Shown here: positions 1-64,000 of the stretch, one piece after another
How positions within the stretch are numbered: the stretch's first letter is position 1
How the letters are laid out: every line of letters starts with the position of its first letter
Program-made: the position numbers and the translations under genes
Notes under the pieces: model-generated
Told to the model about the DNA's origin: nothing
The model's input: only the letters and a program-made list of their open reading frames with translations
The model's database searches: none
Assembly (NCBI GenBank): GCA_041661745.1
Contig: JBAZTR010000004.1
Coordinates: 12,961-76,960 of the forward strand
Source: Patescibacteria group bacterium
Lineage (GTDB): Bacteria > Patescibacteriota > Patescibacteriia > UBA9934 > GWF2-40-263
Direction of reading: 5' to 3'
DNA: 64,000 nucleotides

Positions 1-20
1 CTGGCCGAGCCGCTACGCCG

Positions 21-77
21 CGCGCTCGACCGACCCCACACTTTCATCACTGCGGTGGTGAGAGTATGGGGTTACAA
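21..77 (+). repeat. Hairpin-containing direct repeat, copy 1 (ccccacactttcatcac/gtggtgagagtatgggg stem-loop)
   Basis: About 55 nt is near-identical to 524..578. It contains an internal imperfect inverted repeat able to form a 16–17 bp hairpin. Confidence 0.7.
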
Positions 78-107
78 ATCCGAGCCCCCTCGTATGGAGA
101 TACTGCC

Positions 108-485
108 ATGACGACCCTTCAGAGAGTCTTGAATTCCCAGGAACAGGCCAATGAAGCCCGTCGAGAGTTGGCCGCGCAGATGATCGAGGACGTCCCTGCC
201 CGCCTCCGCCCCCTCCTCCAGGAGAGGTTGGGGCTCGAAGGACTCGAGAGCCGGCGATGGTTCCTCGGCCTGTTGGAAGGTGACGCACCGACCATGGGCG
301 TCAGTCTGTGCCAGGCCAAGCGGTTCGGCTGGGAGTCCCTCGCGGACCTCCGGACCGAGCTCCTCACCCTGAACCAGGCCTGGTACGAGGTCCTCGAGAT
401 CGAAGAGATCAAGATCTCGAGGCCGAACAACCCCAGGCGGAGCCACCTGAAGGTGATCTTCACGATCGCCCCCTGCCGCGACTAG
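108..485 (+). CDS. Hypothetical protein (GC-rich island gene); alternative start at 66 lies inside the hairpin repeat
   Basis: Six-frame ORF 66..485. The internal ATG at 108 is preceded by GGAG. GC is about 62%, far above the window background. There is a weak HhH-like stretch (SLCQAKRFGWESLADLRTELL). Confidence 0.45.
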   Translation: MTTLQRVLNSQEQANEARRELAAQMIEDVPARLRPLLQERLGLEGLESRRWFLGLLEGDAPTMGVSLCQAKRFGWESLADLRTELLTLNQAWYEVLEIEEIKISRPNNPRRSHLKVIFTIAPCRD

Positions 486-523
486 TTGTTCTCCGACCCT
501 CCTTCTCGGTCGAGCGCGCTCTG

Positions 524-578
524 TGCTCGACCGACCCCACACTTTCATCACTGCGGTGGTGAGAGTGTGGGGTTACAC
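524..578 (+). repeat. Hairpin-containing direct repeat, copy 2
   Basis: Near-identical to 21..77. The two copies bracket the GC-rich ORF that ends at 485. Confidence 0.7.
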
Positions 579-625
579 AATTTGTCCATTCCTTCCCCGG
601 AGTTCCAAGTGGAAACCATTCTCAA

Positions 626-971
626 TATGCTCGGCCAGCTGGTCGGTATGGTCCTCTGTGTAATGATCATGTCCGTGGGCTTCATGATGATCCTCGGCGT
701 GGCCCCGGCCAAGACCATCGCGTTCTGGAAAAGGCACGTATTCCGCCCCCTGTGGCGACTCGTGACCTGGCCGTTCCGCTGGCTCGCAAACGAGATCTGG
801 AAACAGACCAAACGCGGCGCCAAGGCCGGCGCCAACGCGACCGGCCGCGGTGCCTGGTGGGTCGTCCGCCAGGCGGCCATCCTGGTCGGCCGCGGCCTCG
901 CCTGGGCGTGGCGAGAGCTCGACTATCGAGCCCGCCGCGCCTATCATGGCCGCAACTACCACCGTCCTTAG
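626..971 (+). CDS. Small hydrophobic membrane protein (GC-rich island gene)
   Basis: ORF 486..971 begins inside the repeat. The first Met after the repeat is at 626 (MLGQLVGMVLCVMIMSVGFMMILGV…), giving one or two TM helices. It is GC-rich. Confidence 0.4.
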
Positions 972-1048
972 GCCGAACTCGCTTCTCGAGCTCGGCCGCC
1001 CATCCTCGCGCATAATTTATTTGTGCACGAAGAGGAGAAATAAAAAAT

Positions 1049-1070
1049 CGCCTTCGCCCGGCGGTTTTTT
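1049..1070 (+). terminator. Putative intrinsic terminator (cgcc-ttcgccc-ggcg + T6)
   Basis: Short GC stem followed by tttttt, directly downstream of ORF 626..971. Confidence 0.35.
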
Positions 1071-1097
1071 GTTTGTTGATTAGTGTTCTTACCTCAC

Positions 1098-1140
1098 CCC
1101 TTCTCCCCTCTCCTTCGTAAGGAGAGGGGTTGGGGGGATC
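1098..1140. repeat. C/G-tract palindromic element (PE-C family): cccctctcc-ttcgtaa-ggagagggg
   Basis: Perfect 9-bp inverted repeat flanked by cctcacccc / ggttgggggg. The same family recurs at least 12 more times in the window. Confidence 0.8.
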
Positions 1141-1912
1141 ATCTCTTCTCACTCATATATCCGTTTGATCCCTCCCACGCCACATTAAATAATTGTCTAA
1201 TGGTATTTGCGAGGTCCACACTGGTAATAACAATGCCGATCATCTTTTCTTGAAACGAATACATGAACACATTATTTCCACGCACCGAGATGTCACCCTT
1301 CAAAGGAAACTTGTCGGTTGGGATCAAACGAACCTCGCCGCCGGGCAAGCTTGGCACCTTAGAAAAATCAGGTTCGTTCATGACCGCTAAAACACGATAC
1401 GAAACTTTATGTTCGCGAAGTGAATCAAGATGCTTAGCGCGATACTGAAAAAAAGAACGCAGTTGATCAACTTCATCAATATTAACAACTTGGATAAACT
1501 CGCCTTCAGTTTCTTCAAAAACTTTCATAACCGAAGCCACACCTTCGAAACCCTCCAGGTATCTAATCTGTGGCTTGTCGCCTTCGATGTTGTGAATGGC
1601 TAAAAGTTTTGGCATGACGGCCGACAGCTCGCGTTCTTTTTCTTCCAATTCCCTTTTCTGCAGGCGAAGAAGTGATAATAATTTATCCGGCGATTCGGCG
1701 GCAAAACGATTGCGTCCATCTTTAATAAAAGAACTGATCAGCCCGCGCTTAATCAGTCCATTGATAATCAAATAAGTTGTCGCCCGATTGACGTTGGATT
1801 TTTCGGAAATGTCTTGAATCGACGACAGACCTAATTGCAACGCTGCCAAATAAACAGCTGCTTCTTTATCAGAAAACCCAAAGTTTATTAGCTCTTTGGC
1901 AGCATATTCCAT
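1139..1912 (-). CDS. TrmB-family transcriptional regulator (sugar-responsive wHTH)
   Basis: N-terminal wHTH motif EAAVYLAALQLGLSSIQDISEKSNVNRATTYLIINGLIKRGLI plus a TrmB-like C-terminal domain. 257 aa. Confidence 0.7.
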   Translation of the reverse strand: MEYAAKELINFGFSDKEAAVYLAALQLGLSSIQDISEKSNVNRATTYLIINGLIKRGLISSFIKDGRNRFAAESPDKLLSLLRLQKRELEEKERELSAVMPKLLAIHNIEGDKPQIRYLEGFEGVASVMKVFEETEGEFIQVVNIDEVDQLRSFFQYRAKHLDSLREHKVSYRVLAVMNEPDFSKVPSLPGGEVRLIPTDKFPLKGDISVRGNNVFMYSFQEKMIGIVITSVDLANTIRQLFNVAWEGSNGYMSEKR

Positions 1913-2985
1913 AAAGCTTCCCAGGTCTGTTTAACGGTTTTGTCCCATGAAAATTGTTTGACGCACGCCAGTCCCTTGGTTGAAAGATTGTCCAAGATGC
2001 CGGGCTCGCGAGCGGTGCGTGTTAGAGCGGCGGCCCACTGATCAGGGGCCATGGGTGGCACGAATTCCGCAGCCTCGCACATGACTTCGCGATGGGCCGG
2101 AATATTAGAGGCAATAACCGGCGTGCCCGAGGCAGCCGCTTCGAGTGGGGTTAAACCAAAACCTTCGTACCAACTTGGCGCCAGCAAAGCGCGAGCCCCG
2201 CCGACAAGAGCCGGCAAATCTTCGCGCGGCACAAAATCGAGCCACGAAATATAATCGGTATATGGCGATAGCGCCGCGGCTTTTTTAACTTCCTCACCGC
2301 GCCAACCAAGTCGACCGGCAAAAACTAAACGCATGGGATCGCCAAAACCCATGTTTTTTTTGAAGTCGTTAAAAGCCGGGACAAGCATGGCCGGATTTTT
2401 TTTAGCTTCAACACGGCCGACAAATAAAAAATAATTTTTGTATCCAAGACGATACTTATTTAAAACCGGCTCTAAGGCTTCCCGCCCGGCCTGGACAAAA
2501 AGTTTATCAGCCGCCAACGGAATGACAATTACTTTTTCCGGCTTGGCGTGAAAAAAATTAATGAGTTCGTTTTTGGTAAATTCACTCGGAGTAAAAATAA
2601 CATCAGCCCGTTTTACTGCCCGGCGCGTGGCGATATTTTGCCGACCAACCTCGGCATGGTGATACAAATCAGGACGGCTGCGAAAACCAACGTCGTGAAT
2701 AGTTGTGGCAACCTTAACTTTTTTTGGAATAAAAAACGGCAAACCTTGGCCAGGCACAAAAAATACGTTCGGCGGCCGGCGCCACAATTCCCAAGTAACC
2801 CGAAATTGCATCCAACCTCTTTTTAACGACCAACGAAGCGTGGAAAGATTATAAAGACGAAGTTCAACTTCGCCACCCATAATCGACAATTCCTTAAAAC
2901 CATCAACCATTTGCTTGGCGTATTCTTCCACGCCAGTGCGTTGTGGCTTTTCGGCTGATGATGAATCGATGGCGATTGTTATCAT
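1888..2985 (-). CDS. Glycosyltransferase family 4 (GT1-fold, group 1)
   Basis: C-terminal EGFGLTPLEAAASGTPVIAS motif typical of GT4 retaining glycosyltransferases. The track ORF extends to 3033, but the first 16 codons translate the upstream palindromic element. Met at 2985 (MITIAID…) is preferred. Confidence 0.75.
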   Translation of the reverse strand: MITIAIDSSSAEKPQRTGVEEYAKQMVDGFKELSIMGGEVELRLYNLSTLRWSLKRGWMQFRVTWELWRRPPNVFFVPGQGLPFFIPKKVKVATTIHDVGFRSRPDLYHHAEVGRQNIATRRAVKRADVIFTPSEFTKNELINFFHAKPEKVIVIPLAADKLFVQAGREALEPVLNKYRLGYKNYFLFVGRVEAKKNPAMLVPAFNDFKKNMGFGDPMRLVFAGRLGWRGEEVKKAAALSPYTDYISWLDFVPREDLPALVGGARALLAPSWYEGFGLTPLEAAASGTPVIASNIPAHREVMCEAAEFVPPMAPDQWAAALTRTAREPGILDNLSTKGLACVKQFSWDKTVKQTWEALWNMLPKS

Positions 2986-2993
2986 ATTTTTAG

Positions 2994-3072
2994 GTTTGAG
3001 TATGTAGTATGTAGTGGGTAGGCAATAGATCAAACTGAAACTTTTGCCTACATGCTACCTACTACATACTAC
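2994..3072. repeat. Palindromic element PE-Y (gtatgtagtatgtagtgggtaggcaatagatc … gcctacatgctacctactacatac)
   Basis: About 80-bp imperfect palindrome. Five copies in the window: 2994, 7645, 24395, 28241 and 34063. All lie immediately 5' of minus-strand gene starts. Confidence 0.85.
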
Positions 3073-3084
3073 CAACTACCGCCG

Positions 3085-4095
3085 CTAATTAGTAAAAATA
3101 CTTCGCTTGTAAGCCTCAAGGTTCTCCAAAGCTACACCAGTGCCCTTAGCCACACACAACTGCGGATCCTCGGCCACATAAACCGGCACGCCGGTGGCTT
3201 CGGAAATCAAACGATCTAAATTGCGAAGCTGGGCCGTACCACCGGAAAGGACAATACCCTTTTCCATAACATCGGCCGACAATTCCGGCGGGGTTTTGTG
3301 TAAAACCTCTTTTACCGTGGCTAAAATGCCTTCGAGTTCGTTTTGAATAGCTTCGGTTACGTCGTCGGAGGTGACCTCGATAATTTTAGGCAAGCCGGTT
3401 ACCATGTCGCGCCCTTTAATTTCCATGACTAATTTTTCTGGCAAATACATGGCTGAACCAATGCGGATTTTAATATCTTCCGAAGTTCGCTCACCAATAG
3501 CCAGACCATACTTACGGCGAACAAATTCAGAAATGGCCGCATCAAATTTAACCCCGCCAATTCTAATTGATTCGGATGAGACAATACCACCTAAGGATAA
3601 GACCGCCATTTCAGAAGTTCCGCCACCAATATCAATAATCATGTGACCAGATGGCGAACCAATGGGAATATTGGCACCAATGGCCGCGACAATCGGTTCC
3701 TTAATAACATAGGCGGCGCGGGCCCCGGCCGCCAAAGTGGCGTCAATAACCGCGCGACGTTCGACCGAAGTAATTCCCCCAGGCACGGCCACCATAACTT
3801 CAGGCCGAAAAATACGAACACCACCGACAGCTTTGTTAATAAAATAACGGAGCATGGCCTCGGTGGTGTGATAATCGGCGATAACGCCGTCCTTAAGCGG
3901 ACGACGAGCAATAATTGTGTCCGGCGTACGGCCAATCATTTCTTTAGCTTCACGACCAACCGCCAAAACTTTTTTATCGACTTTAGAAACTGCCACTACT
4001 GATGGCTCATTGATAATAACGCCTCGTTTAGGCAAGTAAACGAGGACAGTGGTGGTTCCAAGGTCAATTCCGATTTTCTTTATAAACATACTCAA
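3085..4095 (-). CDS. mreB: Rod shape-determining protein MreB (actin-like ATPase)
   Basis: IGIDLGTTTV… N-terminus and full-length actin/Hsp70 fold motifs (DIGGGTSE, GIVLSGGTAQL). 336 aa. Confidence 0.9.
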   Translation of the reverse strand: MSMFIKKIGIDLGTTTVLVYLPKRGVIINEPSVVAVSKVDKKVLAVGREAKEMIGRTPDTIIARRPLKDGVIADYHTTEAMLRYFINKAVGGVRIFRPEVMVAVPGGITSVERRAVIDATLAAGARAAYVIKEPIVAAIGANIPIGSPSGHMIIDIGGGTSEMAVLSLGGIVSSESIRIGGVKFDAAISEFVRRKYGLAIGERTSEDIKIRIGSAMYLPEKLVMEIKGRDMVTGLPKIIEVTSDDVTEAIQNELEGILATVKEVLHKTPPELSADVMEKGIVLSGGTAQLRNLDRLISEATGVPVYVAEDPQLCVAKGTGVALENLEAYKRSIFTN

Positions 4096-4154
4096 TCATT
4101 TCCCCCTTGTTACGCCGAAGTCGAGCTTAGCTCGACAAATCCAGCTAAGCTGGA

Positions 4155-6170
4155 TCAAAAACCGACTTCAATGTTCAAGTCTTTAGCCAAGCCAAACGCT
4201 CCAGTGTAATTATCGTCACCCCAAAAATCAGTCAGTTCAGCCGGCGTGGCAGACATCACCTTCTTATCAAAATCCAAGGTCGTGGTCAAACCGTATTCAG
4301 CCGCGCCCAGTTGTTTTACAACATTTAAAGAATAATGACCGGAAGCAACCATGGTTGTAATTGAATCAGGTAGATAATATTCAAAAGACAGGCGACCACT
4401 TTCGCCGGGTTCGATGGAAATAAACGCGCCAAAAACCGTTAAATCAAGTTCTTGACCAACATCAACCGCACCGGCCGCGCCGGAAGGATTTTTTAATTTA
4501 TCATTAGCTAGCATTCCTAAACCGCTAATGAATTGGCTGCCCTTAGGAACATAAACCCGAGTGTAGGTTCGATACCGCGTAGTTTTCCAATCAAAGACTC
4601 CTTGATGTTCGTACTTAATGGTTACCTTGCCGATAAAACGACCGTCGCCGCTTGGTTTAATCGAATAAGAAATATCACGCAATACTTCAGGATCGGTTTT
4701 TAACGCGGCCAAGTTGGCATCAATTACCATTAAGAAATCACCATCAGATTTTTCTACCACTCCGCCCCAGCCGGCGTTACGAATAATTTCTTCAGTCTCA
4801 AGGGAAGAATTGGAAAAAAGAGCAATTTGCTTGTCGGATAAATTTTTCTCAACAGCCGAAACCACCGGCCCCCAGGCAGAAAACGGTAAGTCAAAAATTT
4901 TACCTTTCATTTCATTAAACAACGAAGTGATAATATCCTTGCGCTGTGCGTACGGCACGCCTGATTCTTGAAAACCGATTTCCACTTGATATTCGAGAGT
5001 GTCGGTAATGTTATCGGCGGAAAAAGTTTGATTACCAACAACAATCGGACCGGTGATTTTAAGCAAATCAGCGACAAAAGTTGGGGTGATGCCAATAACC
5101 CCATCAAAAGAAATCGGTTCTTGCACGGCGTTTCTTTGTTCGGATGGAATGGATAAAACTTCGGCCGTAAACATGCTAATGGCATTTCTGGCGGAAACGG
5201 AAAAATCAGGCGACCAATTGCTGTCGCGGAAAAACCATTTATTAGCTCCCAAATATTTTTTAAGCGGGGTTGGCGGTTCAAGTGAATAATAGGGATTAGC
5301 CGCCTCGTCTAAAAGATAAGAATCTTTAAGTTCAAGTTCGCGAATTTCGCCATCCTCAACCCGCAAAATTCCGTAAGTCCCGATAAATCCGCCGGCCGGT
5401 CGCATTTCCGTATTGTTTTCAAGAAGTAAGAGGAAATTCTTTTCTTCGCCCAAACCGGTAAAAGCCGGAATAATTCGCGCGGCCGTGGCCGCTAAAAACA
5501 AACCGTCGTAAACCTGATCTAAAGTATTTTCGATTTTTCGAACAACCGTGCCCATGGGCTCCGGGACATCGCCCAAATCATCAATATTATTTTTAATCAA
5601 ACCGGCTTTTTCCGCGACCAAAGCTAAATCGGGGGCCGCGCCGTTAATTCGTTGTAAAACAATTCGTTTAACTGTCGGCGACATATCGTCGTACTGAAGC
5701 GGTAAAAATTCGCCAACCTCACCGGTGACATTTTCGGTTTCGCCAATGAGTCGGGTAATATCCGCCCCCAAATCGGCAATGTCATCAACTAAAGCAAAAA
5801 GATCTGATGATGAATCTAAAAGAGTTTCAGCAGCCACCACCTGCTCGCCAACCCATGGTAAAAATTTAAGCCAGGCAATACGTTTAAAAGAGCGGTCGGC
5901 TTTGACAAAAGCGATTTCGGCCGCATCAAGAGAAACTTTAGCCTCATCAAAAGAAAAAACCTCAACAGCATCCTTGGCTTCATACAAACGATCACGGCCG
6001 TCTAATAAAGATGTGACCACCAACCCGGCATTAACCGCTGTCCAAATCGCCGTTAAACCAATTAAAAGAGATAATAAAAATAAACCGACCTTAAAAAACC
6101 GGCGGCGCGTGATTTTCTTTTTTTCCAAAGGCGGAGCGTAATGCGCTAAAAATTCGGAATCATGACTCAT
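4155..6170 (-). CDS. Large N-terminally membrane-anchored extracytoplasmic protein (DUF4012-like)
   Basis: 671 aa with a single N-terminal TM helix after a basic stretch, then a long extracellular region. It sits in a cell-wall glycosylation neighbourhood (GT4, MreB, GT2). The family call is tentative. Confidence 0.4.
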   Translation of the reverse strand: MSHDSEFLAHYAPPLEKKKITRRRFFKVGLFLLSLLIGLTAIWTAVNAGLVVTSLLDGRDRLYEAKDAVEVFSFDEAKVSLDAAEIAFVKADRSFKRIAWLKFLPWVGEQVVAAETLLDSSSDLFALVDDIADLGADITRLIGETENVTGEVGEFLPLQYDDMSPTVKRIVLQRINGAAPDLALVAEKAGLIKNNIDDLGDVPEPMGTVVRKIENTLDQVYDGLFLAATAARIIPAFTGLGEEKNFLLLLENNTEMRPAGGFIGTYGILRVEDGEIRELELKDSYLLDEAANPYYSLEPPTPLKKYLGANKWFFRDSNWSPDFSVSARNAISMFTAEVLSIPSEQRNAVQEPISFDGVIGITPTFVADLLKITGPIVVGNQTFSADNITDTLEYQVEIGFQESGVPYAQRKDIITSLFNEMKGKIFDLPFSAWGPVVSAVEKNLSDKQIALFSNSSLETEEIIRNAGWGGVVEKSDGDFLMVIDANLAALKTDPEVLRDISYSIKPSGDGRFIGKVTIKYEHQGVFDWKTTRYRTYTRVYVPKGSQFISGLGMLANDKLKNPSGAAGAVDVGQELDLTVFGAFISIEPGESGRLSFEYYLPDSITTMVASGHYSLNVVKQLGAAEYGLTTTLDFDKKVMSATPAELTDFWGDDNYTGAFGLAKDLNIEVGF

Positions 6171-6196
6171 AATTCCCTACCTGACATCTTACCATT

Positions 6197-7246
6197 TTAC
6201 CTAAACCATTGGCTAATACTCCGACGCGGGACTTTGCGTCGCAACAAAATTTCCCGGCGCTTGCGCCACATTATTGGCAAGCCAGCAAAAAATTGCCAAA
6301 TAGCTCGAATGTTAGTGGGCTCAAAAAAACAAACGTAAACAAAGCGCAGCGCTTCGGCCGGCTTAATCCAGATCCCGGCCAAAAGCCAATCAACAAAACT
6401 CATGTTTTTGATGAGCAACCACCAGTGGTTGCGGGTGGAATAAAAACTGCGCATTTTGGATTTTCGCCGACGATTGCGAATGCGTTCAAAAAAGCTGGCC
6501 CGCTCCTTGCCATACATACCGCGAGCATGATGAGCCACGGCCTCGGGAACAAAACGCGCTTCCCAGCCAAGACTTTGAAAACGCCAGGCCAAATCAATAT
6601 CTTCTTTGTAAGCAAAAAAATCTTCGTCAAAATATTCGCTTTCGGACATTTTAACATCCTCCAAAGCCGAAGCTCGATAAAAACCAAAACCGGCACAAAC
6701 ACCAAAAACTTCACGAGCCGCGTCAAACTGCCCTTGGTCAAGTTCCCCGCCGCCGCGTTCGTAGAACCAGCGATACTTGTTGCCGCGAAGCCCGGTGGTG
6801 TCGATAACATCGGAATTAGTGTGTTCGCGTAAAACTTCGTCAGTACCGTTATCTTGAAACGAACGCAAAAGTTTTGGGGTAAAACTGGCGGCTTCGGGAT
6901 GAGCTTCGGCTTCTTTAATCAGTTCTTCTAAACAGTTTGGCCGAAAAACAATATCGGGATTAATGGTAACGCAATAACAGTGACTTAAATCTTCGCCCTC
7001 CCAATGCTTTATGGCGTACTTAATAGCCTGATTATGAGCCGCACCAAAACCGAGATTACGAACATTCCTAACGATCGTGACCGTGGGATATTTTTCACGC
7101 AACCATTTTTCCACGCCGTCACTTGAGCCGTTATCAACCACGCGTACGACAAAATCTTTGTAGGTTTGTTTTTCAATTGATTCAAAAAGATCCGGCAAAT
7201 CGGACATGCTGTTCCAGGCGACGATGTGAAGGGAGATTTTGGGCAT
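6197..7246 (-). CDS. Glycosyltransferase family 2
   Basis: N-terminal VVDNGSSDG / NLGFGAAHNQ GT-A fold (DXD-type) motifs. 349 aa. Confidence 0.75.
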   Translation of the reverse strand: MPKISLHIVAWNSMSDLPDLFESIEKQTYKDFVVRVVDNGSSDGVEKWLREKYPTVTIVRNVRNLGFGAAHNQAIKYAIKHWEGEDLSHCYCVTINPDIVFRPNCLEELIKEAEAHPEAASFTPKLLRSFQDNGTDEVLREHTNSDVIDTTGLRGNKYRWFYERGGGELDQGQFDAAREVFGVCAGFGFYRASALEDVKMSESEYFDEDFFAYKEDIDLAWRFQSLGWEARFVPEAVAHHARGMYGKERASFFERIRNRRRKSKMRSFYSTRNHWWLLIKNMSFVDWLLAGIWIKPAEALRFVYVCFFEPTNIRAIWQFFAGLPIMWRKRREILLRRKVPRRSISQWFR

Positions 7247-7308
7247 AATTGCCCTTTCACTTTAAAACAAAAACGGGGTTTATTCAACCCCGTTTATTCT
7301 TTATGTTT

Positions 7309-7638
7309 TTACCTAGAAAGTAACGCTACCATCAAAAACATCATAGCTCCAATTAAGACAAACCAGGCCACGGTCATACCCAAAAACCACAAGCCTTCCT
7401 TCTTTTTATTATCCAAATACAAAAGAATCGGTTTCAAGAAAAACAAAATACCCATCATTGCCGTCGAGAGAACAAGAATCATTAGAATAAAAGCCATCAT
7501 CAAAAAATCTGGGACCGAGACGCCAAAGTTGCCAAAAAAGTCTTCGCTGGAAAGCGTCAGGGTGAGGATAACGATATAAGCAACTGCCCCGGCGGCATGA
7601 TAAAACGGATAAAGGATATTTTTGTAGAAATTTTTCAT
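7309..7638 (-). CDS. Small integral membrane protein (3 TM)
   Basis: Hydrophobic 110-aa ORF. The first 6 codons of the track ORF (to 7656) translate the PE-Y element, so Met at 7638 is preferred. Confidence 0.5.
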   Translation of the reverse strand: MKNFYKNILYPFYHAAGAVAYIVILTLTLSSEDFFGNFGVSVPDFLMMAFILMILVLSTAMMGILFFLKPILLYLDNKKKEGLWFLGMTVAWFVLIGAMMFLMVALLSR

Positions 7639-7644
7639 ATTTTT

Positions 7645-7726
7645 GGGTTTGAGCATGTAGTAGGTAGTATGTAGGCAAAAGTTCCCGATTAGATCTATTG
7701 CCTACCCACTACATACTACATACTAA
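7645..7726. repeat. Palindromic element PE-Y (reverse orientation)
   Basis: Reverse complement of the 2994 copy: tagtaggtagtatgtaggcaaaagtt…gatctattgcctacccactacatactacatac. Confidence 0.85.
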
Positions 7727-7731
7727 GCAAA

Positions 7732-8208
7732 CTAGTTAATAATCCAAATAGTCCAGTTCAAAAACGCCGCAAAGCTAACCCAAAGAATGTAGGGGACAAG
7801 AAGGTATACGGCCGGACGCGAAACTTTCCAAAACACCACCATAGTCGCCACAATCGAAACCCACAAGGCAATGATTTCCAAAAAGGCCGCGCCGGGATTC
7901 TGTAGGCCAAAGAAAATAATTGACCACAAGACATTCAAAATCATTTGAGCCGCGAAAATCTTTAAGGCAAACTTTACATCTTTCTTTTTCCAACCCTTTT
8001 GCCACACCAAATACGCGGCAATACCCATAAGGGCAAAAAGAATCGTCCAAACCGGACCAAAAAGCCAATTGGGCGGTTGAAACCACGGCTTGTTTAATGT
8101 GGTGTACCAGGTAGTAATGGCCGGCGCAGTGAAAAACGAGCCAAGAATGCCGGCCGCTTCGACGGCAATAATGGCCAAAACGAGATGAAGAAAATTTTTT
8201 GTTTTCAT
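7732..8208 (-). CDS. tspO: TspO/MBR family tryptophan-rich sensory protein
   Basis: Conserved TspO signature (WYTTLNKPWFQPPNWLFGPVWTILFALMGIAAYLVW) across five TM helices. 158 aa. Confidence 0.8.
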   Translation of the reverse strand: MKTKNFLHLVLAIIAVEAAGILGSFFTAPAITTWYTTLNKPWFQPPNWLFGPVWTILFALMGIAAYLVWQKGWKKKDVKFALKIFAAQMILNVLWSIIFFGLQNPGAAFLEIIALWVSIVATMVVFWKVSRPAVYLLVPYILWVSFAAFLNWTIWIIN

Positions 8209-8837
8209 ATTTTTTTATTTTTATAGCTAACGGCTTGCCACAAAATTATTGTACTTAAAAGGGCGGCAAAGAAACACCATACCGAAGTTAAAGCTTCTCT
8301 AAATATTATAATCGTTACCAACAAACTTAAAAAGGCCAAACCGCCAAAGAGTTGAATTTTTTTGTGCGATGACATTAACAAACTGCCGCAGGTAACCAAA
8401 ACATAAATAACCAAACCATAATCCAAAAGAGGAATAGCTACTTGGTAAACAATTCTACTGTCATTCAAACAAACGGTAAGCGGCTCGGTGACCATAAAGA
8501 AAAGACCGTAAACCGCGGCCGCGGCGCCGAGCAAAGTGAAAAAACGCAAAGCTTGTTTTTTAAGTTTATCCGGTTCGATCCAGCCAACTAAAGCGGGAAT
8601 CGCCACTAACCAAAACAGGAAAGCGAAAAATAAAAAACCGTAACCCAAAATCATGCTCAGTTCGCTTGGTCTTGGCGTTAGCCACTGGAACCCTTCAATG
8701 GCTTGTTGAATGGAGAAAGCCAGGGGAATCGTGGCCAGCCAACGCATCTTTTTGTCTTTAGCTCTCATGACTGTGGCCACCCCGGTCACGGCCAATGCGG
8801 CACTCGCCGCAAAGCTTGCCTCTGGAGAAAAACACAT
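8205..8837 (-). CDS. Integral membrane protein (about 6 TM), unknown function
   Basis: Hydrophobicity pattern. It overlaps the tspO start by 4 nt, suggesting an operon. Confidence 0.5.
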   Translation of the reverse strand: MCFSPEASFAASAALAVTGVATVMRAKDKKMRWLATIPLAFSIQQAIEGFQWLTPRPSELSMILGYGFLFFAFLFWLVAIPALVGWIEPDKLKKQALRFFTLLGAAAAVYGLFFMVTEPLTVCLNDSRIVYQVAIPLLDYGLVIYVLVTCGSLLMSSHKKIQLFGGLAFLSLLVTIIIFREALTSVWCFFAALLSTIILWQAVSYKNKKI

Positions 8838-8839
8838 AA

Positions 8840-9793
8840 TTATAAATCAGGCTGATCGAAAACACTGAAACCATAAATAGTTGAACCTTCTGAAAAATCA
8901 GTAAGCATGAAGGAAAGATAGAAGGTGCTAGCTTGTTTTTCAAACCTTACCTGATATTCAACATAGTAAAAATCCATGACCTGACTAATCTTAGGCTCGC
9001 CAAAAGAAACCAAATTTCCCAAATCGGCTTTTTTATCAATCATGGGACTGACCGCGTTCATGGCCATCAAATCAGCCCCGCAATATTTACAAAAATTATC
9101 GTAATCATCGTTATTGTAGGCGGCAAACATTTCTTTTACTTTGGGATCAATGAAAGCAATGATTTCGGCCTCTTGTTTTTCCACCGGTGTATAAGTTTGG
9201 CCGGCAAACAACAAGGCACTAAGGATCAAAGCAATAATTGAAAGAACAACTCCCAAAATTCCGGTAATCTTCAAATTTCTCTTTTTGGTTCTAATCAAAT
9301 AAACGCTCAAGATAAAAAGAATTATCAGGAAGATTCGGGTATAAATAAAATTTTCCGAATAATTCGGCGAACTCATGCCAAAAACTAATAAAAAGAAAAC
9401 AGAAAAACCAGATAAAATAAAACCAACTAATCTTTTCCAACTTTGTTTTGTTTTACCCCAAAAAATTCCATTCACCAACACAAAAGACAAAATGATTGGG
9501 AAAACGATCATGAAAACTTTTTCCGCCTCAGCACTCAAAAAAATACCATTCTTTTGTTCGGCAGCTACGGCAAAAACCATGAAAGCTGTCAGAAGCATAG
9601 TGACAAACGACAAGACACTGAAAATCTTTACATCCTTCATGACGATGATCGTAAAAAGTAGCATGAATATTGGGAAGGCAATGAACGCCCCCAATAAATC
9701 TTTTTGAGAAAAATACATGGCAGCAAAACAGAACGCCAAAAGCCCGGCCAGGTAAACCCCTGCCCAAAGAATATTTTTTTGATAGGTTTTCAT
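8840..9793 (-). CDS. Integral membrane protein with C-terminal soluble domain, unknown function
   Basis: 317 aa. The N-terminal 200 aa are multi-TM and the C-terminal about 110 aa are hydrophilic. Confidence 0.5.
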   Translation of the reverse strand: MKTYQKNILWAGVYLAGLLAFCFAAMYFSQKDLLGAFIAFPIFMLLFTIIVMKDVKIFSVLSFVTMLLTAFMVFAVAAEQKNGIFLSAEAEKVFMIVFPIILSFVLVNGIFWGKTKQSWKRLVGFILSGFSVFFLLVFGMSSPNYSENFIYTRIFLIILFILSVYLIRTKKRNLKITGILGVVLSIIALILSALLFAGQTYTPVEKQEAEIIAFIDPKVKEMFAAYNNDDYDNFCKYCGADLMAMNAVSPMIDKKADLGNLVSFGEPKISQVMDFYYVEYQVRFEKQASTFYLSFMLTDFSEGSTIYGFSVFDQPDL

Positions 9794-9876
9794 ATTGTGT
9801 GTATTTTATCAAATTTAACCAAAATAAAAAAGACGGAGGGTTATCCGTCATTTTTATTAAAGGCTTTTATTTACTT

Positions 9877-10470
9877 TTAAATCTTTCCCACCAAATCAAG
9901 CCCGGGTTTTAAAGTGGCCGCCCCCGGTTTCCAGGAAGCCGGACAAACTTCACCGTTATGTTCACGGACAAAATTGGCGGCCTGAATTTTTCTTAACAAC
10001 TCGGCGGCGCTGCGACCAACACTGTTATCGTGTACTTCCATCACTTTTAGAAAACCGTCGGGATCAAAAACAAAAGTGCCACGCAAGGCCAAGCCTTCAT
10101 TGGGAATATAAACATTTAAAGCTCGAGCCAAAACCCCGGCCGGATCAGCCGCCATGGGAAAAGTTATCTTTTTAATGACCGGCGACTCGTCGTGCCAAGC
10201 CTTGTGAACAAAAACCGTATCCGTGCTAACACTGACAATTTCCGCATTGTTTTGCTTAAACGCTTCGTAATTATCGGCCAGTTCGGAAAGTTCGGTTGGA
10301 CAAACGAAAGTGAAATCAGCCGGATAAAAGAAGAGAACCAACCACCGTCCATGAAAATCCGAGATTTTCATTTTTTTGATTTTTTCATCTTGAAAAACTT
10401 CAAACTCAAAATCTTCCAATTTTGAATTAATTAAAGGCGTGTGATATTGAATATTTTGTATCTCGTTCAT
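9877..10470 (-). CDS. Peroxiredoxin (typical 2-Cys, AhpC/TSA family)
   Basis: Peroxidatic Cys motif FTFVCPTE and resolving Cys motif EVCPASW. 197 aa. Confidence 0.85.
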   Translation of the reverse strand: MNEIQNIQYHTPLINSKLEDFEFEVFQDEKIKKMKISDFHGRWLVLFFYPADFTFVCPTELSELADNYEAFKQNNAEIVSVSTDTVFVHKAWHDESPVIKKITFPMAADPAGVLARALNVYIPNEGLALRGTFVFDPDGFLKVMEVHDNSVGRSAAELLRKIQAANFVREHNGEVCPASWKPGAATLKPGLDLVGKI

Positions 10471-10502
10471 ATGAATATAAATTATTATTAACTTATTATA
10501 TT

Positions 10503-10600
10503 GTCTATTTTTCCTCTTCCCCTCTACCCCTGCCCTCTCCTTCCCAAGGAGAGGGAGATCTCGTGGGCGCTCGACGCGGGGCTGTTTGTTTTTCTTCTCT
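10503..10600. repeat. PE-C family element (cccctgccctctcc-ttcccaa-ggagagggag) plus conserved tail gctcgacgcggggctgtttgttttt
   Basis: Inverted repeat plus a tail shared with 11040 and 17860. Confidence 0.75.
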
Positions 10601-10946
10601 ATTTTCTAACAATCTCCGACTTAAAAAACTTTTCCTGAAAATTGGTCAGCTGCCTTATGTCATCATCACTTACTTTATTCCCTTCCGGCACAACAATCAA
10701 TTTGTCGTCGTCATCGTTTGTGCGGTGAATTACGGCGATGCAACGACCGGTAAAATCTTGCAACGTTTCGGTTACACCCAAAACATATACATCAATTTCT
10801 TCCCCATCCGGAGCTTTGGTGTCGGGCACGAAGCCGTAGTTTACCTCGTACACAAACCCATACTTGGGATGTAACGAACCAAGCGGACGATCAATTTTAA
10901 CTGTAACGGTTTGATTTAGATATTGAGTGTATAAATTGGCGAGCAT
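10599..10946 (-). CDS. Short family-I inorganic pyrophosphatase-like protein
   Basis: DRPLGSLHPKYGFVYEVNYGFVPDTKAPDGEEIDVYVLG matches the PPase active-site region (YPxNYGFIPxTxxxDGDPxDVLV). The track ORF to 11123 adds 59 codons that are a translated PE-C repeat, so Met at 10946 is preferred. Confidence 0.55.
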   Translation of the reverse strand: MLANLYTQYLNQTVTVKIDRPLGSLHPKYGFVYEVNYGFVPDTKAPDGEEIDVYVLGVTETLQDFTGRCIAVIHRTNDDDDKLIVVPEGNKVSDDDIRQLTNFQEKFFKSEIVRK

Positions 10947-10956
10947 ATTTTTAAAG

Positions 10957-11128
10957 TTATTTTCTTCCTCTCCCCCTCTATCCCCCTCTCCAAGTCCCTC
11001 TCCCCAACCCTCCCCCACTGCGGCAGTGAGGGAGGGAGATCTCGTAAGTGCTCGACGCGGGGCTATTTGTTTTTTAAAAAACCCTTCGTCCACTTCGTCC
11101 CCCTCAACCCCTTCGTCCCCCAAATCTT
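10957..11128. repeat. Compound PE-C element plus conserved 85-nt module
   Basis: cccctctccaagtccctctcccc…gggagggagatctcgt, then gtgctcgacgcggggctatttgttttttaaaaaacccttcgtccacttcgtccccctcaaccccttcgtcc. The second part recurs inverted at 17797..17885. Confidence 0.8.
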
Positions 11129-11952
11129 TTTCTTGGTTTATTAAATGCCAAAAAATTCTGTCCAGTCACAATACTTTTGCCGATTTTTTGTTCCAGTTCC
11201 CTTCTGGCGTTTTTGGCGATTCGCCCGCCTTTCTTGGCCGGAACCTTATTTTCCTCAAAACCCTTCGTTGCCTCGACCTCGGCAATCTGTCGCGTGGAAA
11301 GTTCGGCCAGAGCCGTGAAAACCAATTCCGCATCAGACATATGATCGCGCAAATTTTGCGTTTTAAGATTTTTTAATTTCTTATGATCTTTAACAGTTAG
11401 GTCACTCCATTCCTTATGAATAATGTTAGTTAAAATGGCGAATTCGTTTTGTTCCTTGACTTCATTATTTTTCCAATAGTCGGTCAGCTTATTTCGCACC
11501 TCTTGCCCCATCATTCGTTGTTGAATCCATTTATCACTCCGACCCATTCTTTGCCAATATTCTCTGGAACGGTTTAAAGCTTTCTCTGGATCAGATATTT
11601 CTTGAATCCTCTCGTAACCGACTTTGGCTAACCACAATTTAACCGGTTCGGCTTTTGGGCTGGGGATAGACTGAATAATTCTAAAAATTTGTTCCGGATT
11701 ACCAGCCAAGGTCTTTCTTTTTTTCCCTGTCTCGGTAATCATTTCTACCTGGGGACAGTTTGTCCCTAGGTAGTTTCCGAGTTCAACGTCCCTTTTTCTA
11801 AGTTTTTTAACATAATCAGTCGGATTATTACTTTCCGTAAGCACGGCCACAATATCAATCACGGAAAAAAACCAAGTTTCGGTTTTTTCATCATAATAAC
11901 GGCGGATTTTAAAATTTTCAAAAACAGCTAAAGATTTTTGGTTATTTGACAT
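11104..11952 (-). CDS. Bro-N domain protein (DinD / phage antirepressor-like)
   Basis: The N-terminus LAVFENFKIRRYYDEKTETWFFSVIDIVAVLTE fits the Bro-N fold. 282 aa. The 3' end runs into the repeat module. Confidence 0.55.
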   Translation of the reverse strand: MSNNQKSLAVFENFKIRRYYDEKTETWFFSVIDIVAVLTESNNPTDYVKKLRKRDVELGNYLGTNCPQVEMITETGKKRKTLAGNPEQIFRIIQSIPSPKAEPVKLWLAKVGYERIQEISDPEKALNRSREYWQRMGRSDKWIQQRMMGQEVRNKLTDYWKNNEVKEQNEFAILTNIIHKEWSDLTVKDHKKLKNLKTQNLRDHMSDAELVFTALAELSTRQIAEVEATKGFEENKVPAKKGGRIAKNARRELEQKIGKSIVTGQNFLAFNKPRKRFGGRRG

Positions 11953-12110
11953 AAAATATTTTTTATATGAACAAAAAACTTAACAAAACAACTCCCAAAC
12001 CAACGCCTGTCCCGCGCCATGTTTCTTTTGGAGTTGTCACAGAAAATATTAAATTGCTTGTTTCTATTATTGCAAAAATTTCTGTTTTTGTCAATCGTTC
12101 CTACCAACTT

Positions 12111-12215
12111 TTCTTTATTTTTTTAATCTTTCCTCCCCGCAAATCCCTCTCCCCTTACCCTCCCCCGTCGTGGCGACGAGGGAGGGAGAACTCACAGGAT
12201 CTCTGCTGATCCACC
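12111..12215. repeat. PE-C family element (ccctctcccc…cccgtcgtggcgacgagggagggaga)
   Basis: C/G-tract arms around a cgtcgtggcgacg palindrome. Confidence 0.7.
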
Positions 12216-12355
12216 CTTTAGTTCGCGCATGAGACCGTTGTTAGTAAACATGAAAAGGTAGCCGATTGCTTTATCCTCTTAATGTATCGTGCAAAGGCGA
12301 TGTTTAAGAGAGAAACAACAGGAGAAAAGAAAAGCTTGGGCGACGAACAAAGGGT

Positions 12356-12421
12356 GGTTTAAAAAAGCCCTTTCTTTCCCCACCTTTCTTTGGGCTAGCA
12401 AAGAAAGGTGGAAAGAGAAGA
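12356..12421. repeat. Standalone palindrome (ctttctttccccacctttctttgggctagcaaagaaaggtggaaagagaag)
   Basis: About 20-bp inverted arms. It sits directly downstream of the 12422..12784 gene on the minus strand and could act as a terminator. Confidence 0.5.
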
Positions 12422-12784
12422 TTAACAAGTTGTATGAAAGAGGGCGTTGATATGTTTTCCTTCAGATATTAGACGGTTGTAAACAACAAGCGCTTCTGGC
12501 GTTTTTTCTACCACCACCTCAACCCCGGCCGCGCGACAAGCAGCCAAAAAATCCTCATCAATCTCAAGTTTTCCATCCTGACCAGTACCAACAATAATCA
12601 CCTCTGGTTTATTCGACAAAAGTTTTTCTGTTTCCCACGGTCCAAGGCGATGAGAGGTGCCGAACAATTCTTTCAAGCGCGGATAATCGCGCTCTTCGAT
12701 TTGATCGCCAATAATCAAAACCTGATCGAATTTTTTGTTGTCGATGATTATAAAACCGAATTCGGTGGAATCAATATGAGGCAT
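12422..12784 (-). CDS. Mth938-like domain protein (DUF498)
   Basis: Length and motif pattern (IIVGTGQDGKL…EALVVYNRLISEGKHINALFHTTC). 120 aa. Confidence 0.6.
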   Translation of the reverse strand: MPHIDSTEFGFIIIDNKKFDQVLIIGDQIEERDYPRLKELFGTSHRLGPWETEKLLSNKPEVIIVGTGQDGKLEIDEDFLAACRAAGVEVVVEKTPEALVVYNRLISEGKHINALFHTTC

Positions 12785-12788
12785 AAAA

Positions 12789-14102
12789 TTATAAAGACTC
12801 TAAAAATTTCATTACCCGCTTATCCGGAATAAGATGCCGTAACTCCAATGGTGTACGAAGGAATATTCCCCCCAAACTGCGACAGCGACTTAGGGCCACA
12901 TAAACCTGGCCCGAAGCAAAAGCGCCATAACCCAAATCAATGGCCACGCGGTCGAAAGTTTTACCCTGACTTTTGTGAATGGTCACGGCCCAGGCCAAGC
13001 GCAGGGGCATTTGTTTAAAGCTGCCGATTTTTTCGCGTTCTAAACAGCGGGTTTTGTTGTCGTAAGCAAAGCGAAACAAATTCCAGGTGTACGCTTCGAC
13101 CACAACTTCGTCACCGTTGTCTAAGGTCACAACAATTTCCCGCTCACCAAGTCTTTTAACGGTGCCAAGCGAACCGTTAACCCAGCGATCCAAAGAATCG
13201 TTATTCAAAAACATGACGCGAGCGTTTACCTTCAAAGTCAAAGCTTCATCAGTCGGGGCGTCTTTGTCTTGAAACCGCCCCTGGGCTTCAGCTTTATATA
13301 TTTTAGCTTTTTCGGACAAAGATGACAGTCGACTAAAATTTATCCGATCAGCCAGCTTGTTGGTGGTGGTAAGGATAATGGCTTCGTCGATAACCTCCTC
13401 GTCTTCCATATCAACGCAACGCGAATTCAAGGTCTTTAAATGTTCATGCCCGGCCGAACAATTACGAACGGCGTTTAAGACTTCAATAAACTTTTTATCA
13501 CTTTGCCGATAAATCTTTTCCAGCTCAACAAATGACAGACCGTCGGTGTCCTCAAAAATTTCCTTCATGACCTTGGCCGAAAAAAAGTACGGGGTTTCAT
13601 AAACCTTGGCCAAAGCTTCGGCTTCATCATCACGCACCACCGGCGGCAGTTGGTACAAGTCGCCAATCATCACCATTTGCTTTCCGCCAAACGGTTCCTT
13701 GTTACCCATGACGGCTTTTAAAAAAACATCAATGGCATCAAAAAGATCAGCCCGGACCATGGAAATTTCATCAATGACAATGGTTTCCACTTCGCGATAA
13801 AGCTCGTTCTCGCGAGCCTGGCGGCCTTCCCTTTTGGCTTCCTTTAAAGTAATGCCCGGGCGAATCAAGAAAAACGAATGAATGGTCTGCCCCTCAACAT
13901 TCAACGCGGCCACCCCGGTGGGGGCCAAAATCACCGCTTTCTTTTTGGTGGTATCACGAAAATGCCGGAGCAGGGTTGATTTACCTGTCCCGGCGCGGCC
14001 GGTAATAAAAACCGGCCGTTTGGTGTTTTCCATTATATCCAACGCGTGGACGAAATGTTTGTTTATGTCGAGGCGAGGTTTCATGTCTGAATATTCTATC
14101 AC
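12789..14102 (-). CDS. PIF1/RecD-like superfamily-1 DNA helicase
   Basis: Walker A FITGRAGTGKST, Walker B VIDEISMV, and the C-terminal TIHKSQGKTFDRV motif typical of the PIF1/RecD family. 437 aa. Confidence 0.8.
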   Translation of the reverse strand: MIEYSDMKPRLDINKHFVHALDIMENTKRPVFITGRAGTGKSTLLRHFRDTTKKKAVILAPTGVAALNVEGQTIHSFFLIRPGITLKEAKREGRQARENELYREVETIVIDEISMVRADLFDAIDVFLKAVMGNKEPFGGKQMVMIGDLYQLPPVVRDDEAEALAKVYETPYFFSAKVMKEIFEDTDGLSFVELEKIYRQSDKKFIEVLNAVRNCSAGHEHLKTLNSRCVDMEDEEVIDEAIILTTTNKLADRINFSRLSSLSEKAKIYKAEAQGRFQDKDAPTDEALTLKVNARVMFLNNDSLDRWVNGSLGTVKRLGEREIVVTLDNGDEVVVEAYTWNLFRFAYDNKTRCLEREKIGSFKQMPLRLAWAVTIHKSQGKTFDRVAIDLGYGAFASGQVYVALSRCRSLGGIFLRTPLELRHLIPDKRVMKFLESL

Positions 14103-14210
14103 ATTTTTAAAACCCCTTTGTCACTTTATAAGATTAAGCCGAAGGAGATGAAATTGATGAGGGTTTTTAAAAAAAGACGGCTACTAAATTTTGTTAATCA
14201 AACAAAAAAA

Positions 14211-15125
14211 TTACTGTAAACAATGCTGCATGAATATCATTACTAAATTTAAAACTAACCGTGCAGTCTTTTCATTAGCATACTCTTTCTTAGGATGGGG
14301 GTCCCCTTTTGTTTGTCTTTCCTGCATTAAAATTGATTCAATATCTTTAAAAATTTTAACGGTAAAAGAATTATTAGGAATCAGCTCTTTTCTTTGAGCT
14401 TCTTTTATTAAAATCCCGAGATCACCCTTACCAATTTCTCCGTTAACAATTATTTGCATAAACCCCTGCAGAGCAGCGCAAGCCAAGGTGATTGAAGAAC
14501 TATAGCCTTCTTCTGTATTTTTCAAATACGCAGACGTTGCGTTTCTAAAATCACGACTAACCGGTTCCCATTTTTTATGTCCTAAACAATTTAGTACTGG
14601 CTCAAAAATTTCCTTTGTTATTTTTTCATCTTGCCGAAGGATAAAACCCTCTTTGTTTAATAAAACGTTCAAACCGAATTGATTAGAAATATCGTTAAAT
14701 AAATCTATAAAGTCGATTATACGTTCTTCTCTTAAAACACCGATATAATATGAAATTAACTCATAGAAAACATCCTGCGTTTCTTCGTGAAAAATATGGT
14801 CAAAGTCCCTCTGGGCGGCATCTGGACAACATGTTTCTATTGACTGCCAGCCGCCTTCATCTCTTAAATGTGGGCCGCCATGCTGCTGCAAATTATTACA
14901 AAATGACCTAGCTTTATTATCTTCGTTAAATTGATATATCGTTTGATGAATTCCTTTGTCAACACCGAACCAGCCTTTATTAATAAAACACAACCAAATA
15001 TTTTTTTTCTGGTTCCGGTCAATTTCATCCCAAGAACGTATGCCCAGGTTAGGACGTAAAACCTCTCGTGCGGTGGAATTAGAATGTGACCATTTATCAA
15101 ATGTCATACTTTTAATTTTTTTCAA
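14211..15125 (-). CDS. Hypothetical protein, low GC (about 38%); possible defense/abortive-infection-like
   Basis: 304-aa ORF with no motif I recognise. Compositionally AT-richer than neighbours and adjacent to the helicase. Confidence 0.35.
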   Translation of the reverse strand: MKKIKSMTFDKWSHSNSTAREVLRPNLGIRSWDEIDRNQKKNIWLCFINKGWFGVDKGIHQTIYQFNEDNKARSFCNNLQQHGGPHLRDEGGWQSIETCCPDAAQRDFDHIFHEETQDVFYELISYYIGVLREERIIDFIDLFNDISNQFGLNVLLNKEGFILRQDEKITKEIFEPVLNCLGHKKWEPVSRDFRNATSAYLKNTEEGYSSSITLACAALQGFMQIIVNGEIGKGDLGILIKEAQRKELIPNNSFTVKIFKDIESILMQERQTKGDPHPKKEYANEKTARLVLNLVMIFMQHCLQ

Positions 15126-15217
15126 TCTACTTCTTACAAATTTTTCCGTCTCCTTATCAACAAAATAAACATAACAAAACTTTTCTTAATCTATTTTCTC
15201 TCAAGATTCAGTGTAAT

Positions 15218-16162
15218 TTAAACTGCCGCCTCCGCCCGTTCTAACAACAAATTAATATCAAATCTAGCGCCGGGATCTCGCAAGTTATCATCGACCTCTC
15301 TGACTGCGTCGTAGGAAAGAAATTTAACCGCCTTATCAAGTCCTAAATATTCACTTGAAAAAGTCGGCCGTTTTAACTGTTCAAAAACTTTTATTTTTCT
15401 ATCCCTATCAGCAACGATAAAAAGTGGATAGTTAGAATTAGGGGCCAGTGTTCTTAAATCGGATAAACGCAGAATTCCGGAATAAATACTAGTTGAGTGC
15501 TCGATTTCAAAAGCCGACTTAATTGAGTTGCCAAGTTTCCAAACCGTGTCAATGTTTTTCACATAAGACGGAACATCGATCACATCGTGAAACTCCGGAA
15601 CAACAAAATCTCTAAAATTATTTCCCTCAAATGTTTTATTTTGATCGCCGGCCGGTACCCAAACATCAAAGTTTGACTTATTTCCCAGACGAATGAGGCG
15701 CCATTGAATTTCGCTGTGCTCGGTTGGGGCACGCTCGATCTTATCATCCAAAGACAGAAACGTGGAATTAAATTCCTCTGGGTTTATTTCGATTTCTTCT
15801 AATTTCTCTCCTTTCTCTAGCTTTTGAAGAAGAGAAACGAGGTCTCCATAACTAGATAGTAAATTGTTTACTTTCTTCTGGTCTATTCCCATGAAGCCCT
15901 GCGGGTGATAATTTTTTTCATACCCAAGATATTCATTCAGTTTTTCTATCTCAACATTAAACTCAACATCATTAATCATGAAGTAGATGTATTCCCAAGT
16001 TTGGCCGCCTTCATCTGTTTGCCAAAAATATTTTGCCAGCTCGTGGTTATGCACCTTCACGGCGATTTCCGCGGCTAAAATAATTTTCCCTTTTCTATAG
16101 ACCATTACATAGTCTCCTTCCTCCATTAAATCCCAATTTCTAATATTGCTTTTCCCAGGCAT
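15218..16162 (-). CDS. Hypothetical protein; C-terminal region with a possible PD-(D/E)xK-like nuclease signature
   Basis: 314 aa. The C-terminus DVIDVP…AFEIEHSTS resembles a D…ExK-type motif. This is weak. Confidence 0.3.
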   Translation of the reverse strand: MPGKSNIRNWDLMEEGDYVMVYRKGKIILAAEIAVKVHNHELAKYFWQTDEGGQTWEYIYFMINDVEFNVEIEKLNEYLGYEKNYHPQGFMGIDQKKVNNLLSSYGDLVSLLQKLEKGEKLEEIEINPEEFNSTFLSLDDKIERAPTEHSEIQWRLIRLGNKSNFDVWVPAGDQNKTFEGNNFRDFVVPEFHDVIDVPSYVKNIDTVWKLGNSIKSAFEIEHSTSIYSGILRLSDLRTLAPNSNYPLFIVADRDRKIKVFEQLKRPTFSSEYLGLDKAVKFLSYDAVREVDDNLRDPGARFDINLLLERAEAAV

Positions 16163-16347
16163 TGCCCCCCCCAGACAGCATAAGGTCGGCCGTGTGAGTA
16201 TTCCTTGAGCTTATCAACCTCATCGGGCGACAAAAACTTAGCAGCCTCCTCCACTGTTCTTTTATTTTTAATAGTTTCGTAATAGTGTCTATCAGTGTCG
16301 TGCCCACCGCCAGCCATTACGAAAAATATTTTTCTTGTTCTACTCAT
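16126..16347 (-). CDS. Small hypothetical protein (73 aa)
   Basis: ORF overlapping the start of 15218..16162 by 37 nt. There is no recognisable domain. Confidence 0.3.
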   Translation of the reverse strand: MSRTRKIFFVMAGGGHDTDRHYYETIKNKRTVEEAAKFLSPDEVDKLKEYSHGRPYAVWGGQCLGKAILEIGI

Positions 16348-16359
16348 AATTTTTCATTA

Positions 16360-16445
16360 ATTCCCCTCCATCCTCCCACTTTCAAACGAAAAGATCAACC
16401 CAATTTAAACCTCCTCCCACCTCACCCCTGCCCTACCAAAATATC
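16360..16445. repeat. PE-C-like C-tract element (ttcccctccatcctccc…cctcctcccacctcacccctgccctacc)
   Basis: C-tract words shared with the PE-C family. Confidence 0.5.
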
Positions 16446-16505
16446 CGCACCTCGCCGTCTGAAACAGAAAAATCCTGTGAAAAAATACGATTATATGCTT
16501 AAATA

Positions 16506-16856
16506 ATGAAAGATATGGAAAAGAAACTAACAATTGGTCTATTTGCTTCCGCTGTTTTAATAATGGGGTTTTTGTTTTTCCTCGCAAACAAAACAAACAT
16601 AGTCGAAAGTAACTCAGCTGAATGTTCTGAAAACCAAAAAACCCTAATAATCAATTCCACTAACACCCTACGTTTTCCAGCTCAATTTGGTTGGGAAGGC
16701 CACACGGTCTTAATTCGCAACCAAGCCGATCAACCAATTGACAGCATGTACCCAAATCAAATCTGCGATACCGACGAAGAAGGAATTTTAGAAAAAATAA
16801 CTTCGGTAAAATTCAACGGTTTAAAAATCATAGATGAAATCTGGATTAAGGAATAA
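16506..16856 (+). CDS. Small secreted/membrane-anchored protein
   Basis: N-terminal signal/TM (KLTIGLFASAVLIMGFLFFLA). 116 aa. Confidence 0.45.
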   Translation: MKDMEKKLTIGLFASAVLIMGFLFFLANKTNIVESNSAECSENQKTLIINSTNTLRFPAQFGWEGHTVLIRNQADQPIDSMYPNQICDTDEEGILEKITSVKFNGLKIIDEIWIKE

Positions 16857-16917
16857 ATATCTTTCACAAACCTTCCGAGAGACCGGGAGGTTTTTTAAAT
16901 TAACAAAAATCCAATCA

Positions 16918-16946
16918 TTGACAAAAACCAATTTCTCCCCTACTCT
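16918..16946 (+). promoter_or_regulatory. Sigma70-like promoter ttgaca-N17-tactct for the alpha-CTD-like gene
   Basis: ttgaca at 16918 and tactct after a 17-nt spacer. GGAGGA Shine-Dalgarno sits 4 nt before ATG 16977. Confidence 0.5.
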
Positions 16947-16976
16947 GCCCACATCAAACCGGGTTCTGGAGGAAAT

Positions 16977-17282
16977 ATGTCCGACCAGTTTTATGGACTC
17001 AACGACCGAGAGTTGGAACTTCTTCTGAAGAGCGTGGACGACTTCAAAATGTCGACCCGACTCAGAAACTGCTGCGAGCACGCTGGGGTGGGATGGGTGT
17101 GGCAGATGGTCAAGCTCAACAAAGCCGAGCTGCTCGCCGAAGAGCCGCGGCGCTTCGGTCCCAAGTCGATCAAGGAGATGGAGGAACTTCTCTTGCCTAT
17201 CGGTCTTTCCATGGGCCGCAACTTCACCAGGGAGCAGCTGACGTTCCTCAACGGCTGTTCCAATCCGGCCGGTACGGCCTAA
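16977..17282 (+). CDS. Stand-alone RNA polymerase alpha-subunit C-terminal-domain (alpha-CTD)-like HhH protein
   Basis: STRLRNCCEHAGVGWVWQMVKLNKAELLAE-PRRFGPKSIKEMEELLLPIGLSMG aligns to E. coli RpoA alpha-CTD [54 protein letters not shown]. GC-rich, 101 aa. Confidence 0.65.
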   Translation: MSDQFYGLNDRELELLLKSVDDFKMSTRLRNCCEHAGVGWVWQMVKLNKAELLAEEPRRFGPKSIKEMEELLLPIGLSMGRNFTREQLTFLNGCSNPAGTA

Positions 17283-17372
17283 CCACATCTCGCTCTCCAC
17301 TGTTTTCTGGTGGAGTTTTTTAAATCTCTCAAAAAAAAATAAAACCTCAGCAGTGCTGAGGCAGAAGTCAGT
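17283..17372. terminator. Bidirectional intrinsic terminators between convergent alpha-CTD-like genes
   Basis: ctccactgttttctggtggag+T6 for the plus gene. cctcagcagtgctgagg followed on the minus strand by ttttattttttttt for the minus gene. Confidence 0.7.
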
Positions 17373-17385
17373 GACGAACGGACGA

Positions 17386-17718
17386 TCAGGTCCGTCGGGC
17401 GTTGAGGGCATGCTCGAGGCCACGGAAGGCTCGGCTGAACTCGCGAGCCCCCTCGATGAGGCTCGGGTGGTCCAGGGCTTCCACCTTGGCGGCGATCTCA
17501 GGGTCGTCCGGGATCTGGGGCAGGCCGAGCCGGTTGAGCTGGCGGTTGATGCAGCGCCAGGTGTCTTGGCCGTAGCCGCGCCGGTGAGCGAGGTCGCGAC
17601 GGGTGAGCTGGGTCACATCGCCGGCCGTGCAGCAGTGGTGGCGCGCGGCGAGGTAGTTGACGAGGTTGCGATCGAAACCGGCTTCGACAAGCAAAAGCGA
17701 GGCGGAATCTTGACACAT
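17386..17718 (-). CDS. Stand-alone alpha-CTD-like HhH protein (paralog)
   Basis: NLVNYLAARHHCCTAGDVTQLTRRDLAHRRGYGQDTWRCINRQLNRLGLPQ follows the same alpha-CTD pattern, including a Cys pair. GC-rich, 110 aa. Confidence 0.6.
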   Translation of the reverse strand: MCQDSASLLLVEAGFDRNLVNYLAARHHCCTAGDVTQLTRRDLAHRRGYGQDTWRCINRQLNRLGLPQIPDDPEIAAKVEALDHPSLIEGAREFSRAFRGLEHALNARRT

Positions 17719-17796
17719 GTAATCTCCGGGGTTGGGGGCGACAAAAGGTTTGTATCAAAAAAAACAAAATTGATCAACTTGCTTGGGAGTTTTTTA

Positions 17797-17885
17797 ATTT
17801 AGAAAAGGACGAGGGGTTTGAGGGGGACGAAGAGGACGAAGTGTTTAAAAAACAAAAAGCCCCGCGTCGAGCACCGAAGGACAGC
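17797..17885. repeat. Conserved 85-nt module, inverted copy of 11040..11128
   Basis: Its reverse complement reads gtgctcgacgcggggctttttgttttttaaacacttcgtcctcttcgtccccctcaaacccctcgtcc. Confidence 0.8.
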
Positions 17886-18115
17886 CCGGCTGAAGCGGCC
17901 CTTACCTTCAGTTGGTCGGCGAGCTATGTTCGAGTGCAGCCCCGCAACTTGCTTGACTTAACAATCGAGCAAGGTGCAGGGGCCAGCGAGTTAGCGAGCC
18001 GTGGCCGCTGAAGGCGGTTAGCTGTCCGAGGAGCGGAGACAGGGGCAGTGTTTCTTTTGCTGTGTCCACCGAAGCTCGGCGAAGGAGGATAACTTTTCTT
18101 TGCGACAAAGAAAAG

Positions 18116-18760
18116 TTAATAAGAAGACTCCCTTAAACACTTTCGAAATTTTCTAAAATCAGGACAATGTAAAGCCACCAATTGCCAAAAAGCGCGCGAA
18201 TGATTTTTGTGCGGAATATGCGCCAGCTCGTGCACCACGACATAATCAACAACTTCCAGCGGTTGAAGAATTAATTTCCAACCAAAGTTAAGATGATTTT
18301 TGTGGCTGCACGAGCCCCAGCGTTTTTGGGCGCTGTTAATTTTTATCGAAGTAAAATTCACTCCCATTTGTTTAGCATACAAAGTGGCCCGTTCGGTAAT
18401 TATTTCTTTGGCTTCCTGTTTATACCAAGCAGCCATTTTAATTTTAGCTTTAGGCAAAAACTTTTGGGGAAAAAGTAAATCGCCTTTTAGCTCGATCTTT
18501 TTAACTTTAGAAATTTTTAAGGGATAACTTTCCCCCAAGTACCAAAACACTTCCCCGTCGACGAATTCTTTTGGTTGTGACTTGGGGCGATTTTTAACGG
18601 CGACAATTTTCTTTTGAATCCAGGACATTTTATCTTGCACTAATTTTTCAATATAAACTTCCGAAACTCGCTGGGGTGCCCGAATTATCAAAACCGCCTC
18701 GGGAGTTATCTCCAGGCTGATAGTGCGGCGGTTGGAACGGATGATTTTTGCGGTTTCCAT
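18116..18760 (-). CDS. M48-family / DUF45 (YgjP-like) zinc metallopeptidase
   Basis: HELAHIPHKNHS zinc-binding motif near the C-terminus. 214 aa. Confidence 0.7.
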   Translation of the reverse strand: METAKIIRSNRRTISLEITPEAVLIIRAPQRVSEVYIEKLVQDKMSWIQKKIVAVKNRPKSQPKEFVDGEVFWYLGESYPLKISKVKKIELKGDLLFPQKFLPKAKIKMAAWYKQEAKEIITERATLYAKQMGVNFTSIKINSAQKRWGSCSHKNHLNFGWKLILQPLEVVDYVVVHELAHIPHKNHSRAFWQLVALHCPDFRKFRKCLRESSY

Positions 18761-18779
18761 TTTGGCATTATAGCAAATA

Positions 18780-18960
18780 AATATATTTTATCCTCACCAG
18801 TGCCCCCCCCGTTTCCCCTCACCCTTACCCTCTCCCTGCCAAGATCAGATGGGAGAGGGGGTGGTGTTATTTCGTCACAGGGGATTCCCCTCCCCCATCT
18901 GCTTTTTTAGCAGGGGGAGGGGTTAGGGGAGAGGGGCCAACAACACGAACGGGGCGGCGC
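18780..18960. repeat. Compound PE-C palindromic module (inter-cassette element, copy 1)
   Basis: ccctctccctgccaagatcagatgggagaggggg … cccctcccccatctgcttttttagcagggggaggggttaggggagaggggcc. Near-identical modules at 19741..19900 and 21541..21750. Confidence 0.85.
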
Positions 18961-18968
18961 CGGCGGTC

Positions 18969-18997
18969 TGGACACAAATTCAAAGACATGCTAAAAA
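18969..18997 (+). promoter_or_regulatory. Conserved cassette promoter tggaca-N17-taaaaa
   Basis: tggaca at 18969..18974 and taaaaa at 18992..18997. The same motif with identical spacing recurs at 19903 and 20557. Confidence 0.6.
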
Positions 18998-19030
18998 AGT
19001 ATGCCCCCTTTTAGAAAAAGGAAAGAAACC

Positions 19031-19720
19031 ATGCAGGACACCATTAAGCATCTTCTCCTTATTGCCCGACTCACAGCACTGGCCAACAAGGTCAACGGAG
19101 TGATCACCGATAAAAGGCAGGAAAAGACGATCACAAAGCTGATCATGGGGGGATTGGTTCGCACTATCCTCTGGGGCGTGCTCTGGTACGTTCCACTCTG
19201 GCTTCTGGGGGACCCTTCGTTCCTTATGAAGCTCCTCTGGGCCAACCTGATCGTCAGCGCGATGCTCTTCGTTGTGCACGCAGTTGTTCCAAGCAACGTG
19301 ATCACTCGAAGGATGCAGCGGCAAAAGATTAAGACGAAAGGACCTATGGCGATCTTCGGTCTGTTCATTGTCATCTTCTTCATGCCCACAGCATTACTCT
19401 TCGCGGTGAAGGCGGGCGACCAGTACCAGGAGGTCTTGGCCGGCAAAATCCTGCGCGACGACCGGGCCACGCTCTTTTCGCGAAACGGACATCTGATCAA
19501 ACTCGTTGAGGAGTATTTTGTGAGGTCTGGAAAAGAGATGGACAAAACCGTCATGGATCAGGTCTGGGTGCTGGAGCAGGAGCTGCTCGACTTTTCCGAG
19601 CGAACTGGCGAGCTCGGCGAAAGCAACGAAATCACCTGGCCGGAGACCGAGCCTTTCCTCAGAAGAGTTGAGAGGCTGATCGACGAACTCACTGTCTTGA
19701 CTGGCAACACTTCCTCTTAA
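19031..19720 (+). CDS. GC-rich cassette gene 1: membrane protein (3–4 TM) with cytoplasmic C-terminal domain
   Basis: The track ORF starts at 19001, inside the promoter. Met at 19031 after AAGGAAAG is preferred. TM segments are LVRTILWGVLWYVPLWLL, LLWANLIVSAMLFVV and IFGLFIVIFFMPTALLFAV. GC is about 58%. Confidence 0.55.
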   Translation: MQDTIKHLLLIARLTALANKVNGVITDKRQEKTITKLIMGGLVRTILWGVLWYVPLWLLGDPSFLMKLLWANLIVSAMLFVVHAVVPSNVITRRMQRQKIKTKGPMAIFGLFIVIFFMPTALLFAVKAGDQYQEVLAGKILRDDRATLFSRNGHLIKLVEEYFVRSGKEMDKTVMDQVWVLEQELLDFSERTGELGESNEITWPETEPFLRRVERLIDELTVLTGNTSS

Positions 19721-19742
19721 CCCTCACCTGAGGGATTTTTTA
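19721..19742 (+). terminator. Cassette terminator cctcacctgagg + T-run
   Basis: Conserved hairpin (atcctca-cc-tgaggat) plus a T-tract after each of the three cassette genes, at 19721, 20484 and 21511. Confidence 0.6.
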
Positions 19743-19900
19743 TTCCCTCTCCTTCTGACGGCCATACCCCTCACCCCCTGCCCCTCTCCCTGCCAAGATC
19801 AGAGGGGAGAGGGGTTGTAAACTTTGTCACGAAAAGTTCCCCTCCCCCATCTGCTTTTTTAGCAGGGGGAGGGGTTAGGGGAGAGGGGCCAACACATGAG
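19741..19900. repeat. Compound PE-C palindromic module (inter-cassette element, copy 2)
   Basis: Near-identical to 18780..18960. Confidence 0.85.
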
Positions 19901-19902
19901 GG

Positions 19903-19931
19903 GAGGGCTTTCTGGACACAAACCAAAAACA
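19903..19931 (+). promoter_or_regulatory. Conserved cassette promoter tggaca-N17-taaaaa
   Basis: Same motif and spacing as at 18969. Confidence 0.6.
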
Positions 19932-19981
19932 ATGTTAAAAACACAAAAGTCGGCAAGCCTCTCGGCGGTGCGGAGGGAAAG

Positions 19982-20434
19982 ATGAAAATCGAACTAACCA
20001 CTCGTATGAGCGTACGTGTGGTCACGGGCGATCTGTCGGCAGACGTCCACCTCGAGGATCGTCGTTTGAAAGCACTGATTGCCCTCGCGTATAAATTCAA
20101 GGGTGAATGCGTCACCCTTGTCATCGATCCGATGATGGAAGAGGAAGCGACCTCGATCATCGACTCGATCGCGGGTCTCAACGGTGAGGGAGCCGACCAG
20201 ACAATCAACGGCCGACGCCTGGATGTGCACGAGCTCAGGGTTGATTGCGGAAACCAGCGCGGTATTGTCGTGAACCCCCACAACCCGAGATGCGATCTGC
20301 TTCTCCTCATGAGCATCGCAATCAAATCAGAACAGCTCACCGTCGAACTGCCGCCAACCGACACCATGGCCGAACTCGTCGACCGAATCTCGGTCTACCC
20401 CTTCCCGCACAAGGAAAGGGTCATGCCAGAATAA
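19982..20434 (+). CDS. GC-rich cassette gene 2: hypothetical soluble protein (150 aa)
   Basis: GGAGGG Shine-Dalgarno 5 nt upstream. GC about 60%. No domain recognised. Confidence 0.55.
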   Translation: MKIELTTRMSVRVVTGDLSADVHLEDRRLKALIALAYKFKGECVTLVIDPMMEEEATSIIDSIAGLNGEGADQTINGRRLDVHELRVDCGNQRGIVVNPHNPRCDLLLLMSIAIKSEQLTVELPPTDTMAELVDRISVYPFPHKERVMPE

Positions 20435-20483
20435 CTTAGCCACGCTGTAGCTCGCCACGAGCGAAGGCGGGACGCCACCCTCT

Positions 20484-20509
20484 CGATCCTCACCTGAGGA
20501 TCTTTTTAT
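20484..20509 (+). terminator. Cassette terminator (gatcctcacctgaggatc + T5)
   Basis: Conserved hairpin plus T-tract. Confidence 0.6.
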
Positions 20510-20550
20510 TTCTGGCTGGTCTCCTACTCTCCCAGCTTCCTAGTCTCCTA
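20505..20550. repeat. PE-T family fragment (ctcctactctcccagcttcctagtctcctaaca)
   Basis: Shares ctcctag/cctagtctcc words with the elements at 22166, 33533 and 41294. Confidence 0.5.
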
Positions 20551-20556
20551 ACACTC

Positions 20557-20585
20557 TGGACACAAATCCAAAACTATGATAAAAA
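20557..20585 (+). promoter_or_regulatory. Conserved cassette promoter tggaca-N17-taaaaa
   Basis: Same motif and spacing as the other two cassette promoters. Confidence 0.6.
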
Positions 20586-20622
20586 TCTGGGTCGCAAATT
20601 CCGCGCGACTCTGGAGGATTCC

Positions 20623-21492
20623 ATGAACGTAATCCATGATGGAGAAACCGGAGGCATCCGGGTGTTCTTCGGGGAAACCGTGATCGACATCGACCCCCGC
20701 GATCCGCGCTGTCATGGGCTGCTCAACGACCGGGGGTTCATGAAGATCGCCAACATCAAGTGCGGTTCGATCTTGATCGTCTTCGGCCGGAGCTTGAGGA
20801 CGAAGACGGCCCGCATGATGGGCGAGATCATGTTCGGCTGGACCCTCACCAATTCCTCGAACTCGCAAATCGTCGCCGAAAGAGGGGTGCGTGTGAGGAT
20901 CGGCGGCTGGAAGCCCATGCCCGTGCCGCACAACTGCGATATGTTCGAGCTCCTCGAACACGCGGACGCGCTGTACTTCGACACGATGGAGATCCGAACG
21001 AAGGCTTCGGAGGTGGCAGCCAGGGCCTTGGGGCCGTTCATCATGATCCCCTTCGTTCCGCCCGAGCCGACCCCGAGCGAACTGGCCATCGCCGAGTTCA
21101 GGAGAAGGACCGGCGTGGAGCCGACTTCGGTGCTGCTCGAAGCAGAGGCCGAGGATGCTCCCGAACCACCGGTGGCGGTTCCGGCTGGCGCCGAAGCGAA
21201 CTCCCCCATCCCCGGCCTCACGCCGGAGCAGGTCAAGAACCTGATCAGGCGATGCGACGAGCTGGGGTTCACCACTCGTGTGACGAACGGCCTCAGGACC
21301 GTCGGATGTGAATTCGTCTACCAGGTGGTGGAAAAAACCGGACCCGAGACGCTCGGGGCCAAGGGCCTCGGTCGCAGGTCCAATAATGAGCTCAGGGTGA
21401 TTCTCGCCGAACTCGGGCTCAGCTTCGGCATGAACTTCACCACCGAACAGCGAGCCGCTCTCGAGCGCCTGGCTCACCAGCTGCCGCGCTGA
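20623..21492 (+). CDS. GC-rich cassette gene 3: two-domain protein with C-terminal alpha-CTD-like HhH domain
   Basis: The C-terminus TTRVTNGLRTVGCEFVYQVVEKTGPETLGAKGLGRRSNNELRVILAELGLSFGMNFTTEQ parallels ORFs 16977 and 17386. The N-terminal 200 aa have no recognisable domain. GGAGGA Shine-Dalgarno. Confidence 0.6.
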   Translation: MNVIHDGETGGIRVFFGETVIDIDPRDPRCHGLLNDRGFMKIANIKCGSILIVFGRSLRTKTARMMGEIMFGWTLTNSSNSQIVAERGVRVRIGGWKPMPVPHNCDMFELLEHADALYFDTMEIRTKASEVAARALGPFIMIPFVPPEPTPSELAIAEFRRRTGVEPTSVLLEAEAEDAPEPPVAVPAGAEANSPIPGLTPEQVKNLIRRCDELGFTTRVTNGLRTVGCEFVYQVVEKTGPETLGAKGLGRRSNNELRVILAELGLSFGMNFTTEQRAALERLAHQLPR

Positions 21493-21510
21493 TCGCCCCC
21501 CCCTCCCCTT

Positions 21511-21537
21511 CGATCCTCACCTGAGGATCTTTTTTTA
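21511..21537 (+). terminator. Cassette terminator (gatcctcacctgaggatc + T7)
   Basis: Conserved hairpin plus T-tract. Confidence 0.6.
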
Positions 21538-21540
21538 ATT

Positions 21541-21750
21541 CCCTCTCCTTCTGAGCCGTTGTACCCCTCACCCATACCCCCGTGCCGATGTCACCCCCCC
21601 CCTCACCCCTGCCCCTCTCCCTGCCAAGATCAGAGGGGAGAGAGGTTGTAGACTTTGGCACAAAAAGTTCCCCTCCCCCATCTGCTTTTTTAGCAGGGGG
21701 AGGGGTTAGGGGAGAGGGGCCAACACGTGAGGGGAGGATTGAGGAGAGGG
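21541..21750. repeat. Compound PE-C palindromic module (copy 3, extended)
   Basis: Near-identical core to 18780 and 19741, with additional C-tract arms. Confidence 0.85.
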
Positions 21751-21953
21751 CCGACTGGACATCCTAATAGCATCTGGTAAACTAAAAATATTATGAAAGG
21801 CTTAACCGCCCAATTTGGCTTCTTTAGCTTCTGCTTTACCAAAGCGGGTGGTTTAGTTCTCTCTTAAAAGATAAATAAGAGGCCGCCCGCGTTCCCACGC
21901 GAGCGGTCTTTTGTTTTGTCCCTGATCCCGTAACCAGGCAAGGAGGAAAAGTC

Positions 21954-22115
21954 ATGGCCGCCACGAACCAAAACCGTGAAGATCCGCGTCGCTACACTGA
22001 AACGACCGACACTACCGGACAGCGTCTGGCCGTTGATCAGGACGGCAACAAGTTCCTTCTTCGGGCGGACCAGATCGTCTACAACGGTCAGGTCTACAAT
22101 CTCGGGGGCTTCTAG
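21954..22115 (+). CDS. Small GC-rich protein (53 aa), not in the ORF track
   Basis: AAGGAGGA Shine-Dalgarno 5 nt upstream of the ATG. A clean terminator follows at 22129..22157 (ggcagaa-aacac-ttctgcc + T7). Sequence: MAATNQNREDPRRYTETTDTTGQRLAVDQDGNKFLLRADQIVYNGQVYNLGGF. Confidence 0.45.
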   Translation: MAATNQNREDPRRYTETTDTTGQRLAVDQDGNKFLLRADQIVYNGQVYNLGGF

Positions 22116-22128
22116 TTCCCCACTCTCT

Positions 22129-22157
22129 CGGCAGAAAACACTTCTGCCGTTTTTTTA
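22129..22157 (+). terminator. Intrinsic terminator
   Basis: 7-bp perfect stem plus T7. Confidence 0.75.
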
Positions 22158-22165
22158 TTAAACAA

Positions 22166-22194
22166 GCTAGCCTCCTAGTCTCCTAGCATCCTAC
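22166..22194. repeat. PE-T family element (ctagcctcctagtctcctagcatcctacc)
   Basis: cctag-based tandem words shared with the elements at 33533, 41294 and 20505. Confidence 0.6.
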
Positions 22195-23666
22195 CGCACC
22201 TTCTTCGTCACATTAAATCCAAGATACTTCCCCAACATAAGGCGAGTCTGCGCATCAATGGCCGGTGCGGCTCCGAACACCGTAAAAGTAATGGGAAGAA
22301 GAAGCCACTGAAAAATCATGACAATCCAAGCGGTTGCTTTCACGGTCTTTGGTCGTGGTGGCAACATGGTTAAGGACAAGCCGGCGGTAATAAAGGCTCC
22401 ACCCATGGCTAGTCGCATAATCCATTCCAAAGTAAAAGGCGCGGCATGAATAATGGCCGAGCCACTGCCGGCCGCCACCCATAGCGGCAAATAACCAAGG
22501 GCAAAAATAAGAATCGGCGCCGTGGCCCAGGTGTACATGCCCTCAATATGATTGAAAAGATATTTAATTTTCTTGTTCAAGGGAATGAGCTTATCTTTTT
22601 TAAAGGCATCAACCATGACCGGAAAGTGTTCGACACCCCAAGCCCAGCGACGCTGCTGTTTGTACAAGGCTTTTAAACTCTCCCAATAGTTGGCGCCAAC
22701 GACCGTGTCCATGGAAACCGGCAAAAACATCGGTACCACGCGATAGTCGCCGTGGTATTTAAGGAAAGCTTGCAGAAAAATTCGCGAATCTTCCGAGACA
22801 ATATCTTTTTGCCAAAAATCAACATCAACTAACATTTTCCACGGCATGGAGTGCGAAGAAAAAGTCCAAAGTCGGTCCGAGCGAGCCAATTCCGTCAAAA
22901 GCCAAAAAACCGTACCAAAGGCGGCAATTCTAACCGGGGCGCGCGAGGTCCAAATATTATTGGAAAACAGGACAACTGGTTGATATGAGGCGTGCGTTGG
23001 ATTCGGCGAAGTTAAATACAAATACGAAAGGCAGGCGAAGTACGATGGGTGTACGACAGTGTCGACGTCAAACGAGGAAACAATAATATCTTCGGCTGGG
23101 ATATCAGAAAACTCACTGGCCAAAATCTTTTTAACTTCGTGGCCGGAATAATTAAGGTTGGAACCTTTACCGGGAATTTCGTCAGGCAGACCAACCGGAT
23201 GTTCGGTAACAATAATTTTTTTGAAGGTTTTGCTAAATTCCTGTGAAATAATCGCCGCGTTTTTTTGGAAACGCTCGTGATCACGTCCTTCACCGGCCAA
23301 GACAATAATCATTTTGTCCTTGGGGTAATGGGTCGCGGCAATGGAACGCAAGGTTTCACGAATAATTTCCGTGCTTTCTTTATAAGTCGGCAAGAAAATT
23401 AAATGATGCAGGCGCTGCCAATTATTTTGTTTTTGTAAGTCAGCAAACCAATCATACTTAATGGCGTGTTTGTATTCGCGCCAGGAAAGCAGCATGAAAA
23501 TGGCAAAATAAACAATTCTAAAAAACCAATAAAGGTCAAAAACAATAATAAAGACAACGGGAATAATTGGCGCGACAAACGACAAAACAATCGCCAAAAT
23601 TAAAGTCGTCCAGACCAAGGCGCCGGGGAAAATTTCCCAAATTCGATTTTTGCCATATGTCGACAT
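22191..23666 (-). CDS. Processive family-2 glycosyltransferase (CesA/chitin-synthase-like membrane GT2)
   Basis: N- and C-terminal multi-TM regions flank a GT-A domain carrying the QQRRW (QxxRW) motif of processive beta-glycosyltransferases. 491 aa. Confidence 0.75.
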   Translation of the reverse strand: MSTYGKNRIWEIFPGALVWTTLILAIVLSFVAPIIPVVFIIVFDLYWFFRIVYFAIFMLLSWREYKHAIKYDWFADLQKQNNWQRLHHLIFLPTYKESTEIIRETLRSIAATHYPKDKMIIVLAGEGRDHERFQKNAAIISQEFSKTFKKIIVTEHPVGLPDEIPGKGSNLNYSGHEVKKILASEFSDIPAEDIIVSSFDVDTVVHPSYFACLSYLYLTSPNPTHASYQPVVLFSNNIWTSRAPVRIAAFGTVFWLLTELARSDRLWTFSSHSMPWKMLVDVDFWQKDIVSEDSRIFLQAFLKYHGDYRVVPMFLPVSMDTVVGANYWESLKALYKQQRRWAWGVEHFPVMVDAFKKDKLIPLNKKIKYLFNHIEGMYTWATAPILIFALGYLPLWVAAGSGSAIIHAAPFTLEWIMRLAMGGAFITAGLSLTMLPPRPKTVKATAWIVMIFQWLLLPITFTVFGAAPAIDAQTRLMLGKYLGFNVTKKVR

Positions 23667-23720
23667 AGAAATTTCCCCTCCCCTTACGAAGGGGAGGGGT
23701 TAAGGGGTGAGGTTAGGACG
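23662..23720. repeat. PE-C element (cccctcccc-ttacgaa-ggggagggg-ttaaggggtgagg)
   Basis: Perfect 9-bp inverted repeat of the PE-C family. Confidence 0.8.
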
Positions 23721-24387
23721 AAATATCTTGTTTCAACTTATCCAAAACGCGCGCCGCGTGTTCGCGGCCACCAAGTCCAAAAGCCAAACCACCGGCCAAA
23801 GCCAGCATGGCCACAAAGCCGGTAAAAAGAACACTAATAAGATCCTCGGCAATTTGTAATTGAATCAAAGCGGCCATGAAGGTGAACACCAGAATTGCCC
23901 AGCGGGCCAAGCTGGCCAAAAAATCAGCCGAAGCAAGTTTGGCCGCGGCCACTGCCGACTTAACCAGCTTGTGTACAAAGTTAGCAAGGACAGTTCCAAA
24001 AAACAGCATGATCACGGCAATAATAACGTTTGGCAAATACAACACGATTTGTTTCAAATAATCAGTCACTTGGTCCCAACCAAGAATATCGGTCGCGGCA
24101 ATCAACGAAACAACAATCAAAAACCACTTAACAATCCAGCCCAACAGTTTGCTGATTTTAAAAGGCAAACCATAACGTTCAAATATCTGTGGCACTTCGA
24201 ACTTTTTGGCCAATAAATCGATCTTTAAAAGAACGATTATTTTTTCAACAACGCGTTGCAAGACCAATGCAAAAATTAAACCAACAATGAAAATAGCCAA
24301 CGCGCCAAAAAATTGCGGCAAAAAATCCAGGATGACTTTCCAAAGTTCTATTAGAGAACTCTGCGCCAAATCGAATGTTGTAGGCAT
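23713..24387 (-). CDS. Integral membrane protein (about 5 TM), unknown function
   Basis: Hydrophobicity pattern. 224 aa. Confidence 0.5.
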   Translation of the reverse strand: MPTTFDLAQSSLIELWKVILDFLPQFFGALAIFIVGLIFALVLQRVVEKIIVLLKIDLLAKKFEVPQIFERYGLPFKISKLLGWIVKWFLIVVSLIAATDILGWDQVTDYLKQIVLYLPNVIIAVIMLFFGTVLANFVHKLVKSAVAAAKLASADFLASLARWAILVFTFMAALIQLQIAEDLISVLFTGFVAMLALAGGLAFGLGGREHAARVLDKLKQDISS

Positions 24388-24394
24388 ATGTTTT

Positions 24395-24477
24395 TTAGTG
24401 GGTAGGTGTGTAGTAGGTAGTATGTAGGCAAAAGTTCCCGACTAGATCTATTGCCTACCCACTACATACTACATACT
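24395..24477. repeat. Palindromic element PE-Y
   Basis: Same orientation as the 7645 copy. Confidence 0.85.
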
Positions 24478-24881
24478 CAAACCTTTTTAATAGTAATATG
24501 AGGCGGCCGATCGTAAACCGGGGTAACAAAACCTTCGGTTTTTTGTTTTACCCAAATAGCGCCGGATGTTCGGATCATTTCTTCCCCACCCTGGCGGGCC
24601 GCGTTTTCTACACCAATCACTAAAAGTTTCTTGGCAAAGGCTAAAGCATTGGCAATGGTGACAATAATCCTGGTCGAGGTAAACGAACCTGGGCCGGAAA
24701 CCACCACAATCTTTTCCAGGGCTTCTGGCGAAACCAAGTGATCGTGCAAAAATTCGGCGGTCGTGGCCAAATAACCCTCGGGGGCAACGGTAAATTCCTG
24801 AAACGAAAGAAGACGACCTTCGCTATCAAGAAGGCCGGCTTCCATTCGAGTAATATCTTGAGCGGCCAAGAATAAAATCAT
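24477..24881 (-). CDS. tsaB: TsaB (YeaZ)-like protein, truncated ASKHA fold
   Basis: VVSGPGSFTSTRIIVTIANALAFA matches the TsaB/Kae1-family glycine-rich loop. 134 aa, shorter than canonical TsaB. Confidence 0.55.
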   Translation of the reverse strand: MILFLAAQDITRMEAGLLDSEGRLLSFQEFTVAPEGYLATTAEFLHDHLVSPEALEKIVVVSGPGSFTSTRIIVTIANALAFAKKLLVIGVENAARQGGEEMIRTSGAIWVKQKTEGFVTPVYDRPPHITIKKV

Positions 24882-25561
24882 GAATTTTTTTCAATTTTTT
24901 CGGCCACGGTCGGCTCGGCGACCACATGCAACTTATCGACCATGACAACTTTCTCGCCTTCCAGAATGGCAAAAAGGAAGCGATCGGTAATCTGCCGGCG
25001 ATAATTAAACTCCTCCCGCGGCATTAAAGTATAATTTATTTCGTAGCCCAGTTCAGCTTCAAACTCGCTCACTACTTTTTGCAAAGTTTTTTGATCAATA
25101 CTGCCAACAATCAAAATATCGGTTTGCACGTTGGTATTGTCGACAAAACGACCGGTAAAAATCAACAAGTCAACGTCACCGCGCGTTTTAATTTCTTGAA
25201 CAAGGTTTTGTTTCAAAAGAATTTGAATTTTTCTGAAGAGATTCCTAAGATCGTGAAAAAGCAAAAAATTGGTGTTCGCAGTATAAAACTTTTTTCGCTC
25301 CGAAAGAACCTTGGCCCGACCGGCAACGGCTCCGTGGTTTTCAATAACCAAACCAATCTCAATAAGGTTTTGTAATTCGCGTCGAACCGAATTAAGCTGG
25401 GCCGAAATCTTTCGCGTCAGTTCACGAACAAAATATGACTGTTCGGGGTTTTCCAAAAAGAGACCGAGGAGGCGCGCTCGTGTTTTTGAGCCAAACAACT
25501 GTTCGATTCGGAAATTAGGGGTAGCCATAAGGTAATTTACCGATCCTCCACTGGTGGACAA
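24878..25561 (-). CDS. Winged-helix DNA-binding protein with C-terminal uncharacterised domain
   Basis: N-terminal wHTH (RARLLGLFLENPEQSYFVRELTRKISAQLNSVRRELQNLIEIGLV). 227 aa. Confidence 0.45.
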   Translation of the reverse strand: MSTSGGSVNYLMATPNFRIEQLFGSKTRARLLGLFLENPEQSYFVRELTRKISAQLNSVRRELQNLIEIGLVIENHGAVAGRAKVLSERKKFYTANTNFLLFHDLRNLFRKIQILLKQNLVQEIKTRGDVDLLIFTGRFVDNTNVQTDILIVGSIDQKTLQKVVSEFEAELGYEINYTLMPREEFNYRRQITDRFLFAILEGEKVVMVDKLHVVAEPTVAEKIEKNS

Positions 25562-25644
25562 AACCCAGCTAGGCTAGGCGTTGCTATTGTTATTTCCTAA
25601 GGTATAATGTACACGAAAAGTATAGGAAAGAGCAACCTCTAAAT

Positions 25645-27786
25645 ATGGACGATGAAATTCTTCTCTTAAAAACCGCGGTAATTGAGGAAAACCGCGAAAA
25701 CGGCCGCGAAATAGCCATGGCCGTAACCTTGCCTGTGGAAAACCGCAACGGTTTTGTCTTTGGCGTGGCCGAAGCCAAAAGTCGTTCGGTTTTTGCCGAG
25801 GCAATCGCGCAAATTATCCACGATCGCCTAACCAAGTTGGCTGACACCCTGCAAGAAAGCATTAGTGTGCCCCGGCGCTTTGAACAAACTTTGGAAGCGA
25901 TCAACGAAGAAATCGCCGCTCGCGCCGCGGAAATGGAAACTTTTAATCCGGCTGACCTAAACGCCATTATTGGTTTGGCTGTTGATAAAACCTTGTATCT
26001 TTCCGGAACTGGCGAACTGCCGGCAATTTTTCTTCACAAATTGCCCGAGGGCAAATATCAGGTTTTCAATCTGGCCCGCAGTATTCAAACCGAACAAGCT
26101 TCCATAAGTTGGCAGAAAGTTTTTGTTGTGGTTTTGGATGGTGACTTAAATCCCGGTGATGTTTTCTGTGTCTGCAGTCGCGATTTGCAACGCGAAATGC
26201 CGCCCGAAGAATTACACTCGCTTTTGGCCACCCTGCCCCCGCAAAGCGCGGCCGTAAAGTTGCGTCAATATTTTCCTTTAGAAATCGACCTTTCCATGTT
26301 TATCTTGCGCGTCGGTGGTGACGAAGAACGCACACATATCTCCGCGCCAGCTTCTTTAAAGCAACTGCAGGCGTCGCGCGAACAAACAAAACGAGTGTTG
26401 TCCGATCAAAAACCAACTTTTTTCAAAACTCTTTTTGCCTGGGCTTTCACCTTATTAAAAGATCAGCGTGGTTTTGCTCGACTTCTTAAAAGTTTTATCC
26501 GAATTCTTATTAGCGCTGTCATAATTGTCTTTTCCATGCTGCACGATTTGGTAATGTGGCTGGTTCGTTTAGTTCGACGCCTAATTTCACCCGATAGAAA
26601 AGAAGTGTTTGCCGAAACCAAAGCGCGTTTTGATGGTGGCCGGCAGTTTGTTCGTGAAAAATTTCACCGCTTACCAAAAACCAGCCGATATCTTTTACTC
26701 GCAGCCGTAGCTTTGATTATTATTATCGTGGCCAGTATTTTCATGATCTCTCGTGGCCGGGTGGCCAGCGAAGAGCGCGCAGCTTTTGAAGCCTCCATCA
26801 CTCGCGTTGAATCACTGCACGACGCCGCGGAAAGCGCTTTAATTTATAAGGACGAAGCTAAAGCTAAATCCTTATTAACTCAAGCGGAAACAGCTTTGAA
26901 CGCCATTGTTACTGACGACAAGGAACAGCTGGCCCGCATTGCCGAAGTTAAAGCTGAAGTCTCGGGCACGGCCAACGAACTGCGCCGCGTGGTAGAAGTT
27001 GAAAATCCTGAAGTTATGGCCAGTGTGGCCGCCCCGTTAGTTTTGTCGGCCATGACCGCGGCTAACAACAACATTTATATTTTTGGTAATGATAAAAACG
27101 TTTACATCTTAAATTCCAACGACAAAAAATTGGATTACGCCGCGGGCATTGAATTTAGCGCGGCCGCGGGCGCGACGACTGATGGCAGCATGATGCTTTG
27201 GCTTGATGACAAATCGGTTATTAATCTTTTTGACACCGCCCCTAATGGAACACCGAAAGTTGGCACCAGTGCCCCGACCGGCGAAACCTGGGTTGATCTT
27301 TATGCTTATGGCGATCGGGTTTACGTTTTGTCGCCAGGCAGCGGTTTAACCTCGCAAGTTTACAAACTAATCCGCACTGGCACTGATCTTGGCGGAGCCA
27401 CGGCTTGGATTAAGTCACCTATCACCGAACTTTCCGACGCCGTTTCTTTGGCTGTCGATGGCACAGTCTTTATTCTCCGCTCCAATGGAAACGTTTTGCG
27501 CTTCGTAAGCGGTCGCGATGTTGCTTGGTCACAAGCGGCCATTGAACCGGCTCTAACTTCAGCCACCGACATCTGGACCTCGGCCGAAAGCTCGTATGTT
27601 TATGTTCTCGACCCCGCCGGCCAGCGCCTGGTGGTTTACGAAAAAGAAACCGGCCTCTTAATCGCACAATATCATTCCTCGACCTTCGCCAACCTCACCG
27701 ACTTCTCTGTTGACGAAGCGAATAAGACAATTTATCTCACGGGAACAAACAATGTTTACAAGATCAGTGCTACGCATATTAAATAA
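25645..27786 (+). CDS. Large hypothetical protein with central TM helix and C-terminal beta-rich (propeller-like) region
   Basis: 713 aa with a central hydrophobic helix (YLLLAAVALIIIIVASIFMI). The C-terminus has repeated Y/W-x-x-D/N beta-strand-like patterns. Confidence 0.4.
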   Translation: MDDEILLLKTAVIEENRENGREIAMAVTLPVENRNGFVFGVAEAKSRSVFAEAIAQIIHDRLTKLADTLQESISVPRRFEQTLEAINEEIAARAAEMETFNPADLNAIIGLAVDKTLYLSGTGELPAIFLHKLPEGKYQVFNLARSIQTEQASISWQKVFVVVLDGDLNPGDVFCVCSRDLQREMPPEELHSLLATLPPQSAAVKLRQYFPLEIDLSMFILRVGGDEERTHISAPASLKQLQASREQTKRVLSDQKPTFFKTLFAWAFTLLKDQRGFARLLKSFIRILISAVIIVFSMLHDLVMWLVRLVRRLISPDRKEVFAETKARFDGGRQFVREKFHRLPKTSRYLLLAAVALIIIIVASIFMISRGRVASEERAAFEASITRVESLHDAAESALIYKDEAKAKSLLTQAETALNAIVTDDKEQLARIAEVKAEVSGTANELRRVVEVENPEVMASVAAPLVLSAMTAANNNIYIFGNDKNVYILNSNDKKLDYAAGIEFSAAAGATTDGSMMLWLDDKSVINLFDTAPNGTPKVGTSAPTGETWVDLYAYGDRVYVLSPGSGLTSQVYKLIRTGTDLGGATAWIKSPITELSDAVSLAVDGTVFILRSNGNVLRFVSGRDVAWSQAAIEPALTSATDIWTSAESSYVYVLDPAGQRLVVYEKETGLLIAQYHSSTFANLTDFSVDEANKTIYLTGTNNVYKISATHIK

Positions 27787-27838
27787 TCCCAAAACAAAAA
27801 CCACCGGCCTAAACCGATGGTTTTTTGTTTGGTTGAAA

Positions 27839-28237
27839 TTATTTCAATTCAGCCTTACCGCCAGCTTCTTCGATTTTCTTTTTCATTTCTTCGGCAGCGG
27901 CTTTGTCAACGCCTTCTTTGATCATCTTCGGGGCGCCGTCGACCAAATCCTTGGCTTCTTTAAGTCCAAGACCGGTCACTTCACGGACGACTTTGATGAC
28001 GCCGATTTTGTTGTCACCAGTGGCCGTCAACTCGACGTTGAAAGAGGTTTTCTCTTCAGCGGCGGCAGCACCACCAGGCGCGGCGGCCATCATCATAGCT
28101 GGAGCCGAGGCGGAAACGCCGAACTTCTCTTCAAGGACCTTAACCAATTCGGCCAGGTCAAGAACGGACATTTTTTCGATTTCTTCGACCAAAGCTTTGA
28201 ACTTGGCCGGGACTTCGACAATTTTTTCGTCAGACAT
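27839..28237 (-). CDS. rplL: 50S ribosomal protein L7/L12
   Basis: Canonical L7/L12 with an Ala-rich hinge and the C-terminal [27 protein letters not shown] motif. Confidence 0.95.
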
Positions 28238-28240
28238 ATT

Positions 28241-28322
28241 TTTAGGTTCGAGTATGTAGTATGTAGTGGGTAGGCAATAGATTTAATGAAACTTTTGCCT
28301 ACATACTACCTACTACGTACTA
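28241..28322. repeat. Palindromic element PE-Y
   Basis: Lies between rplJ and rplL, immediately 5' of the rplL start. Confidence 0.85.
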
Positions 28323-28341
28323 AAAATCTTTAGTTATTTAA

Positions 28342-28866
28342 TTAAACCTTCTTTTCTTGCACCGCTTTAAGGACTGTCACCAGCCCGCGCAAGTTGCCGG
28401 CCAAGACATTAACGAATCCGGAGACTGGAGCATTGAGAGAACCGACCAATTTGGAAAGGAGTTCGATTTTGCTGGGCAAGGCTGCGAGTTTTTTGACCTC
28501 ACCGGCATCAACCAGTTTGCCCTCAAGCACGCCGCCCAAGATTTTTACCGTGTCCCTTGTTTTAACGAGGTTAGCCAAGACCTTGGCGGCCGAGACTTCA
28601 TCGTCGAAAGCAAAGGCGGAAAGAATACTGCCCTCAAAGCCGGAAGGATCAACGGCCTCTTGGCCGGCTTCCTTAGCCGCAATTTTGAGCAATGTCTTTT
28701 TTGATACCACGACTTCCACCCCGGCCTTGCGACCTTTGGTACGAAGATCATCGGCATCCTTCATGGTGAATCCGGAAATGGAGGCAAAGGCCGCCGCTTT
28801 CATGCGACGAAACTTGTCGGCCAAATCGGCCACCATGGCTTCTTTTTGTACGCGTGTTTTTGCCAT
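28342..28866 (-). CDS. rplJ: 50S ribosomal protein L10
   Basis: MAKTRVQKEAMVADLADKF… The track ORF extends 31 codons upstream to 28959, so the start is re-set to Met at 28866. Confidence 0.85.
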   Translation of the reverse strand: MAKTRVQKEAMVADLADKFRRMKAAAFASISGFTMKDADDLRTKGRKAGVEVVVSKKTLLKIAAKEAGQEAVDPSGFEGSILSAFAFDDEVSAAKVLANLVKTRDTVKILGGVLEGKLVDAGEVKKLAALPSKIELLSKLVGSLNAPVSGFVNVLAGNLRGLVTVLKAVQEKKV

Positions 28867-29109
28867 ATAGTATCGACCTTTAGAATTAAAATGTTTGATT
28901 TTGGATTCAGACATTTTAATTTTTAAATAAAAACTGCGGAATAAAGCCGCAGGAAACAATCTATCTGGAAGATCCAGATTTTTTGCCTCGACGAGACTTA
29001 TGCCTTTTGGGCGACTCGTGTTCTACGGCTATCTTTAGTTCGAAAACAGTATAAATCAAAAAGAAAAAGGCGTCAAGAGGACGCCAGGAAGCAAGGAGCA
29101 CGAAGCCGA

Positions 29110-29391
29110 TCAGGCAGTACTCGGATCTTGAAGAACAAAATCGTAGAAGACAAACCAGTTCCCGTGCGCCTTGAGGATATCGGCGATCTCCTGACCGGTC
29201 AGAGCTTCCCCGCGGAAATCCATGACTTCCCGCATGTGCCGATCGAGGCTACCTGAGCCCGGGGTGATGGCCTCGGGCTCAGGGTCTTCCTCTGTGGGGT
29301 AGACCGCGAAGTAGCCGGTGAAGAAGAGGTTGTCAGGAAGGTTCTCGAGAACCTCGACGGGAAGATGCGCATTGAGCGGAGGAAACGACAT
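29110..29391 (-). CDS. GC-rich hypothetical protein (93 aa), moron-like unit
   Basis: AAAGGAGG Shine-Dalgarno 6 nt before the ATG. About 60% GC. Confidence 0.45.
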   Translation of the reverse strand: MSFPPLNAHLPVEVLENLPDNLFFTGYFAVYPTEEDPEPEAITPGSGSLDRHMREVMDFRGEALTGQEIADILKAHGNWFVFYDFVLQDPSTA

Positions 29392-29458
29392 GAGGCACCT
29401 CCTTTTCGTGCGGTCATACTTTAGTCAAACAAAAAAGGGGCGTCAAGCCCCTTGCCTT

Positions 29459-30346
29459 TTAAATCTTCTGGCACTTGGGGCAGTAGGCACTGCCCCGCCC
29501 GCCGACTTTAATTTTTTTTAAAATAGTTTTACAACGCCGGCATGACTGCCCTTCCCGACCATAAACTTTTAATTGTTTTTGAAAAGTTCCTTCTTTTCCA
29601 AAAGCATCGATGTAAGCGTCGGCCGAAGTGCCGTGTGCGGCAACGGCTTTTTTTAAAACAGAAACCGTGCCTTGATAAAGTTTTTTCATTTGCTCGTCGG
29701 AAATCTTGCCAACCAAGGTCATGGGGTGAATTCCGGCAAACCACAAAGCTTCAGAGGCGTAAATGTTGCCAATGCCGGCAATGCAGGTTTGATCCAAAAG
29801 ATGGGGTTTAATTTTTTTCTTGGGGGCCGAACGCAAACACATGGCCATTTTTTGCCAAGTAAAACTTTTGTCGAGCGGCTCGGGCCCGTAAGCTTGGGCC
29901 TCAAGATATTCTTCCAAACCTTTCTTATCAACCAATTTCAAAAAACCGAATTTACGAAAATCATTCCAATGCATTTCCTTGCCGCCAGACAATTTGAAAA
30001 TGACGTGTGTATGTTTGTCGACTCCACTTTCCCCTCCCACTTCTTGTCCCGCCGAAGCCCGGCGAAGGAGGATGGGGGAGGGGTTAGGGGTGAGGGATCT
30101 AACCAAAAATCGACCCGACATTTTTAAATGTGCCAAAATAAAATAATCACCGGAAAGTTTAAAAATCAAAAGCTTGGCTCGGCGTTCAACGCCGATAAAC
30201 TTTTTTCCTTTAAGAAGTTGAACAAATTTTTTGGGTGGCAAATTAAGCCGTCCGGAAAAATTGACGACAACATCTTTTATAGTCGCACCAACAATTGCTT
30301 GAGAGAGCTGACGACGAACGGTTTCGACTTCTGGTAATTCTGGCAT
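29459..30346 (-). CDS. mutM: Formamidopyrimidine-DNA glycosylase (Fpg/MutM) carrying an in-frame PE-C insertion
   Basis: N-terminal MPELPEVETVRR and C-terminal zinc finger CRRCKTILKKIKVGGRGSAYCPKC. About 27 extra residues (SLTPNPSPILLRRASAGQEVGGESGVD) are encoded by PE-C repeat sequence at 30017..30100. Confidence 0.85.
   Translation of the reverse strand: MPELPEVETVRRQLSQAIVGATIKDVVVNFSGRLNLPPKKFVQLLKGKKFIGVERRAKLLIFKLSGDYFILAHLKMSGRFLVRSLTPNPSPILLRRASAGQEVGGESGVDKHTHVIFKLSGGKEMHWNDFRKFGFLKLVDKKGLEEYLEAQAYGPEPLDKSFTWQKMAMCLRSAPKKKIKPHLLDQTCIAGIGNIYASEALWFAGIHPMTLVGKISDEQMKKLYQGTVSVLKKAVAAHGTSADAYIDAFGKEGTFQKQLKVYGREGQSCRRCKTILKKIKVGGRGSAYCPKCQKI
30017..30100. repeat. PE-C element inserted in-frame within mutM
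   Basis: …cccctcccacttcttgtcccgccgaagcccggcgaaggaggatgggggaggggttaggggtgaggg… lies inside the mutM reading frame. Confidence 0.8.
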
Positions 30347-30382
30347 ACAGTGCCACGCCGGAGCCTGAAAGGCGAAGGCAGG

Positions 30383-30733
30383 TTATTTTTCCGAGGCCTG
30401 TTTTATGAAGTGGCTAGTCACCACGCCCACTGCCCAAAGGAAGATGGCTGCCAAAACGGCCGGCCAAAAACCTTCGATGGTAATTCCCTTCACCATCGTG
30501 CTCATGAACCAAAGCATACCGGCATTGATCACAAAGATAAACAAGCCAAGTGTAACTATCGTAATCGGTAAAGTCAGAATCAAAAGAATTGGACGAACCA
30601 AAGCGTTGATTAAACCGAGTACCAATGCGGCGATAAGTGCGGCATAAAACGATTCGACGTGGAAGCCGGGGATAATCATGGCCGCTGCCAGTAGGGCGAG
30701 GGCGTTGATTACCCATCTTAAAATAATGGTCAT
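30383..30733 (-). CDS. Small 4-TM membrane protein (YvlD / phage-holin-4-like family)
   Basis: 116 aa, four hydrophobic helices. The family call is tentative. Confidence 0.4.
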   Translation of the reverse strand: MTIILRWVINALALLAAAMIIPGFHVESFYAALIAALVLGLINALVRPILLILTLPITIVTLGLFIFVINAGMLWFMSTMVKGITIEGFWPAVLAAIFLWAVGVVTSHFIKQASEK

Positions 30734-30734
30734 A

Positions 30735-30835
30735 GTTTTTTGTTCAATTGTTCAAGTTGTTCAAGTTGTTCACTTTTGGTTTTAAAACCGATCCGATAGT
30801 GAACATTTTGAACATATGAACAATTTGAACGGATT
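30735..30835. repeat. Palindromic element (ttgttcaattgttcaagttgttcaagttgttca … tgaacattttgaacatatgaacaatttgaac)
   Basis: Tandem ttgttcaa units on the left arm and tgaaca units on the right arm. Single copy in this window. Confidence 0.6.
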
Positions 30836-30838
30836 AAA

Positions 30839-31042
30839 TTATTCTTCAAACTTCTTCTTCAACTCCTTAATTTTATTTTCAACTTCGGAAAGTTTGCCTT
30901 TACAAACTTTCGCGAGCTCAAGTCCGCGTTCAAACTTAGCCAGACCTTCATCAAGGTCGGCTTCGCCTTTTTCGAACCACTCGGTGATTTGTTCGAGCTC
31001 TTCAAAAGCTTTGGAAAAATTTACAGTTGTTTTTTTGGTCAT
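30839..31042 (-). CDS. xseB: Exodeoxyribonuclease VII small subunit
   Basis: 67-aa coiled-coil FEELEQITEWFEKGEADLDEGLAKFERGLELAK. Overlaps the xseA stop by 4 nt. Confidence 0.85.
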   Translation of the reverse strand: MTKKTTVNFSKAFEELEQITEWFEKGEADLDEGLAKFERGLELAKVCKGKLSEVENKIKELKKKFEE

Positions 31043-32247
31043 ATAAGTTTTAGTTTTCCTTTTCCATTAACTCGCAACACTTCGGCCCCAAGCGAACCTT
31101 CAGCTAATTGTACCCCGATTTCCGCGCCAATCTCAAGCGCAGCCGCGTCTTTGATTACCTTCCCTCTGGCTGTAACAATACTGTAGCCGCGGGCCAGAAC
31201 GCGTTTAGGATCAAGATTGGCCAGAACGCGGAACGAAGCAGCTAAACGATCTTTGAAACGCGGCAGCCAATTGTTAACACGATCAAACAAATTGTTGGTG
31301 AGATGTGATAATTTTTCTTTTTGACGATCAGCCGCGGAAAAAATAAGTTGAGTGGCGCGATCAATTAACATTTGCTTCTCGCCTAAAACATCACTTAAAC
31401 GATTTTCTAAATGTCGGGTCATGGTTTCAATTTCATAAAGAACCTCCTGGCGATTTGGGACAACTCGTTCAGCTGCGTTGGACGGTGTGGAAGCACGGAC
31501 ATCGGCGACAAAATCGCAGAGCGATTCGTCACGCTCGTGGCCAACGCCGCAAACCACGGGAATTTTGGAACCAAAAACCGCGCGGGTAACTTGTTCGTCG
31601 TTGAAGGCATGAAGATCTTCCAAGCTGCCGCCGCCGCGAGTTAGTACTAAAACTTCCGGCCGCTTATCATCGGGCAAAGAATTAAATTTTTCGAAAGCCT
31701 CAAGAATTTCCGGCACGGCTTCCCGCCCCTGCACATGCACGTGTGAGAATAAAACCTCAACCCCGCCCCAGCGATTATTTAAAATTCTGATAAAGTCGCC
31801 GTAAGCCGCGGCATCACGCGAAGTGATTAAACCAATCCGTTCGGGAAATCTTGGCAAGCGGCGTTTGCGCGAAATCTCAAATAAACCTTCGTCGGTTAAT
31901 TTCTTTTTTAAAAGTTCGTAAGCTTTTTTTAAAGCCCCGTCGCCAACAGCTTCCATTTTTTGCACTTCAATTTGAAAACCGCTCCACTTATTAATGGCCG
32001 GCGGTCCCCAAACTTTTACTTTCATGCCGTCCTCAAATACTCCGCTCACTTTAAAAGTCGTGGCAAAACAACCGACTTTGGCCGAGGGATCGTTTTCATC
32101 TTTCAGCGAAAACATTATCCACTTGCCGTCTTTTATTTTGTAATCAAAAATCTCGCCTTCCACGGCAAAAGAATAGCCATCAATGTTTAATTTCAAAACT
32201 TGGTTGGCTAATTTCAGGTATTCCGAAACTTGTAGGACAGGTTCCAT
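31039..32247 (-). CDS. xseA: Exodeoxyribonuclease VII large subunit
   Basis: N-terminal OB fold plus the ExoVII-large catalytic region. 402 aa. Operon with xseB. Confidence 0.85.
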   Translation of the reverse strand: MEPVLQVSEYLKLANQVLKLNIDGYSFAVEGEIFDYKIKDGKWIMFSLKDENDPSAKVGCFATTFKVSGVFEDGMKVKVWGPPAINKWSGFQIEVQKMEAVGDGALKKAYELLKKKLTDEGLFEISRKRRLPRFPERIGLITSRDAAAYGDFIRILNNRWGGVEVLFSHVHVQGREAVPEILEAFEKFNSLPDDKRPEVLVLTRGGGSLEDLHAFNDEQVTRAVFGSKIPVVCGVGHERDESLCDFVADVRASTPSNAAERVVPNRQEVLYEIETMTRHLENRLSDVLGEKQMLIDRATQLIFSAADRQKEKLSHLTNNLFDRVNNWLPRFKDRLAASFRVLANLDPKRVLARGYSIVTARGKVIKDAAALEIGAEIGVQLAEGSLGAEVLRVNGKGKLKLI

Positions 32248-32305
32248 AACCCAGCTATTTTACCAGAAAAATAAAAAACCCGCCTATCTGGGTGATGGCG
32301 GGCGG

Positions 32306-33472
32306 TCAGGCCGAGTACGAAGCGTCGAGGATCCCTTCCCAGTCGAGGTCGGGGTCGAAGGGGTCGATCACCGCGTTCCGGAAAGCCGAGAAGACGTCGG
32401 AGACCGAAAGTTCGTTGAGAAGCATCTCCTTGATCGTCGGCGTCGGACGCGAACGGAGTTGGTCGGCGATGGCGGCCAAGTCCTCATCACACAAAAGGGC
32501 GAACAAAGCCGTGGTGTTCACCTCTGGCATAATTTCGGCCAGGGCGTCGTAGACCGCTCCGAAGATGGCGTGGCCATGATCGGAAGGGTTGTTGATCGGG
32601 TAGAACTTGTACATGTGCCGACGTGCTTCTTCGAAGAGTCCGAAGGTCGGACCACGGCTGAAGGAAACTGCTCCAACTTCGGCCGACTCGCGAACCAGGG
32701 CGACGATGCAACGGGCGACTCGCTCACGCTGGCTTGCCCCCAACTTGTGCATAGCCTTGTGGATTTCCGCCATCTCGCTTTCTTCGAGACAGATCCAGCA
32801 ACCACCCTTCTGTATACGAATGACATCGTTGTAGTCGGCGAAGAGGTAGGCGATCTTGTCAGCGAACATGACGATCGCTTCCTCGAGCGAGAGGATGCCG
32901 GTAGTGAGATCTTTGGCCCCGCGCGAATGGCGATGCATGACTTGGAGCGTCTGCTTGGTCAGGTTAAGACCATGACCGGAACGCTCAATGTGCTGGGCCA
33001 CGACCAGTCCAAAAACCTCGTGACGGAAAGATCGGCCGGTTTTCTTGGCCAGAAACATTTCACCGGTATGGCCGAGCGGCGTGTGACCGATGTCGTGGCC
33101 AAGGGCCCCGGCCAAACAGAGCCACGGGTTGGCCCCAAGGGCAAAGGCCAGGGCGACGGCGATCGAGCAGACCTCGTCAGTGTGCGAACGCCTGGTACGA
33201 ATATGGAGATTGGTCGGGTCGGGCACAACCTGGGTGTGCCTGGCCGAACGACGCAGACCACGGCTTTGCATAAGCTTCAACGCCGCGTCAATCATGTATG
33301 GATCGATGCCCGGCTGACCGATGAAGATCCCATCGCCATCGTTGTCACGGTGAATGCGCCGGACCGCGACCTCGGGACCAGTGGCCAGGTGTTTAAGGCA
33401 GCCAATGAACGGCCGGAGCTCGTTGCGGAGGAGTCGAACATCTTCAGGGGAAATGATGGAGAGCAGGTTCAT
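32306..33472 (-). CDS. HD-domain dGTPase-family (Dgt-like) triphosphohydrolase, GC-rich
   Basis: RSHTDEVCSIAVALA…GALGHDIGHTPLGHTGE matches the dGTP triphosphohydrolase family H…HD…D signature. GC is about 60%, against about 44% background. Confidence 0.65.
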   Translation of the reverse strand: MNLLSIISPEDVRLLRNELRPFIGCLKHLATGPEVAVRRIHRDNDGDGIFIGQPGIDPYMIDAALKLMQSRGLRRSARHTQVVPDPTNLHIRTRRSHTDEVCSIAVALAFALGANPWLCLAGALGHDIGHTPLGHTGEMFLAKKTGRSFRHEVFGLVVAQHIERSGHGLNLTKQTLQVMHRHSRGAKDLTTGILSLEEAIVMFADKIAYLFADYNDVIRIQKGGCWICLEESEMAEIHKAMHKLGASQRERVARCIVALVRESAEVGAVSFSRGPTFGLFEEARRHMYKFYPINNPSDHGHAIFGAVYDALAEIMPEVNTTALFALLCDEDLAAIADQLRSRPTPTIKEMLLNELSVSDVFSAFRNAVIDPFDPDLDWEGILDASYSA

Positions 33473-33532
33473 AGTGGACTCCGATGAAAAGGAACAGTGG
33501 AGGAGTATCTAAACAAAAAAAGAACCGACTGT

Positions 33533-33582
33533 CTAGTCGATTCTGCCTAGTCTCCTAGCTTCCTACCCTCCTAGCCTCCTAA
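33533..33582. repeat. PE-T family element (cctagtctcctagcttcctaccctcctagcctcct)
   Basis: Identical 35-mer to the reverse complement of 41297..41331. Confidence 0.75.
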
Positions 33583-34043
33583 AAATAAACCGGCTGAAAA
33601 ACCGGCACCGCCAACCAAAATATAAAAGCAATAAGAAGAAGCGAAACCAAAACTTCGAGCCAAACGGTTTTCCCTTCCTTACGCCCCAACCAACCAAAAC
33701 CAAAAAGCGGGAAAAAAATAAAATCAAAAACCAACCAAACCAAACCAGTAAAAAACAAAAGGGTCAACGGCCCGTACGGTTGGCCGACAAAATCAAGCCA
33801 GCCTTTATCAGCAACAAAAGGGTAGGTGCTGCCAAAGACCATCCCCATCAAAATATGTAACAGAAGGCCGGTGGCAAAAGCTGCTAATTGCGACAGGCGC
33901 AAATCAAAAAAAGATTTTACATCAACCACTAGCGGCAAATTTTTAACCTTGCCGCGGCGAACAACTTCCGTGATTATCGCCGGCATGGAAACAAGGAAAG
34001 CCGCCAGGCCACCGACTGAAGCGCCTAAAATAATGTCGTTCAT
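33579..34043 (-). CDS. Integral membrane protein (4–5 TM)
   Basis: Hydrophobicity. 154 aa. Confidence 0.45.
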   Translation of the reverse strand: MNDIILGASVGGLAAFLVSMPAIITEVVRRGKVKNLPLVVDVKSFFDLRLSQLAAFATGLLLHILMGMVFGSTYPFVADKGWLDFVGQPYGPLTLLFFTGLVWLVFDFIFFPLFGFGWLGRKEGKTVWLEVLVSLLLIAFIFWLAVPVFQPVYF

Positions 34044-34062
34044 ATTTGTTTTTTTTGGACAC

Positions 34063-34150
34063 GAGTATGTAGTAAGTAGTGGGTAGGCAATAGATCTAAT
34101 TGGGAACTTTTGCCTACATACTACCTACTACTTACTACAATACTACATAC
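34063..34150. repeat. Palindromic element PE-Y
   Basis: Same orientation as the 2994 copy. Confidence 0.85.
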
Positions 34151-34155
34151 CCTGA

Positions 34156-35016
34156 TCAATTGTTCGGATAAATCACCACGACCACTTTCGCTCCATTCAA
34201 GACATCCCCACCATTCCAATCATGCATCGCCTCCATGATGGTATCAAAAGAATATTGGTAATCGGCGCCAAGCCGTGTTCCCGGATCATTGGTAACAAAA
34301 GTAGTTTTGGTATAACCCTTCAAAACCAAAGCATGATAAAGCGGGCCTTCACCAGTAAAATTTGGGTTACCAAGCATGCGCCCAGCCGCCAGAATAATTA
34401 CCGGCCGACCGGCCACCAAATGTGCTTTCAAATCTTCAACAGTTGGATCTTCGATAACTTCAACTCTCTCGTAACCATACATCTGCTCGGCCAACACGGC
34501 TGTTTGCGCAGCCGTAGTGCTTTCAAAAAAACCAAACAACGCTTTTTCGTAATCAACAATTTTCAAAAGGTCGATGTCGGCCTGATTGGGGTCAATTTTT
34601 CCAGCCGGCCAGCCTTCGTAAAAAGCATTAACCATGTAAATAGCTGCTTCTTCACAAGCATCTTCGTGCACAACATCCCAGTTAGCCAACGGAGCTTGTG
34701 AGGTAAACGGTACAGCTAGGTTAAATTCAACCGGCATGGGTGTGGTAACCAGAACCGGAATTTCTTCCTCAGGTTCCTCTTCGACCACCGGGTCTGGTGT
34801 TGGCTCTTCAATTTCCTCAACAATTGGTGGTTCGACTACAGGGACAACAACCTCGCTCCCGACAACTTCTTCAAAGGTTTGCGGTGCTGGTGCCGCGGCC
34901 ATTCTTTGGGCGTCGCTCCAAAAATCTGTAATGTTGTCTTTTTGCCAAAACAAAATTCCAAAAATCAGAATTGGTCCTAACAGTATGGCAATAAAATAAA
35001 CGAAAATTTTTCTCAT
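34156..35016 (-). CDS. Membrane-anchored peptidase C39-like (papain-fold) domain protein
   Basis: N-terminal TM, a Pro/Glu-rich linker, then catalytic Cys (VHEDACEEAAIYM) and His (LYHALVLKGY) of the Peptidase_C39_2 type. 286 aa. Confidence 0.6.
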   Translation of the reverse strand: MRKIFVYFIAILLGPILIFGILFWQKDNITDFWSDAQRMAAAPAPQTFEEVVGSEVVVPVVEPPIVEEIEEPTPDPVVEEEPEEEIPVLVTTPMPVEFNLAVPFTSQAPLANWDVVHEDACEEAAIYMVNAFYEGWPAGKIDPNQADIDLLKIVDYEKALFGFFESTTAAQTAVLAEQMYGYERVEVIEDPTVEDLKAHLVAGRPVIILAAGRMLGNPNFTGEGPLYHALVLKGYTKTTFVTNDPGTRLGADYQYSFDTIMEAMHDWNGGDVLNGAKVVVVIYPNN

Positions 35017-35017
35017 A

Positions 35018-36412
35018 TTAAGAAAATTGTTTAGCCACCCAGTCCTTTAAGAGCCAGGTAGCCTTAACATCATCTTTATTATACGTCAATATTTTTTCCA
35101 AAGTTTGTTTATCACCGTTTTTTAAATATTCCTCAAACCAACGCACCGCCTGCACTCCCGAAGCATCTTCGGCTTGCCATTTATAACCAACGTACGCGCC
35201 AAGATCTTTTAGTGAATAAAACGAAAGAGGAAAAATCACCGCCGGACGAAGAAGAAATAACAGGTCATGCATTCGCCCCTCGATTTGCGAACGAAGTTCG
35301 TCAGGTAAAAAATACTTGGCGGCAAAACGACGAAAAACTTCCATCTCAAACCACCCATAATGATAAATCGGCGCGTCTTCCCTTTTTAAAACAAACTCAA
35401 TAAATTTTCGCCACATTTCACCTTCGTCTTCTGGTTTTTCAGCCAGGAATGGATAGTAGTGACTTTTGCCGCTCTTAACTTCAAGAACACCAAAAAGGAA
35501 ATCCAAATCCCGAAGTGGATCGCTTTCAATATCAAAATAAAGTTCGGTCGTAGCCTCGGGAAATTCTGGTTCAGACAAAAGAATGTGACGATTCTCGACA
35601 ATTGCTTCGGCCTGGCGGCGCAACAAATCAAGGCGATCATAACGCACGGCCGGGGCTAATTTTTCCAAATCAGATAAAGAAATTTTTGCTAAATCCTCCA
35701 AAGTCTTAATACCAATTTTTTGTAGAGCAGCCACCTCTTCGCGCCAAACACGATTCAAAACCGAAAGATCGCGACAGTTTTCCGATTCCAATCGACATGC
35801 TCCATACCACGGCGATTGCTTGCAACCGGCTGTTAAAAAGTGAGCCGGTTTTTCCCCAGCCACAACGCGCTCGATTTCCGACAGCGACAAATGGAAATAC
35901 GCTTCAAACTCTTCAATTAAATATCCGACAATCTTCTTATCTGGTGTGATGATATAACCCTGAAATGGTTTTGCCCCCTGCAAGCGCGACAAAAGCTCGG
36001 CATAAAAACAACCTTGAAACTTGTAAGCATCGCGAACATCGCGCGATCTCTTTACATCGGCCGCTACATAATAATAATTACCAAAAATCGAATGACCCTC
36101 CACCTTGGCCAAAATGTCGGGATTACCAACCCAATGTCCGTGTACTAAAACACCTTTATAAATAGTTTCCCGACCCTCACGCATGAAATCAAGTGTCTGG
36201 TGAAAAGCGTCGTCAGGATCTTCGGCTGTGACTTCAACCAAATCAGGGCGATCGTTAATCAGCTCACGCTCTTTTTCCGGCAACAAGCCATCATCAAGCA
36301 AACGCGAAAGCAGCGGATCAACGGCCGCTTCAGCCTCATGGACATCGCGATACACCCAGCTGGGGCACTTAAGGTATTTGTAGAAAGTTTTTTCGGTAAT
36401 TTGTTTGGCCAT
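35018..36412 (-). CDS. RecB-family (Cas4-like PD-(D/E)xK) nuclease-like protein, TM0106-type
   Basis: N-terminal YKYLKCPSWVY Cas4/RecB-like motif, with cysteines near the C-terminal region. 464 aa. The family call is tentative. Confidence 0.45.
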   Translation of the reverse strand: MAKQITEKTFYKYLKCPSWVYRDVHEAEAAVDPLLSRLLDDGLLPEKERELINDRPDLVEVTAEDPDDAFHQTLDFMREGRETIYKGVLVHGHWVGNPDILAKVEGHSIFGNYYYVAADVKRSRDVRDAYKFQGCFYAELLSRLQGAKPFQGYIITPDKKIVGYLIEEFEAYFHLSLSEIERVVAGEKPAHFLTAGCKQSPWYGACRLESENCRDLSVLNRVWREEVAALQKIGIKTLEDLAKISLSDLEKLAPAVRYDRLDLLRRQAEAIVENRHILLSEPEFPEATTELYFDIESDPLRDLDFLFGVLEVKSGKSHYYPFLAEKPEDEGEMWRKFIEFVLKREDAPIYHYGWFEMEVFRRFAAKYFLPDELRSQIEGRMHDLLFLLRPAVIFPLSFYSLKDLGAYVGYKWQAEDASGVQAVRWFEEYLKNGDKQTLEKILTYNKDDVKATWLLKDWVAKQFS

Positions 36413-36509
36413 GCTTTTATATTATAGCAGTAAAAACACAAAAAATGTAAAAGTTGCCTTCTTTTAAAAAATAAGATAAAAAGGACTCAGTAACCCCGGG
36501 GAGTCAATC

Positions 36510-36953
36510 ATGGGAACGTTCTTCACCATCATCGTTTGGCTGGTCACCATCGTCTTCGCCGTTATTCTCGGCGCCGTGGCCATTGTGTGGCTCATCGTGG
36601 TGGGCTTTCTCATCTGGATGGCTGTCGCTGCCATCTTTAGATTCTTCGACAAGGTCTCCCGTCCGACCATCCAGGGTGTCGGCCAGGTCATCGGCAGGCA
36701 CTTCATGCCGGAGCACGAAGAGGAATACACCCAAATGATCGGCGAGGACACGTTCAACAGAACCAGAACCGTCCCTGACTGCTGGACGGTCAAGGTCAGG
36801 CTGTTCGGCTGCGATGGCACGCTCGAGGTGGATCAGGACACCTACAACAAGCTCCGGGTCGACGACCAGGTCGCCGTCGATTATCGCCTCGGCCGTTTCA
36901 GCGGCCAGCCCCACATGTACGACGTCAGACCTCTCCTCTCCGCAGTGGCGTAG
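36510..36953 (+). CDS. GC-rich small membrane protein (2 TM) with soluble C-terminal domain, moron-like unit
   Basis: About 60% GC. GGGGAG Shine-Dalgarno. Bidirectional terminator at 36977..37008. Confidence 0.5.
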   Translation: MGTFFTIIVWLVTIVFAVILGAVAIVWLIVVGFLIWMAVAAIFRFFDKVSRPTIQGVGQVIGRHFMPEHEEEYTQMIGEDTFNRTRTVPDCWTVKVRLFGCDGTLEVDQDTYNKLRVDDQVAVDYRLGRFSGQPHMYDVRPLLSAVA

Positions 36954-36976
36954 CTTGCGCCGCTGTTTTTTATAAA

Positions 36977-37008
36977 CAAAAACCACCGAGATAATCTTGG
37001 TGGTTTTT
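36977..37008. terminator. Bidirectional intrinsic terminator (aaaaaccaccgagataatcttggtggttttt)
   Basis: Hairpin flanked by A-run and T-run, lying between convergent genes. Confidence 0.7.
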
Positions 37009-37022
37009 ATTTTTACAAAATT

Positions 37023-37646
37023 TTACTTTTTATCTTCCACGGTCACTTTAACCATTTCATCACCAATTTTTATTTGATCAACAACCTCCAAACCTTCGGT
37101 TACTCGACCAAAGATGGTGTATTTCTTGGGCAGTGGGGTATCGGCCAACATGATAAAGAATTGCGAACCGTTGGTGTTGCTACCGGCGTTAGCCATGGCC
37201 ACTATGCCGCGTTCATAAGTATAATCGTCGCTTAATTCATCATTAAATCTATAACCAGGACCACCGCGACCAGTGCCGAGCGGGTCACCACCTTGAATTA
37301 CAAAACCTTCATCACGACGATGAAAAATCAAACCATCGTAATAACCCTCATTGGTTAAATAAACAAAGTTGGAAACCGCCATTGGCGCAGTTTCATTATA
37401 AAGTTCAAAAACAATATCACCTTTGGCCGTGGTAATACGGACCTGTTTGTTTTGGATTTGGTCGTTCGTTAAAACGCCGGGGAAAGTATAAATTTTTACA
37501 GGATTCACAGCGGTTGAAGTAGTAACCGACGAATTAATATTAGTTGGAGTTGTTGAATTTGCCGCTGACTGCGTGTCGGTATTACCGCAACCGCTAAGCA
37601 AAAGCAAAGACAGCGCCAGAAGCGCTACTGATTTATTTAACTTCAT
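37023..37646 (-). CDS. Cyclophilin-type peptidyl-prolyl cis-trans isomerase, lipoprotein
   Basis: Lipobox LLLLSGC at the N-terminus. Cyclophilin motifs FHRRDEGFVIQGGDP and GIVAMANAGSNTNGSQFFI. Confidence 0.85.
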   Translation of the reverse strand: MKLNKSVALLALSLLLLSGCGNTDTQSAANSTTPTNINSSVTTSTAVNPVKIYTFPGVLTNDQIQNKQVRITTAKGDIVFELYNETAPMAVSNFVYLTNEGYYDGLIFHRRDEGFVIQGGDPLGTGRGGPGYRFNDELSDDYTYERGIVAMANAGSNTNGSQFFIMLADTPLPKKYTIFGRVTEGLEVVDQIKIGDEMVKVTVEDKK

Positions 37647-37892
37647 AGTTTTAAATCATTGTTTGAAGCAGAAAGAACGAAAGAGCAACAACTAATCCAC
37701 CAAAAATTATGTGAACGACCGATTCGATTTCACCGGTCTGGCCACAGCAATTGCCGCAGCAACATTTTTCCTTGGCCGCCATTTTTTTGGCGGAAACTTT
37801 TTTTGGCATATCCCCCTAGTGATTATTTTGTTTTAATTATTGACTTGGGTTATTATACCAGAGGAGCTAAAAAAATAAAATGTGGAAAAATT

Positions 37893-38456
37893 ATGACATA
37901 CGAAGCTAAAAATTTCGAACACTTAATAGGTTTGCCGGGGATTAGCGAGGTTTTGTTAAAAAACCATTTCACGTTATACCAGGGTTACGTGACAAATGTG
38001 AATAAACTGGCCGAAAAATCCGGGACAATTGAAATCGGTTCATTGGAATATGCCGAACTCAAACGTCGTTTTGGTTGGGAATGGAACGGAATGTATTTGC
38101 ACGAACTTTATTTTGGTAACTTAACCAAAGACTTCAAGCCTTTGAATCCGGAAAGTGATTTGTATAAAAAAATAACCGAAAGATTCGGTTCTTACGAAAA
38201 CTGGGAAAAAGATTTTCGAGCCACGGCGGCCATGCGCGGCATTGGTTGGGTAATTCTGGCCGCTGACAAAACCGAAGGAAGACTTTTTAATGTCTGGATT
38301 GGCGAACATGATGTTGGGCATCTCGCCGGCACCACACCACTTTTGGTTATGGATGTTTTTGAACACGCTTTTATGCTTGACTATGGCACCAAGCGCGCCG
38401 ATTACATCGAAGTTTTTATGAAAAATATTGATTGGTCAGCAGTGGAAAAAAGATAA
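37893..38456 (+). CDS. sodA: Fe/Mn superoxide dismutase
   Basis: GWEWNG…WVILA…DVFEHAF metal-binding signature. The track ORF starts at 37659, so Met at 37893 is preferred. Confidence 0.8.
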   Translation: MTYEAKNFEHLIGLPGISEVLLKNHFTLYQGYVTNVNKLAEKSGTIEIGSLEYAELKRRFGWEWNGMYLHELYFGNLTKDFKPLNPESDLYKKITERFGSYENWEKDFRATAAMRGIGWVILAADKTEGRLFNVWIGEHDVGHLAGTTPLLVMDVFEHAFMLDYGTKRADYIEVFMKNIDWSAVEKR

Positions 38457-39500
38457 TTATTCCCACGGCAAACCTTCTCGCCCAAACTGTCCGTAAACGG
38501 AAACCGCGCGATACCGCGGTTTCTTTAAATCCATTTTTTCGACAATGTCGTCAAGGTTAAAATTATAATTTTGTTTAACGTATTCCAAAAGAGTTCCCCC
38601 TCCCTCACTGGGGGAGGGCTGGGGAGAGGGATTTGAAGATTTGACGTCAATCATTACCGGTTCGGAACGTCCCAGAGTGTAAGTCAAAGAAACAACAGCC
38701 GAATCAGCCTTCCCTTCCTTAACCAATTGCTTGGCAACATATCTGGCCATGTAAGCTCCGGCCCGTTCGGCTCGCTGAGGATCCTTGCCAATAGGCGAAG
38801 AATCGCCGTGCGGTACCAGCCCGCCATAAAAATCCGCGGCCGCGCGTCGACCACTTACCCCAGCCTCGGACTGAAAACCTTGGGTAGAAAATTGCCCAAT
38901 GGGATTTATAAAAATTTGCGCTTGCTCGCCGCCAATAATCGGGGCTACCACACGCTCCAACAAACGGGCTTGAACATCAATCGGAGCAACGTCTGCCGCG
39001 TGACTGGCTAAAAGGGTTACGGCCGAAACTTTTTTCCCTTCCATTACCACTTGTGCTTTACCATCAGCTCCCAGCCAGTGAAACGAAGGGTCGAGTCGGC
39101 GCAAATCATCAAGACGACGAACCAAACCTTGGGCCAGAACCATAGGAAGTGGAAGAAACTCACGCGTCTCGCGGGTGGCGTAACCGTTCACGACAACCGT
39201 GTCGTACGAACCGTGTATTTTTTTTATTTCCTCGGAAGAACTTTCGATATTTACAAAAACTTCAATTTCATCAGAATAACCAATTTCGTGATACATTTGT
39301 TTGGCCAACGAGGCCACGTCAAAATCGGCCGTGGAATTAACTTCCCCGCCAACCATAACCATGCCGTGTGAACCCAAAACTTTAATGTCCAAACGGCTGT
39401 CCGGATCGCGCCGCAAATATTCATCAACAATACCGTCGGCGATTTGATCGCAGATTTTATCAGAATGTCCGGCACAAAGTGCTTCAACGGTTTTCGACAT
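38457..39500 (-). CDS. metK: S-adenosylmethionine synthetase (bacterial type) with in-frame PE-C insertion
   Basis: GHSDKICDQIADGIVDEYL N-terminus. About 14 extra residues (SNPSPQPSPSEGGG) are encoded by the PE-C repeat at 38593..38640. Confidence 0.8.
   Translation of the reverse strand: MSKTVEALCAGHSDKICDQIADGIVDEYLRRDPDSRLDIKVLGSHGMVMVGGEVNSTADFDVASLAKQMYHEIGYSDEIEVFVNIESSSEEIKKIHGSYDTVVVNGYATRETREFLPLPMVLAQGLVRRLDDLRRLDPSFHWLGADGKAQVVMEGKKVSAVTLLASHAADVAPIDVQARLLERVVAPIIGGEQAQIFINPIGQFSTQGFQSEAGVSGRRAAADFYGGLVPHGDSSPIGKDPQRAERAGAYMARYVAKQLVKEGKADSAVVSLTYTLGRSEPVMIDVKSSNPSPQPSPSEGGGTLLEYVKQNYNFNLDDIVEKMDLKKPRYRAVSVYGQFGREGLPWE
38593..38640. repeat. PE-C element inserted in-frame within metK
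   Basis: ccccctccctcactgggggagggctggggagaggg lies inside the metK reading frame. Confidence 0.75.
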
Positions 39501-39609
39501 ATAGCGGCCTTAGGTTAACAACTTTTTCTGGTAAAAGCAACCCTACCTTTAAGGAGTTACTGTTTCCTGTTAAGATAAAATCGAACAATAACTATTAATA
39601 AATTTTATA

Positions 39610-39783
39610 TGGAATTATCTGAAGTCGCCTCGATCTTAGAAAGTCTAAGAGAAAAGGTCGGGAGTATGGAAACAAAAGTTCGAGATATTGAAAGTTACAT
39701 GGTTAAAAAAGACCACCTTGACGGAAGAATCACTGAAATTAAAGATGAACTTTCCGACATAAAAGCCGCGTGCGCAAAATAAA
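39610..39783 (+). CDS. Small coiled-coil protein (57 aa), not in the ORF track
   Basis: ATG 39610 … TAA 39781–39783, giving MELSEVASILESLREKVGSMETKVRDIESYMVKKDHLDGRITEIKDELSDIKAACAK. A PE-C palindrome and terminator follow. Confidence 0.35.
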
Positions 39784-39866
39784 TCTGCTTCCCCTCTCCT
39801 TACGAAGGAGAGGGGTGTAGGGGTGAGGTAAACAAAAAACCATCCTTTCTTAGGGTGGTTTTTTGT
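39783..39866. repeat. PE-C element (cccctctcc-ttacgaa-ggagagggg-tgtaggggtgagg) plus terminator hairpin
   Basis: Perfect 9-bp inverted repeat, then aaccatcctttcttagggtggtttttt. Confidence 0.8.
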
Positions 39867-41290
39867 TCCGTATCAACTCAACAGTTCCGCGTGCATCCCT
39901 TTTGACGAGACGCTTAGCGAGAGAGCGATAAACTCCCCGCCAAATTTAATGAACATGATTCTGTCGAGCTGGTATAGCGAATCGTCTGTCTGGAACAGAC
40001 GATTCGAGATTTGTGAGTGCGAACGTCGGGTGTTAATTGAGAAGGAGGAGTGGGCGGCCGCTGGAGGGTGTGCGGCCGCCCTTTTAGTTGATCAGTGTAG
40101 CGCCTTTTTTCACGACCGAAGTCGTGGCCCGGAGAGCTTTTTTACTCCCGAGCAATAACGGCGCACATGGTCACCTCCTCTTTTTCTCTACTAAATCTCC
40201 GAGCAACTCAGAAACTTGGTGGAGTGGGGGAAAACGGAGTGCGTGTCCCCCGAGACTCCTGTCACAACTTCCTTGCGACAGAGTAGGAACAGTTCGCTTA
40301 ACCGGCGTCTCGCGACTCCGGAGGGCCAACTGAAAAGCCCTTTTGTGTTCTGCTATTTCTAGCCCCAGAACTGTTGGGCCGAGGTTGTGTTAGGTCGCGA
40401 GCCTAACGGCGTCACTTGTTTTTCGCAATACTTGATCAACACGCATTCGTACTAGTGTTTGGAATTGCTCGTCAACGGTCCGTGAACGGACTCGTCCGCT
40501 TACCAAATCCCCTATCGAATTACCATGTCTTTCAAGAATCACTACTCGCAAGCCGCGAACTCTGTCCTGCGTCTCCGCAGACCACCTACATTCAGTACTC
40601 CACTGTTGCAGCTTTCGCTGATCAGTCAGTGTTTCCCTTTCGAGTGGCGAGATTCGCGCTACCAACGCCGGCTAGTCCTGATATTTTGGTCGGATGGGCG
40701 ACCAGCTTATTCCCATCCGTTGCCCTACATCGTCTCCACTCAATCTCCTTCACCAACAGTTTCGCTTCGTTGGCGCGCCGGTTCTTGGGAGACACCGGAA
40801 CAGAGTTTCTTTGCCGCACTATCCGCCTTGTGCAGCCAACGCTGGGGGTGGTTTCCGGACCCCAGGCAGGTTTCCTCTCTAGGCCCTAAGGCGACGAGGA
40901 TTTCGCGCAACCTGCAGCGCGCCGTTCATCCCGCCCACACCATGTGAGCGGGACCGGAGGAGAAATTCTTCTGATTAACCAAACTGCGAGTCGAACATCG
41001 CAGTCTCCTTGGTTGGGGGGGGGGGAACGACCCTTCTCTTGAGGACATGAGCCAGTCAGTCCTCCAACTGTGTCCAACCCAATGGGAGGGACAACCACCT
41101 CTTTCGAAGTGGTGCAGCGGGGTGCAGCCGACGTCCGACCGAAGTCGGACAATGAGCACAGGCGGCCTAGCACCCCCACAATCCGCGACTTTGTAGTCGT
41201 GAACTTTGGGGGTGACAGGAAAATTAGGAGAGTAAATATACCACATTTTGGCCACTTTGTCAAGATTAAATGGCCGTATTTTGGCTTATT
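39867..41290. other. GC-rich (about 58–60%) 1.4-kb island without credible ORF; candidate structured non-coding RNA or decayed foreign DNA
   Basis: Only short, mutually overlapping ORFs in several frames. A promoter-like ttgacg-N17-gataaa lies near 39900. Stable tetraloop hairpins cacgac-cgaa-gtcgtg and tccgac-cgaa-gtcgga are present. Confidence 0.4.
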
Positions 41291-41293
41291 TTA

Positions 41294-41400
41294 GCTAAGG
41301 AGGCTAGGAGGGTAGGAAGCTAGGAGACTAGGCAGATGCGAGTTAAAGACTAGATTCCTAGCCTCCTAGCATCCTAGCCTCCTAAAAGTCTCCTAAAAGT
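41294..41400. repeat. PE-T compound element (inverted pair)
   Basis: aggaggctaggagggtaggaagctaggagactagg … cctagcctcctagcatcctagcctcctaaaagtctcctaaaag. Confidence 0.75.
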
Positions 41401-41464
41401 TGACAAGAAATAAAAAAACCACTAGTTTTAGTGGCCGCGACTTAAAACCTTAGCCAATTGGCTT

Positions 41465-41878
41465 TTGGGAGACAACGTGGAAGAGAACCTCTCTACTGAC
41501 AGCTATTTCGGCGATACTTTTGTTAACATCGCCCTCAGGTGTGCAGCTCGCGATGGCCTCGACGCCGGGAATCGTCTCCTCGCCTTCAGATTGATGAAGA
41601 CTGCTGATTCTGGAGACAAGCTGGCTGAAAAGTGCTGCCAGCTCCGCCTCACCTTCCAGATCGTGCCGGCCACAGCCGAATGCAAGGCTCATGTCGAGAC
41701 CTGGGAAGAGGTCGCTCTGAGGATGCTCACGGACAAGCTCCGTCGAGAAGGCCCGGGCGAAGCCCTCGAGTTCATGAGGCAGTTCTCCGAGCTCGGAAAG
41801 ACCGATCCCGCCTTCACCGACGAAATGAGGGAACAGGTCAGCGAATACATCAGGAACACGGTTCCGCGACAGACCTAG
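41465..41878 (+). CDS. GC-rich hypothetical protein (137 aa), moron-like unit
   Basis: About 60% GC. Terminator at 41895..41916 (ccagcc-aacc-ggctgg + T6). Confidence 0.45.
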   Translation: MGDNVEENLSTDSYFGDTFVNIALRCAARDGLDAGNRLLAFRLMKTADSGDKLAEKCCQLRLTFQIVPATAECKAHVETWEEVALRMLTDKLRREGPGEALEFMRQFSELGKTDPAFTDEMREQVSEYIRNTVPRQT

Positions 41879-41894
41879 TTCCCTCTCCGCTCCG

Positions 41895-41916
41895 CCAGCC
41901 AACCGGCTGGTTTTTT
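41895..41916 (+). terminator. Intrinsic terminator
   Basis: 6-bp GC stem plus T6. Confidence 0.7.
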
Positions 41917-42976
41917 AATAAATAAACATCGCATCACCAAAAGAATAAAAACGATATTTTTCTTTTATCGCTTCTTCGTACGCTCGCAAAATATTTTCTC
42001 GACCAGCCAAGGCTGAAACCAAAACCAACAACGTTGATTTTGGTAAATGAAAATTAGTAATGAGTCCGTCAATAACATTAAATTTGAAACCCGGGGTGAT
42101 AAAAATATTTACTTCACCTAAAAAACCGTTTTCCGGAAGTTGGTCGTTATTCATTTTAGCTACTCCTTCAAGAGCGCGGGTGGTCGTTGTCCCCACAGCG
42201 ATAATTCTTCGTCCTTCCTTTTTTGCGGCATTAATTTTTTGGGCCACCTCGGCTTTTACTTCCACCAACTCTGAATGCATTTCGTGTTCTTCAAGAGTTT
42301 CAGTTTTCACCGGGCGAAAAGTCCCGAGCCCCACGTGTAATGTCACAAATTCAATCTCAATTCCCTTCTCTTTTATTTTTTGTAATAATTCTTTTGTAAA
42401 GTGAAACCCGGCTGTGGGCGCGGCCACTGATCCGGTTTCGCGAGCATAAACCGTTTGATATGTTTCCAATTTTTCCGGAATCTTTTTTACATAAGGCGGC
42501 ACGGGAATCTCACCATGTTTGTCGGTAAAATCTAAGACCTCGGCGGCCGAAACGGAAAACTGCAATTCGGCCGTGCCATCTTCGGCTTTACTTAAAACTT
42601 TTGCTTTTAATTCACCAAAATAAATTTCATCGCCAATTTTCACTTTTCGCCCCGGTTTCAACAAAGCCTGCCACACCTCTTCCGCCGAACGCAACAAAAA
42701 CACTTCTATTTCGTTTTCCCTTACCCTGCCCCGTAATCGCGCTTTAAAAACCTTGGTGTCGTTCATAACCAGAATGTCACCCGGACGAAGATATTCGATA
42801 ATTTCAAAAAAATGCCGATGTTCAAGGAAAGGCTCCTCAGCCCTTCCCAGCCCTTCAAGACCCTTCCCAGCCCTTTCCAACACCAAAAGCCGCGATGAAT
42901 CGCGCGGTTCGACCGGAGTTTGGGCAATCAGCTCAACTGGCAAATTGTAGTCAAAAAGGGAAATCGGGGTGGTCAT
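41915..42976 (-). CDS. queA: S-adenosylmethionine:tRNA ribosyltransferase-isomerase
   Basis: N-terminal LFDYNLPVELIAQTPVEPRDSSRLLVL and the C-terminal GTTTTRALE region. Carries an in-frame low-complexity tandem-repeat insertion (GKGLEGLGRAEEP). Confidence 0.85.
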   Translation of the reverse strand: MTTPISLFDYNLPVELIAQTPVEPRDSSRLLVLERAGKGLEGLGRAEEPFLEHRHFFEIIEYLRPGDILVMNDTKVFKARLRGRVRENEIEVFLLRSAEEVWQALLKPGRKVKIGDEIYFGELKAKVLSKAEDGTAELQFSVSAAEVLDFTDKHGEIPVPPYVKKIPEKLETYQTVYARETGSVAAPTAGFHFTKELLQKIKEKGIEIEFVTLHVGLGTFRPVKTETLEEHEMHSELVEVKAEVAQKINAAKKEGRRIIAVGTTTTRALEGVAKMNNDQLPENGFLGEVNIFITPGFKFNVIDGLITNFHLPKSTLLVLVSALAGRENILRAYEEAIKEKYRFYSFGDAMFIY

Positions 42977-43041
42977 AATATGGATATAATGCCAGAGGTT
43001 GACAGAAAATCCAACAATTGATATATTTTGCCCGTTACAAT

Positions 43042-43377
43042 ATGAGAAAAGAAATTCATCCGAAATACTTTAAAGACGCCAAAATCACCTGTGCCTGTGG
43101 CGCAGTACACAATATTGGCTCGACTATCGAAGACATTCAAGTTGAACTTTGTTCAAAGTGTCATCCTTTTTATACTGGTGAAAAATCCAAGATGTTAGAC
43201 ACGGCTCGTCGCGTTGAAAAGTTTACGGAACGTGCCTCCAAAAAGACTGAAAAGGTCACTGGTAAAAAGGTTAAAAAGATAAAGCGCGCTGCCCAAAAGG
43301 CGGCCAAGGGTCCAAAGTTTGAGGAAGAAAAAGGTATTGTTATAAAAAAGCTTAAGACCAAGAAAAAATCCGCGTAG
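43042..43377 (+). CDS. rpmE: 50S ribosomal protein L31 with Lys-rich C-terminal extension
   Basis: MRKEIHPKY…CxC…C..CHPFYTG zinc ribbon. The track ORF starts at 43018, so Met at 43042 is preferred. Confidence 0.85.
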   Translation: MRKEIHPKYFKDAKITCACGAVHNIGSTIEDIQVELCSKCHPFYTGEKSKMLDTARRVEKFTERASKKTEKVTGKKVKKIKRAAQKAAKGPKFEEEKGIVIKKLKTKKKSA

Positions 43378-43432
43378 CTAATAAAAGCGTCTTTGGGTAT
43401 AATTAACCAGGACGCTTTTTGATTACATAAAT

Positions 43433-44518
43433 ATGGATTTACACAAATCGTTGCAAGACAAAAGACAGGAACAAAAAACCCTCGAAAACAAATTAATTGA
43501 TTCGAACACTCTTGGCGATCCTAAAAAATTACGGGAAATCAACGAAGCTTTTGCCGCGATTTCAGAAATTGTCGAACTGGGCGAGGCTTGGGAAAAAATC
43601 GTTACCGAACTTGAGGGGGCAAAAGCAACTTTGTCCGAAGCAAATGATTTGGAACTCCGGGCCATGGCCGAACAAGAAATTACAAAACTCGAGGCAGATT
43701 TACCGAAACTTGAAGAAGCTTTCACTTTGGCTCTGGTACCACCCGATCCGCTCGACAAAAAAAATATTGTCGTGGAAATTCGCGCCGGGGCTGGGGGTGA
43801 CGAATCAGCTTTATTTGCCTCGGAACTTTTTCGCATGTATTCACGCTACGCCGAACGACAGAGTTGGAAAACAAGTATTGTTTCACAATCGCAAAACGAT
43901 CTTGGTGGTTTTAAAGAAATTATCTTTGAAATCGTCGGTAAAAACGTTTTCAGTAAATTGAAATATGAAAGTGGTGTGCATCGCGTCCAGCGTGTGCCGG
44001 AAACAGAAAAGGCCGGTCGCGTTCACACCTCAACTGTAACTGTCGCGGTTCTGCCCGAAGCCGAAGAAGTTGATTTATACATTGATCCAAAAGACTTGCG
44101 AATCGATACCATGACCGCCGGCGGCCATGGCGGACAAAGCGTTAACACTACTTATTCGGCCGTGCGCTTGGTACATATTCCGACTGGTTTAATTGTTCAG
44201 TGTCAGGACGAACGCAGCCAATCGCAAAACAAAGAAAAGGCCATGGCGGTTTTACGCTCAAGATTGTTCGCAATAAAACAAGAGGAAGAAAAGGCTAAAC
44301 GCGAATCCGCCCGTCGCGGCCAAATCGGCACTGGCGGCCGCAGTGAGAAAATTCGCACCTATAACTTCCCTCAAGACCGCGTTACTGATCATCGCATTCG
44401 CCAAAGCTACCACAGCTTACCCGGTATCATGGACGGCGACATTGAAAAGATTATCTCTGACCTAAAAACTGCGGAATTGAATAATGCCTTCGTAGAAAAC
44501 ACCGACGACGAGGAATAA
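43433..44518 (+). CDS. prfA: Peptide chain release factor 1
   Basis: GGQSVNTT (GGQ motif), RVPETEK (PxT tripeptide region). 361 aa. Confidence 0.9.
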
Positions 44519-45492
44519 AGGCCCAACAAACTCCCCCTCTTGACAAAGATGGGGTGTTTTATTAATCTTTTCCTTGCCCTTGTCGAAAAGCAGCTTCGCT
44601 GTCAAAGACCTTGGGCACATCCCACACGAGCCGTTCTTCTATGGAGGAAGCCGCGAATCCCGTGAAGCGCCTTCGCAGGGCCACGATACGAGCAACGTCG
44701 CGTTAGCGACACCACTCGTCCCTCGTACGGGAAAACCTAACTCATCGGCCCGACCACCGCTTCCTGCGCGCCGTCTCCTCACAGAGACGAGCGCGCCTTT
44801 TTTATTTATCCACAGTTATCCGCATCTAGCCATTGACGCCTTTTAAAGCAAAGAGTATTCTAGACAATACCGTCGCAGAAAGGCACGGAACGAAAAAGCT
44901 CAAGGCTTAAATGCCAACCATGTCGCATCTTCGGATGCGCCCACGGCGAGCCAATCGTCCATGACCTCACACGCGACAGTGTCCCTGTTCGCTTTCGAGC
45001 TCCGTTGGGGCTCACTCAGTGGTGAAATATCGGCCATAAGGTCCTCGGACCGATCTGGCGAACCCTCTACCAAGAGGTGGAAAGCACCGCTAAGCGATCA
45101 GCCTGTCCAAAAACATGATCCGATGCTCGATCGATAAGATCACTTCAAATCGACACATGCCGAAAAGGGCAACGTGAGGGAGACCTTACCAAACCCAAAT
45201 CGTGCATAACGAGCTAAGAAAGATGGGTGGTACATAACCAAAACCACCAAGAAGACAGGAGAGAAAAACGGGGTTGCGCGACGAATGCGATCAAAAACCA
45301 AGAACGAAAAGTTCCGAGATCAAAAACAGATTACTCCCAAAACGACTTCGGTCGTTCTAAGAGAACACCTGGACGAAATCTCGCCACTAATCACTTGGCC
45401 AAGATTGCCTCTTCGCCGCGCACCCCCGTCCTCTGGACCTTCTCTCCGCGACCTCAGGGTACTCCCCGAGGTCGTTATTTTTATAAGTAATC

Positions 45493-45521
45493 TTGACAGA
45501 AAGTCGCGGCTTGTATAGAAT
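45493..45521 (+). promoter_or_regulatory. Strong sigma70-like promoter ttgaca-N17-tagaat driving the tRNA-like gene
   Basis: ttgaca at 45493..45498 and tagaat at 45516..45521, about 10 nt upstream of the tRNA-like 5' end. Confidence 0.6.
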
Positions 45522-45531
45522 GCGGCCGTGA

Positions 45532-45628
45532 GGAGGCTTAGCTCAGTGGTAGAGCACGAGCTGATAGGAATCAGGGCCCTTGCCTGGTTACTAGCCCGTG
45601 GCCACAGGTTCGATTCCTGTAGCCCCCA
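45532..45628 (+). tRNA. Atypical tRNA-like gene (97 nt); anticodon region about 25 nt too long (possible intron or pseudo-tRNA)
   Basis: Acceptor GGAGGCT / AGCCCCC (one A·C mismatch). Canonical D-arm GCTCAGTGGTAGAGC. Canonical T-arm ACAGG-TTCGATT-CCTGT and a 5-nt variable loop. The anticodon stem CGAGC/GCCCG encloses 32 nt instead of 7. Confidence 0.4.
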
Positions 45629-46105
45629 CTCTTTAAAACACAGCGCCCAACGTCGCCCTGCAACCACCGGGCGGGAAACAAGACGACGTTGTCGAGAATT
45701 GGTTCGGTGGCTCTCACCCTCCCTCCGAAGAGCCACCCAAAGCCAGGGTTCTCGAAAAGAACGACCACGCTGAAGGGCCGCCGGCGAAATCGTTCTTGGC
45801 GCAACCTCTCGCTCGCTTGGGTGAGCGGATAATGGAAGGCTTTTCTTGGAGAAGCGCTGTCTCAGTACAGTGTCACACCGACACCCGCTTCTCTGTCTTC
45901 CTGTCTGTTCACCCGAGCGGTGCTTATTGCGCTGTCAGCAATGTTCAGCGCAGCCCGTGTGGCCGCCCGAAATAGGAAAACGGGTGTTGGGACACTCCCG
46001 TCCCCAAGTTCCAACACTCTCCCCCCGCCTGCTTCGGGCGACCCGCTTCCCGCACCTCACCTCTCGTGGCGTGCGGTTTTTATTTATGATAATGTTAGGC
46101 AAGAT

Positions 46106-47017
46106 ATGACAGTAGTCGAGGTCTTAAAATGGGCCAGCGAAAAATTAAAGAACGAAGTTAAAGACGCGTCTGATTCATCCATGCTCGACGCGCAGGTTTT
46201 GTTGGCCGCGGTTTTAGATGTCCCCACCTCGTGGCTGTTCACTCATTTTGATAAAACTTTGGAAGAAAAAGATTTGGATATTTTTAGGCAAATGATTAAG
46301 CGGCGGTTGGCTAACGAACCGATTGCTTACATTACCGGCGAAAAAGAATTTTATAAAAGAAATTTCTTTGTTAATTCTTCTACGCTGATTCCCCGCCCGG
46401 CCACAGAGACTTTGGTGGAAGCGGCAATAAAAATTGCTCACGAAGAAACCGGCCAAGTTTTGTTTGCCGATATTGGCACGGGCAGCGGAGCGATTGCCAT
46501 TACCTTGGCCGCGGAAACCGGTTTACCGGTCATTGCTTCAGACATAAGTTCACCAGCCCTGTTGGTGGCGCAAAAAAACGCCGAAGCTAACAAGGTGGCT
46601 GAACTGGTTGATTTACGCCAAGGCGACTTATTGGAACCGCTTGTAAAAATCTTCCAAGCCGTCAAAAAAACTAATCCTGAACCGATTTGCGAACATTTAA
46701 TTGTTTGTGCCAATCTTCCCTATCTTACAGCCAAACAGTGGGCTAACACGGCGCTTGATGTGCGCGAATACGAACCAAAATCAGCCCTAGAGGCCGGGGT
46801 TGATGGACTTGATTTGTATTGGCGTTTAATTCGTGAAATAAAACAGCGCCGCGACCTCTTCCCTGTTCGACTCACTCTTTTATTAGAAATTGATCCTGAT
46901 CAAAAACAAAAAATCGCGTCTTTAATTAAACGCGATTTTCCGCTTTCTAATATTATTGTTTTACGCGATTTGGATGATTTTGATCGAATAGCCGTAGCCA
47001 ACCTTAATGCCCTTTAG
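46106..47017 (+). CDS. prmC: Release-factor glutamine N5-methyltransferase PrmC/HemK
   Basis: SAM-binding DIGTGSGAIAI and catalytic NLPY (NPPY-type) motif. The track ORF 45920..47017 is extended upstream into the island, so Met at 46106 is preferred. Confidence 0.8.
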   Translation: MTVVEVLKWASEKLKNEVKDASDSSMLDAQVLLAAVLDVPTSWLFTHFDKTLEEKDLDIFRQMIKRRLANEPIAYITGEKEFYKRNFFVNSSTLIPRPATETLVEAAIKIAHEETGQVLFADIGTGSGAIAITLAAETGLPVIASDISSPALLVAQKNAEANKVAELVDLRQGDLLEPLVKIFQAVKKTNPEPICEHLIVCANLPYLTAKQWANTALDVREYEPKSALEAGVDGLDLYWRLIREIKQRRDLFPVRLTLLLEIDPDQKQKIASLIKRDFPLSNIIVLRDLDDFDRIAVANLNAL

Positions 47018-48078
47018 CGCCCGGATGCCACTGTCGAAACCACTTCAATCCACGTCTTCCCAGTATTCCAACCAATTTCCTTTCCATCCTCGGCATAGAA
47101 CCGCAGACGCTCGTCGGCGGATTCTTTTTTCCAAACCGCATTGATTTTTCGACCGTCTTGTACAATTACCGCCTCGCCCTGGCCAACGGTTTCTAGTTCC
47201 AAACGTCCGATACTATCAACAACGGAAACCGGAGTGTAAACCACAGCGACGTTATCAGCCAAAATAGAATCACCGTCTTCAGACTTTACCTCTGCCCCGC
47301 TCTGCCAACGGATATAATTGTTGGTGGTCGCGTCGTAACGCCACTCGGTTTTATAAGTCAAACCATTTTCAATAATCAAATCAGAATCAGCAGGAGTTTC
47401 GACCGGACTATCATCTTTAAAATTCCAAAGGCTGTAAGTTGGCGCGTAAATTTCTCGAGTGGCCGTGGTTGAAACCGCGGCCGAAGTTAACAATTCGGTG
47501 GAGGTGTAAACATTGTGCGGCGCGTATCGGCTAGGCGAACGCCAAAAATATTTTCCATTCCAAAACTCATTTAAGTCCAAAAGGTCGCCGGCACTAAGTA
47601 ATTCAAGAGCCGCGGGCGAACCGCCGCAGTGGGCGTAAAGTGCGTCTAATTCAGCGGCCCAATCCAAATAATACGGACGAGCCGAACGAACCGGGCCGAT
47701 TTTTTCTGCTGTCTGACCATCGTAAAAGAAAGTAATCAAACGAGGAATATTGGCCTCAACCGGTGCCTCGATTACCAAAAAGGCGTCTTCCACGCCAGAA
47801 AGTGGCCAAGCATCGGCCGAATTTTCCACCATAACTCCAAACACTTGCGGCCGGACTGTTTCGCCTTCAGTTTTTTCGCCGGTCAATGGATGGCGAAACA
47901 AAAGATTTTCCACCACTTGTTCAGGACTTTTTTCCGGCAGCCACATTACTCTAAAAGCATAAGCAATAAGCAGAAGACACAGAAAAAATACTCCCAACGT
48001 ATATTGCCACCAATATTTTTGCCAATGTTTGTTGGTTTTTAAAAGTAATTCTTTAACTTTTTTAATTTTTTCGTTCAT
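47014..48078 (-). CDS. DUF3048 domain-containing protein (YerB-like), membrane-anchored
   Basis: N-terminal TM, then RPQVFGVMVENSADAWPLSGVEDAFLVIEAPVEANIPRLITFF, which matches the DUF3048 N-domain signature. 354 aa. Confidence 0.6.
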   Translation of the reverse strand: MNEKIKKVKELLLKTNKHWQKYWWQYTLGVFFLCLLLIAYAFRVMWLPEKSPEQVVENLLFRHPLTGEKTEGETVRPQVFGVMVENSADAWPLSGVEDAFLVIEAPVEANIPRLITFFYDGQTAEKIGPVRSARPYYLDWAAELDALYAHCGGSPAALELLSAGDLLDLNEFWNGKYFWRSPSRYAPHNVYTSTELLTSAAVSTTATREIYAPTYSLWNFKDDSPVETPADSDLIIENGLTYKTEWRYDATTNNYIRWQSGAEVKSEDGDSILADNVAVVYTPVSVVDSIGRLELETVGQGEAVIVQDGRKINAVWKKESADERLRFYAEDGKEIGWNTGKTWIEVVSTVASGR

Positions 48079-48135
48079 AACTGCCTTATTATATCACAAA
48101 AGCGGAGACCGTGCTCCGCTTTGTTTTTTGAATAA

Positions 48136-48855
48136 TTACTTCTTTTCGTTGGTCTTCTTTTCACCAGCTTTCTTTTCTTCGGCTGGAGCAGCCGCTTCCT
48201 CACCTTCAGCTTCATCGCCTTCCTTCTTCTCCTTCTTTTCAACCTCAACCGCGGTAACATCGCCTTCAACCGCCTTATCCAACTCAGCCAATTCAGCTTC
48301 AGAGCGCGGCGGAGCCACGACAGCAATAGTGTCGTTTAGGTCATCAACCAAGGTAATACCGGCCGGCAGAATCAAATCAGAAATTTTAACGGCGTCCTCG
48401 AAGGTTTTTAATTTGGTGACATCAACATCAATACTGTGAACCAAAGCGGTTGGCAAAGCGCGAACCTCGATTTCCACAAGAGCGTGGACCATAGTTCCGC
48501 CAAGTTCCTTAACAGCCGGAGCCTCGCCAATAAAGTTGAGTTTAATGTTGGCAGTAATTTCCTTGGTTAAGTCCACGGCGCGAAAATCGACGTGAATGGT
48601 TTCCAAGGTTAAAGGATCAAATTGAAGATCTTGAATAAGAACCTTTACTGGTTGATCACCATTTACGGTTAAATCAACCAAAGTGCTTTCACCGGCTTCG
48701 TTAAAAGCCACAGTCAAGGCGCGACGGTCAACGGCAACATTTTTTGGTTGGATGTTGGAACCATAAACCACGGCCGGAACTAAACCAGCGGCGCGATTCT
48801 TCCAATTATCTCGACCAATAGCTTCTCTTTTTTCGGCGGAAAGGGTAATAGGCAT
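48136..48855 (-). CDS. rplY: 50S ribosomal protein L25 / general stress protein Ctc form with acidic/Lys-rich tail
   Basis: MPITLSAEKREAIGRDNWKNRAAGLVPAVVYG… L25 N-domain plus beta-barrel C-domain. The track ORF start at 48912 is re-set to 48855. Confidence 0.8.
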   Translation of the reverse strand: MPITLSAEKREAIGRDNWKNRAAGLVPAVVYGSNIQPKNVAVDRRALTVAFNEAGESTLVDLTVNGDQPVKVLIQDLQFDPLTLETIHVDFRAVDLTKEITANIKLNFIGEAPAVKELGGTMVHALVEIEVRALPTALVHSIDVDVTKLKTFEDAVKISDLILPAGITLVDDLNDTIAVVAPPRSEAELAELDKAVEGDVTAVEVEKKEKKEGDEAEGEEAAAPAEEKKAGEKKTNEKK

Positions 48856-48908
48856 AAACGATGAATCTAAACTTAACGGCAGTATTGTGCAAAATAAACG
48901 GACAATTG

Positions 48909-50045
48909 TCAAGTTTTGCCGCGGTCCTTACCTAAGATTTGGGTTTTGACAGTGACATCATGAACCGTGGCACTCTCAGCAAGCCCCAGTAAAACCAAGG
49001 AAACAATCAAAGCACTTCCACCATAACTCACAAAAGGCAAGGCAATGCCGGTCACCGGCATTATACCAAGGTTCATTCCAACGTTGACCAAAAAGGAAAG
49101 CAAAAACAAAGCAGCCGTGCCAATAAACAAAAAGGCCGTAAAATCATCACGAGTCAATGAGGCGCTTCTAAAAAGACGGCGGATCAATACAAAAAAGGCC
49201 CCGAACAGTAAAAGAGTCCCAAAAAAACCAAACTCTTCGGCAATAACGGCGTAAATGAAATCAGTCTGGCTTTCCGGGACAAAACGCAATTGACTTTGCG
49301 AACCAAAACCCAAACCACGGCCAAACAGACCGCCGGAGCCAATGGCAATAATCGCTTGTCGAACATTATAACCTTCGCCCATTGGATCAAGGGCGGGGTT
49401 TAAAAAAGAAATCAGTCGAGCTTTTTGATAATCGGCAAAAACGAAAAACCAAGCTAACGAAGAGGTTAAACCGGCCGCAATACTCAGCACTAAAAAATGT
49501 TTGAATCTTAAACCGGCAAAAAATAACATAATTGCCCAAGCGCCGAGCAAAAGCAAAGCCGAACCCAAATCGGGTTGAAGTAAAACCAAAAAAACCGGAA
49601 AGCCAACAATCGCCGCACTGAAAAAAAGATGTCGCCAAGTAAAATCACCGTGTCGATAATCGGAAAAATATCTGGCCAAAGCCACGATTACCCCAAGTTT
49701 GGCTAATTCAACCGGTTGAAAATGAAAACCAAAAACAGAAAACCAGCCGGTCGTACCGCGAATGGTTTCACCAAAAAAAAGAACAAGCAGTAGCAGCCCG
49801 CACGAACCCAAATAAAGCGGCAAAGAAAAACTTTTGGCCCAACGGTAATTAGACCGAATAATTAAGAAGACTAAAACTAAACCGATTAACAAAGCTACGA
49901 GTTGTTTTTTAATTAACAAAAAACCCGAATCACCCTGTGACCAGGCCATGGAATAAAGCGCGGAAAAACCAAAAGCAATTAAAATAAGAGCGGCCGAAAA
50001 TCTGGGCCAATCAATCCTCCCTACGGCCGCGAAAAAGTGGCGCAT
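48909..50045 (-). CDS. SEDS-family peptidoglycan polymerase (RodA/FtsW)
   Basis: 10-TM protein with C-terminal GIMPVTGIALPFVSYGGSALI, the SEDS signature. 378 aa. Confidence 0.85.
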   Translation of the reverse strand: MRHFFAAVGRIDWPRFSAALILIAFGFSALYSMAWSQGDSGFLLIKKQLVALLIGLVLVFLIIRSNYRWAKSFSLPLYLGSCGLLLLVLFFGETIRGTTGWFSVFGFHFQPVELAKLGVIVALARYFSDYRHGDFTWRHLFFSAAIVGFPVFLVLLQPDLGSALLLLGAWAIMLFFAGLRFKHFLVLSIAAGLTSSLAWFFVFADYQKARLISFLNPALDPMGEGYNVRQAIIAIGSGGLFGRGLGFGSQSQLRFVPESQTDFIYAVIAEEFGFFGTLLLFGAFFVLIRRLFRSASLTRDDFTAFLFIGTAALFLLSFLVNVGMNLGIMPVTGIALPFVSYGGSALIVSLVLLGLAESATVHDVTVKTQILGKDRGKT

Positions 50046-50050
50046 AAGAA

Positions 50051-50980
50051 TTACCGAGTTTCTATTTCTGTTCTAACATCACCGGATTGAATGCCTTTAA
50101 GGGAAGAATAAACTTGGGGATCGAAAAAATTTGTTTCCTGGACCACCTCAACTTGGGAAACGGCCGGTACTGCACCAATCCAACGGCCAGACAAAGTTCT
50201 TTCTTCGCCACTCGCTAAACCAGAAGTGGTTATTCGCATTAAACCACCAAGCGTACTGCCACGCCACAACATGACTAAAAAACTTGGTTGCCAATAACTA
50301 TAAGCCGTGTTGTTTTTAACTGAAAAAGAAACTGTTGGCGAGGTTACGTCATCACCGCGGTTAAAAGTCTGGTCGTTTATTTGTATAGCATGCTCAGATA
50401 GCCAGGCCGGGTAATCGGCAACACTACGGGAATCAACACGGTGCCATTCAATCTGCCGTAAAACCAAATCAGCCGCGGCTGGCCGCGTTCCAGAGGCTTT
50501 AAAGGTAATAAGCGGCCGCGACTCGCCGGGCAAAACAAAACCTTCGGCTTCGGCTGTTTCCCCACCTTGAAATTTAAAAGCGTATTTAAAAGTCGCGTAC
50601 CAATCGGAATTATTATTGGTTACTTTGGCATACAAATCGTAATTCTTGTCATCACCCGAAGCAACGGCCACCGCCTCGCTGACCGATAATGGATCAGCGG
50701 CCACGGAAAGAGAAAAATTTCTGAGTTCGGTTTGTCCCGAAACCGCCAGGGCGGCCACGGCTTGGCTTTCTTCGGCGCGCGAAATAACGTAAGCATCCAA
50801 AAAAAGCCAACCGGCAAAACAAATTAAAACCGCGTCAAAGGCCATAAACAACCCCAGCCCAATTTTTTTTAACAAAACCTCGTGCTCGAGCCACCAAACC
50901 TCGCGCTTATAAAATGTTTGAAATTGTTTTTCCTCTGGTTTTAAAAAACCTTGATTGTTTCCATTGTCCATAGCCGTCAT
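50051..50980 (-). CDS. Membrane-anchored hypothetical protein
   Basis: Single N-terminal TM. 309 aa. No recognisable domain. Confidence 0.4.
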   Translation of the reverse strand: MTAMDNGNNQGFLKPEEKQFQTFYKREVWWLEHEVLLKKIGLGLFMAFDAVLICFAGWLFLDAYVISRAEESQAVAALAVSGQTELRNFSLSVAADPLSVSEAVAVASGDDKNYDLYAKVTNNNSDWYATFKYAFKFQGGETAEAEGFVLPGESRPLITFKASGTRPAAADLVLRQIEWHRVDSRSVADYPAWLSEHAIQINDQTFNRGDDVTSPTVSFSVKNNTAYSYWQPSFLVMLWRGSTLGGLMRITTSGLASGEERTLSGRWIGAVPAVSQVEVVQETNFFDPQVYSSLKGIQSGDVRTEIETR

Positions 50981-51094
50981 AAAGTATAGCAGAAATAAGC
51001 CAAAAAAAGGAGTGGAAAAGTCATTATTTCCCCCTTCCCTTTTGGGGGTAAATATGCTATTCTATTGGCATCGTTTTGAGTCTTATTTTTATTT

Positions 51095-53146
51095 ATGGCA
51101 TCAGCAAAAGAAGAGAAAAAATCCGAGTATGGGGCGAAACAGATCACGGTTTTGGAAGGTCTTGAACCGGTCCGAAAACGCCCGGGCATGTACATTGGTT
51201 CCACTGGTCCGTCCGGTTTACACCACCTTATTTGGGAGGTCATGGACAACTCGTTCGACGAAGCCATGGCCGGCTTTGGTGATCGGATTGTCTTAACCTT
51301 AAATCCCGATGGCTCGATTTCTGTTGAAGATAACGGTCGTGGTATTCCAGTTGACATTCACCCACAATATAAAAAATCAGCTTTGGAGTTGGTTTTAACC
51401 AAACTGCACGCCGGCGGTAAATTCGGCGGTGGCGGTTATAAAGTTTCCGGCGGTTTGCACGGCGTTGGTGTTTCCGTAGTCAATGCCCTTTCTGATGATT
51501 TAAAGGCCGAGGTTAAACGCGATGGCAAACTTTGGATGCAAGAATATTCGCACGGCATTCCCCGCAACAAAGTTCAGTCTATTGGTTCAGCCCGCGGCAC
51601 TGGCACCACCATAACTTTTAAACCAGATCCGACAATTTTTGAAACCGTTGAATTCAATTTCAAAACCATTATCGACCACCTGCGACAACAGGCTTATTTA
51701 ACAAAAGGCATTCACCTGGTTCTGCATGACAAGCGTAAAAAAGGGGCCGAGACTTCATTCGCTTTTTATTTCGAAGGTGGTGTTGCCTCTTACGTCGCTC
51801 ATATCAACCACGGTAAAACCACCAAACATCCAAACATTTTTTATGTTTCTAAACACAGCGAGGAAAACGATTTGGATGTCGAGGTCTCTGTACAATACAC
51901 CGAGGAATACCACGAATCGGTTTTCTGTTTTGCCAACAACATTTATAACCCAGAAGGCGGCATGCACTTGGTTGGTTTTCGCTCGGCTCTAACTCGCGAA
52001 CTAAACAACTACGCCCGTAGCAAGGGTTTTATTAAAGAAAAAGATACCAATTTAACCGGCGACGACGTCCGTGAAGGTTTAACCTCGGTTATTAGTATTA
52101 AATTGCGTGATCCGCAGTTTGAGGGCCAAACCAAGGCCAAACTCGGCAACCCTGAGGCTCGTACGGCGGTTGAGGCTATTTTTGGCGAAGCTTTCCGTAT
52201 TTATTTGGAAGAACATCCAGCCGACGCTGAAGCAATCATTGGCAAATGCGTTTTGTCAGCCCAGGCCCGCGCTGCCGCTCGCGCCGCCCGTGAAACCGTG
52301 TTGCGTAAGGGTGTTCTCGAAGGCTTAACCTTACCGGGCAAATTGTCCGACTGCTCATCTAAAGATCCGGATCGTTCTGAAATATTTATTGTTGAGGGCG
52401 ACTCAGCCGGCGGCAGCGCCAAGCAAGGTCGTGATCGCGAAACACAAGCTATTCTGCCTTTACGCGGAAAAATCTTAAACGTGGAACGCGCCCGGCTCGA
52501 CAAGATGTTGGTTAATAACGAAATCAAATCATTAATCATTGCTCTTGGCACCAACATTGGCGAAGCTTTTGACATCTCGTCTCTTCGTTACAAACGTATT
52601 ATCATCATGACTGATGCTGACGTTGACGGCGCCCATATTCGCACTCTACTTTTAACTTTATTCTATCGCCACTTCCCCGAATTGGTTAAACAAGGTCATG
52701 TTTATATTGCCAAACCACCGCTCTTCCGCGTTCAAGTTGGTAAAAATGTTAAATGGGCTTTTACTGAAGAAGAAAAAGTAGCGGCCGTCAAAGAAATGGC
52801 CGGTGGCAAAGAGGCGGTGATTGAGGAAACTGATTTGGAAAAAGATGAGGTGGTTGAAGAGGCTGGAGATACTGAAGGGACTGAGGAGACTGGAGAGACT
52901 GAGGCAGAAACCAAAACAAAAGGCCCGCGAGTTATTATTCAGCGCTACAAAGGTCTTGGTGAAATGAACCCAGAGCAACTTTGGGAAACTACCATGGACC
53001 CGGAAACTCGGGTTATGAAACAAATCACTATTGAAGACGCCGAGCAAGCCGATGAAATGTTCGATGTCTTGATGGGCTCGGATGTTGCTCCACGCAAACG
53101 CTTTATTCAGACACACGCCAAGAATGTTCAGAACTTGGATATCTAA
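51095..53146 (+). CDS. gyrB: DNA gyrase subunit B
   Basis: GHKL ATPase N-domain (GLHHLIWEVMDNSFDE), Toprim EGDSAGG, and the C-terminal QRYKGLGEM motif. 683 aa. Confidence 0.95.
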   Translation: MASAKEEKKSEYGAKQITVLEGLEPVRKRPGMYIGSTGPSGLHHLIWEVMDNSFDEAMAGFGDRIVLTLNPDGSISVEDNGRGIPVDIHPQYKKSALELVLTKLHAGGKFGGGGYKVSGGLHGVGVSVVNALSDDLKAEVKRDGKLWMQEYSHGIPRNKVQSIGSARGTGTTITFKPDPTIFETVEFNFKTIIDHLRQQAYLTKGIHLVLHDKRKKGAETSFAFYFEGGVASYVAHINHGKTTKHPNIFYVSKHSEENDLDVEVSVQYTEEYHESVFCFANNIYNPEGGMHLVGFRSALTRELNNYARSKGFIKEKDTNLTGDDVREGLTSVISIKLRDPQFEGQTKAKLGNPEARTAVEAIFGEAFRIYLEEHPADAEAIIGKCVLSAQARAAARAARETVLRKGVLEGLTLPGKLSDCSSKDPDRSEIFIVEGDSAGGSAKQGRDRETQAILPLRGKILNVERARLDKMLVNNEIKSLIIALGTNIGEAFDISSLRYKRIIIMTDADVDGAHIRTLLLTLFYRHFPELVKQGHVYIAKPPLFRVQVGKNVKWAFTEEEKVAAVKEMAGGKEAVIEETDLEKDEVVEEAGDTEGTEETGETEAETKTKGPRVIIQRYKGLGEMNPEQLWETTMDPETRVMKQITIEDAEQADEMFDVLMGSDVAPRKRFIQTHAKNVQNLDI

Positions 53147-53246
53147 TTGAAAATAAAAAACGGTCGCAACCAGCGGCCGTTTTTTTAAATTAAATTTTAT
53201 CTTCTGTAAGCACGTGATTAATTTCTTCAACATCTGTCATATTGTA

Positions 53247-55481
53247 TCAAGACAAAGATTTGGTTCCCTCTTTTTTTACCATACCTTTGAGAGGCAGAAC
53301 CACGGTAAAAGTCGTGCCTTTGTTTTCTTCTGACTTAAATTCGATCGTGCCGCCCGACTGATCTAAAATCGCTTTAACAATATAAAGCCCAAGGCCAGTG
53401 CCTTCGGTATCGGTTTCCCGAACGTTGTCGGCTCGGAAGAGCTTGGAAAAAATCTTATCTTGTTGAGTCTTCGGAATACCAAGACCTGAATCGATCACTA
53501 AAATTTCCAGATTCTTGCCTTTAACTTTTATTTCTAACTTAATGCTTCCCTCTTCCTGTGTGTATTTAACGGCATTAGAAAGAAGATTTTGAAAAACTAT
53601 TCGAATCAGTTTTTCATCAAGCAGCATAATTGGCGTGGCCGGATCGTATTCTTTGACAAAAATTTGTCGCCTGGTATCAATCTGTGGCTTAAGTTCATCA
53701 ATAACACTATCGGCAATTTCGGTAATTCGGCAATCTTTTGGTTCGATCGTGAAAGTTCCTAATTCCAAACGTGACACATTTAGTAAAGCATTGACCAGAC
53801 CAACCATGCGTTTACTGCTTTTATAAACTACGTCCAAATATTGTTTTTGTTCAATATTCAAAGCTCCGGCGTAACCAGATGTAAGCATTTCCACGTACCA
53901 ATTAATAGCCGTAAGCGGCGTACGCAATTGATGCGAAGCTAGTGAAACAAATTCAGTTTTGGCACGATCGACTTCTTTTTCTTTAGTAATATCACGTTCG
54001 ATCCCGACAAAGAAAGCCACCTCACCGTTATGATTGAGGATCGGCGAAACACTGATCTTGGCGTCGTAAATTTCTCCGGTTTTCCGGCGGTTTTGAATAT
54101 CTCCGACAAAATTTTTTTTCTTGACTTTAATTGTATCCCAAAACTTTTTGTAATAATCTTCAGACATTGGCAGTCTCCAGAGAACAGCCGCTTTCTTACC
54201 CATGGATTCGGCCGCGGTATAACCGGTTATTTTCTCCATGGCTGCATTACTATACAATACGATTCCTTCGGCGTCAGTTATAACAATGTGATCAGAGACG
54301 TTATCGACAGCTAATTTAAATTTTTCTAACTCGGCGGCCAAATTTTCACTCCGCTTCTTTTCTTCCTCAACGTCTTCCAAAATGTTCAAAACCGCCTTCT
54401 GGATTTTGGTCGCTTCCTCGGCCCGTTGTTTAATCTGTTCGTTATTCCGGCGGGACTCATCAACGTCGCGAAGCAAACCCTGTATTTCAAAAACCTGACC
54501 CTCACGTGTCAAGGTAGACAAATAGACATCAACAAATTTAAATTCACCGGTCGCCCTAACTGCAGTAAATGGCAAAACGCGATTTTTGATTGTCCCGGTT
54601 CGTAATTCATTCAGGGTTTGACGAAAAATTTCCTGCTCGCCGGAAGAGAAAAAACCGGCTAAATTTTTGCCAACCAAGGTGGTTGGATTATAACCAGACA
54701 AGCCGTTCATGACTTGAGAAACATAGATTATCTTCCCCAAAGGATCAAGCCGAAAAACAACGTCGGGAATTGTTTCAATAATCGAACGTAGTTGCCCTTC
54801 ACTTTCCCTAATTTTTGTTTCAAATCTTTTACGACGATAAAAATAAAAAAGAAAAAGAAATTCTATAAAAACAATCAAAAGAAAGACGGCCGTTGCCCCA
54901 AGACGCCAGGCCGTCACGGTCCTCTTCCAATACTCATACGGAGCATCGGCTCCTAAAACTGCCACTGGTTGTCCGGTCTTTTTGTCGCTGAGCGAAACAA
55001 AAGAAGAAATAAAAGTTCCCCAGCGATCGGTGTATGGACCCGCTGAAACCGAACCGCTGGTTGAAAAAAGGCTCAACAGTTCGGTTGGGGCATCAGAATA
55101 TTCCACACTGGGCGGTGCGTATTCGGACGAACCGGTTTCGGCGGCGTCAATTTCAATGTAAATCTGTCCATTTTTTTCCAACATTAAATAAAGCGGGTGA
55201 AGATTATCCACAGCCACGGCTTGGCTAACAAAACGCAGCTGCTCCGATAATCGTTTATAATCAGCGGTATTTTGGTCAGAGCCACCGGGTGTAAGTGACG
55301 CAACACGATCGGGATTAACCGCCGCGGCCGCGGCCTCAATCGCCACAAGCCAGCGACTGCGCAAATCTTTATCAGCCTGAATTTCAACATATTTTACAAC
55401 AAAAAAACCACCTAAAACTGTTAGCAGTACTACAACCGACCAAATGACAACAACACGATTTATCTTGAAACGAAATTTCAT
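53247..55481 (-). CDS. Sensor histidine kinase with periplasmic/TM region and PAS domains
   Basis: HisKA H-box SHQLRTPLTAI and the HATPase_c N/G boxes (NLLSNAVKYT, GTGLGLYIVK). 744 aa. Confidence 0.85.
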   Translation of the reverse strand: MKFRFKINRVVVIWSVVVLLTVLGGFFVVKYVEIQADKDLRSRWLVAIEAAAAAVNPDRVASLTPGGSDQNTADYKRLSEQLRFVSQAVAVDNLHPLYLMLEKNGQIYIEIDAAETGSSEYAPPSVEYSDAPTELLSLFSTSGSVSAGPYTDRWGTFISSFVSLSDKKTGQPVAVLGADAPYEYWKRTVTAWRLGATAVFLLIVFIEFLFLFYFYRRKRFETKIRESEGQLRSIIETIPDVVFRLDPLGKIIYVSQVMNGLSGYNPTTLVGKNLAGFFSSGEQEIFRQTLNELRTGTIKNRVLPFTAVRATGEFKFVDVYLSTLTREGQVFEIQGLLRDVDESRRNNEQIKQRAEEATKIQKAVLNILEDVEEEKKRSENLAAELEKFKLAVDNVSDHIVITDAEGIVLYSNAAMEKITGYTAAESMGKKAAVLWRLPMSEDYYKKFWDTIKVKKKNFVGDIQNRRKTGEIYDAKISVSPILNHNGEVAFFVGIERDITKEKEVDRAKTEFVSLASHQLRTPLTAINWYVEMLTSGYAGALNIEQKQYLDVVYKSSKRMVGLVNALLNVSRLELGTFTIEPKDCRITEIADSVIDELKPQIDTRRQIFVKEYDPATPIMLLDEKLIRIVFQNLLSNAVKYTQEEGSIKLEIKVKGKNLEILVIDSGLGIPKTQQDKIFSKLFRADNVRETDTEGTGLGLYIVKAILDQSGGTIEFKSEENKGTTFTVVLPLKGMVKKEGTKSLS

Positions 55482-55491
55482 AAAAACGCCA

Positions 55492-57009
55492 CTATCCCTT
55501 GTTACCTTTTAATCTTTCGATTTCTTCTTTGAGTTCAACCATCTTAAGTTCTCGACCAACCATATTTTTGTTTAGGCGCTCCAGTTCCTCACCGCGTAAA
55601 CGCAATTCTTCGTCGTGTTTTTTTCGTTCGGAAATATCACGAGCAATACTCAAAATAGCCGGCCGACCCTGATAATTGATAATCGAGCTATTGATTTCCA
55701 CGGGGATTCTTTCGCCGTTCTTATTAAGATGAACACTTTCAAAAGTCGCTTTACCGATTTCTTGTAATTTGGCAATTCTTTGCGGAACTTGAGCAGCAAA
55801 TTCCGGAGCATCAACCTTTGCCAGAGTAAAGTTTAAAAATTCCGCCTTGGAATAACCCAAACGTTGACAAGCGGCTTTGTTAACCATTAAAAATTGCCCC
55901 TCTAAATTATGAATAAAAACCGCATCGGTTAAATCCTCAAAAAGCAAACGAAACTTAATTTCACTGTCACGCAAATTTTTAGTCATCGCTTCGGCTAAAC
56001 GAATTGCCTTGATTTGGGCGCCAAACGAAATTCTAAAAACAATAAAAAGCAGAAGACCTAGCAGAACTATTCCTAGAGCGGCCACCCATGGTGTCCAAAT
56101 CTCCTGGACGGTCAAGTTATAATCAGACGACGCGTAAAAACGAAGTTTCCATTGTCGTCCGGCCACCGCGAGCGGGATATCTTTTTCTAAAACACTACCT
56201 TGATTGACGAGCTGATCGTTTCCAGGAGAAAAGTTATAAAGCAGGGTCTCACCATTAGTTTCATCATAAATGTGCACGTCTAAAAAATCGGCCGAAGCAG
56301 ACATTCCGCTAAACAACTGGGGAAAAAAAATATCGGCTTTCAACCCAACTAAAAGAAAACCCTGAAGCTCCCCGGTGTTGGCTGTTGTTTGATTATAAAA
56401 AATTGGTAAGGCAATCATGAGAAGGTCGCCGTCGTTAATAAGGGAGGGGATCACTGGACTTAACATCGCCTGTTTTTTTTCTGCAACCTGCCGCAGTGTT
56501 GGCCAGCGTGTTTCATCGGTTAAATAATCAAAACCTAAAACCGAAGTGAATTTTGCCTCGGGCGAGGCAAATTTTAAAGCAAAATATTCGGGACGTTCGC
56601 CGGCCGGAGTTATATTAAAATCAGGATAACCGTTAGGATTATATGAAGTATCTTGGCGTACACTCTCGATAAAGGGTTCTTTATTTTCGGCTGTCACTTT
56701 TTCGACATAACCAATGGAATAAACACCAGGGTAGGTTTCTGATAAGTTTAAAGCATCAATAAAAGAGTTAAATTCGTCCCGCTCTACCACATCGCTGGCC
56801 ACAAATAAACCGCGCAGCGAGCCGAGCAAATAAACATCACGTTGGGTTTTTAAATGCAGTGTGTCCGACACTTCATCAGCCTGTTGGCCAAAGTCATTAG
56901 CGGCTTTATTGATTTGGACGTCGGACAAAATTTTCCAAAGCAAGCCGGCCAAAACCAATGAAACCACCAAGATAAACCAAGGAAAAAAACGAGAAAAAGT
57001 TCTTTTCAT
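55492..57009 (-). CDS. CHASE-domain/PAS sensor protein without kinase domain
   Basis: N-terminal TM, a CHASE-like extracellular region, a second TM, a PAS domain and a C-terminal coiled coil. 505 aa. Confidence 0.55.
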   Translation of the reverse strand: MKRTFSRFFPWFILVVSLVLAGLLWKILSDVQINKAANDFGQQADEVSDTLHLKTQRDVYLLGSLRGLFVASDVVERDEFNSFIDALNLSETYPGVYSIGYVEKVTAENKEPFIESVRQDTSYNPNGYPDFNITPAGERPEYFALKFASPEAKFTSVLGFDYLTDETRWPTLRQVAEKKQAMLSPVIPSLINDGDLLMIALPIFYNQTTANTGELQGFLLVGLKADIFFPQLFSGMSASADFLDVHIYDETNGETLLYNFSPGNDQLVNQGSVLEKDIPLAVAGRQWKLRFYASSDYNLTVQEIWTPWVAALGIVLLGLLLFIVFRISFGAQIKAIRLAEAMTKNLRDSEIKFRLLFEDLTDAVFIHNLEGQFLMVNKAACQRLGYSKAEFLNFTLAKVDAPEFAAQVPQRIAKLQEIGKATFESVHLNKNGERIPVEINSSIINYQGRPAILSIARDISERKKHDEELRLRGEELERLNKNMVGRELKMVELKEEIERLKGNKG

Positions 57010-57072
57010 ATTTTTTTTAAAAAATCAACAACATTCTACCAAGCTGCCCCACCTTCCCCCCCTAGACATATT

Positions 57073-57441
57073 TTATTTGACGATATTTTTAACTTTTACC
57101 ACAACCTCATCCAGAGGTGTCTCGGATTTTATAAGACAATCCACTGCTCCTAAACTTTTCGCCAAGGCCATGTCTGTTTCTTGGCTCAAGTTTGTTAAAA
57201 CAATAATAGGTGTTGTAATCTTTTTCTCCTTAGCCGCTTTTAGGACATCAAAACCGTCATCTTTTGGCATAACTAAGTCCAGCATAATCGCATTAAAATC
57301 GCCATCCAAGGCGGCAATTGCGGCCGCGCCGTCGTTTACAACAGTCACGACAAAACCTTCTTTCTCTAATTTTAATTGTAAAACTTTGGCTAAAGGTTTT
57401 TCATCTTCGGCCACGAGAATCTTTTTTTGTTTGTTGGCCAT
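57073..57441 (-). CDS. Single-domain response regulator (CheY-like receiver)
   Basis: KILVAEDE…MLDLVMP receiver motifs with a phospho-acceptor Asp. 122 aa. Confidence 0.85.
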   Translation of the reverse strand: MANKQKKILVAEDEKPLAKVLQLKLEKEGFVVTVVNDGAAAIAALDGDFNAIMLDLVMPKDDGFDVLKAAKEKKITTPIIVLTNLSQETDMALAKSLGAVDCLIKSETPLDEVVVKVKNIVK

Positions 57442-57477
57442 AAGTAAAAAATTAGACTAAACTAAGTATATCACACC

Positions 57478-58263
57478 TTGTCTAACTTTTATGTGTATAT
57501 GGTTACAAGCCTATTTCTTATAATTATTGGCTGTTGTCTCGGCAGTTTTATCTCGGCTTTGGCGCAAAGAACTGCTTCTGGAACCTCAAATTGGTCTGGC
57601 CGATCACGCTGCGAAAATTGTCATAAATCTCTCTCTTTTACCGATTTGATTCCCATAATCAGTTTCTTGTTTCGTAATGGACGTTGCCGTTTTTGTGGCA
57701 GTGCCATTGGTTGGCACGAACCGGCTACCGAACTTATAACAGGTTTTGTATTTGCCCTTGTTGGCCTGGCCCACAATAACAATGTTGATATTCTTCTTAT
57801 CCGCGACCTAATTTTCTCCGTTTTTTTAATTTTGTTATTTTTGACCGATGTTTACGCCGGTTTACTGCCTCATCGTTTCACGATCACGGCCGTAATTATA
57901 GCTCTGGCTTTTAATTTTGGCATGAGTGAAGAAACCAAAAATATTCTATCGTTTCAGCCATTAATCGGGCCTGCCGTTTGCGGCGGTTTCTTTTACCTAC
58001 AATATTTGATATCGCGCGGGGCCTGGGTTGGCGGTGGTGATATTGGCATGGGGGCTTTTTTGGGAGCAATACTTGGGTGGCAATTTGGTATCTTTGCCAT
58101 TGGCTTGGCTTATATTATTGGAGCAACCTACGCCGCAGTTCTTCTTATAAAAAAAGAAGTCGGCTTGAGCAGTCGCCTCCCTTTTGGTCCGTTTTTAGCC
58201 GTGGCCGGTTGGTTGGTTCTGATTTACGGCAATACTTTTCTTGATTTATTATTCTTTCACTAA
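57478..58263 (+). CDS. pilD: Prepilin peptidase (A24 family)
   Basis: N-terminal Cys-x-x-Cys…Cys-x-x-Cys zinc motif (CENCHKSL…CRFCGSAI) plus multi-TM aspartyl peptidase core. 261 aa. Confidence 0.8.
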   Translation: MSNFYVYMVTSLFLIIIGCCLGSFISALAQRTASGTSNWSGRSRCENCHKSLSFTDLIPIISFLFRNGRCRFCGSAIGWHEPATELITGFVFALVGLAHNNNVDILLIRDLIFSVFLILLFLTDVYAGLLPHRFTITAVIIALAFNFGMSEETKNILSFQPLIGPAVCGGFFYLQYLISRGAWVGGGDIGMGAFLGAILGWQFGIFAIGLAYIIGATYAAVLLIKKEVGLSSRLPFGPFLAVAGWLVLIYGNTFLDLLFFH

Positions 58264-58274
58264 TTAGATCAGGG

Positions 58275-58679
58275 TTATAAACTGGGTTCGATAATTTTTA
58301 TAATCGTTACCACCCCTTCACTAACTTCAACCGTGGCCGTCAAATGCCGTGTAACATCATTAACCTCAGCCGTAAAAATAGCTTGTTTTTGTTCAGCCTC
58401 GGGATCGAGTACAGTCAAATCACACGAAACATCTAGCAAGTTTATACTGGCTGGAGCGTAAGTGGAATTATTTGGCAGATGCACTAAGTATTCATCAAGG
58501 CAGGCGAACAATTGACCTCTGGCTGTGCTGGAATCGGCCGAGGAACCGATATTGCTCAAGGAAACAACCACTCCGGCCGCCAATGTTAAAAAAACAGCAA
58601 TTCCGATAAAGCCAATCAAAAGAACTGGCAAAAGAATGGACATGCCTTGCTCGGAAAAATTTAAATAACCTTTGTTCAT
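58275..58679 (-). CDS. Minor pilin / pilus-assembly protein (PilX-like), single N-terminal TM
   Basis: N-terminal hydrophobic helix. Sits in an operon with pseudopilins. Confidence 0.4.
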   Translation of the reverse strand: MNKGYLNFSEQGMSILLPVLLIGFIGIAVFLTLAAGVVVSLSNIGSSADSSTARGQLFACLDEYLVHLPNNSTYAPASINLLDVSCDLTVLDPEAEQKQAIFTAEVNDVTRHLTATVEVSEGVVTIIKIIEPSL

Positions 58680-59251
58680 AATTCGGAAACTGAACTGGGA
58701 ATAGCAATGGTCATGATCAAACTGGATTCGGCGTCCTTATATGGGGCGTCTTCTTTATTTAAGACGGAAAAGGTAACGGTAATATTTATACCAGATAATC
58801 TGCTTGAACCATCGCGTGCCACCTGGGCTATCCAAGTCGTGACGTTGATGTCGGAATCGGTGAGGAATTGTGTTTCGACCCCGCGAGTCCAACGCAAACG
58901 CTTAACAGTTTGATCGCCGCCTGGCAAGGTAATGGTATCATCAATACAATCAATCGTAATGGTTTCCCCGTCGTCATCCACAAAAGAAAACGAACTGGGG
59001 TTGACTCCCCAAGTTGAACCGGAGACATTAAAAGATTGAGCTGAAGCCAACTCGCTCGACAATTCTGAATAGGTTAAAGCCAGGCCGGAATCAAGACGTT
59101 GGCGAACATTAAAAAAACTTGATTCGCGGGCCAGTCGCGTAAAAGCAAAAGCCATCACCGGCAAAAGAATTGCCAGCATGGCAATGGCCATCATGGTTTC
59201 GATAAGAGTTATGCCTCGCTGATCTTTCTTCAGGCACATAATAGAAAACAT
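58676..59251 (-). CDS. Type IV pilin-like / pseudopilin (prepilin N-terminus GITLIE)
   Basis: RGITLIETMMAIAMLAILL class-III signal peptide. 191 aa. Confidence 0.7.
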   Translation of the reverse strand: MFSIMCLKKDQRGITLIETMMAIAMLAILLPVMAFAFTRLARESSFFNVRQRLDSGLALTYSELSSELASAQSFNVSGSTWGVNPSSFSFVDDDGETITIDCIDDTITLPGGDQTVKRLRWTRGVETQFLTDSDINVTTWIAQVARDGSSRLSGINITVTFSVLNKEDAPYKDAESSLIMTIAIPSSVSEL

Positions 59252-59254
59252 AAA

Positions 59255-60709
59255 TTAAGGAACTGTGCCACAAATTTGTATGCCGGTAACAGCCTCTGCT
59301 GAGTTCGAAAGAGTGTAATAGGTTCCTTTTATTAGCTGAATGAGGGTTGAGAAACGTAAAGTAAAAGACACGGGGCTACTGGAAAAAAGATCAGTGGACA
59401 ACGCTTGAGACCAAGTAAAACTACCAGTATCTGGATGACTGGTGCCAAGCGAGGCCAGAGTCAAACCGGCGCCATCCTTAAGAATAAAGGCCTCAGCGCC
59501 GGTTGCCTTTCTGGTCCCAGAGGTAAAAGTTATTGTGTGCAGATCCAAGTCTGAAAAAGTCAGATAAATTATTGGATCCAAAATATCGGACGAAATTCCA
59601 CTAAAAGAAGCTCCGATGTTAAGATAACCGCTTGAAGTTGGCGATGAGGTTCTAACAGTAACGCTGTCTGGGGTCGTACCCATGGTTGGGTAATCACCAG
59701 AAGTACTGGTCTTAAACGGAATGTAAAAGTTTAAATCACTGCTTGTAAAACAAGTCAGGGTTCCAGTTCCCGATCCGCTATACGATGGAATAAACGGATC
59801 AGAAACGAAAATCGAACCATCAGTAAATTCAATCGTTAAAGTGAGGGTTGTTGCACTCATGGCCGAATCAAACTGGGTTTTGTTCATATCAAAAATTTCC
59901 CCAGGATTAATTGTGGCGTCAGTAATATCCAAACGGGTGCCGCTCGGTTGAAGGCCGCTTGGTGTACCTGGACCCGAGGAAGACCAAAGTTTGTTTGAAT
60001 CCATGAAAATTTGTTGGATATTGGCTGAATTATCCCAGGTAAAAGTCATGTGGCTTATGGTAAACGGGTCACTGCCGCCGTTTTCCAAATAAAGTTCACG
60101 CAATTGTTTACCGCCATACCACAAAGTTGTTTCAATGTGAAAAATCAAATTGTTGGCGGCTGCTGGCATAAAACAATCACCTTGCGGATCATTCCAACGT
60201 GTCATTAAACCGCTTAATGTTGTTGTATGCTCTCGCCCGGCCAGGTCAGACCATGTAACTTCGCTGGAAACCATTTTACTGTCAGGATCAACGGTGCCAC
60301 CAGAAGCAACAACATTGCAATCTCCGTCGCGCTGGACTTCGGAAATACTAACCGTACGAGTAAAATCACCGATGGTTTCAGAACCGTCAACTATGGTCCA
60401 GTTTGGACTGGAAAAAACCAAATGAGCCGGATCTTTAACAGTCAGGTCATCGAAAGCCAAGGTGCGCAGAGCCTGCAACCCGCTTTCAGCCACGGCTTGA
60501 GCTTGTTCAAACTGATGTACCCGGGCCGAGCCATTAATGTTTAGGGTAAAAAGCGTGCCTAAACCGCCTAAAAAAATAATCACCAAACCGGTCGCCAGTA
60601 AGGCCTCAAGCATGACAAAACCGTGATTTTTAGAAAAGTTGATCATAGGGGCTCCGAAACCACGATCCCTGAGGTTGAAATGGAAATAAGCATCGAATTT
60701 TCGTAACAA
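59255..60709 (-). CDS. Large type IV pseudopilin-like protein (484 aa)
   Basis: Prepilin-type N-terminus GFVMLEALLATGLVIIF, followed by a Ser/Thr-rich extracellular domain. Confidence 0.6.
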   Translation of the reverse strand: MLRKFDAYFHFNLRDRGFGAPMINFSKNHGFVMLEALLATGLVIIFLGGLGTLFTLNINGSARVHQFEQAQAVAESGLQALRTLAFDDLTVKDPAHLVFSSPNWTIVDGSETIGDFTRTVSISEVQRDGDCNVVASGGTVDPDSKMVSSEVTWSDLAGREHTTTLSGLMTRWNDPQGDCFMPAAANNLIFHIETTLWYGGKQLRELYLENGGSDPFTISHMTFTWDNSANIQQIFMDSNKLWSSSGPGTPSGLQPSGTRLDITDATINPGEIFDMNKTQFDSAMSATTLTLTIEFTDGSIFVSDPFIPSYSGSGTGTLTCFTSSDLNFYIPFKTSTSGDYPTMGTTPDSVTVRTSSPTSSGYLNIGASFSGISSDILDPIIYLTFSDLDLHTITFTSGTRKATGAEAFILKDGAGLTLASLGTSHPDTGSFTWSQALSTDLFSSSPVSFTLRFSTLIQLIKGTYYTLSNSAEAVTGIQICGTVP

Positions 60710-61134
60710 TCAACAGTAATCGAAGCGGGCGCAACCACCTCGCCGCTTAAGGCATAAAATAAAATCTCATGATCGTTTCCGGCTGAAACCGGATCGCTTT
60801 TAAAAGAAACGAATTCTATATCACGACTAATTGGATAGTTTATATCACGAGCAGCATCACGAGTATCATAACTGTTACCGGAAAAAATAATCACTTCATC
60901 AGTCCGTCGTGAAGTTTCATCATAAGGCACATAAACGCCCCAAGCTGTGCCCGACCGCCCCTCGCGAGCCATTCTGGCCGCGGTTTGAAAAACCATTTCC
61001 ATGGCCCGGACGCTTTGTTTTGACATCGCCTGTTGAAACGAGGAAACCACTTCCAATCCAAGAAAAAAAACAATGGCCAAAACCCCAATAACCACGATAA
61101 TCTCGACAAGAGTAAAGCCGGCGGCTTTTTTCAT
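60643..61134 (-). CDS. Type IV pilin-like protein (GFTLVE prepilin N-terminus)
   Basis: AGFTLVEIIVVIGVLAIV class-III signal. 163 aa. Confidence 0.75.
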   Translation of the reverse strand: MKKAAGFTLVEIIVVIGVLAIVFFLGLEVVSSFQQAMSKQSVRAMEMVFQTAARMAREGRSGTAWGVYVPYDETSRRTDEVIIFSGNSYDTRDAARDINYPISRDIEFVSFKSDPVSAGNDHEILFYALSGEVVAPASITVDCYENSMLISISTSGIVVSEPL

Positions 61135-61138
61135 AAAA

Positions 61139-62212
61139 TCAAATATTGCCGACCACTGTGTAAATTGGCATTAAAATCGAGACGGCTAAATAACCAATAG
61201 CAAAACCAATAAAAACAACCATGATTGGTTCGAGAAGCGAAGTTAAATTTTTGGTCGATTCATTTATTTCAGCCTCGTAAAACTCCGCCAAATACATAAG
61301 CATTTCGGCCAAAGTTCCGGTTTCCTCACCCACCAAAATCAGACGCATGGCAATGGGTGGAATTAATCTGGGATATTTTTCCAAGACCGAGGTTATAGTA
61401 TTGCCGTGCGACACGCCTTCCTTAACCGCGTTAAGCATGTCGTAATATCTAATATTCCGCATTACCTGCATGGTAATTTCGATTGATTCGTTAATTGGCA
61501 GACCGCTTTTAAAAAGTGTTCCCATTAAACGGAAACTGCGAGCCAAATTTATTTCACGGGCGAGTTTACCGGTAATCGGGACAAACAGAAAAAAACTGTG
61601 AAAAAGCGGTTTAATAAATTTAATACGATAGGTGACGTTGATAGCGATAAGCAGAGCGACACCACCAACCAAAAGCCACATCCACTGAAATCTAATCACG
61701 TCGGAAATCCAAAAAATAATTTTAGTGGTGAAAGGCAATTCAATATCCAACGATTTAAACAAACCGGTAATTTGCGGCAAAATGAAAACCACTATTATTG
61801 TGCCAATTACCAACCCCACCATCATGATCACCGATGGATACATCATGGCCCCACGAATTTTTTGTTTAAGTTCGTGGTCTTTTTCCATTTGTATTACCAA
61901 CTGATCAAGGTCATCTTGCAGGGTACCCGAGGCTTCACCGGCGCGGATCATGTTAATGTATACCGGCGAAAAAGTGTGGGGATATTGGGCCAGACCATCG
62001 GCCAAGGTTTTACCAGTTCTAACTAAACTGGTTAAACTGGTTAAAATTTGGGGCAAAGCGCCTTTTTTATTTTTTGACTGACGATTTAAAATATCCAACG
62101 ATTCGTCGAGCGGCAACCCGGAACGCAACAGAACCGCCAAATACTTGGTAAACAAAAGAAGCTCCACGTGCTTCAGGCGCGGCTGCTGTTTGAAGAGTTT
62201 CTTAAAATCCAT
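61139..62212 (-). CDS. pilC: Type IV pilus assembly platform protein PilC / GspF family
   Basis: Two GspF repeats and three TM segments. 357 aa. Confidence 0.8.
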   Translation of the reverse strand: MDFKKLFKQQPRLKHVELLLFTKYLAVLLRSGLPLDESLDILNRQSKNKKGALPQILTSLTSLVRTGKTLADGLAQYPHTFSPVYINMIRAGEASGTLQDDLDQLVIQMEKDHELKQKIRGAMMYPSVIMMVGLVIGTIIVVFILPQITGLFKSLDIELPFTTKIIFWISDVIRFQWMWLLVGGVALLIAINVTYRIKFIKPLFHSFFLFVPITGKLAREINLARSFRLMGTLFKSGLPINESIEITMQVMRNIRYYDMLNAVKEGVSHGNTITSVLEKYPRLIPPIAMRLILVGEETGTLAEMLMYLAEFYEAEINESTKNLTSLLEPIMVVFIGFAIGYLAVSILMPIYTVVGNI

Positions 62213-62214
62213 AA

Positions 62215-63624
62215 TTATTCTTGCATGACGCGGACCAGTTCCTCAACCGTTGTTTGAAAAGTTAAAATCTTTCTAACTCCGTCTTCGGCAATGGTTGTCA
62301 TGCCATCTTTTTTTGCTTGTTCTTGAATTTCGGTACTGGAAGCGTGTTTAACGACCATAGATTGAATGGTTGGGGAGTTTTCCAGAACTTCATAAATACC
62401 AATACGGCCATGATAGCCGGTTTGGGCGCACTGTTCGCACCCCTTAACCGCCGCCACTTGAATTTTATCTTTATTACCAAAAAGCTTGCTGATAATGTCC
62501 GGGCCCAAAATTTGTAAGCCTTCTTTTTTAGTAAAATCTTTTTTACCAACGCAATTTGAACAAACCCGACGCACCAAACGTTGCGCCACAATACAAAGCA
62601 AAGTTGAGGCCACCAAAAACGGTTCAACCCCCATATCAATTAAACGCGGCATGGTGGTGGCGGCATCGTTGGTGTGAAGAGTCGAAAGCAGTTTGTGGCC
62701 GGTCATGGCCGCGTTAACGGCAATTTTGGCTGTTTCATGGTCACGAATTTCGCCAACCATGACGATGTCAGGATCTTGGCGAAGTAAAGAACGCAAACCA
62801 GTGGCAAAAGTTAATTTTGCCACGTGGTCAACCTGACTTTGGTTAACCCCGACAATTTCAAATTCAACCGGATCTTCAATTGTAACAATATTAACTTCGC
62901 GTTTGTTTAAAATTTCAAGAACAGCGTAAACCGTCGTGGTTTTACCGGAACCGGTTGGACCGGTGGCTAAAATCATGCCCCACGGTTTACTTACAGCTCG
63001 TTGTACCCGTGCCAAATCCTCTGGAGAAAAACCCAACTGCTCCAAAGTTAATTTATGCGACTGACTGGAAAGCAAACGCAACACGGCTTTTTCACCAAAC
63101 GAGGTGGGAATAACCGAAGCCCGCACATCAACGTCGCCAAGCGGACTAATAAATTTAAATCGACCATCCTGCGGGGCGCGATGCTCGTCGGTACGCATCT
63201 TGGTCAAAATTTTAAGGCGAGCAATCAACTGTAAATAAATAGCCGAGTCGAGTTGAAATTCGTCGCGCAAAATACCATCAATACGAATACGAGCCAGGCC
63301 GTTCTCTTTCCACGGTTCCAAGTGCAAATCAGAAGAGCGGCACAAGTGTGCGTAAATCATTAACTGATCAAAAAGTTTAACTACGGCGTCCTTACTCTCC
63401 CCGGCATTGGCTTGACGCAAACAGTCTTCAACGGCTTTTTTATCGGCCTTTACCGTTGGTTTTGGTTTAACCGAAGTAATAACCGCCTTGGCTTTTGCGA
63501 TTAAGCCCGGTTTGTTTTTGACTGGAGCCGGTACAGACGCCTGAATCGGTTTAGTCGGCACGGTGGCAACTGTTTTTATTTTGGTTTTTGCAACCGGCGT
63601 TTGTTTCCCCCTTAAGATTGGCAT
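62215..63624 (-). CDS. pilB: Type IV pilus assembly ATPase PilB / GspE family
   Basis: Walker A GPTGSGKTTT, Asp box, Walker B and His box. Tetracysteine motif CSNC…CEQC. The N-terminal about 90 aa are low-complexity. Confidence 0.9.
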   Translation of the reverse strand: MPILRGKQTPVAKTKIKTVATVPTKPIQASVPAPVKNKPGLIAKAKAVITSVKPKPTVKADKKAVEDCLRQANAGESKDAVVKLFDQLMIYAHLCRSSDLHLEPWKENGLARIRIDGILRDEFQLDSAIYLQLIARLKILTKMRTDEHRAPQDGRFKFISPLGDVDVRASVIPTSFGEKAVLRLLSSQSHKLTLEQLGFSPEDLARVQRAVSKPWGMILATGPTGSGKTTTVYAVLEILNKREVNIVTIEDPVEFEIVGVNQSQVDHVAKLTFATGLRSLLRQDPDIVMVGEIRDHETAKIAVNAAMTGHKLLSTLHTNDAATTMPRLIDMGVEPFLVASTLLCIVAQRLVRRVCSNCVGKKDFTKKEGLQILGPDIISKLFGNKDKIQVAAVKGCEQCAQTGYHGRIGIYEVLENSPTIQSMVVKHASSTEIQEQAKKDGMTTIAEDGVRKILTFQTTVEELVRVMQE

Positions 63625-63772
63625 AGTTAAAATTATTATAGCAGAAAAATGACAAATTTAAAATCAAAAATAAGTTATCCACACAAAAAAACAAATAAAA
63701 TAGATAAAGAAGTCAAAATGTACTAAAATATAAACAACCTTCCTAAATCAATAATTAAGAACTCACACACAT

Positions 63773-64000
63773 ATGCGCAAGAGTGAACGGGGCTTTACAC
63801 TTATCGAGCTCCTTATCGTTATCGCCATTATCGCGGTGTTAGCCGCCGTGGTATTCGTGGCTTTAAATCCGGCTCAACGTTTCCAACAGGCTCGTGATGC
63901 CCGCCGACAAAGCGACATCGAAAACGTCGCTGCGGCTTTGAAGATGTACCAATTGGATAACGACGGCGATTATCCGACTGGAGTGGCCGCCCTGACCGAT
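63773..64000 (+). CDS. Type IV major pilin-like protein (partial, runs off the window end)
   Basis: [31 protein letters not shown], a canonical class-III prepilin signal. Confidence 0.75.

Follow-up and report, generated by a model that had tools for sequence, protein, structure and literature searches.

Short conserved extragenic blocks that combine as mosaics with palindromic units at gene ends are known as REP, BIME and ERIC sequences in E. coli and its relatives. Small intergenic repeats of another kind, the Correia elements of Neisseria, are MITEs that carry terminator or promoter functions. Here we describe a short DNA block, hereafter the module, that occurs three times within 7.3 kb of the chromosome of an uncultured member of the Patescibacteria and is a genuine repeat. 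The DNA analysed, hereafter the window, is a stretch of 64,000 nucleotides.

The module resembles REP, BIME and ERIC sequences in being a short extragenic block that forms mosaics with palindromic units, occurs in either orientation and sits at gene ends, in a genome similarly rich in several intergenic repeat families. It differs from them in its three local copies in ~85 kb, its lack of sequence relation, the absence of a nearby RAYT-type transposase and its confinement to one Patescibacteria lineage. Correia elements and Rickettsia palindromic elements (RPEs) offer a second likeness through the palindromes beside the module, as the neighbouring PE-C hairpins, and possibly the long palindrome P3 described below, show mobile-palindrome behaviour, with in-frame insertions in metK. 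The module departs from these elements in lacking inverted termini of its own, a target-site duplication and, in the DNA searched, dispersed copies, and the interior of P3 is unique.

TIGR arrays are built of two alternating 8–12-nt repeats with variable 9-nt spacers, in units that recur 5–15 times beside a Nop-domain Tas gene (Faure et al. 2025, PMC12045711). The module is like them in coming from a CPR bacterium, in its 9-nt length scale and in its short tandem units (PMC12045711). We rejected this assignment because the module carries four near-identical 9-mers with no spacers, and annotation of the neighbourhood gave no match to a Nop domain or Tas.

A three-copy mosaic repeat

The three copies share a 27-nt core, G(T/C)GCTCGACGCGGGGCTnTTTGTTTTT, at 10566–10593(+), 11048–11074(+) and 17848–17874(−), and GCTCGACGCGGGGCT is exact in all of them (10569–10583(+), 11050–11064(+) and 17858–17872(−)). 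The full module, consisting of the core, a T6A3-6 tract and four 9-nt C-rich units, is found only at 11048–11118(+) and 17807–17874(−), hereafter copies 1 and 3. An extended motif, CTTCGTCCnCTTCGTCCCCCTCAA, is likewise limited to these two (11084–11107(+) and 17818–17841(−)), against an expected count of 0 in 100 shuffles. Copies 1 and 3 are 88.7% identical over 71 columns (E=1e-15), with one indel of 3 nt and two of 1 nt, while copies 1 and 2 are 90.7% identical over 43 nt (11032–11074 versus 10551–10593); the longest exact run common to module copies is 17 nt. In alignment, copy 1 is a chimera whose left portion matches copy 2 and whose right portion matches copy 3. An nhmmer scan of the window found these three copies and no more. 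The initial annotation, which described an inverted 85-nt module with one shorter copy, was right about the repeat, but homology extends over ~71 nt, not 85–89 nt.

All three copies occupy extragenic-type positions at gene 3' ends, with PE-C hairpins or P3 adjoining. Copy 1 (11048–11118, +; core 11048–11074, T6A6 11070–11081, four 9-nt C-rich units 11084–11119) overlaps the end of the minus-strand Bro-N gene, taking in its final 5 codons and TGA stop (11104–11106). The shorter copy 2 (10551–10593, +) consists of GAGGGAGATCTCGTGG and the core at 10566–10593, without the 9-mer half, and comes to within 5 nt of the stop codon of PPase (10599–10601, minus strand). Copy 3 (17807–17874, −; core 17848–17874, a T-tract/AAA, four 9-nt C-rich units 17807–17843) lies between P3 and the putative promoter of a gene for an aCTD-like (alpha-CTD-type) protein. 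This candidate promoter (17749–17777, −; TTGATC, 17 nt, TG-n-TACAAA) was recognised by eye and falls below the scanner threshold; the 9-mer array of copy 3 sits at about −60 to −100 relative to it. A PE-C hairpin with a 13-bp stem (11008–11036), followed by AGATCTCGTAA, adjoins copy 1, and another with a 10-bp stem (10533–10555) adjoins copy 2. That the module always abuts a PE-C hairpin, as had been proposed, is true of these two copies but not of copy 3, whose core forms an arm of a 210-nt GC-rich palindrome.

C-tract arrays accompany both hairpins: one at 10965–11016 precedes the hairpin near copy 1, and one at 10519–10545 overlaps the 5' arm of the hairpin near copy 2. Such arrays are enriched in the window (12 versus 0.4 in shuffles), and CCCTT-type arrays of 9–10 nt occur in the relatives L008 (5835–5881), L094 (7223–7281) and L091 (13534–13639). 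Judged by its sequence, the 9-mer half of the module (CCCTTCGTC type) is one case of this clade-wide class of intergenic C-tract arrays.

Searches for further copies covered ~85 kb (the window plus ~20 kb of flank) of a roughly 1-Mb genome, and none was found in the ~78 kb outside the 7.3-kb region; the module is thus provisionally restricted to its local neighbourhood. Exact-pattern scans for the core gave no match in a genome contig collection, JGI metagenome contigs or IMG/VR, and the single IMG/VR match to the 9-mer pattern, in high-GC coding sequence, was judged to be chance. A three-copy nhmmer profile run against 102 loci (1.4 Mb, six relatives included) returned only marginal matches (E 0.14–10), all generic C-tract arrays, and detected no homologue in those six relatives. 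Distant blastn of P3 and the module against phage and plasmid collections found nothing, and Rfam gave no match for any copy or for P3, either at the gathering threshold or at E<=5.

A long palindrome at copy 3

P3 is a rod-like imperfect palindrome of 210 nt (17847–18056) located 60 nt downstream of the YgjP stop, in the orientation of the YgjP gene. Its 5' foot, AAGAAACA-CU-GCCCCUGUC, pairs with the 3' foot GACG-C-GGGGC-UUUU-UGUUUUUU, and the core of copy 3 lies entirely within its 3' arm. The folds of the two strands have minimum free energies of −96 and −104 kcal/mol, with z = −5.0 on each. P3 thus folds equally well on both strands, which marks it as a palindrome at the DNA level and not a strand-specific RNA. 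A second copy of its interior was absent from the window, the 102 loci and the phage and plasmid collections. A small conserved hairpin motif, CCTTCGCnGnGCTnCGGnGGACAC (18062–18085, −), lies between the YgjP stop and P3 and recurs between genes in two relatives, twice in L088 and also in L094. Folding of copy 1 predicted a hairpin inside the module (AAGUG...CACUU), which was dropped because copy 3 does not conserve it.

The base of P3 has the features of a bidirectional Rho-independent terminator placed just past a gene. A GC-rich 9-bp helix (GCCCCUGUC with GACG-C-GGGGC) is followed immediately by UUUUUGUUUUUU (U5GU6), and a matching A-tract lies upstream of the helix. Ordinary minus-strand terminators of this genome (16868–16899, 17295–17324 and 12347–12372) have this same ending of stem, T5-6 and AAA. 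Unlike intrinsic terminators, which span 20–40 nt, the P3 hairpin is a rod of about 190–210 nt, far from the compact form of a stem of at most about 20 bp with a loop of 3–8 nt. A consensus terminator scan called no terminator at any copy, P3 included. In structure, P3 resembles an intrinsic terminator that is oversized and bidirectional, set behind a YgjP-like gene, and terminator activity is predicted at copy 3 only.

Copies 1 and 2 depart further from the terminator pattern. Each has the 3' foot of the stem and the T-tract but lacks the pairing partner, and faces away from the flanking genes. Their T-tract is on the plus strand, opposite to every flanking gene, and they cannot terminate transcription of any of these; a pure terminator reading therefore covers one copy in three. 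Of the three options offered by the initial annotation (recombination site, terminator module or small RNA), the terminator is nonetheless the best fit, through the GC-rich helix and U5GU6 of copy 3.

Synteny breaks beside each copy

We compared the locus with six relatives, using PIF1 and YgjP as anchors; peroxiredoxin (Prx) is a poor anchor, being spread across phyla. Bro-N, PPase, PIF1, DUF498 and Prx are conserved genes of this neighbourhood whose order is shuffled between genomes. YgjP is immediately beside PIF1 in L090 and L008, and Bro-N, PPase, Prx and DUF498 lie within the same neighbourhood in L094 and L096. The order runs PPase to Bro-N in L094, Bro-N to PIF1 in L096 and Bro-N to PPase in the window. 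By synteny, the lineage-specific segment between PIF1 and YgjP extends over 14103–18115 and holds genes for an Abi_C-like protein, an REase-like protein (NmeDI_C), p16506 and two aCTD-type proteins, together with a metK 3' relic (16405–16461), copy 3 and P3. Since only this stretch of about 14.1–18.1 kb is lineage-specific, the inverted pair does not bound an acquired island.

Every copy lies at a gene end that coincides with a synteny break. The nucleotide match between Bro-N and L096 ends at 11149, 30 nt from copy 1. Where copy 2 adjoins the PPase stop, relatives carry different DNA. The site behind YgjP, where copy 3 lies, is occupied by PIF1 in L090 and L008, by IS200/605 in L088 and by a defence island in L091.

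These breaks, and the geometry of the copies, might suggest recombination sites: the inverted copies 1 and 3 could drive a 6.7-kb inversion, and the direct copies 1 and 2, 481 nt apart, the excision or integration of a PPase cassette. The region is indeed heavily rearranged among relatives, with the order of Bro-N and PPase swapped between L094 and the window. Yet the called genes of the window and its flanks include no Pfam match to an integrase, invertase or transposase, nor does Pfam annotation of the whole window reveal the adjacent serine or tyrosine recombinase of a Hin, Gin or shufflon-type system. For E. coli RecA a 17-nt exact run, the longest shared here, is short for efficient homologous recombination. 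YgjP and PIF1 are oriented to each other just as they are in L090 and L008, so the segment is not currently inverted. The NCBI-derived window, an ENA contig and two Logan contigs agree on a single arrangement, one Logan contig being continuous through copies 1 and 2; with two to four assemblies per junction, each junction had one arrangement and no both-orientation variants were seen. PPase is a housekeeping gene throughout Patescibacteria, which speaks against a cassette. An integron cassette would involve an IntI integrase and an attC site, an imperfect palindrome of R''(RYYYAAC)...R'(GTTRRRY) after each cassette, and was rejected on PPase's housekeeping status, the lack of an integrase and the absence, by eye, of an R''/R' pair. 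Recombination at these copies is therefore highly improbable. The proposal of a recombination site flanking acquired genes is not supported, because most of the segment consists of ancestral genes found in L090, L008, L094 and L096, only about 14.1–18.1 kb is inserted, no recombinase or transposase is among the called genes, target-site duplications are absent and all available assemblies show one arrangement.

We consider it unlikely, too, that the module is the end of a MITE-like or RPE-like mobile palindromic element, with P3-type palindromes mobile in the clade and copies 1 and 2 the decayed ends that persisted once elements had inserted, been excised or given way to PE-C palindromes. Palindromes do enter genes in this clade: PE-C-type palindromes lie in frame inside metK at differing positions in the window, L098, L088 and L091, and a ~230-nt nested palindrome splits a Y1 transposase gene in L088. 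The equal folding of P3 on both strands and its place at an insertion hot spot behind YgjP are further points in favour. Against this stand the unique interior of P3 and the mere three, all local, copies of the module. Homology between copies 1 and 3 also runs beyond P3 into the 9-mers, outside the palindrome. No target-site duplication is present at 11048/17874, where the outer flanks TCTCGTAA (11040–11047) and CGAAGGAC (17875–17882) are not direct repeats; an inverted pair of this kind, with no transposase among the called genes and no dispersed copies in the ~20 kb of flank or the public collections searched, does not make a TIR-bounded element or MITE. Nor is the segment missing as a unit in relatives, since PIF1, DUF498 and Bro-N are kept in L008, L090, L094 and L096.

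Two further readings concern RNA and protein binding. With every flanking gene on the minus strand, inverted copies would be transcribed into mutually complementary RNAs, and a minus-strand RNA from copy 3 (the YgjP 3' UTR or a discrete P3 RNA that stops at the U-tract, plus read-through) might pair with the Bro-N/PPase/Prx mRNA at copies 1 and 2 and regulate it in trans. RNAduplex energies for copy 3 are −122 kcal/mol with copy 1 (shuffles −42) and −53 kcal/mol with copy 2 (shuffles −24), and conservation of the core is perfect across the three copies. As an alternative, copies 1 and 2, whose plus strand bears a T-tract with the terminator ending typical of this genome, might end short C-rich cis-antisense RNAs over the G-rich 5' leaders of PPase and Prx. 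However, complementarity follows automatically from any inverted repeat, no promoter-like plus-strand site lies upstream of copies 1 or 2, and the P3 stem ties up the core of copy 3, whose 9-mers lie past the terminator. No Rfam family matches, and the relatives offer no homologue for a covariation test; a consensus fold of the Bro-N leader gave no convincing structure. A function at the RNA level, in trans or in cis, is distinctly unlikely. The four 9-nt C-rich units, G-rich on the opposite strand, have also been considered as a predicted protein-binding array or a G-quadruplex/i-motif tract upstream of a promoter, possibly used by the free-standing alpha-CTD-type proteins encoded adjacently; the one beside copy 3 is an orphan among 5.8 billion proteins. 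The 9-nt periodicity is clear, G4Hunter-type scores of −2.3 (copy 1) and +1.7 (copy 3) exceed the |1.5| reached by 0.7% of window positions, copy 3 lies about 60–100 nt upstream of the putative aCTD-like promoter, and in L008 and L094 similar arrays immediately precede genes or extended −10-like promoters. But copy 1 overlaps the end of Bro-N with no downstream gene on its own strand, array orientation relative to genes is inconsistent, and with two long G-runs only, any quadruplex at copy 3 would be non-canonical, which leaves this role very unlikely.

Origin and meaning of the module

Our preferred reading, to which we give a probability of roughly 0.45, is that the three copies are local paralogues of intergenic "punctuation" DNA, a lineage-specific mosaic of two parts, and not the ends of an element. 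One part would be the 27-nt block, the 3' base of a terminator stem with its T-tract, which closes P3 at copy 3. The other would be T6A3-6 with the four 9-nt C-rich units, drawn from the clade-wide C-tract array class. P3, acting as an oversized bidirectional intrinsic terminator, would keep transcription of YgjP from reaching the aCTD-like gene. On this view copies 1 and 2 are best seen as relics or patchwork products with a partnerless stem foot and T-tract, a fragment perhaps copied or retained as Bro-N, PPase and Prx were reshuffled, with PE-C palindromes placed alongside. We infer that the copies arose by duplication or rearrangement. Instead of being a neutral relic, the 89% match over 71 nt, set in otherwise unrelated flanks, could be due to selection or conversion.

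As lineage-specific intergenic DNA in three copies, the module alone carries little weight, and its proposed role as the frame of a mobile defence island fails. Its value is as a marker of gene-order breaks between closely related Patescibacteria, and it links an unusually long palindromic terminator-like structure to the intergenic hairpins and C-tract arrays found genome-wide. Should the palindromes be mobile or recombinogenic, they would go some way to account for the plasticity of reduced CPR genomes and for the turnover of their defence islands. A bolder version, which we regard as quite unlikely, holds that the rod palindromes with C/G-tracts (PE-C and P3) form one mobile family with the module as its junction foot, or else that YgjP 3' RNA and Bro-N/PPase/Prx RNA form a pairing circuit. 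If the first were true, the palindromes of Uhrbacteria-like Patescibacteria would seed terminators and enter housekeeping genes in frame, and their centres or feet would be points where the chromosome breaks or rejoins.

An intergenic repeat with a chimeric copy

The window, part of the chromosome of an uncultured Patescibacteria bacterium, has housekeeping genes all along. An ENA contig shares 99.95% identity with it, and a Logan contig is an exact match. Its nearest relatives are Uhrbacteria-like, and no integrase or transposase is among its called genes. The genes around the repeat module lie mostly on the minus strand: Prx (9877-10470), PPase (10599-10949), Bro-N (11104-11952), DUF498 (12422-12784), PIF1 (12789-14102), Abi_C-like (14211-15125), REase-like (15218-16162), an aCTD-like orphan (17386-17718) and YgjP-like (18116-18760), with aCTD (16977-17282) on the plus strand.

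An initial annotation described an 85-nt module at inverted loci; exact-match scans, alignment and BLAST bear out the repeat, with corrections. The 15-mer GCTCGACGCGGGGCT has exact copies at 10569(+), 11050(+) and 17858-17872(-), and the 24-mer CTTCGTCCnCTTCGTCCCCCTCAA is confined to 11084(+) and 17818-17841(-) (0 in 100 dinucleotide shuffles). By alignment and BLAST, copy 1 (11048-11118(+)) and copy 3 (17807-17874(-)) are 88.7% identical over 71 columns, their longest exact common run being 17 nt; the annotated 85 nt exceeds the homology by ~15 nt. Positions 11032-11074 (copy 1) and 10551-10593 (copy 2) are 90.7% identical over 43 nt. The alignment reveals a 27-nt core, G(T/C)GCTCGACGCGGGGCTnTTTGTTTTT, common to all three copies, and a chimeric copy 1. 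Its copy-2-like left part comprises a hairpin of the C/G-tract family PE-C, AGATCTCGT and the core, and its copy-3-like right part the core, T6A6 and four 9-mers, CTTCGTCCn/CCTCAACCC. A profile search found no fourth copy in the window or ~20 kb of extra flank, and no relative compared carries a homologue.

The right half has wider company. C-tract arrays (at least four C3-6 runs, loops of 3-7 nt) are strongly enriched in the window, 12 against 0.4 in shuffles, and relatives also carry them, including CCCTT-type arrays of 9-10-nt period (L008 5835-5881, L094 7223-7281, L091 13534-13639). The right half is therefore a member of a clade-wide class, within which only the near-identity between copies 1 and 3 sets it apart.

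Copy 3 at the foot of a 210-nt palindrome

Folding of 17840-18060 predicts one long hairpin of 210 nt with hardly any branching, P3 (17847-18056). Its minimum free energy is -104 kcal/mol for the plus strand and -96 for the minus strand (z = -5.0 each). Because both strands fold, P3 is an imperfect palindrome of the DNA itself rather than an RNA structure confined to one strand. In the predicted fold, the foot pairs AAGAAACA-CU-GCCCCUGUC with GACG-C-GGGGC-UUUU-UGUUUUUU, and the 3' foot plus U-tract is the entire core at copy 3. Ordinary terminators of the same genome (16868-16899, 17295-17324 and 12347-12372 on the minus strand) share this ending of stem, T5-6 and AAA. P3 lies 60 nt beyond the YgjP stop and upstream of a putative promoter of the aCTD-like gene, TTGATC-17-TGnTACAAA, read by eye. 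On the most economical reading, P3 would be an oversized bidirectional intrinsic terminator. Nothing related to its interior turned up in the window, 102 loci or the phage and plasmid collections, and P3 has no Rfam match.

Copies 1 and 2 read, on the plus strand, C-tract array, PE-C hairpin, AGATCTCGT, core and T-tract; the claim that the module always abuts a PE-C hairpin holds for these two and is wrong for copy 3. At both, the core has no pairing partner, folds are non-significant (z between -1.1 and -2.3), no terminator or plus-strand promoter is called, and the T-tract points away from every flanking gene. The Bro-N reading frame enters copy 1 by five codons, then stops.

Gene order and the origin of the module

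In relatives, YgjP is followed by PIF1 (43-nt gap), DUF6629 and TspO (L090, YgjP 78% aa), overlaps PIF1 (L008, 70%), or has IS200/605 directly behind it (L088, 79%). On one contig (L091/L094) YgjP is followed by a defence island, after which come PPase, Bro-N and, further on, Prx. L096 (PIF1 85%, Bro-N 90% aa) runs DUF498 ... Bro-N, PIF1, m317, its nucleotide homology to the window in Bro-N ending at 11149, and L098 (PIF1 76% aa) has MetK then PIF1. Bro-N, PPase, PIF1, DUF498 and Prx therefore belong to a conserved gene neighbourhood and are shuffled between genomes; only ~14.1-18.1 kb is lineage-specific. Since the genes between the inverted copies are ancestral and keep their ancestral orientation, the pair delimits no acquired island, and the proposal that the copies border acquired genes is not supported. 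Each copy does lie within 5-60 nt of a gene end at which synteny breaks. Within the lineage-specific segment, a metK 3' relic (16405-16461(-)) encodes FFQTARCGYFGRAGVRWEEV* with 85% nt identity to L098 metK; the intact metK (38457-39500, minus strand) is divergent (41-43% aa identity to relatives). The syntenic metK has been lost.

We tentatively favor, at a probability of about 0.45, a lineage-specific mosaic of terminator foot and C-tract array, functional in P3 at copy 3 and relic at copies 1 and 2. Copy 3 would work as part of the P3 terminator, and copies 1 and 2 may have been copied or retained amid local rearrangements and PE-C palindrome insertions. That the copies are instead ends of mobile palindromes is unlikely; there is no target-site duplication. 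Action through RNA-RNA pairing or small RNAs is a little less probable again: a transcript over copy 3 would be complementary to those over copy 1 (-122 kcal/mol) and copy 2 (-53), but such complementarity is automatic for any inverted repeat. A protein-binding or G4/i-motif array is improbable; G4Hunter-type scores are extreme (-2.3 at copy 1, +1.7 at copy 3), but the copy 3 array lacks four long runs. Recombination sites are the least probable: no recombinase was found among the called genes, all available assemblies share one arrangement (n=4 across copies 1 and 2, n=2 across copy 3), and one Logan contig is unbroken across copies 1 and 2. Neither a TIGR array nor an integron attC site fits, their defining features being absent. 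The module is real yet ordinary for such a repeat-rich genome, and falls among the known intergenic mosaic or terminator-associated repeats.

Surrounding palindromes and genes

By alignment, conserved metK holds in-frame PE-C-type C/G-tract palindromes whose position varies by genome (window 38594-38640, encoding SSNPSPQPSPSEGGG; L098 6010-6065; L088 and L091 metK). They resemble Rickettsia palindromic elements and suggest that PE-C-type palindromes may be mobile. At L088 5780-6010, a ~230-nt nested palindrome with termini GTTCTTCCGACTTTC...GAAAGTCGGAAGAAC and PE-C-like inner arms breaks an IS200-type Y1 transposase gene directly behind YgjP. A small conserved hairpin motif, CCTTCGCnGnGCTnCGGnGGACAC, without Rfam match, recurs between genes both here and in relatives (window 18062-18085(-); L088 143-165, 3924-3946; L094 9519-9541; 0 expected by chance). 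Several intergenic hairpin families have arms of short periodic oligomers (GTAGTAKG, CTAGNCTC, GTTCAAGTT; window 2999-3070, 7652-7724, 24406-24476, 28251-28321, 34064-34136, 41298-41383, 30742-30830); L098 has a CCCCAAG version, so the habit is clade-wide.

Among the genes, aCTD and the aCTD-like orphan are small, convergent and GC-rich, encoding free-standing RNA polymerase alpha-CTD-type proteins, the latter without relatives among 5.8 billion proteins. In a cassette-like array (18800-21740), three 132-nt double-hairpin repeats (18823, 19775, 21606) and a 36-nt motif, CTGGACACAAA..ATGnTAAAAA (18962, 19906, 20550), lie ahead of three GC-rich plus-strand genes, one of them encoding an alpha-CTD-domain protein; L088 and L090 carry homologous aCTD genes upstream of YgjP. 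Against PADLOC, the Bro-N-type protein hits the candidate defence family PDC-S13 (E=2e-118), and its gene has a consensus promoter that is strongly conserved, TTGACA, 17 nt, CAATAAT, then AAGCAA (window 11953-12094(-); L096 9030-9177; L093 1290-1420; L094 8448-8620), with an additional leader hairpin and T-tract (CAACTCC...GGGAGTTGTTTT) in the closest relatives. A 97-nt Rfam tRNA (45532-45628(+), 50.6 bits), absent from ARAGORN output, may be intron-containing or otherwise atypical. Over 20.8 kb, all 10 differences from the ENA contig fall within 84 nt (1565-1648) of a TrmB-family gene, a local hypervariable or recombined patch.

The surroundings are thus more interesting than the module itself: the in-frame metK palindromes, the rod-like 210-nt palindrome, and the rearrangement and defence hot spot behind YgjP.

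Follow-up and report, generated by a model that had tools for sequence, protein, structure and literature searches.

The locus lies in a 64-kb stretch of DNA from a Patescibacteria group bacterium, which was analysed whole and is called the window below. The four open reading frames (ORFs) of the earlier note are all present on the minus strand at the coordinates given there, and the block they form also holds a gene for a DUF498 protein (12422-12784) that was missing from that note's ORF list. The small ORF at 16126-16347 is not a gene in its own right, as had been supposed, being the 5' part of its neighbour, severed by a frameshift in a run of eight G residues. With the two parts joined, the genes considered here are as follows.

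15218-16347, minus strand: restriction endonuclease (REase) gene, one gene split by a frameshift into the ORF at 15218-16162 and the small ORF at 16126-16347.
16165-16172, minus strand: G8 homopolymer (C8 on the plus strand), breaking the frame inside the reader domain of the REase, next to the invariant W59.
14211-15125, minus strand: HEPN gene, AbiJ-like, for a predicted RNase and abortive-infection effector.
12789-14102, minus strand: helicase gene of the Pif1 family, SF1B (PF05970, phrog_325).
12422-12784, minus strand: DUF498 (Mth938-like) gene (Pfam PF04430, 1.8e-17).
11104-11952, minus strand: Bro-N domain gene (PADLOC PDC-S13, 2.2e-118; Pfam Bro-N, 5.6e-7).

Base composition divides this block in two. 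The whole had been described as AT-rich, at about 38% GC, and this holds for the segment 14103-16445 containing the HEPN and REase genes, whose GC content of 37.0% is the minimum for the 64 kb when scanned in windows of 2.3 kb (0.3% of them are as low). It does not hold for the block in its entirety (40.7%, compared with 45.9% for the window). The helicase gene, at 46.8%, sits at the window mean; the DUF498 gene has 42.7%. According to PADLOC and the gene table, the REase, HEPN and Bro-N/PDC-S13 genes all fall within 5 kb. Relatives whose helicase is 75-85% identical (tblastn) carry different defence and toxin genes, namely Fic, PemK, Panacea and AAA_15, at the same position instead, with the helicase retained and both the HEPN and REase genes absent beside it. 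Defence-type genes are thus clustered here and vary among close relatives, so that the defence island proposed earlier is borne out as a variable defence-type islet. The Bro-N protein is a candidate defence gene product lying outside the block but in the same variable neighbourhood; a 90%-identical copy is found directly upstream of the helicase in one related locus (L015).

The REase gene is annotated in other sources as two ORFs, of 73 aa and 295-314 aa. The sequence at the G8 tract is TGGGGGGGGCAATG and the frame is lost at codon 60-61; either G6 or G9 would restore it. Homologues read TGGGGN at this site, encoding W-G-A-V-P-G, and thus have only G4. Runs of seven or more G or C are rare, with six in the 64-kb window, and the identical G8 is present in a separate Logan contig (5.7 kb). 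The gene therefore has no intact ORF in this genome, yet it retains every residue that is invariant in its family, so that its decay goes no further than this one frameshift.

The joined product comprises an N-terminal YTH/EVE-like modified-base reader domain (residues ~1-180) and a C-terminal nuclease domain of the NmeDI_C type (~210-351). The earlier suspicion of a nuclease-like C-terminus proved well founded: PF27126 (NmeDI_C) is recorded as a precomputed match, the model being absent from the Pfam set searched here, on the window product and on all 120 homologues among the matches listed, while all 36 aligned family members match an independent model of NmeDI length, PADLOC REase_II (best 1.4e-12). 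The C-terminal ~145 residues match the NmeDI-length model at 177-322 of 351. Since AF2 modelled this domain badly, with pLDDT under 50 from residue 254 to 305, the nuclease fold and catalytic residues are assigned from sequence profiles only, and the conserved D267, S275-x-K277, E281 and E283 are offered as a candidate active site. Searching the single REase sequence against solved structures gave chance-level matches only, and profiles of the REase and HEPN families gave no matches to solved structures at all. Weak Pfam matches of the REase to IFS and ATHILA were judged spurious. The family numbers 864 matches, has a typical length of ~373 aa and includes intact homologues 62-72% identical to the window protein; none was found in a scan of viral contigs.

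Fusion of a PUA-superfamily modified-base reader to a nuclease is the domain content of type IV enzymes, and we predict that the REase is a modification-dependent restriction endonuclease of a type IV-like kind. Endonucleases of the PUA superfamily are seldom encoded close to a DNA methyltransferase ORF (PMC6765204); in the window, the gene table shows no DNA methylase within ~10 kb of the REase gene, and thus no cognate methyltransferase beside it such as a type II endonuclease would have. The closest structural relative of the reader, the N-terminal, YTH-like domain of McrB from Thermococcus gammatolerans (TgMcrB), prefers N6-methyladenine DNA (as cited in PMC7544203). A literature search found no description of a YTH-like reader combined with an NmeDI-type nuclease, and as far as that search extends this reader-nuclease family is uncharacterised.

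The C-terminal domain also invites comparison with R.NmeDI of Neisseria meningitidis, a type II enzyme that recognises RCCGGY and cleaves the DNA to either side of it, and whose gene, nmeDIR, is overlapped by nmeDIM (PMC2095814). Two of the six REase-homologue loci (L006 and L098) have Vsr and C5 DNA methyltransferase genes right beside the homologue, an arrangement resembling the NmeDI locus. The likeness presupposes a vsr gene in the NmeDI locus too; the term 'Vsr' is absent from the main text of the NmeDI paper (PMC2095814). The window gene might on these grounds be the decaying remnant of an NmeDI-like type II system of C5 methyltransferase, REase and Vsr, in which loss of the methyltransferase was followed by inactivation of the nuclease; such post-segregational decay would leave just what is seen, a frameshifted REase without a methylase. 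We regard this as unlikely. The other four loci (L003, L004, L097 and L099), with intact homologues at 62-72% identity, have no adjacent DNA methyltransferase, and a type II enzyme so placed would kill its host; the N-terminal fold is a reader typical of modification-dependent enzymes; and, the one frameshift aside, the window gene shows no decay.

The tract itself could be a switch and not a lesion, through phase variation by slipped-strand mispairing or through low-level expression by transcriptional slippage or -1 ribosomal shifting on G_GGG_GGG. Its position inside an ORF where relatives have only G4, the scarcity of long G/C runs across the window and the undamaged remainder of the gene all suit such a role, as does the zero-frame heptamer, which fits X_XXY_YYZ and from which a -1 shift yields exactly the conserved frame. 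However, phase variation entails alleles of different tract length, on and off, and only the off version, G8, with its split products, occurs in the four sources that contain the gene, these being JGI (146-kb contig), an NCBI MAG (MFA6132181.1), ENA (128-kb contig) and Logan (5.7-kb contig), which may share samples. A collection of 15 billion proteins contains neither the exact G9 product nor the exact G6 product, and no stimulatory RNA structure was found downstream of the tract (z-score 0.07). A switch is accordingly improbable, and we give equally little credence to the broader proposal that the reader-nuclease family is an uncharacterised modification-dependent class widespread in Patescibacteria, represented here by a contingency gene working through poly-G slippage or a -1 shift. 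We know of no phase-variable restriction function yet described in a candidate-phyla-radiation bacterium; if that proposal were true, this would be the first.

An assembly or sequencing artefact, with the gene intact in the organism, is less probable again: homopolymers are error-prone and the gene is otherwise perfectly conserved, but the identical split products recur in all four sources, and the frame would require either G6 or G9, the latter adding a glycine seen in no homologue. The preferred reading remains that of a type IV-like enzyme whose gene is off in this genome, the G8 tract putting it out of frame within the reader domain, at residue 60-61.

The second low-GC gene also belongs to a recognisable kind, so that the earlier impression that the non-helicase proteins match no nameable family is overturned for both (NmeDI_C REase and AbiJ-like HEPN). 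Its ORF encodes 304 aa, or 298 aa from the likely true start, an ATG at 15107. Structure prediction, as suggested earlier for 14211-15125, revealed a defence-associated HEPN fold, with the characteristic four-helix up-down bundle. R270 (followed by Q) and H277 are invariant in 56 sequences and form the motif R270-x6-H277, in agreement with the definition of the HEPN motif (PMC3710099); the modelled helix 253-273 runs up to the motif, and H277 is placed in the loop. We predict that the protein is an Abi-type (AbiJ-like) HEPN RNase.

Family models place it at some distance from the named groups. The window protein has no Pfam matches at E <= 0.1, its precomputed Pfam match being given as 'Abi_C (weak)', and just 2 of 56 relatives match Abi_C (PF14355; best E-value 0.047). 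Against NCBIfam NF046078 (STM4504_CBY0614) it scores 13.4 bits where the cut-off is 150, although 36 of the 56 relatives match (best 3.8e-10). PADLOC PDC-S32, a model for a candidate single-gene defence, gives E = 1e-3, aligning residues 31-246 with positions 24-224 of its 285, and is matched by 38 of the 56 (best 2e-11). Judged by the Pfam and NCBIfam scores, which do not reach curated thresholds, the protein is a distant relative of AbiJ, Abi_C and STM4504_CBY0614 and not a formal member. Type I restriction-modification (R-M) genes occur in about 10 of 80 HEPN-homologue loci and an XRE gene lies directly upstream in five of the 80; the nearest relatives sit between hsdS and hsdR. The homologues named by a source are all from Patescibacteria.

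The helicase, earlier termed PIF1/RecD-like, is indeed of the PIF1/SF1B group. It scores 110.6 bits against PF05970 (cut-off 25.9; residues 23-215), matches phrog_325 (Dda-like) at 2.5e-84 over residues 17-436 and has an intact Walker A motif, GRAGTGKS. At least 8000 homologues, many with a C-terminal WYL domain, are found, mostly in Patescibacteria; a scan of GTDB genomes with the helicase yielded one close relative only. The DUF498 gene lies 4 nt downstream and is probably co-transcribed with it. Their adjacency is not conserved, since in L015 a 69%-identical DUF498 copy lies three genes from the helicase.

Four intergenic features accompany these genes.

11048-11118, plus strand: left copy of a repeat module, inverted relative to 17807-17875 (inverted repeats I1 and I2).
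17807-17875, minus strand: right copy of the module, inverted relative to 11048-11118.
12135-12190, plus strand: C-rich intergenic repeat with an internal hairpin ('PE-C element'; repeat families D2, I6 and I8).
12372-12419, minus strand: hairpin (inverted repeat I9) with 21-nt arms, 86% complementary, and a 6-nt loop.

On the gene strand, the hairpin falls just 3' of the DUF498 stop codon and has GGC-TTTTTT directly after it, and is therefore terminator-like; it probably serves the helicase-DUF498 unit as intrinsic terminator, a role that we infer because a consensus terminator scan missed it, that scan and its promoter counterpart performing at background level. The inverted modules share 31 nt at 97% and 52 nt at 83% identity, with a third copy in direct orientation at 10518-10593, and GCTCGACGCGGGGCT of the module occurs three times (0.11 expected). 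The C-rich element has relatives at 18914, 19866 and 21697, making four copies of its pattern in the window where none is expected. All copies of both are intergenic and clustered between 10.5 and 22 kb. The repeats by which the block was said to be bounded are real, but none lies at the edges of the low-GC segment: they are a local intergenic repeat family and delimit no mobile unit. Two short two-copy repeats, I10 and I14, considered as flanks of that segment, were judged chance matches.

The earlier note had taken the helicase and its unknown companions as a phage-defence gene set. The REase, HEPN and helicase genes are never found together in about 90 related loci: neither helicase nor REase occurs in any of 80 HEPN-homologue loci, neither helicase nor HEPN gene in any of six REase-homologue loci, and neither HEPN nor REase beside the helicase in three informative loci of its close relatives (75-85% identical by tblastn, with BLASTP giving the L015 protein as much as 86%), these counts being lower bounds because many comparison contigs are short. 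A single new multi-gene system, in which the helicase would move along foreign DNA and bring in nuclease and RNase effectors, is very improbable and largely refuted by this absence of partners; a GC difference of about 10 points between the helicase and the other two genes also speaks against it. In its favour are the common strand, the gaps of only 92 and 108 bp and partial matches of the helicase domain to the PADLOC candidate systems PDC-S68 and PDC-M16A, but those matches are confined to the generic P-loop (residues 19-155). With a normal GC content and a family spread across Patescibacteria, the helicase is a bacterial Pif1 and a conserved neighbour that shares no defence system with the HEPN and REase genes.

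We therefore consider it likely that the block is a patchwork, in which a conserved helicase-DUF498 operon at the edge of a variable region has two independent, acquired low-GC modules, each a single defence gene, immediately upstream. Because a conserved Pif1 adjoins two unrelated, horizontally acquired modules, this is an ordinary patchwork island and not a new helicase-based system. As to substrates, activation and defence phenotype, we infer the following. The YTH/EVE-like domain of the REase may flip out and cage a modified base in incoming DNA, tethering the NmeDI-type nuclease, which would cut nearby DNA; a cognate methyltransferase would thus not be needed. The HEPN module is intact, with an N-terminal domain of putative sensor type and a C-terminal HEPN RNase bearing the presumed catalytic dyad. 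It may lie latent until infection is sensed and then cleave RNA, halting translation in abortive infection. Its relatives between hsdS and hsdR could serve as a PrrC-like fail-safe for type I restriction, the copy here being an orphan.

The islet is genuine but ordinary, its genes being new representatives of types already known. Because the genomes of Patescibacteria are tiny and their recognised defence systems few, a catalogue of their defence genes is useful; to it are added a type IV-like enzyme with an unusual pairing of reader and nuclease and an AbiJ-like HEPN RNase whose relatives are found within operons for type I R-M. Large, strikingly conserved and, as far as the literature search extends, uncharacterised, the REase family would be a reasonable target for enzymology and might give a reagent that cuts modified DNA. 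There is corrective value too: the pattern of a helicase with unknowns is here a coincidence of neighbourhood.

Among known systems, R.NmeDI resembles the window REase in the C-terminal ~145 residues and in the Vsr and C5 methylase genes of two homologue loci, but differs in that a YTH-like reader replaces the N-terminal half and in that most loci of the REase family, the window included, lack a methyltransferase. Compared with the PUA-superfamily type IV enzymes, the cleavage domain is NmeDI_C and not HNH as in the EVE-HNH enzymes VcaM4I and TspA15I, there is neither the GTPase of McrB nor an McrC partner as with the YTH-like domain of TgMcrB, and the present copy is, by contrast, frameshifted. 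The HEPN protein falls under the Pfam Abi_C and NCBIfam NF046078 thresholds of the AbiJ-type families, lacks the ABC-ATPase domain of PrrC and is encoded here by itself, with neither a type I R-M system nor an XRE partner. It nevertheless has features in common with AbiJ-type HEPN proteins (AbiJ-NTD4 + HEPN; STM4504/CBY_0614; PDC-S32) and the PrrC/RloC-style HEPN nucleases of type I R-M loci: the four-helix fold, an Rx4-6H motif where helix 3 ends, an N-terminal domain of ~160 aa mixing helices and strands, and homologues that lie between hsdS and hsdR or follow an XRE regulator. Finally, the helicase (437 aa) is without the WYL extension of a 75%-identical relative from Uhrbacteria (516 aa), but has in common with bacterial Pif1 proteins, those with WYL domains included, a full-length SF1B core and the same Walker A sequence.

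The earlier note had proposed a candidate defence island at 12422-16445. A defence islet is indeed real here, with the REase and HEPN genes in it, and each part of the block belongs to an already known kind of protein. The open reading frames are as follows, in transcription order.

Open reading frames of the block
16347-16126, minus strand: 73-aa ORF, first in transcription order
16162-15218, minus strand: 314-aa ORF, second
15125-14211, minus strand: 304-aa ORF (HEPN protein), third
14102-12789, minus strand: 437-aa helicase, fourth
12784-12422, minus strand: 120-aa DUF498 protein, last

The 73-aa and 314-aa ORFs are not separate genes but one restriction (REase) gene broken by a frameshift. 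Their junction reads TGGGGGGGGCAATG, and addition of one G fuses both ORFs into a 376-aa protein having 864 database homologues, the best of which are full length (around 373 aa) and 62-72% identical across 97-100% of the query. Since homologues have W-G-A-V-P-G at the junction, with codons TGGGGN, the ancestral in-frame tract was, judging by these sequences, probably G6, and the present G8 is out of frame. Outside the junction the gene retains all invariant family residues. An independently assembled Logan contig has the identical G8, only split products occur in JGI, NCBI (MFA6132181.1), ENA and Logan, and exact in-frame products are absent from a 15-billion-protein collection. The window sequence is found, base for base, within a 128-kb metagenome contig (ENA ERZ27249449 k141_1363778). 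No stimulatory RNA structure was found 3' of the G8 run. The conclusion is that the gene is truly inactive in this population, most likely as a recent pseudogene, though the run may alternatively be a reversible on/off switch.

The 304-aa HEPN protein corresponds to entry WC702_03955 from a MAG labelled "Patescibacteria group bacterium", which makes the source a candidate-phyla-radiation bacterium. It has a small family (65 matches) whose organism-named members are all Patescibacteria. R270 and H277 are invariant in 56 family sequences and, in the structure model (pLDDT 93.5), form an R-x6-H motif that spans the tail of the third core helix and the loop after it, the same place as the HEPN catalytic motif (PMC3710099). 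The PADLOC candidate-defence family PDC-S32 is matched by 38/56 members (best 2e-11) and NCBIfam STM4504/CBY_0614 by 36/56 (best 3.8e-10), in all cases under the curated thresholds; CBY_0614 is the type example of the AbiJ-NTD4-plus-HEPN architecture (PMC3710099). By sequence comparison the protein is thus placed as a divergent relative, outside formal membership of these families.

The closest HEPN homologues (66-67% identity) are encoded inside a type I R-M operon, with hsdS on one side and hsdR on the other; a YgjP-like gene, Fic and GmrSD come after this operon. Others are found downstream of an XRE regulator or beside a serine recombinase. Across 80 metagenomic homologue loci, type I R-M genes occur in about 10, an XRE gene lies directly upstream in 5 and a Bro-N gene is present in 2. 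HEPN proteins in R-M operons have been proposed as a second line behind restriction (PMC3710099). The 304-aa protein is likely an abortive-infection RNase, and such an RNase could act as a second line after type I restriction; the window copy is an orphan. A YgjP-like metallopeptidase gene (18116-18760, minus strand) stands solitary in the window. Such a gene directly follows hsdR of the HEPN-containing type I operon at three comparison loci (L007, L008 and L017) and lies near the helicase in another (L013); the window gene may be what is left of a lost type I R-M locus.

The helicase is a standard bacterial Pif1 with at least 8000 homologues, largely from Patescibacteria and many with a C-terminal WYL domain. 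Close relatives have beside it the same envelope gene cluster as the window (317-aa membrane protein, DUF6629, TspO, GT2, DUF4012, MreB), and on its far side a gene content that differs in each: Bro-N, DUF3800, DUF498, Panacea antitoxin, PemK and AAA_15 in L015; truncated Bro-N, YgjP, Fic and an acidic protein in L013. This makes the helicase an anchor gene bordering a variable defence/toxin region, and it was rejected as a component of a REase or HEPN module. With neither Pif1 helicase nor REase in any of the 80 metagenomic HEPN loci, the proposal that helicase and uncharacterised proteins form one system does not hold.

The L013 helicase (3143-4693), from Uhrbacteria, is 75% identical and 516 aa long with a C-terminal WYL domain; the 437-aa window protein lacks this domain, and a separate DUF498 gene follows it instead. 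A Bro-N protein (11104-11952, minus strand) gives a nearly end-to-end match to PDC-S13, a candidate defence family of PADLOC (2.2e-118). In L015 a copy of it with 90% identity is found immediately upstream of the helicase, and at L030 and L075 a Bro-N gene is the direct neighbour of a HEPN homologue.

The block had been described as AT-richer, at about 38%. Its GC content is lower than that of the window (40.7% vs 45.9%), but this mean masks a sharp split: the helicase is at 46.8%, DUF498 at 42.7% and 14103-16445 at only 37.0%, the lowest of all 2.3-kb stretches in the 64 kb, and low GC is confined to this last part. Between the REase and YgjP genes runs a GC-rich stretch (16857-18115; 55% overall, up to 66%, the genome being at 46%), with similar patches at 1-1000, 19000-22000, 32000-34000, 40000-42000 and 44000-46000. 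Inside it, ORF 16977-17282 (plus strand; the public gene call is on the opposite strand) codes for a free-standing 101-aa protein resembling the RNA polymerase alpha-CTD (PF03118, 31.6 bits, cut-off 23.8). Elsewhere, an Rfam tRNA match at 45532-45628 (plus strand) spans 97 nt (50.6 bits, full model 1-71), although ARAGORN reported no tRNA anywhere in the window; the gene may be interrupted by an insertion or intron.

The repeats said to bracket the block are present, as members of intergenic, hairpin-containing elements spread over 10.5-22 kb. They comprise two families with C-rich tracts and internal hairpins.

Intergenic repeat elements
Family 1: 10518-10593, 10999-11118, 17807-17875
Family 2: 12135-12190, 18805-18935, 19866-19887, 21697-21718

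The direct-orientation copy at 10518-10593 brings the "85-nt module" of the earlier note to three copies. The borders of the low-GC stretch 14103-16445 fall at none of these elements, so the bracketing itself was not borne out. Translated repeats lengthen neighbouring ORFs, as in the pyrophosphatase ORF 10599-11123, which is extended at its N-terminus. The palindrome 12372-12419 lies just 3' of the DUF498 stop codon and is followed on the gene strand by GGC-TTTTTT; its simplest reading is a putative terminator of the helicase-DUF498 operon, graded as inference because a consensus terminator scan made no call there.

Neighbourhoods of REase homologues are heterogeneous. One adjoins Mrr and HNH nucleases (L003), another lies within a ribosomal-protein gene cluster (L004), two are surrounded by metabolic genes (L097, L099) and two are followed by Vsr and a C5 methylase (L006, L098). 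Intact copies at these six loci mostly lack a partner methyltransferase, and no relatives were found in the viral contigs scanned. In L004 (1297-7700) the gene sits in an insertion of about 6.5 kb separating the S10 and L3 ribosomal protein genes, and the gene just upstream of the REase in both L004 and L006 encodes a 23S-rRNA-intervening-sequence protein. The sole "archaeal" homologue, L098 (NCBI NJBH01000039.1, "Promethearchaeota archaeon Loki_b32"), is on a contig also carrying the peptidoglycan genes Mur ligase and FemAB, probably bacterial contamination of an Asgard MAG.

The AlphaFold2 model of the REase is good for residues 1-180 and poor for 254-305. Structural relatives of its N-terminal domain are modified-base readers, in which the base is flipped into an aromatic cage. 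For the TgMcrB domain, stronger binding is reported to DNA with N6-methyladenine than to DNA that is unmodified or contains 5mC (PMC7544203). In the REase, the invariant aromatic residues W59, W72, Y80 and W118 are candidates for the cage, and D267, K277, E281 and E283 for the active site. As this kind of reader fold is characteristic of modification-dependent enzymes (PMC6765204) and intact copies usually lack a partner methyltransferase, a type IV-like mechanism is favoured: the reader would recognise a modified base, with the NmeDI-type nuclease fused to the reader cutting the DNA nearby. Given the Vsr and C5 methylase neighbours at L006 and L098, a type II origin is a less probable alternative. 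With its poly-G tract silencing the window copy, this YTH-like-reader plus NmeDI_C family, which is large and highly conserved and seems to be uncharacterised, is the most interesting leftover. Its C-terminal domain, NmeDI_C by precomputed Pfam assignment, matches positions 177-322 of the PADLOC REase_II model in 36/36 aligned members, bearing out the nuclease suspected earlier; that model, at 351 positions, is equal in length to R.NmeDI, at 351 aa (PMC2095814).

Follow-up and report, generated by a model that had tools for sequence, protein, structure and literature searches.

The C-terminal domain of the RNA polymerase (RNAP) alpha subunit (alpha-CTD; PDB 1COO, 1LB2) is a ~70-aa domain with two helix-hairpin-helix (HhH) units. 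In E. coli, its '265 determinant' contacts the minor groove of A/T-rich UP elements, as established by genetics and the 1LB2 structure. Alpha-CTD-like domains are common outside RpoA and are not novel in themselves; the PGAP class 'DNA-directed RNA polymerase subunit alpha C-terminal domain-containing protein', which holds non-RpoA proteins matching PF03118, is to our knowledge functionally uncharacterised. Phage morons are independent promoter-gene-terminator units of deviant composition. The competence co-activator TfoX/Sxy (TfoX_N + TfoX_C), which acts in transcription activation, offers an earlier example of a regulator that incorporates an alpha-CTD-like module: its C-domain has been assigned to the same HhH superfamily as alpha-CTD (bioRxiv 10.1101/284836).

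Here, we analysed a window of 64,000 nucleotides from a Patescibacteria group bacterium (contig JBAZTR010000004.1). We tentatively read four of its genes, at a confidence just short of even, as a two-module family (N-domain; alpha-CTD) whose ORF3-type members would be DNA-binding transcription or nucleoid regulators. ORF1 and ORF3 bear the PGAP class name; most other members of that class are tandem-CTD proteins or carry the domain fused to helicases, TPR repeats or sigma-70 region 4. Like TfoX/Sxy, the architecture pairs an N-terminal domain, predicted to dimerise in TfoX/Sxy, with an alpha-CTD-related C-terminal HhH domain; however, the N-domains are unrelated, with no match to PF04993 or PF04994 (TfoX) at E <= 1 in these proteins, and TfoX works with CRP in Gammaproteobacteria. 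As in alpha, the CTD of ORF3 follows a flexible linker at the C-terminus, whereas the family departs from alpha in its missing alpha-NTD, its stand-alone (ORF1) and tandem-CTD forms, its fast divergence and its high GC3 (GC content at third codon positions).

Alpha-CTD-like domains outside RpoA

ORF1 (16977..17282, + strand; 101 aa) is a stand-alone alpha-CTD-like domain, and ORF3 (20623..21492, + strand; 289 aa) consists of an N-domain, a Pro-rich linker and an alpha-CTD. The original prediction aligned both, together with ORF2 (17386..17718, - strand; 110 aa), to the RpoA CTD. In the Pfam search, ORF1 (31.6 bits) and ORF3 (30.9 bits, aa 205-263) exceeded the PF03118 gathering score of 23.8, and ORF2 had no match, its likeness emerging by profile-profile comparison only. 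In both ORF1 (best match 5.6e-8) and ORF3, matches to PDB alpha chains were confined to the CTD, and the two CTDs share 32% identity (E 3e-11, pairwise comparison). The motif proposed for all three proteins fits ORF1, partially fits ORF3 and poorly fits ORF2. The proposed conserved Cys pair was not borne out: the CC of ORF1 lies at alpha N268-C269, that of ORF2 lies in the first hairpin, adjacent Cys residues are absent from the ORF3 CTD, and a single Cys position is common to two of the proteins, ORF2 and ORF3.

ORF1 keeps residues equivalent to R265, N268, C269, G296, K298 and S299 of E. coli alpha, and ORF3 those equivalent to R265, N268, G296, K298 (as R) and S299, each with part of the acidic 258/259 patch; E261 is replaced by K in ORF1 and by G in ORF3. 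Among nine aligned family CTDs, the R265 equivalent is present in all, and N268, G296, K/R298 and S/T299 each in eight. Since the '265 determinant' is kept, ORF3-type proteins most likely bind DNA via the CTD, and binding of UP-element-like DNA by ORF1 and ORF3 is plausible given their retained DNA-contact residues.

The alpha-CTD-like domain of ORF3 with its family tail (GMNFTTEQRAAL; 21214..21492, + strand) further differs from alpha-CTD in that tail, GMNF(S/T)xEQxAAL. ORF1 carries the family tail motif GxNF(T/S)xEQ, which suggests that it is a CTD-only derivative.

NCBIfam rpoA models match ORF1 and ORF3 across the CTD only, at 30-47 bits, below cut-offs of 227-523. Neither PF01193 nor PF01000 has a match in these proteins, so that they do not qualify as RNAP subunits by sequence, and ORF1, ORF2 and ORF3 are non-RpoA proteins that carry an (HhH)2 domain of alpha-CTD type. 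A search did not locate the genome's genuine rpoA, so a role linked to an unusual RpoA is conceivable.

An origin as fragments of a disrupted rpoA, named in the original prediction as a possible refutation, is ruled out by the lack of an alpha-NTD anywhere in the window, the sub-cut-off rpoA scores and the full-length ORF3 architecture of homologs elsewhere. The broader idea of decaying duplicated-rpoA fragments or spurious ORFs in GC-rich DNA could draw on the ENA gene caller, which chose antisense ORFs over ORF1 and ORF2 (L005 6199-6666, minus; 6749-7180, plus), indicating long ORFs on both strands of this GC-rich DNA. Yet the frames of ORF1, ORF2 and ORF3 show strong GC3 periodicity, other genomes hold significant homologs in the same frames, Shine-Dalgarno (SD) sequence, start and terminator are intact for every gene, and the architecture is specific to the family, with rpoA not its source; we regard this idea as effectively refuted.

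The N-domain and its N-only paralog

The N-domain of ORF3 (20623..21060, + strand; aa 1-146) is rich in beta, carries an RDPR motif and is recovered at E 1.3e-13 by an HMM built from outside homologs; Pfam and PDB sequence searches gave no match for it. It may represent an internal duplication (internal repeat probability 78%). The linker that follows (21061..21213, + strand; aa 147-197) is Pro/Ala/Glu-rich, and its length differs between homologs in the alignment. ORF4 (19982..20434, + strand; 150 aa) is an N-domain-only paralog lacking an alpha-CTD, matched over its full length (E 3.9e-11) by an HMM from outside homologs only. Single-sequence AlphaFold models reached pLDDT values of 44.7 and 38.7, too low for use.

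This layout of N-domain, flexible linker and CTD mirrors alpha, raising the question of whether the proteins could serve RNAP as alpha-like subunits, be it accessory or alternative ones. The N-domain would then dock on RNAP or dimerise in the manner of alpha-NTD and supply an additional or substitute alpha-CTD in trans. Such a role would matter most where the genuine RpoA of the lineage has a reduced CTD. It agrees with the D258 equivalent of the '261 determinant', acidic (D or E) in 9/9 family CTDs with a variable D259 position, and with the ORF3-type gene being found at a fixed position by core genes in all the related loci analysed. We nonetheless consider it improbable: no similarity between the N-domain and alpha-NTD could be detected (PF01193, PF01000, PDB), and divergence as fast as that described below is unexpected in a core RNAP subunit. 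Under the regulator reading that we prefer, the N-domain would instead supply oligomerisation or partner binding, in an alpha-like layout without alpha-NTD, and the CTD would bind DNA; the free CTD of ORF1 and the free N-domain of ORF4 might then compete with ORF3 or RNAP alpha for DNA or partners.

ORF2 and a putative second family

ORF2 is annotated at NCBI as a hypothetical protein (WC702_03975), whereas ORF1 and ORF3 are already named there as an 'alpha C-terminal domain-containing protein' and an alpha-CTD-domain protein. Pfam, NCBIfam and PHROG searches gave no match for ORF2, and BLAST found no similarity to ORF1 or ORF3. Against an alpha-CTD profile built from 120 domains, hhalign returned a probability of 82-88% for ORF2 alone, with a score of 33 versus 10.3 +/- 2.1 (maximum 18) in 60 shuffles, i.e., 10 sd higher; adding three syntenic homologs raised the probability to 95% (E 3.7e-8). 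The aligned part (aa 10-68) includes both HhH units, pointing to a member of a second, more remote alpha-CTD-like family. The equivalents of R265 and K298 are lost (N and D instead), and with these DNA-contact residues missing the fold is more likely to serve ORF2 in contacting proteins. Homologs adjoin the YgjP gene in loci L001-L004 (42% identity) and L065; a candidate beside YgjP in L063, weakly similar to the ORF2-type proteins of L065 and L001 only, is probably another.

Distribution of the family

A profile of ORF3 and ORF1 matched 3763 library cluster representatives at E <= 1e-3. Among the best 99 of these 3763, two are true RpoA (RNA_pol_L) and 97 lack the RpoA N-terminal domain; fusions to sigma-70 region 4 account for 25 of the 99, and TPR repeats or helicases are the fusion partners in others. 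Seven of the best-scoring matches were examined, and all seven have the complete ORF3 architecture; a two-CTD form also exists (P0006; KKT70548.1, Candidatus Uhrbacteria). The ORF3 family (~140-aa N-domain, Pro-rich linker, alpha-CTD) appears lineage-specific, in Patescibacteria related to Candidatus Uhrbacteria, and is undescribed: in the literature searched, we know of no account of this architecture, its N-only paralog, its syntenic locus in Uhrbacteria relatives or its conserved leader.

Chromosomal setting, divergence and composition

The original prediction described the genes as lying next to each other on both strands. ORF1 and ORF2 are indeed convergent neighbours, but ORF3 lies 2.9 kb off, past three other genes. 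These include a YgjP-like metallopeptidase gene (18116..18760, - strand; PF01863, E 2e-58), a synteny anchor outside the family with 71-79% identity in related loci. In related genomes, ORF3- and ORF2-type genes occupy the same site among core genes (YgjP ... GT2-MscS-TsaB-L12-L10), a position shared in L001-L004 and L060 and, on the YgjP side, in L063 and L065; one of these genomes is Candidatus Uhrbacteria. Beside the genes lies a variable island with PDC-S13, a PIF1/RecD-like helicase, a REase_II-like gene and an Abi_C-like gene. ORF3- and ORF2-type genes are long-term residents of a single chromosomal site, which borders this variable island of defence type.

The same genes diverge much faster than their neighbours: ORF3-type proteins share 26-36% identity between loci across most of their length (48% for the CTD alone in L060) and ORF2-type proteins 34-42%, as compared to 55-90% for neighbour genes. 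Fast divergence, shifting copy number and architecture, high GC3 and adjacent defence genes look more conflict-like than housekeeping-regulator-like. One could propose conflict-driven decoys or sensors that imitate alpha-CTD and draw phage factors, for example ADP-ribosyltransferases acting on R265 or alpha-cleaving proteins, so as to protect RNAP or trigger the neighbouring defence genes. The divergence, the turnover of forms (two-CTD P0006, N-only ORF4, CTD-only ORF1), the position at the island edge and the invariant R265 equivalent would fit such a role, and alpha-attacking phage proteins are documented, e.g., Rac of phiKMV-like phages (PMC7552054). However, ORF1-ORF4 have no PADLOC match, no defence genes lie close to the family gene of L060, which is flanked by core genes, and each gene is monocistronic with no fused or operonic effector domain. 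The proposal is entirely speculative, and we judge it quite unlikely.

The genes are GC-rich, as originally noted, with GC3 of 0.76, 0.82 and 0.82 for ORF1, ORF2 and ORF3; family-type genes of the region span 0.68-0.82 versus 0.41-0.56 in neighbours. This composition had been taken as a sign of acquisition, the proteins being seen as free alpha-CTD mimics of a recently acquired mobile element or prophage that might compete with host alpha for UP elements or activators and so, speculatively, hijack transcription or block defence. In line with that proposal, the layout is moron-like: every gene has a promoter-like site and an intrinsic terminator to itself and departs from its neighbours in base composition. 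In addition, an 83-aa stand-alone alpha-CTD-like protein is encoded on a viral contig (L042 5920-6171), and a Trichlorobacter plasmid bears an alpha-CTD-domain protein. ORF1, moreover, lies in a genome-specific defence-type sub-island that also holds Abi_C-like and restriction-endonuclease-like genes and is missing from L065 and L060; it alone among these genes could be a recent arrival. For ORF3 and ORF2, the mobile-element origin does not hold up. Unlike morons, they are chromosomal, outside prophage and syntenic across species between core genes, with conserved promoter and leader. Their orthologs are likewise GC3-rich, making the anomaly a lasting family property rather than evidence of recent transfer. 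The window has no adjacent integrase, transposase or phage structural gene, ORF1-ORF4 have no PHROG match, and curated phage and plasmid collections yielded just a handful of weak CTD matches. We thus consider the mobile-element proposal unlikely, if less so than the decoy one; the genes more probably encode DNA-binding regulators of an uncharacterised kind than hijackers serving a mobile element.

Promoters, leaders, terminators and repeats

A canonical promoter had been claimed at 16918 for ORF1. The site read from the sequence (16919..16947, + strand) has TTGACA, a 17-nt spacer and TACTCT, but its -10 hexamer matches only 3/6 positions, and the consensus scan therefore omits it; across the region, promoter-like matches are about as many as expected by chance (4 vs 3.1). 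After the site come a short stem (GCCC/GGGT) with a loop, ACATCAAAC, similar to the family leader loop, and then the SD GGAGGA. A distinct promoter motif, CTGGACACAAA...ATGnTAAAAA, was found three times versus 0 expected and is conserved in other genomes. Its copies lie 5' of a membrane-protein (TM) gene (18968..18997, + strand), of ORF4 (19912-19941) and of ORF3 (20556-20585). The ORF3 leader forms a stem-loop (20591..20609, + strand; GTCGC-AAATTCCGC-GCGAC) between the -10 hexamer and the SD, of which ORF4 has a degenerate copy with G-U pairing (19949..19969, + strand). Promoter and leader hairpin are conserved over nine genes, with 95.6% of cells paired and two compensatory pairs.

Every gene has its own intrinsic terminator, and terminator-like sites in the region number 17 versus 8.0 +/- 2.6 expected. 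The terminators of ORF1 (17295..17315, + strand) and ORF2 (17344..17362, - strand) are convergent. That of ORF3 (21512..21529, + strand; GATCCTCACCTGAGGATC, then a T run) recurs in near-identical copies after ORF4 (20485-20502) and the TM gene (19721-19734). The TM gene (19001..19720, + strand; 239 aa, GC3 0.70) thus has the same promoter and terminator modules as ORF3 and ORF4; a search of the related loci gave no homolog for it. Finally, a 132-nt hairpin-forming intergenic repeat occurs in three copies (18823..18954; 19775-19906; 21606-21737), whose weak miRNA-precursor-like Rfam matches point to long hairpins.

Alpha-CTD-like domains in ORF1, ORF2 and ORF3

We show that the RNA polymerase alpha-CTD feature of this locus is real, and that automated annotation already recognises it at the domain level. 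ORF1 (16977-17282 (+), 101 aa) and ORF3 (20623-21492 (+), 289 aa), both named 'alpha C-terminal domain-containing protein' by NCBI, scored 31.6 and 30.9 bits, respectively, with the Pfam HMM PF03118 (RNA_pol_A_CTD), above its gathering score of 23.8 bits, the ORF3 match spanning aa 205-263. The two CTDs share 32% identity (E 3e-11), and NCBIfam rpoA models and PDB alpha chains matched both proteins over the CTD only. ORF2 (17386-17718 (-), 110 aa) gave no PF03118 match at E <= 1, no other match in Pfam, NCBIfam or PHROG, and no BLAST similarity to ORF1 or ORF3. When aligned by hhalign to a purpose-built profile of 120 alpha-CTD-like domains, ORF2 as a single sequence reached a probability of 82-88% and a score of 33, against 10.3 +/- 2.1 (maximum 18) for shuffled controls (n = 60); a profile of ORF2 and three syntenic homologs reached 95% (E 3.7e-8) over aa 10-68, a stretch that takes in both helix-hairpin-helix units. 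These profile alignments support, short of proof, homology of ORF2 to the alpha-CTD domain. The original prediction of three alpha-CTD-like proteins, to be checked with PF03118, thus holds by curated thresholds for ORF1 and ORF3, whereas ORF2 belongs with them by remote homology and not through the Pfam model. AlphaFold2 models from single sequences (pLDDT 44.7 for ORF2 and 38.7 for ORF3) were unusable for fold.

The sequence motif originally written for the three proteins fits ORF1 well, ORF3 in part and ORF2 poorly. A Cys pair had also been attributed to all of them; no pair is conserved across ORF1, ORF2 and ORF3, and a metal-site reading was dropped. UP elements and many activators dock chiefly on the alpha-CTD, and in E. 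coli the residues of the '265 determinant' (R265, N268, G296, K298 and S299, E. coli alpha numbering) touch the minor groove of A/T-rich UP elements, as established by genetics and PDB 1LB2. ORF1 keeps the equivalents of R265, N268, C269, G296, K298 and S299, and ORF3 those of R265, N268, G296 and S299, with R at 298. Of nine family CTDs, all have the R265 equivalent, and each of the other four positions is retained in 8/9. In ORF2, positions 265 and 298 are N and D, so the determinant is lacking.

A two-module family and its relation to RpoA

Exhaustive HMMER searching with an ORF3 and ORF1 profile across 1.84 billion cluster representatives recovered 3763 proteins at E <= 1e-3 and 370 at E <= 1e-10; word-indexed homolog searches with ORF1, ORF2 and ORF3 returned nothing beyond each query itself. 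The full ORF3 architecture is also found in seven outside proteins (P0006, P0008, P0010, P0011, P0015, P0029 and P0078), in which a ~140-aa N-domain with the motif hxVxxGxxxxxVxxRDPR is followed by a Pro-rich linker of varying length, the alpha-CTD and a family-specific tail, GMNF(S/T)xEQxAAL. An N-domain HMM made from the outside proteins alone, with the window sequences left out, matched the N-terminus of ORF3 (E 1.3e-13) and, across its full length, ORF4 (19982-20434 (+), 150 aa; E 3.9e-11), which, judged by this profile, is an N-domain-only paralog of ORF3. ORF4 was missed in the original prediction, and it has promoter and terminator modules in common with ORF3. The family tail is present in ORF1 (GRNFTREQLTFL), which suggests that the origin of ORF1 is a member of the N-domain and alpha-CTD family that lost its N-domain, not rpoA. 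The N-domain belonged to no Pfam family in a scan of nine family members, and its profile found no relative by sequence in the PDB; it may be an internal duplication (internal-repeat probability 78%). Scans of genome, metagenome and viral contigs with CTD motifs only gave CTD-only matches and none with the N-domain; most of the seven matches spot-checked were genuine rpoA of other phyla.

Beyond this family, a Pfam scan of 99 among the best profile-search matches found PF03118 in all 99, the RpoA dimerisation domain in only two, a sigma-70 region 4 fusion in 25, and further fusions to TPR repeats and ResIII helicases. Most of 152 proteins checked (listed matches and a few cluster members) carried at least two tandem CTD-like domains. 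As these counts of fusions and tandem domains indicate, alpha-CTD-like domains outside RpoA form a large, diverse class. The best non-RpoA matches, P0004-P0106, mostly have 2-5 tandem CTD-like domains each. Additionally, an 83-aa stand-alone alpha-CTD-like protein is encoded on viral contig L042 (5920-6171; IMGVR_UViG_3300032243_000903); it keeps the R265, N268 and GRKS residues, and a small HTH-like ORF adjoins it. Our literature search found no study of non-RpoA alpha-CTD proteins, an absence from searchable literature that is no proof of novelty, and we know of no functional study of them, abundant as they are in metagenomes.

We took as bona fide RpoA a protein with a full-length TIGR02027 / PRK05182 score above cut-off as well as PF01193 and PF01000. 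The two Pfam models of the RpoA N-terminal domain (NTD; PF01193 and PF01000) matched none of ORF1-ORF3 or the family members, and the full-length NCBIfam rpoA models gave 19-47 bits against cut-offs of 227-523. RpoA has an NTD for dimerisation and assembly, whereas the window proteins bear no similarity to alpha-NTD; the same dissimilarity of the N-domain speaks against a role of these proteins as an RNA polymerase subunit supplied in trans, which we consider very unlikely. RpoA queries from other phyla aligned, within the window, solely to the CTDs of ORF1 and ORF3 and found no genuine rpoA there; nor is one present in the 10 kb past the right end of the window, which carry SecE-NusG-L11-L1 and nucleotide-metabolism genes. 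Fragments of a disrupted rpoA duplicate, which the original prediction had named among the findings that would overturn it, as well as a pseudogene or an artefact, are refuted by the homologs, the GC3 periodicity and the intact signals.

Synteny, divergence and base composition

The source contig, JBAZTR010000004.1 (146,030 bp; NCBI locus tags WC702_*), belongs to a metagenome-assembled genome of the Patescibacteria (CPR). We compared it with loci of other assemblies, L001-L004 (all the same locus of P0006, i.e., KKT70548.1 of Candidatus Uhrbacteria), L060-L062 (the P0015 locus), L063/L064 and L065; L063/L064 and L065 are short contigs ending just past the family gene, so that only their upstream YgjP side is comparable. 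In L001-L004 and L060, the ORF3-type gene has the position that ORF3 has in the window, directly beside a block of GT2 (491 aa), MscS, TsaB, a 227-aa gene, a ~710-aa gene, L12 and L10. An ORF2-type gene follows just downstream of the metallopeptidase gene YgjP (18116-18760 (-) in the window) in L001-L004 and L065, and probably also in L063, whose protein shows weak similarity, and to the L065 and L001 proteins only. Proteins encoded by the flanking genes share 55-90% identity with their window counterparts; ORF3-type proteins are 26-36% identical over most of their length (48% for L060, over the CTD alone) and ORF2-type proteins 34-42%. The architecture differs among genomes: P0006 carries a pair of CTDs, in L001 there is a second, tandem gene with N-domain plus CTD, and the window version is ORF4 plus ORF3. 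P0029 (L069) stands in another context, upstream of rpsF-ssb-rpsR. Directly upstream of the ORF3-type gene, L063 (6556-7359) and L065 (5214-6056) have a conserved 267-280-aa gene that is absent from the window; its product has no Pfam match on record, and its C-terminal KKGYGFI looks, by eye, cold-shock-domain-like.

Compared with L060, the window has ~13 kb of extra DNA between a 349-aa GT2 gene (6197-7246) and ORF3, containing a PDC-S13 homolog (11104-11952; E 2e-118), a PIF1/RecD-like helicase gene (12789-14102), an Abi_C-like gene (14211-15125), a REase_II/NmeDI_C-like gene (15218-16162), ORF1, ORF2, YgjP, the membrane-protein (TM) gene (19001-19720 (+)) and ORF4. This DNA is a variable, defence-type island, which we delimit at 7247-18760 and which is absent from the related locus L060. 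PADLOC matched PDC-S13, REase_II and PDC-S68 among the neighbouring island genes and gave no match for ORF1, ORF2, ORF3, ORF4 or the TM gene. Rapid divergence and the island-edge position would fit family proteins acting as a decoy or guard in phage conflict; however, with no PADLOC match for the family proteins, we regard such a role as decidedly improbable. ORF1, together with the low-GC genes around it, is missing from L065 and may therefore have arrived more recently.

These genes had been put forward as candidate transcription-hijacking or anti-defence factors of a mobile element, acting as free alpha-CTD mimics. The viral 83-aa protein indicates that stand-alone alpha-CTDs do occur on viruses; however, the synteny between core genes and the conserved promoters weaken this proposal, ORF1-ORF4 have no PHROG match, and no mobility genes were found, with no integrase or transposase adjacent within the window. 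Hijacking is therefore unlikely, and it could yet apply to ORF1, for which, in a genome-specific sub-island, this test is weaker. Integron-like cassettes were also discarded, as an integrase is missing and REP-like hairpins of a generic kind, present across the window, make up the repeats.

The predicted GC richness was borne out. Against a background GC of ~0.40-0.48, GC-rich genes occupy 16.9-22.1 kb, and GC3 is 0.76, 0.82 and 0.82 in ORF1, ORF2 and ORF3, respectively, versus 0.41-0.56 in their neighbours. The orthologs in L001 have GC3 of 0.77 and 0.66 versus about 0.45, and orthologs elsewhere a gene GC of 0.55-0.62 versus 0.47-0.50 for the whole locus. It is a puzzling evolutionary pattern that a syntenic gene in low-GC genomes diverges rapidly while its GC3 stays high. 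Foreign-looking GC3 (0.71-0.83) is also found at 66-485 and 486-971, orphan ORFs that each follow a 53-nt repeat (24-76 and 525-577), and at 32306-33472, which encodes an HD-domain protein; high GC3 is thus scattered across this low-GC genome, beyond the alpha-CTD locus. The ENA annotation of the contig (L005) calls antisense ORFs in place of ORF1 and ORF2, at L005 6199-6666 (-) and 6749-7180 (+), i.e., window 16821-17288 (-) and 17371-17802 (+). The frames used by NCBI for ORF1 and ORF2 are those favoured by homology and by GC3 periodicity.

Promoters, terminators and a conserved leader

The promoter predicted for ORF1 (16919-16947) is not canonical: its -35 is perfect, its -10 matches at only 3/6 positions, and a consensus scan does not report it. 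Promoter-like matches across the region are at chance level. ORF1, ORF2 and ORF3 each have their own intrinsic terminator. The TM gene, ORF4 and ORF3 have near-identical promoter and terminator modules in common, namely CTGGACACAAA...ATGnTAAAAA (3 matches versus 0 expected) and CCTCACCTGAGG followed by a T run. Overall, nine genes (ORF3, ORF4 and seven family genes of other loci) have the same upstream layout, with a -35 of T(G/T)GACA, a 17-nt spacer, an extended -10 of TGnTA(A/T)AAA and a stem-loop just before the SD.

The stem-loop, GTCGC-(AAtTCAACC)-GCGAC, lies at 20591-20609 ahead of ORF3 and at 19949-19969 ahead of ORF4, and outside the window at about 7964-7990 in L001 and in L060, L063, L065, L069 and L071 (alignment A7). 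In the 9-sequence alignment, 95.6% of the cells are paired, two pairs are compensatory, and three more changes are to G-U; this covariation was reached by 13 of 500 shuffles. The pattern lends modest support to an RNA hairpin at the 5' end of the mRNA; the stem-loop, for which Rfam gave no match, may instead be an autoregulatory DNA operator. The ORF1 leader has a different stem and a similar loop, and that of ORF2 retains GTCGC and a segment resembling CCAACC, with the 3' arm missing.

Putative role in transcription

The most economical reading of the retained contact residues is that ORF3-type proteins would bind DNA via their CTD, with the N-domain serving oligomerisation or partner contacts; if this scheme holds, ORF1 and ORF4 would be single-module competitors or modulators. 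For ORF2, to judge from its substitutions, protein contacts are the probable use of the fold. In other proteins this domain is often fused to sigma-70 region 4, which fits a role in transcription. The TfoX/Sxy regulator, the only analogy to come out of the literature search, offers a precedent, its C-domain being related to alpha-CTD, although no window protein matched TfoX_N (PF04993) or TfoX_C (PF04994) at E <= 1.

We further propose, as a speculation with a small chance of being correct, that Uhrbacteria-related CPR bacteria possess a fast-evolving 'alpha-mimic' module system. Its targets in trans would be DNA upstream of promoters or the partners of RNAP alpha-CTD, and it would tune or protect host transcription in phage or symbiotic-host conflict. 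A two-module protein (N-domain and an alpha-CTD competent for UP-like DNA) would work with single-module derivatives, i.e., a CTD on its own, an N-domain on its own and a CTD-like protein blind to DNA, and the common 5' leader hairpin could be an autoregulatory site. If this is true, alpha-CTD would be the basis of a new class of transcription modulators, the alpha-mimic proteins. Should these proteins bind UP-like DNA or partners of alpha-CTD, they would uncover in CPR bacteria a tier of control over transcription, or of conflict between phage and host; to our knowledge, almost nothing is known of how that group regulates transcription. The locus is a compact natural dissection of such a family, with full-length, CTD-only and N-only forms and a variant without the DNA-contact residues. 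Its orthologs are clear, its promoter and leader are conserved, and R28 of ORF1 and R219 of ORF3 are residues open to testing. What is new here is the modular family, ORF4, the assignment of ORF2, the combination of synteny, fast divergence and lasting GC3 bias, and the conserved leader.

Other features of the window

The gap between YgjP and ORF2 holds a GC-rich element of ~300 nt with no long ORF (17800-18115 (-)), predicted to fold into a long rod-like structure with a U run at its end (MFE -113.8 kcal/mol, z = -4.8). Rfam gave no match for this element, which may be an ncRNA or a repeat element of the hairpin type; two further copies of the motif at its 3' end, CTCGACGCGGGGCTnTTTGTTTTT, lie at 10566-10593 and 11048-11078. 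At 45532-45628 (+), Rfam identified a 97-nt tRNA (50.6 bits) with extra sequence past the anticodon region, which may hold an intron or unusual insertion; ARAGORN found no tRNA in the whole window.

Several repeat families occur between genes. A 132-nt double-hairpin repeat lies at 18823-18954, 19775-19906 and 21606-21737, and intergenic CCCCTC...GAGGGG palindromes, a genome-wide family, at 1104-1137, 10531-10564, 23674-23707, 38594-38627 and 39790-39823; both are REP- or MITE-like elements, some of which act as terminators. A second intergenic family, an inverted-repeat element of ~90 nt (GTAGTATGTAGTGGGTAGGCAA ... TTGCCTAC...), has five copies in both orientations (2983-3071, 7636-7725, 24389-24478, 28235-28322 and 34048-34137). 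Finally, an 8-nt periodic motif (CTAGnCTC / CCTAGnCT) forms short arrays beside several genes, at 20516-20561, 22159-22212, 33547-33584 and 41342-41395.
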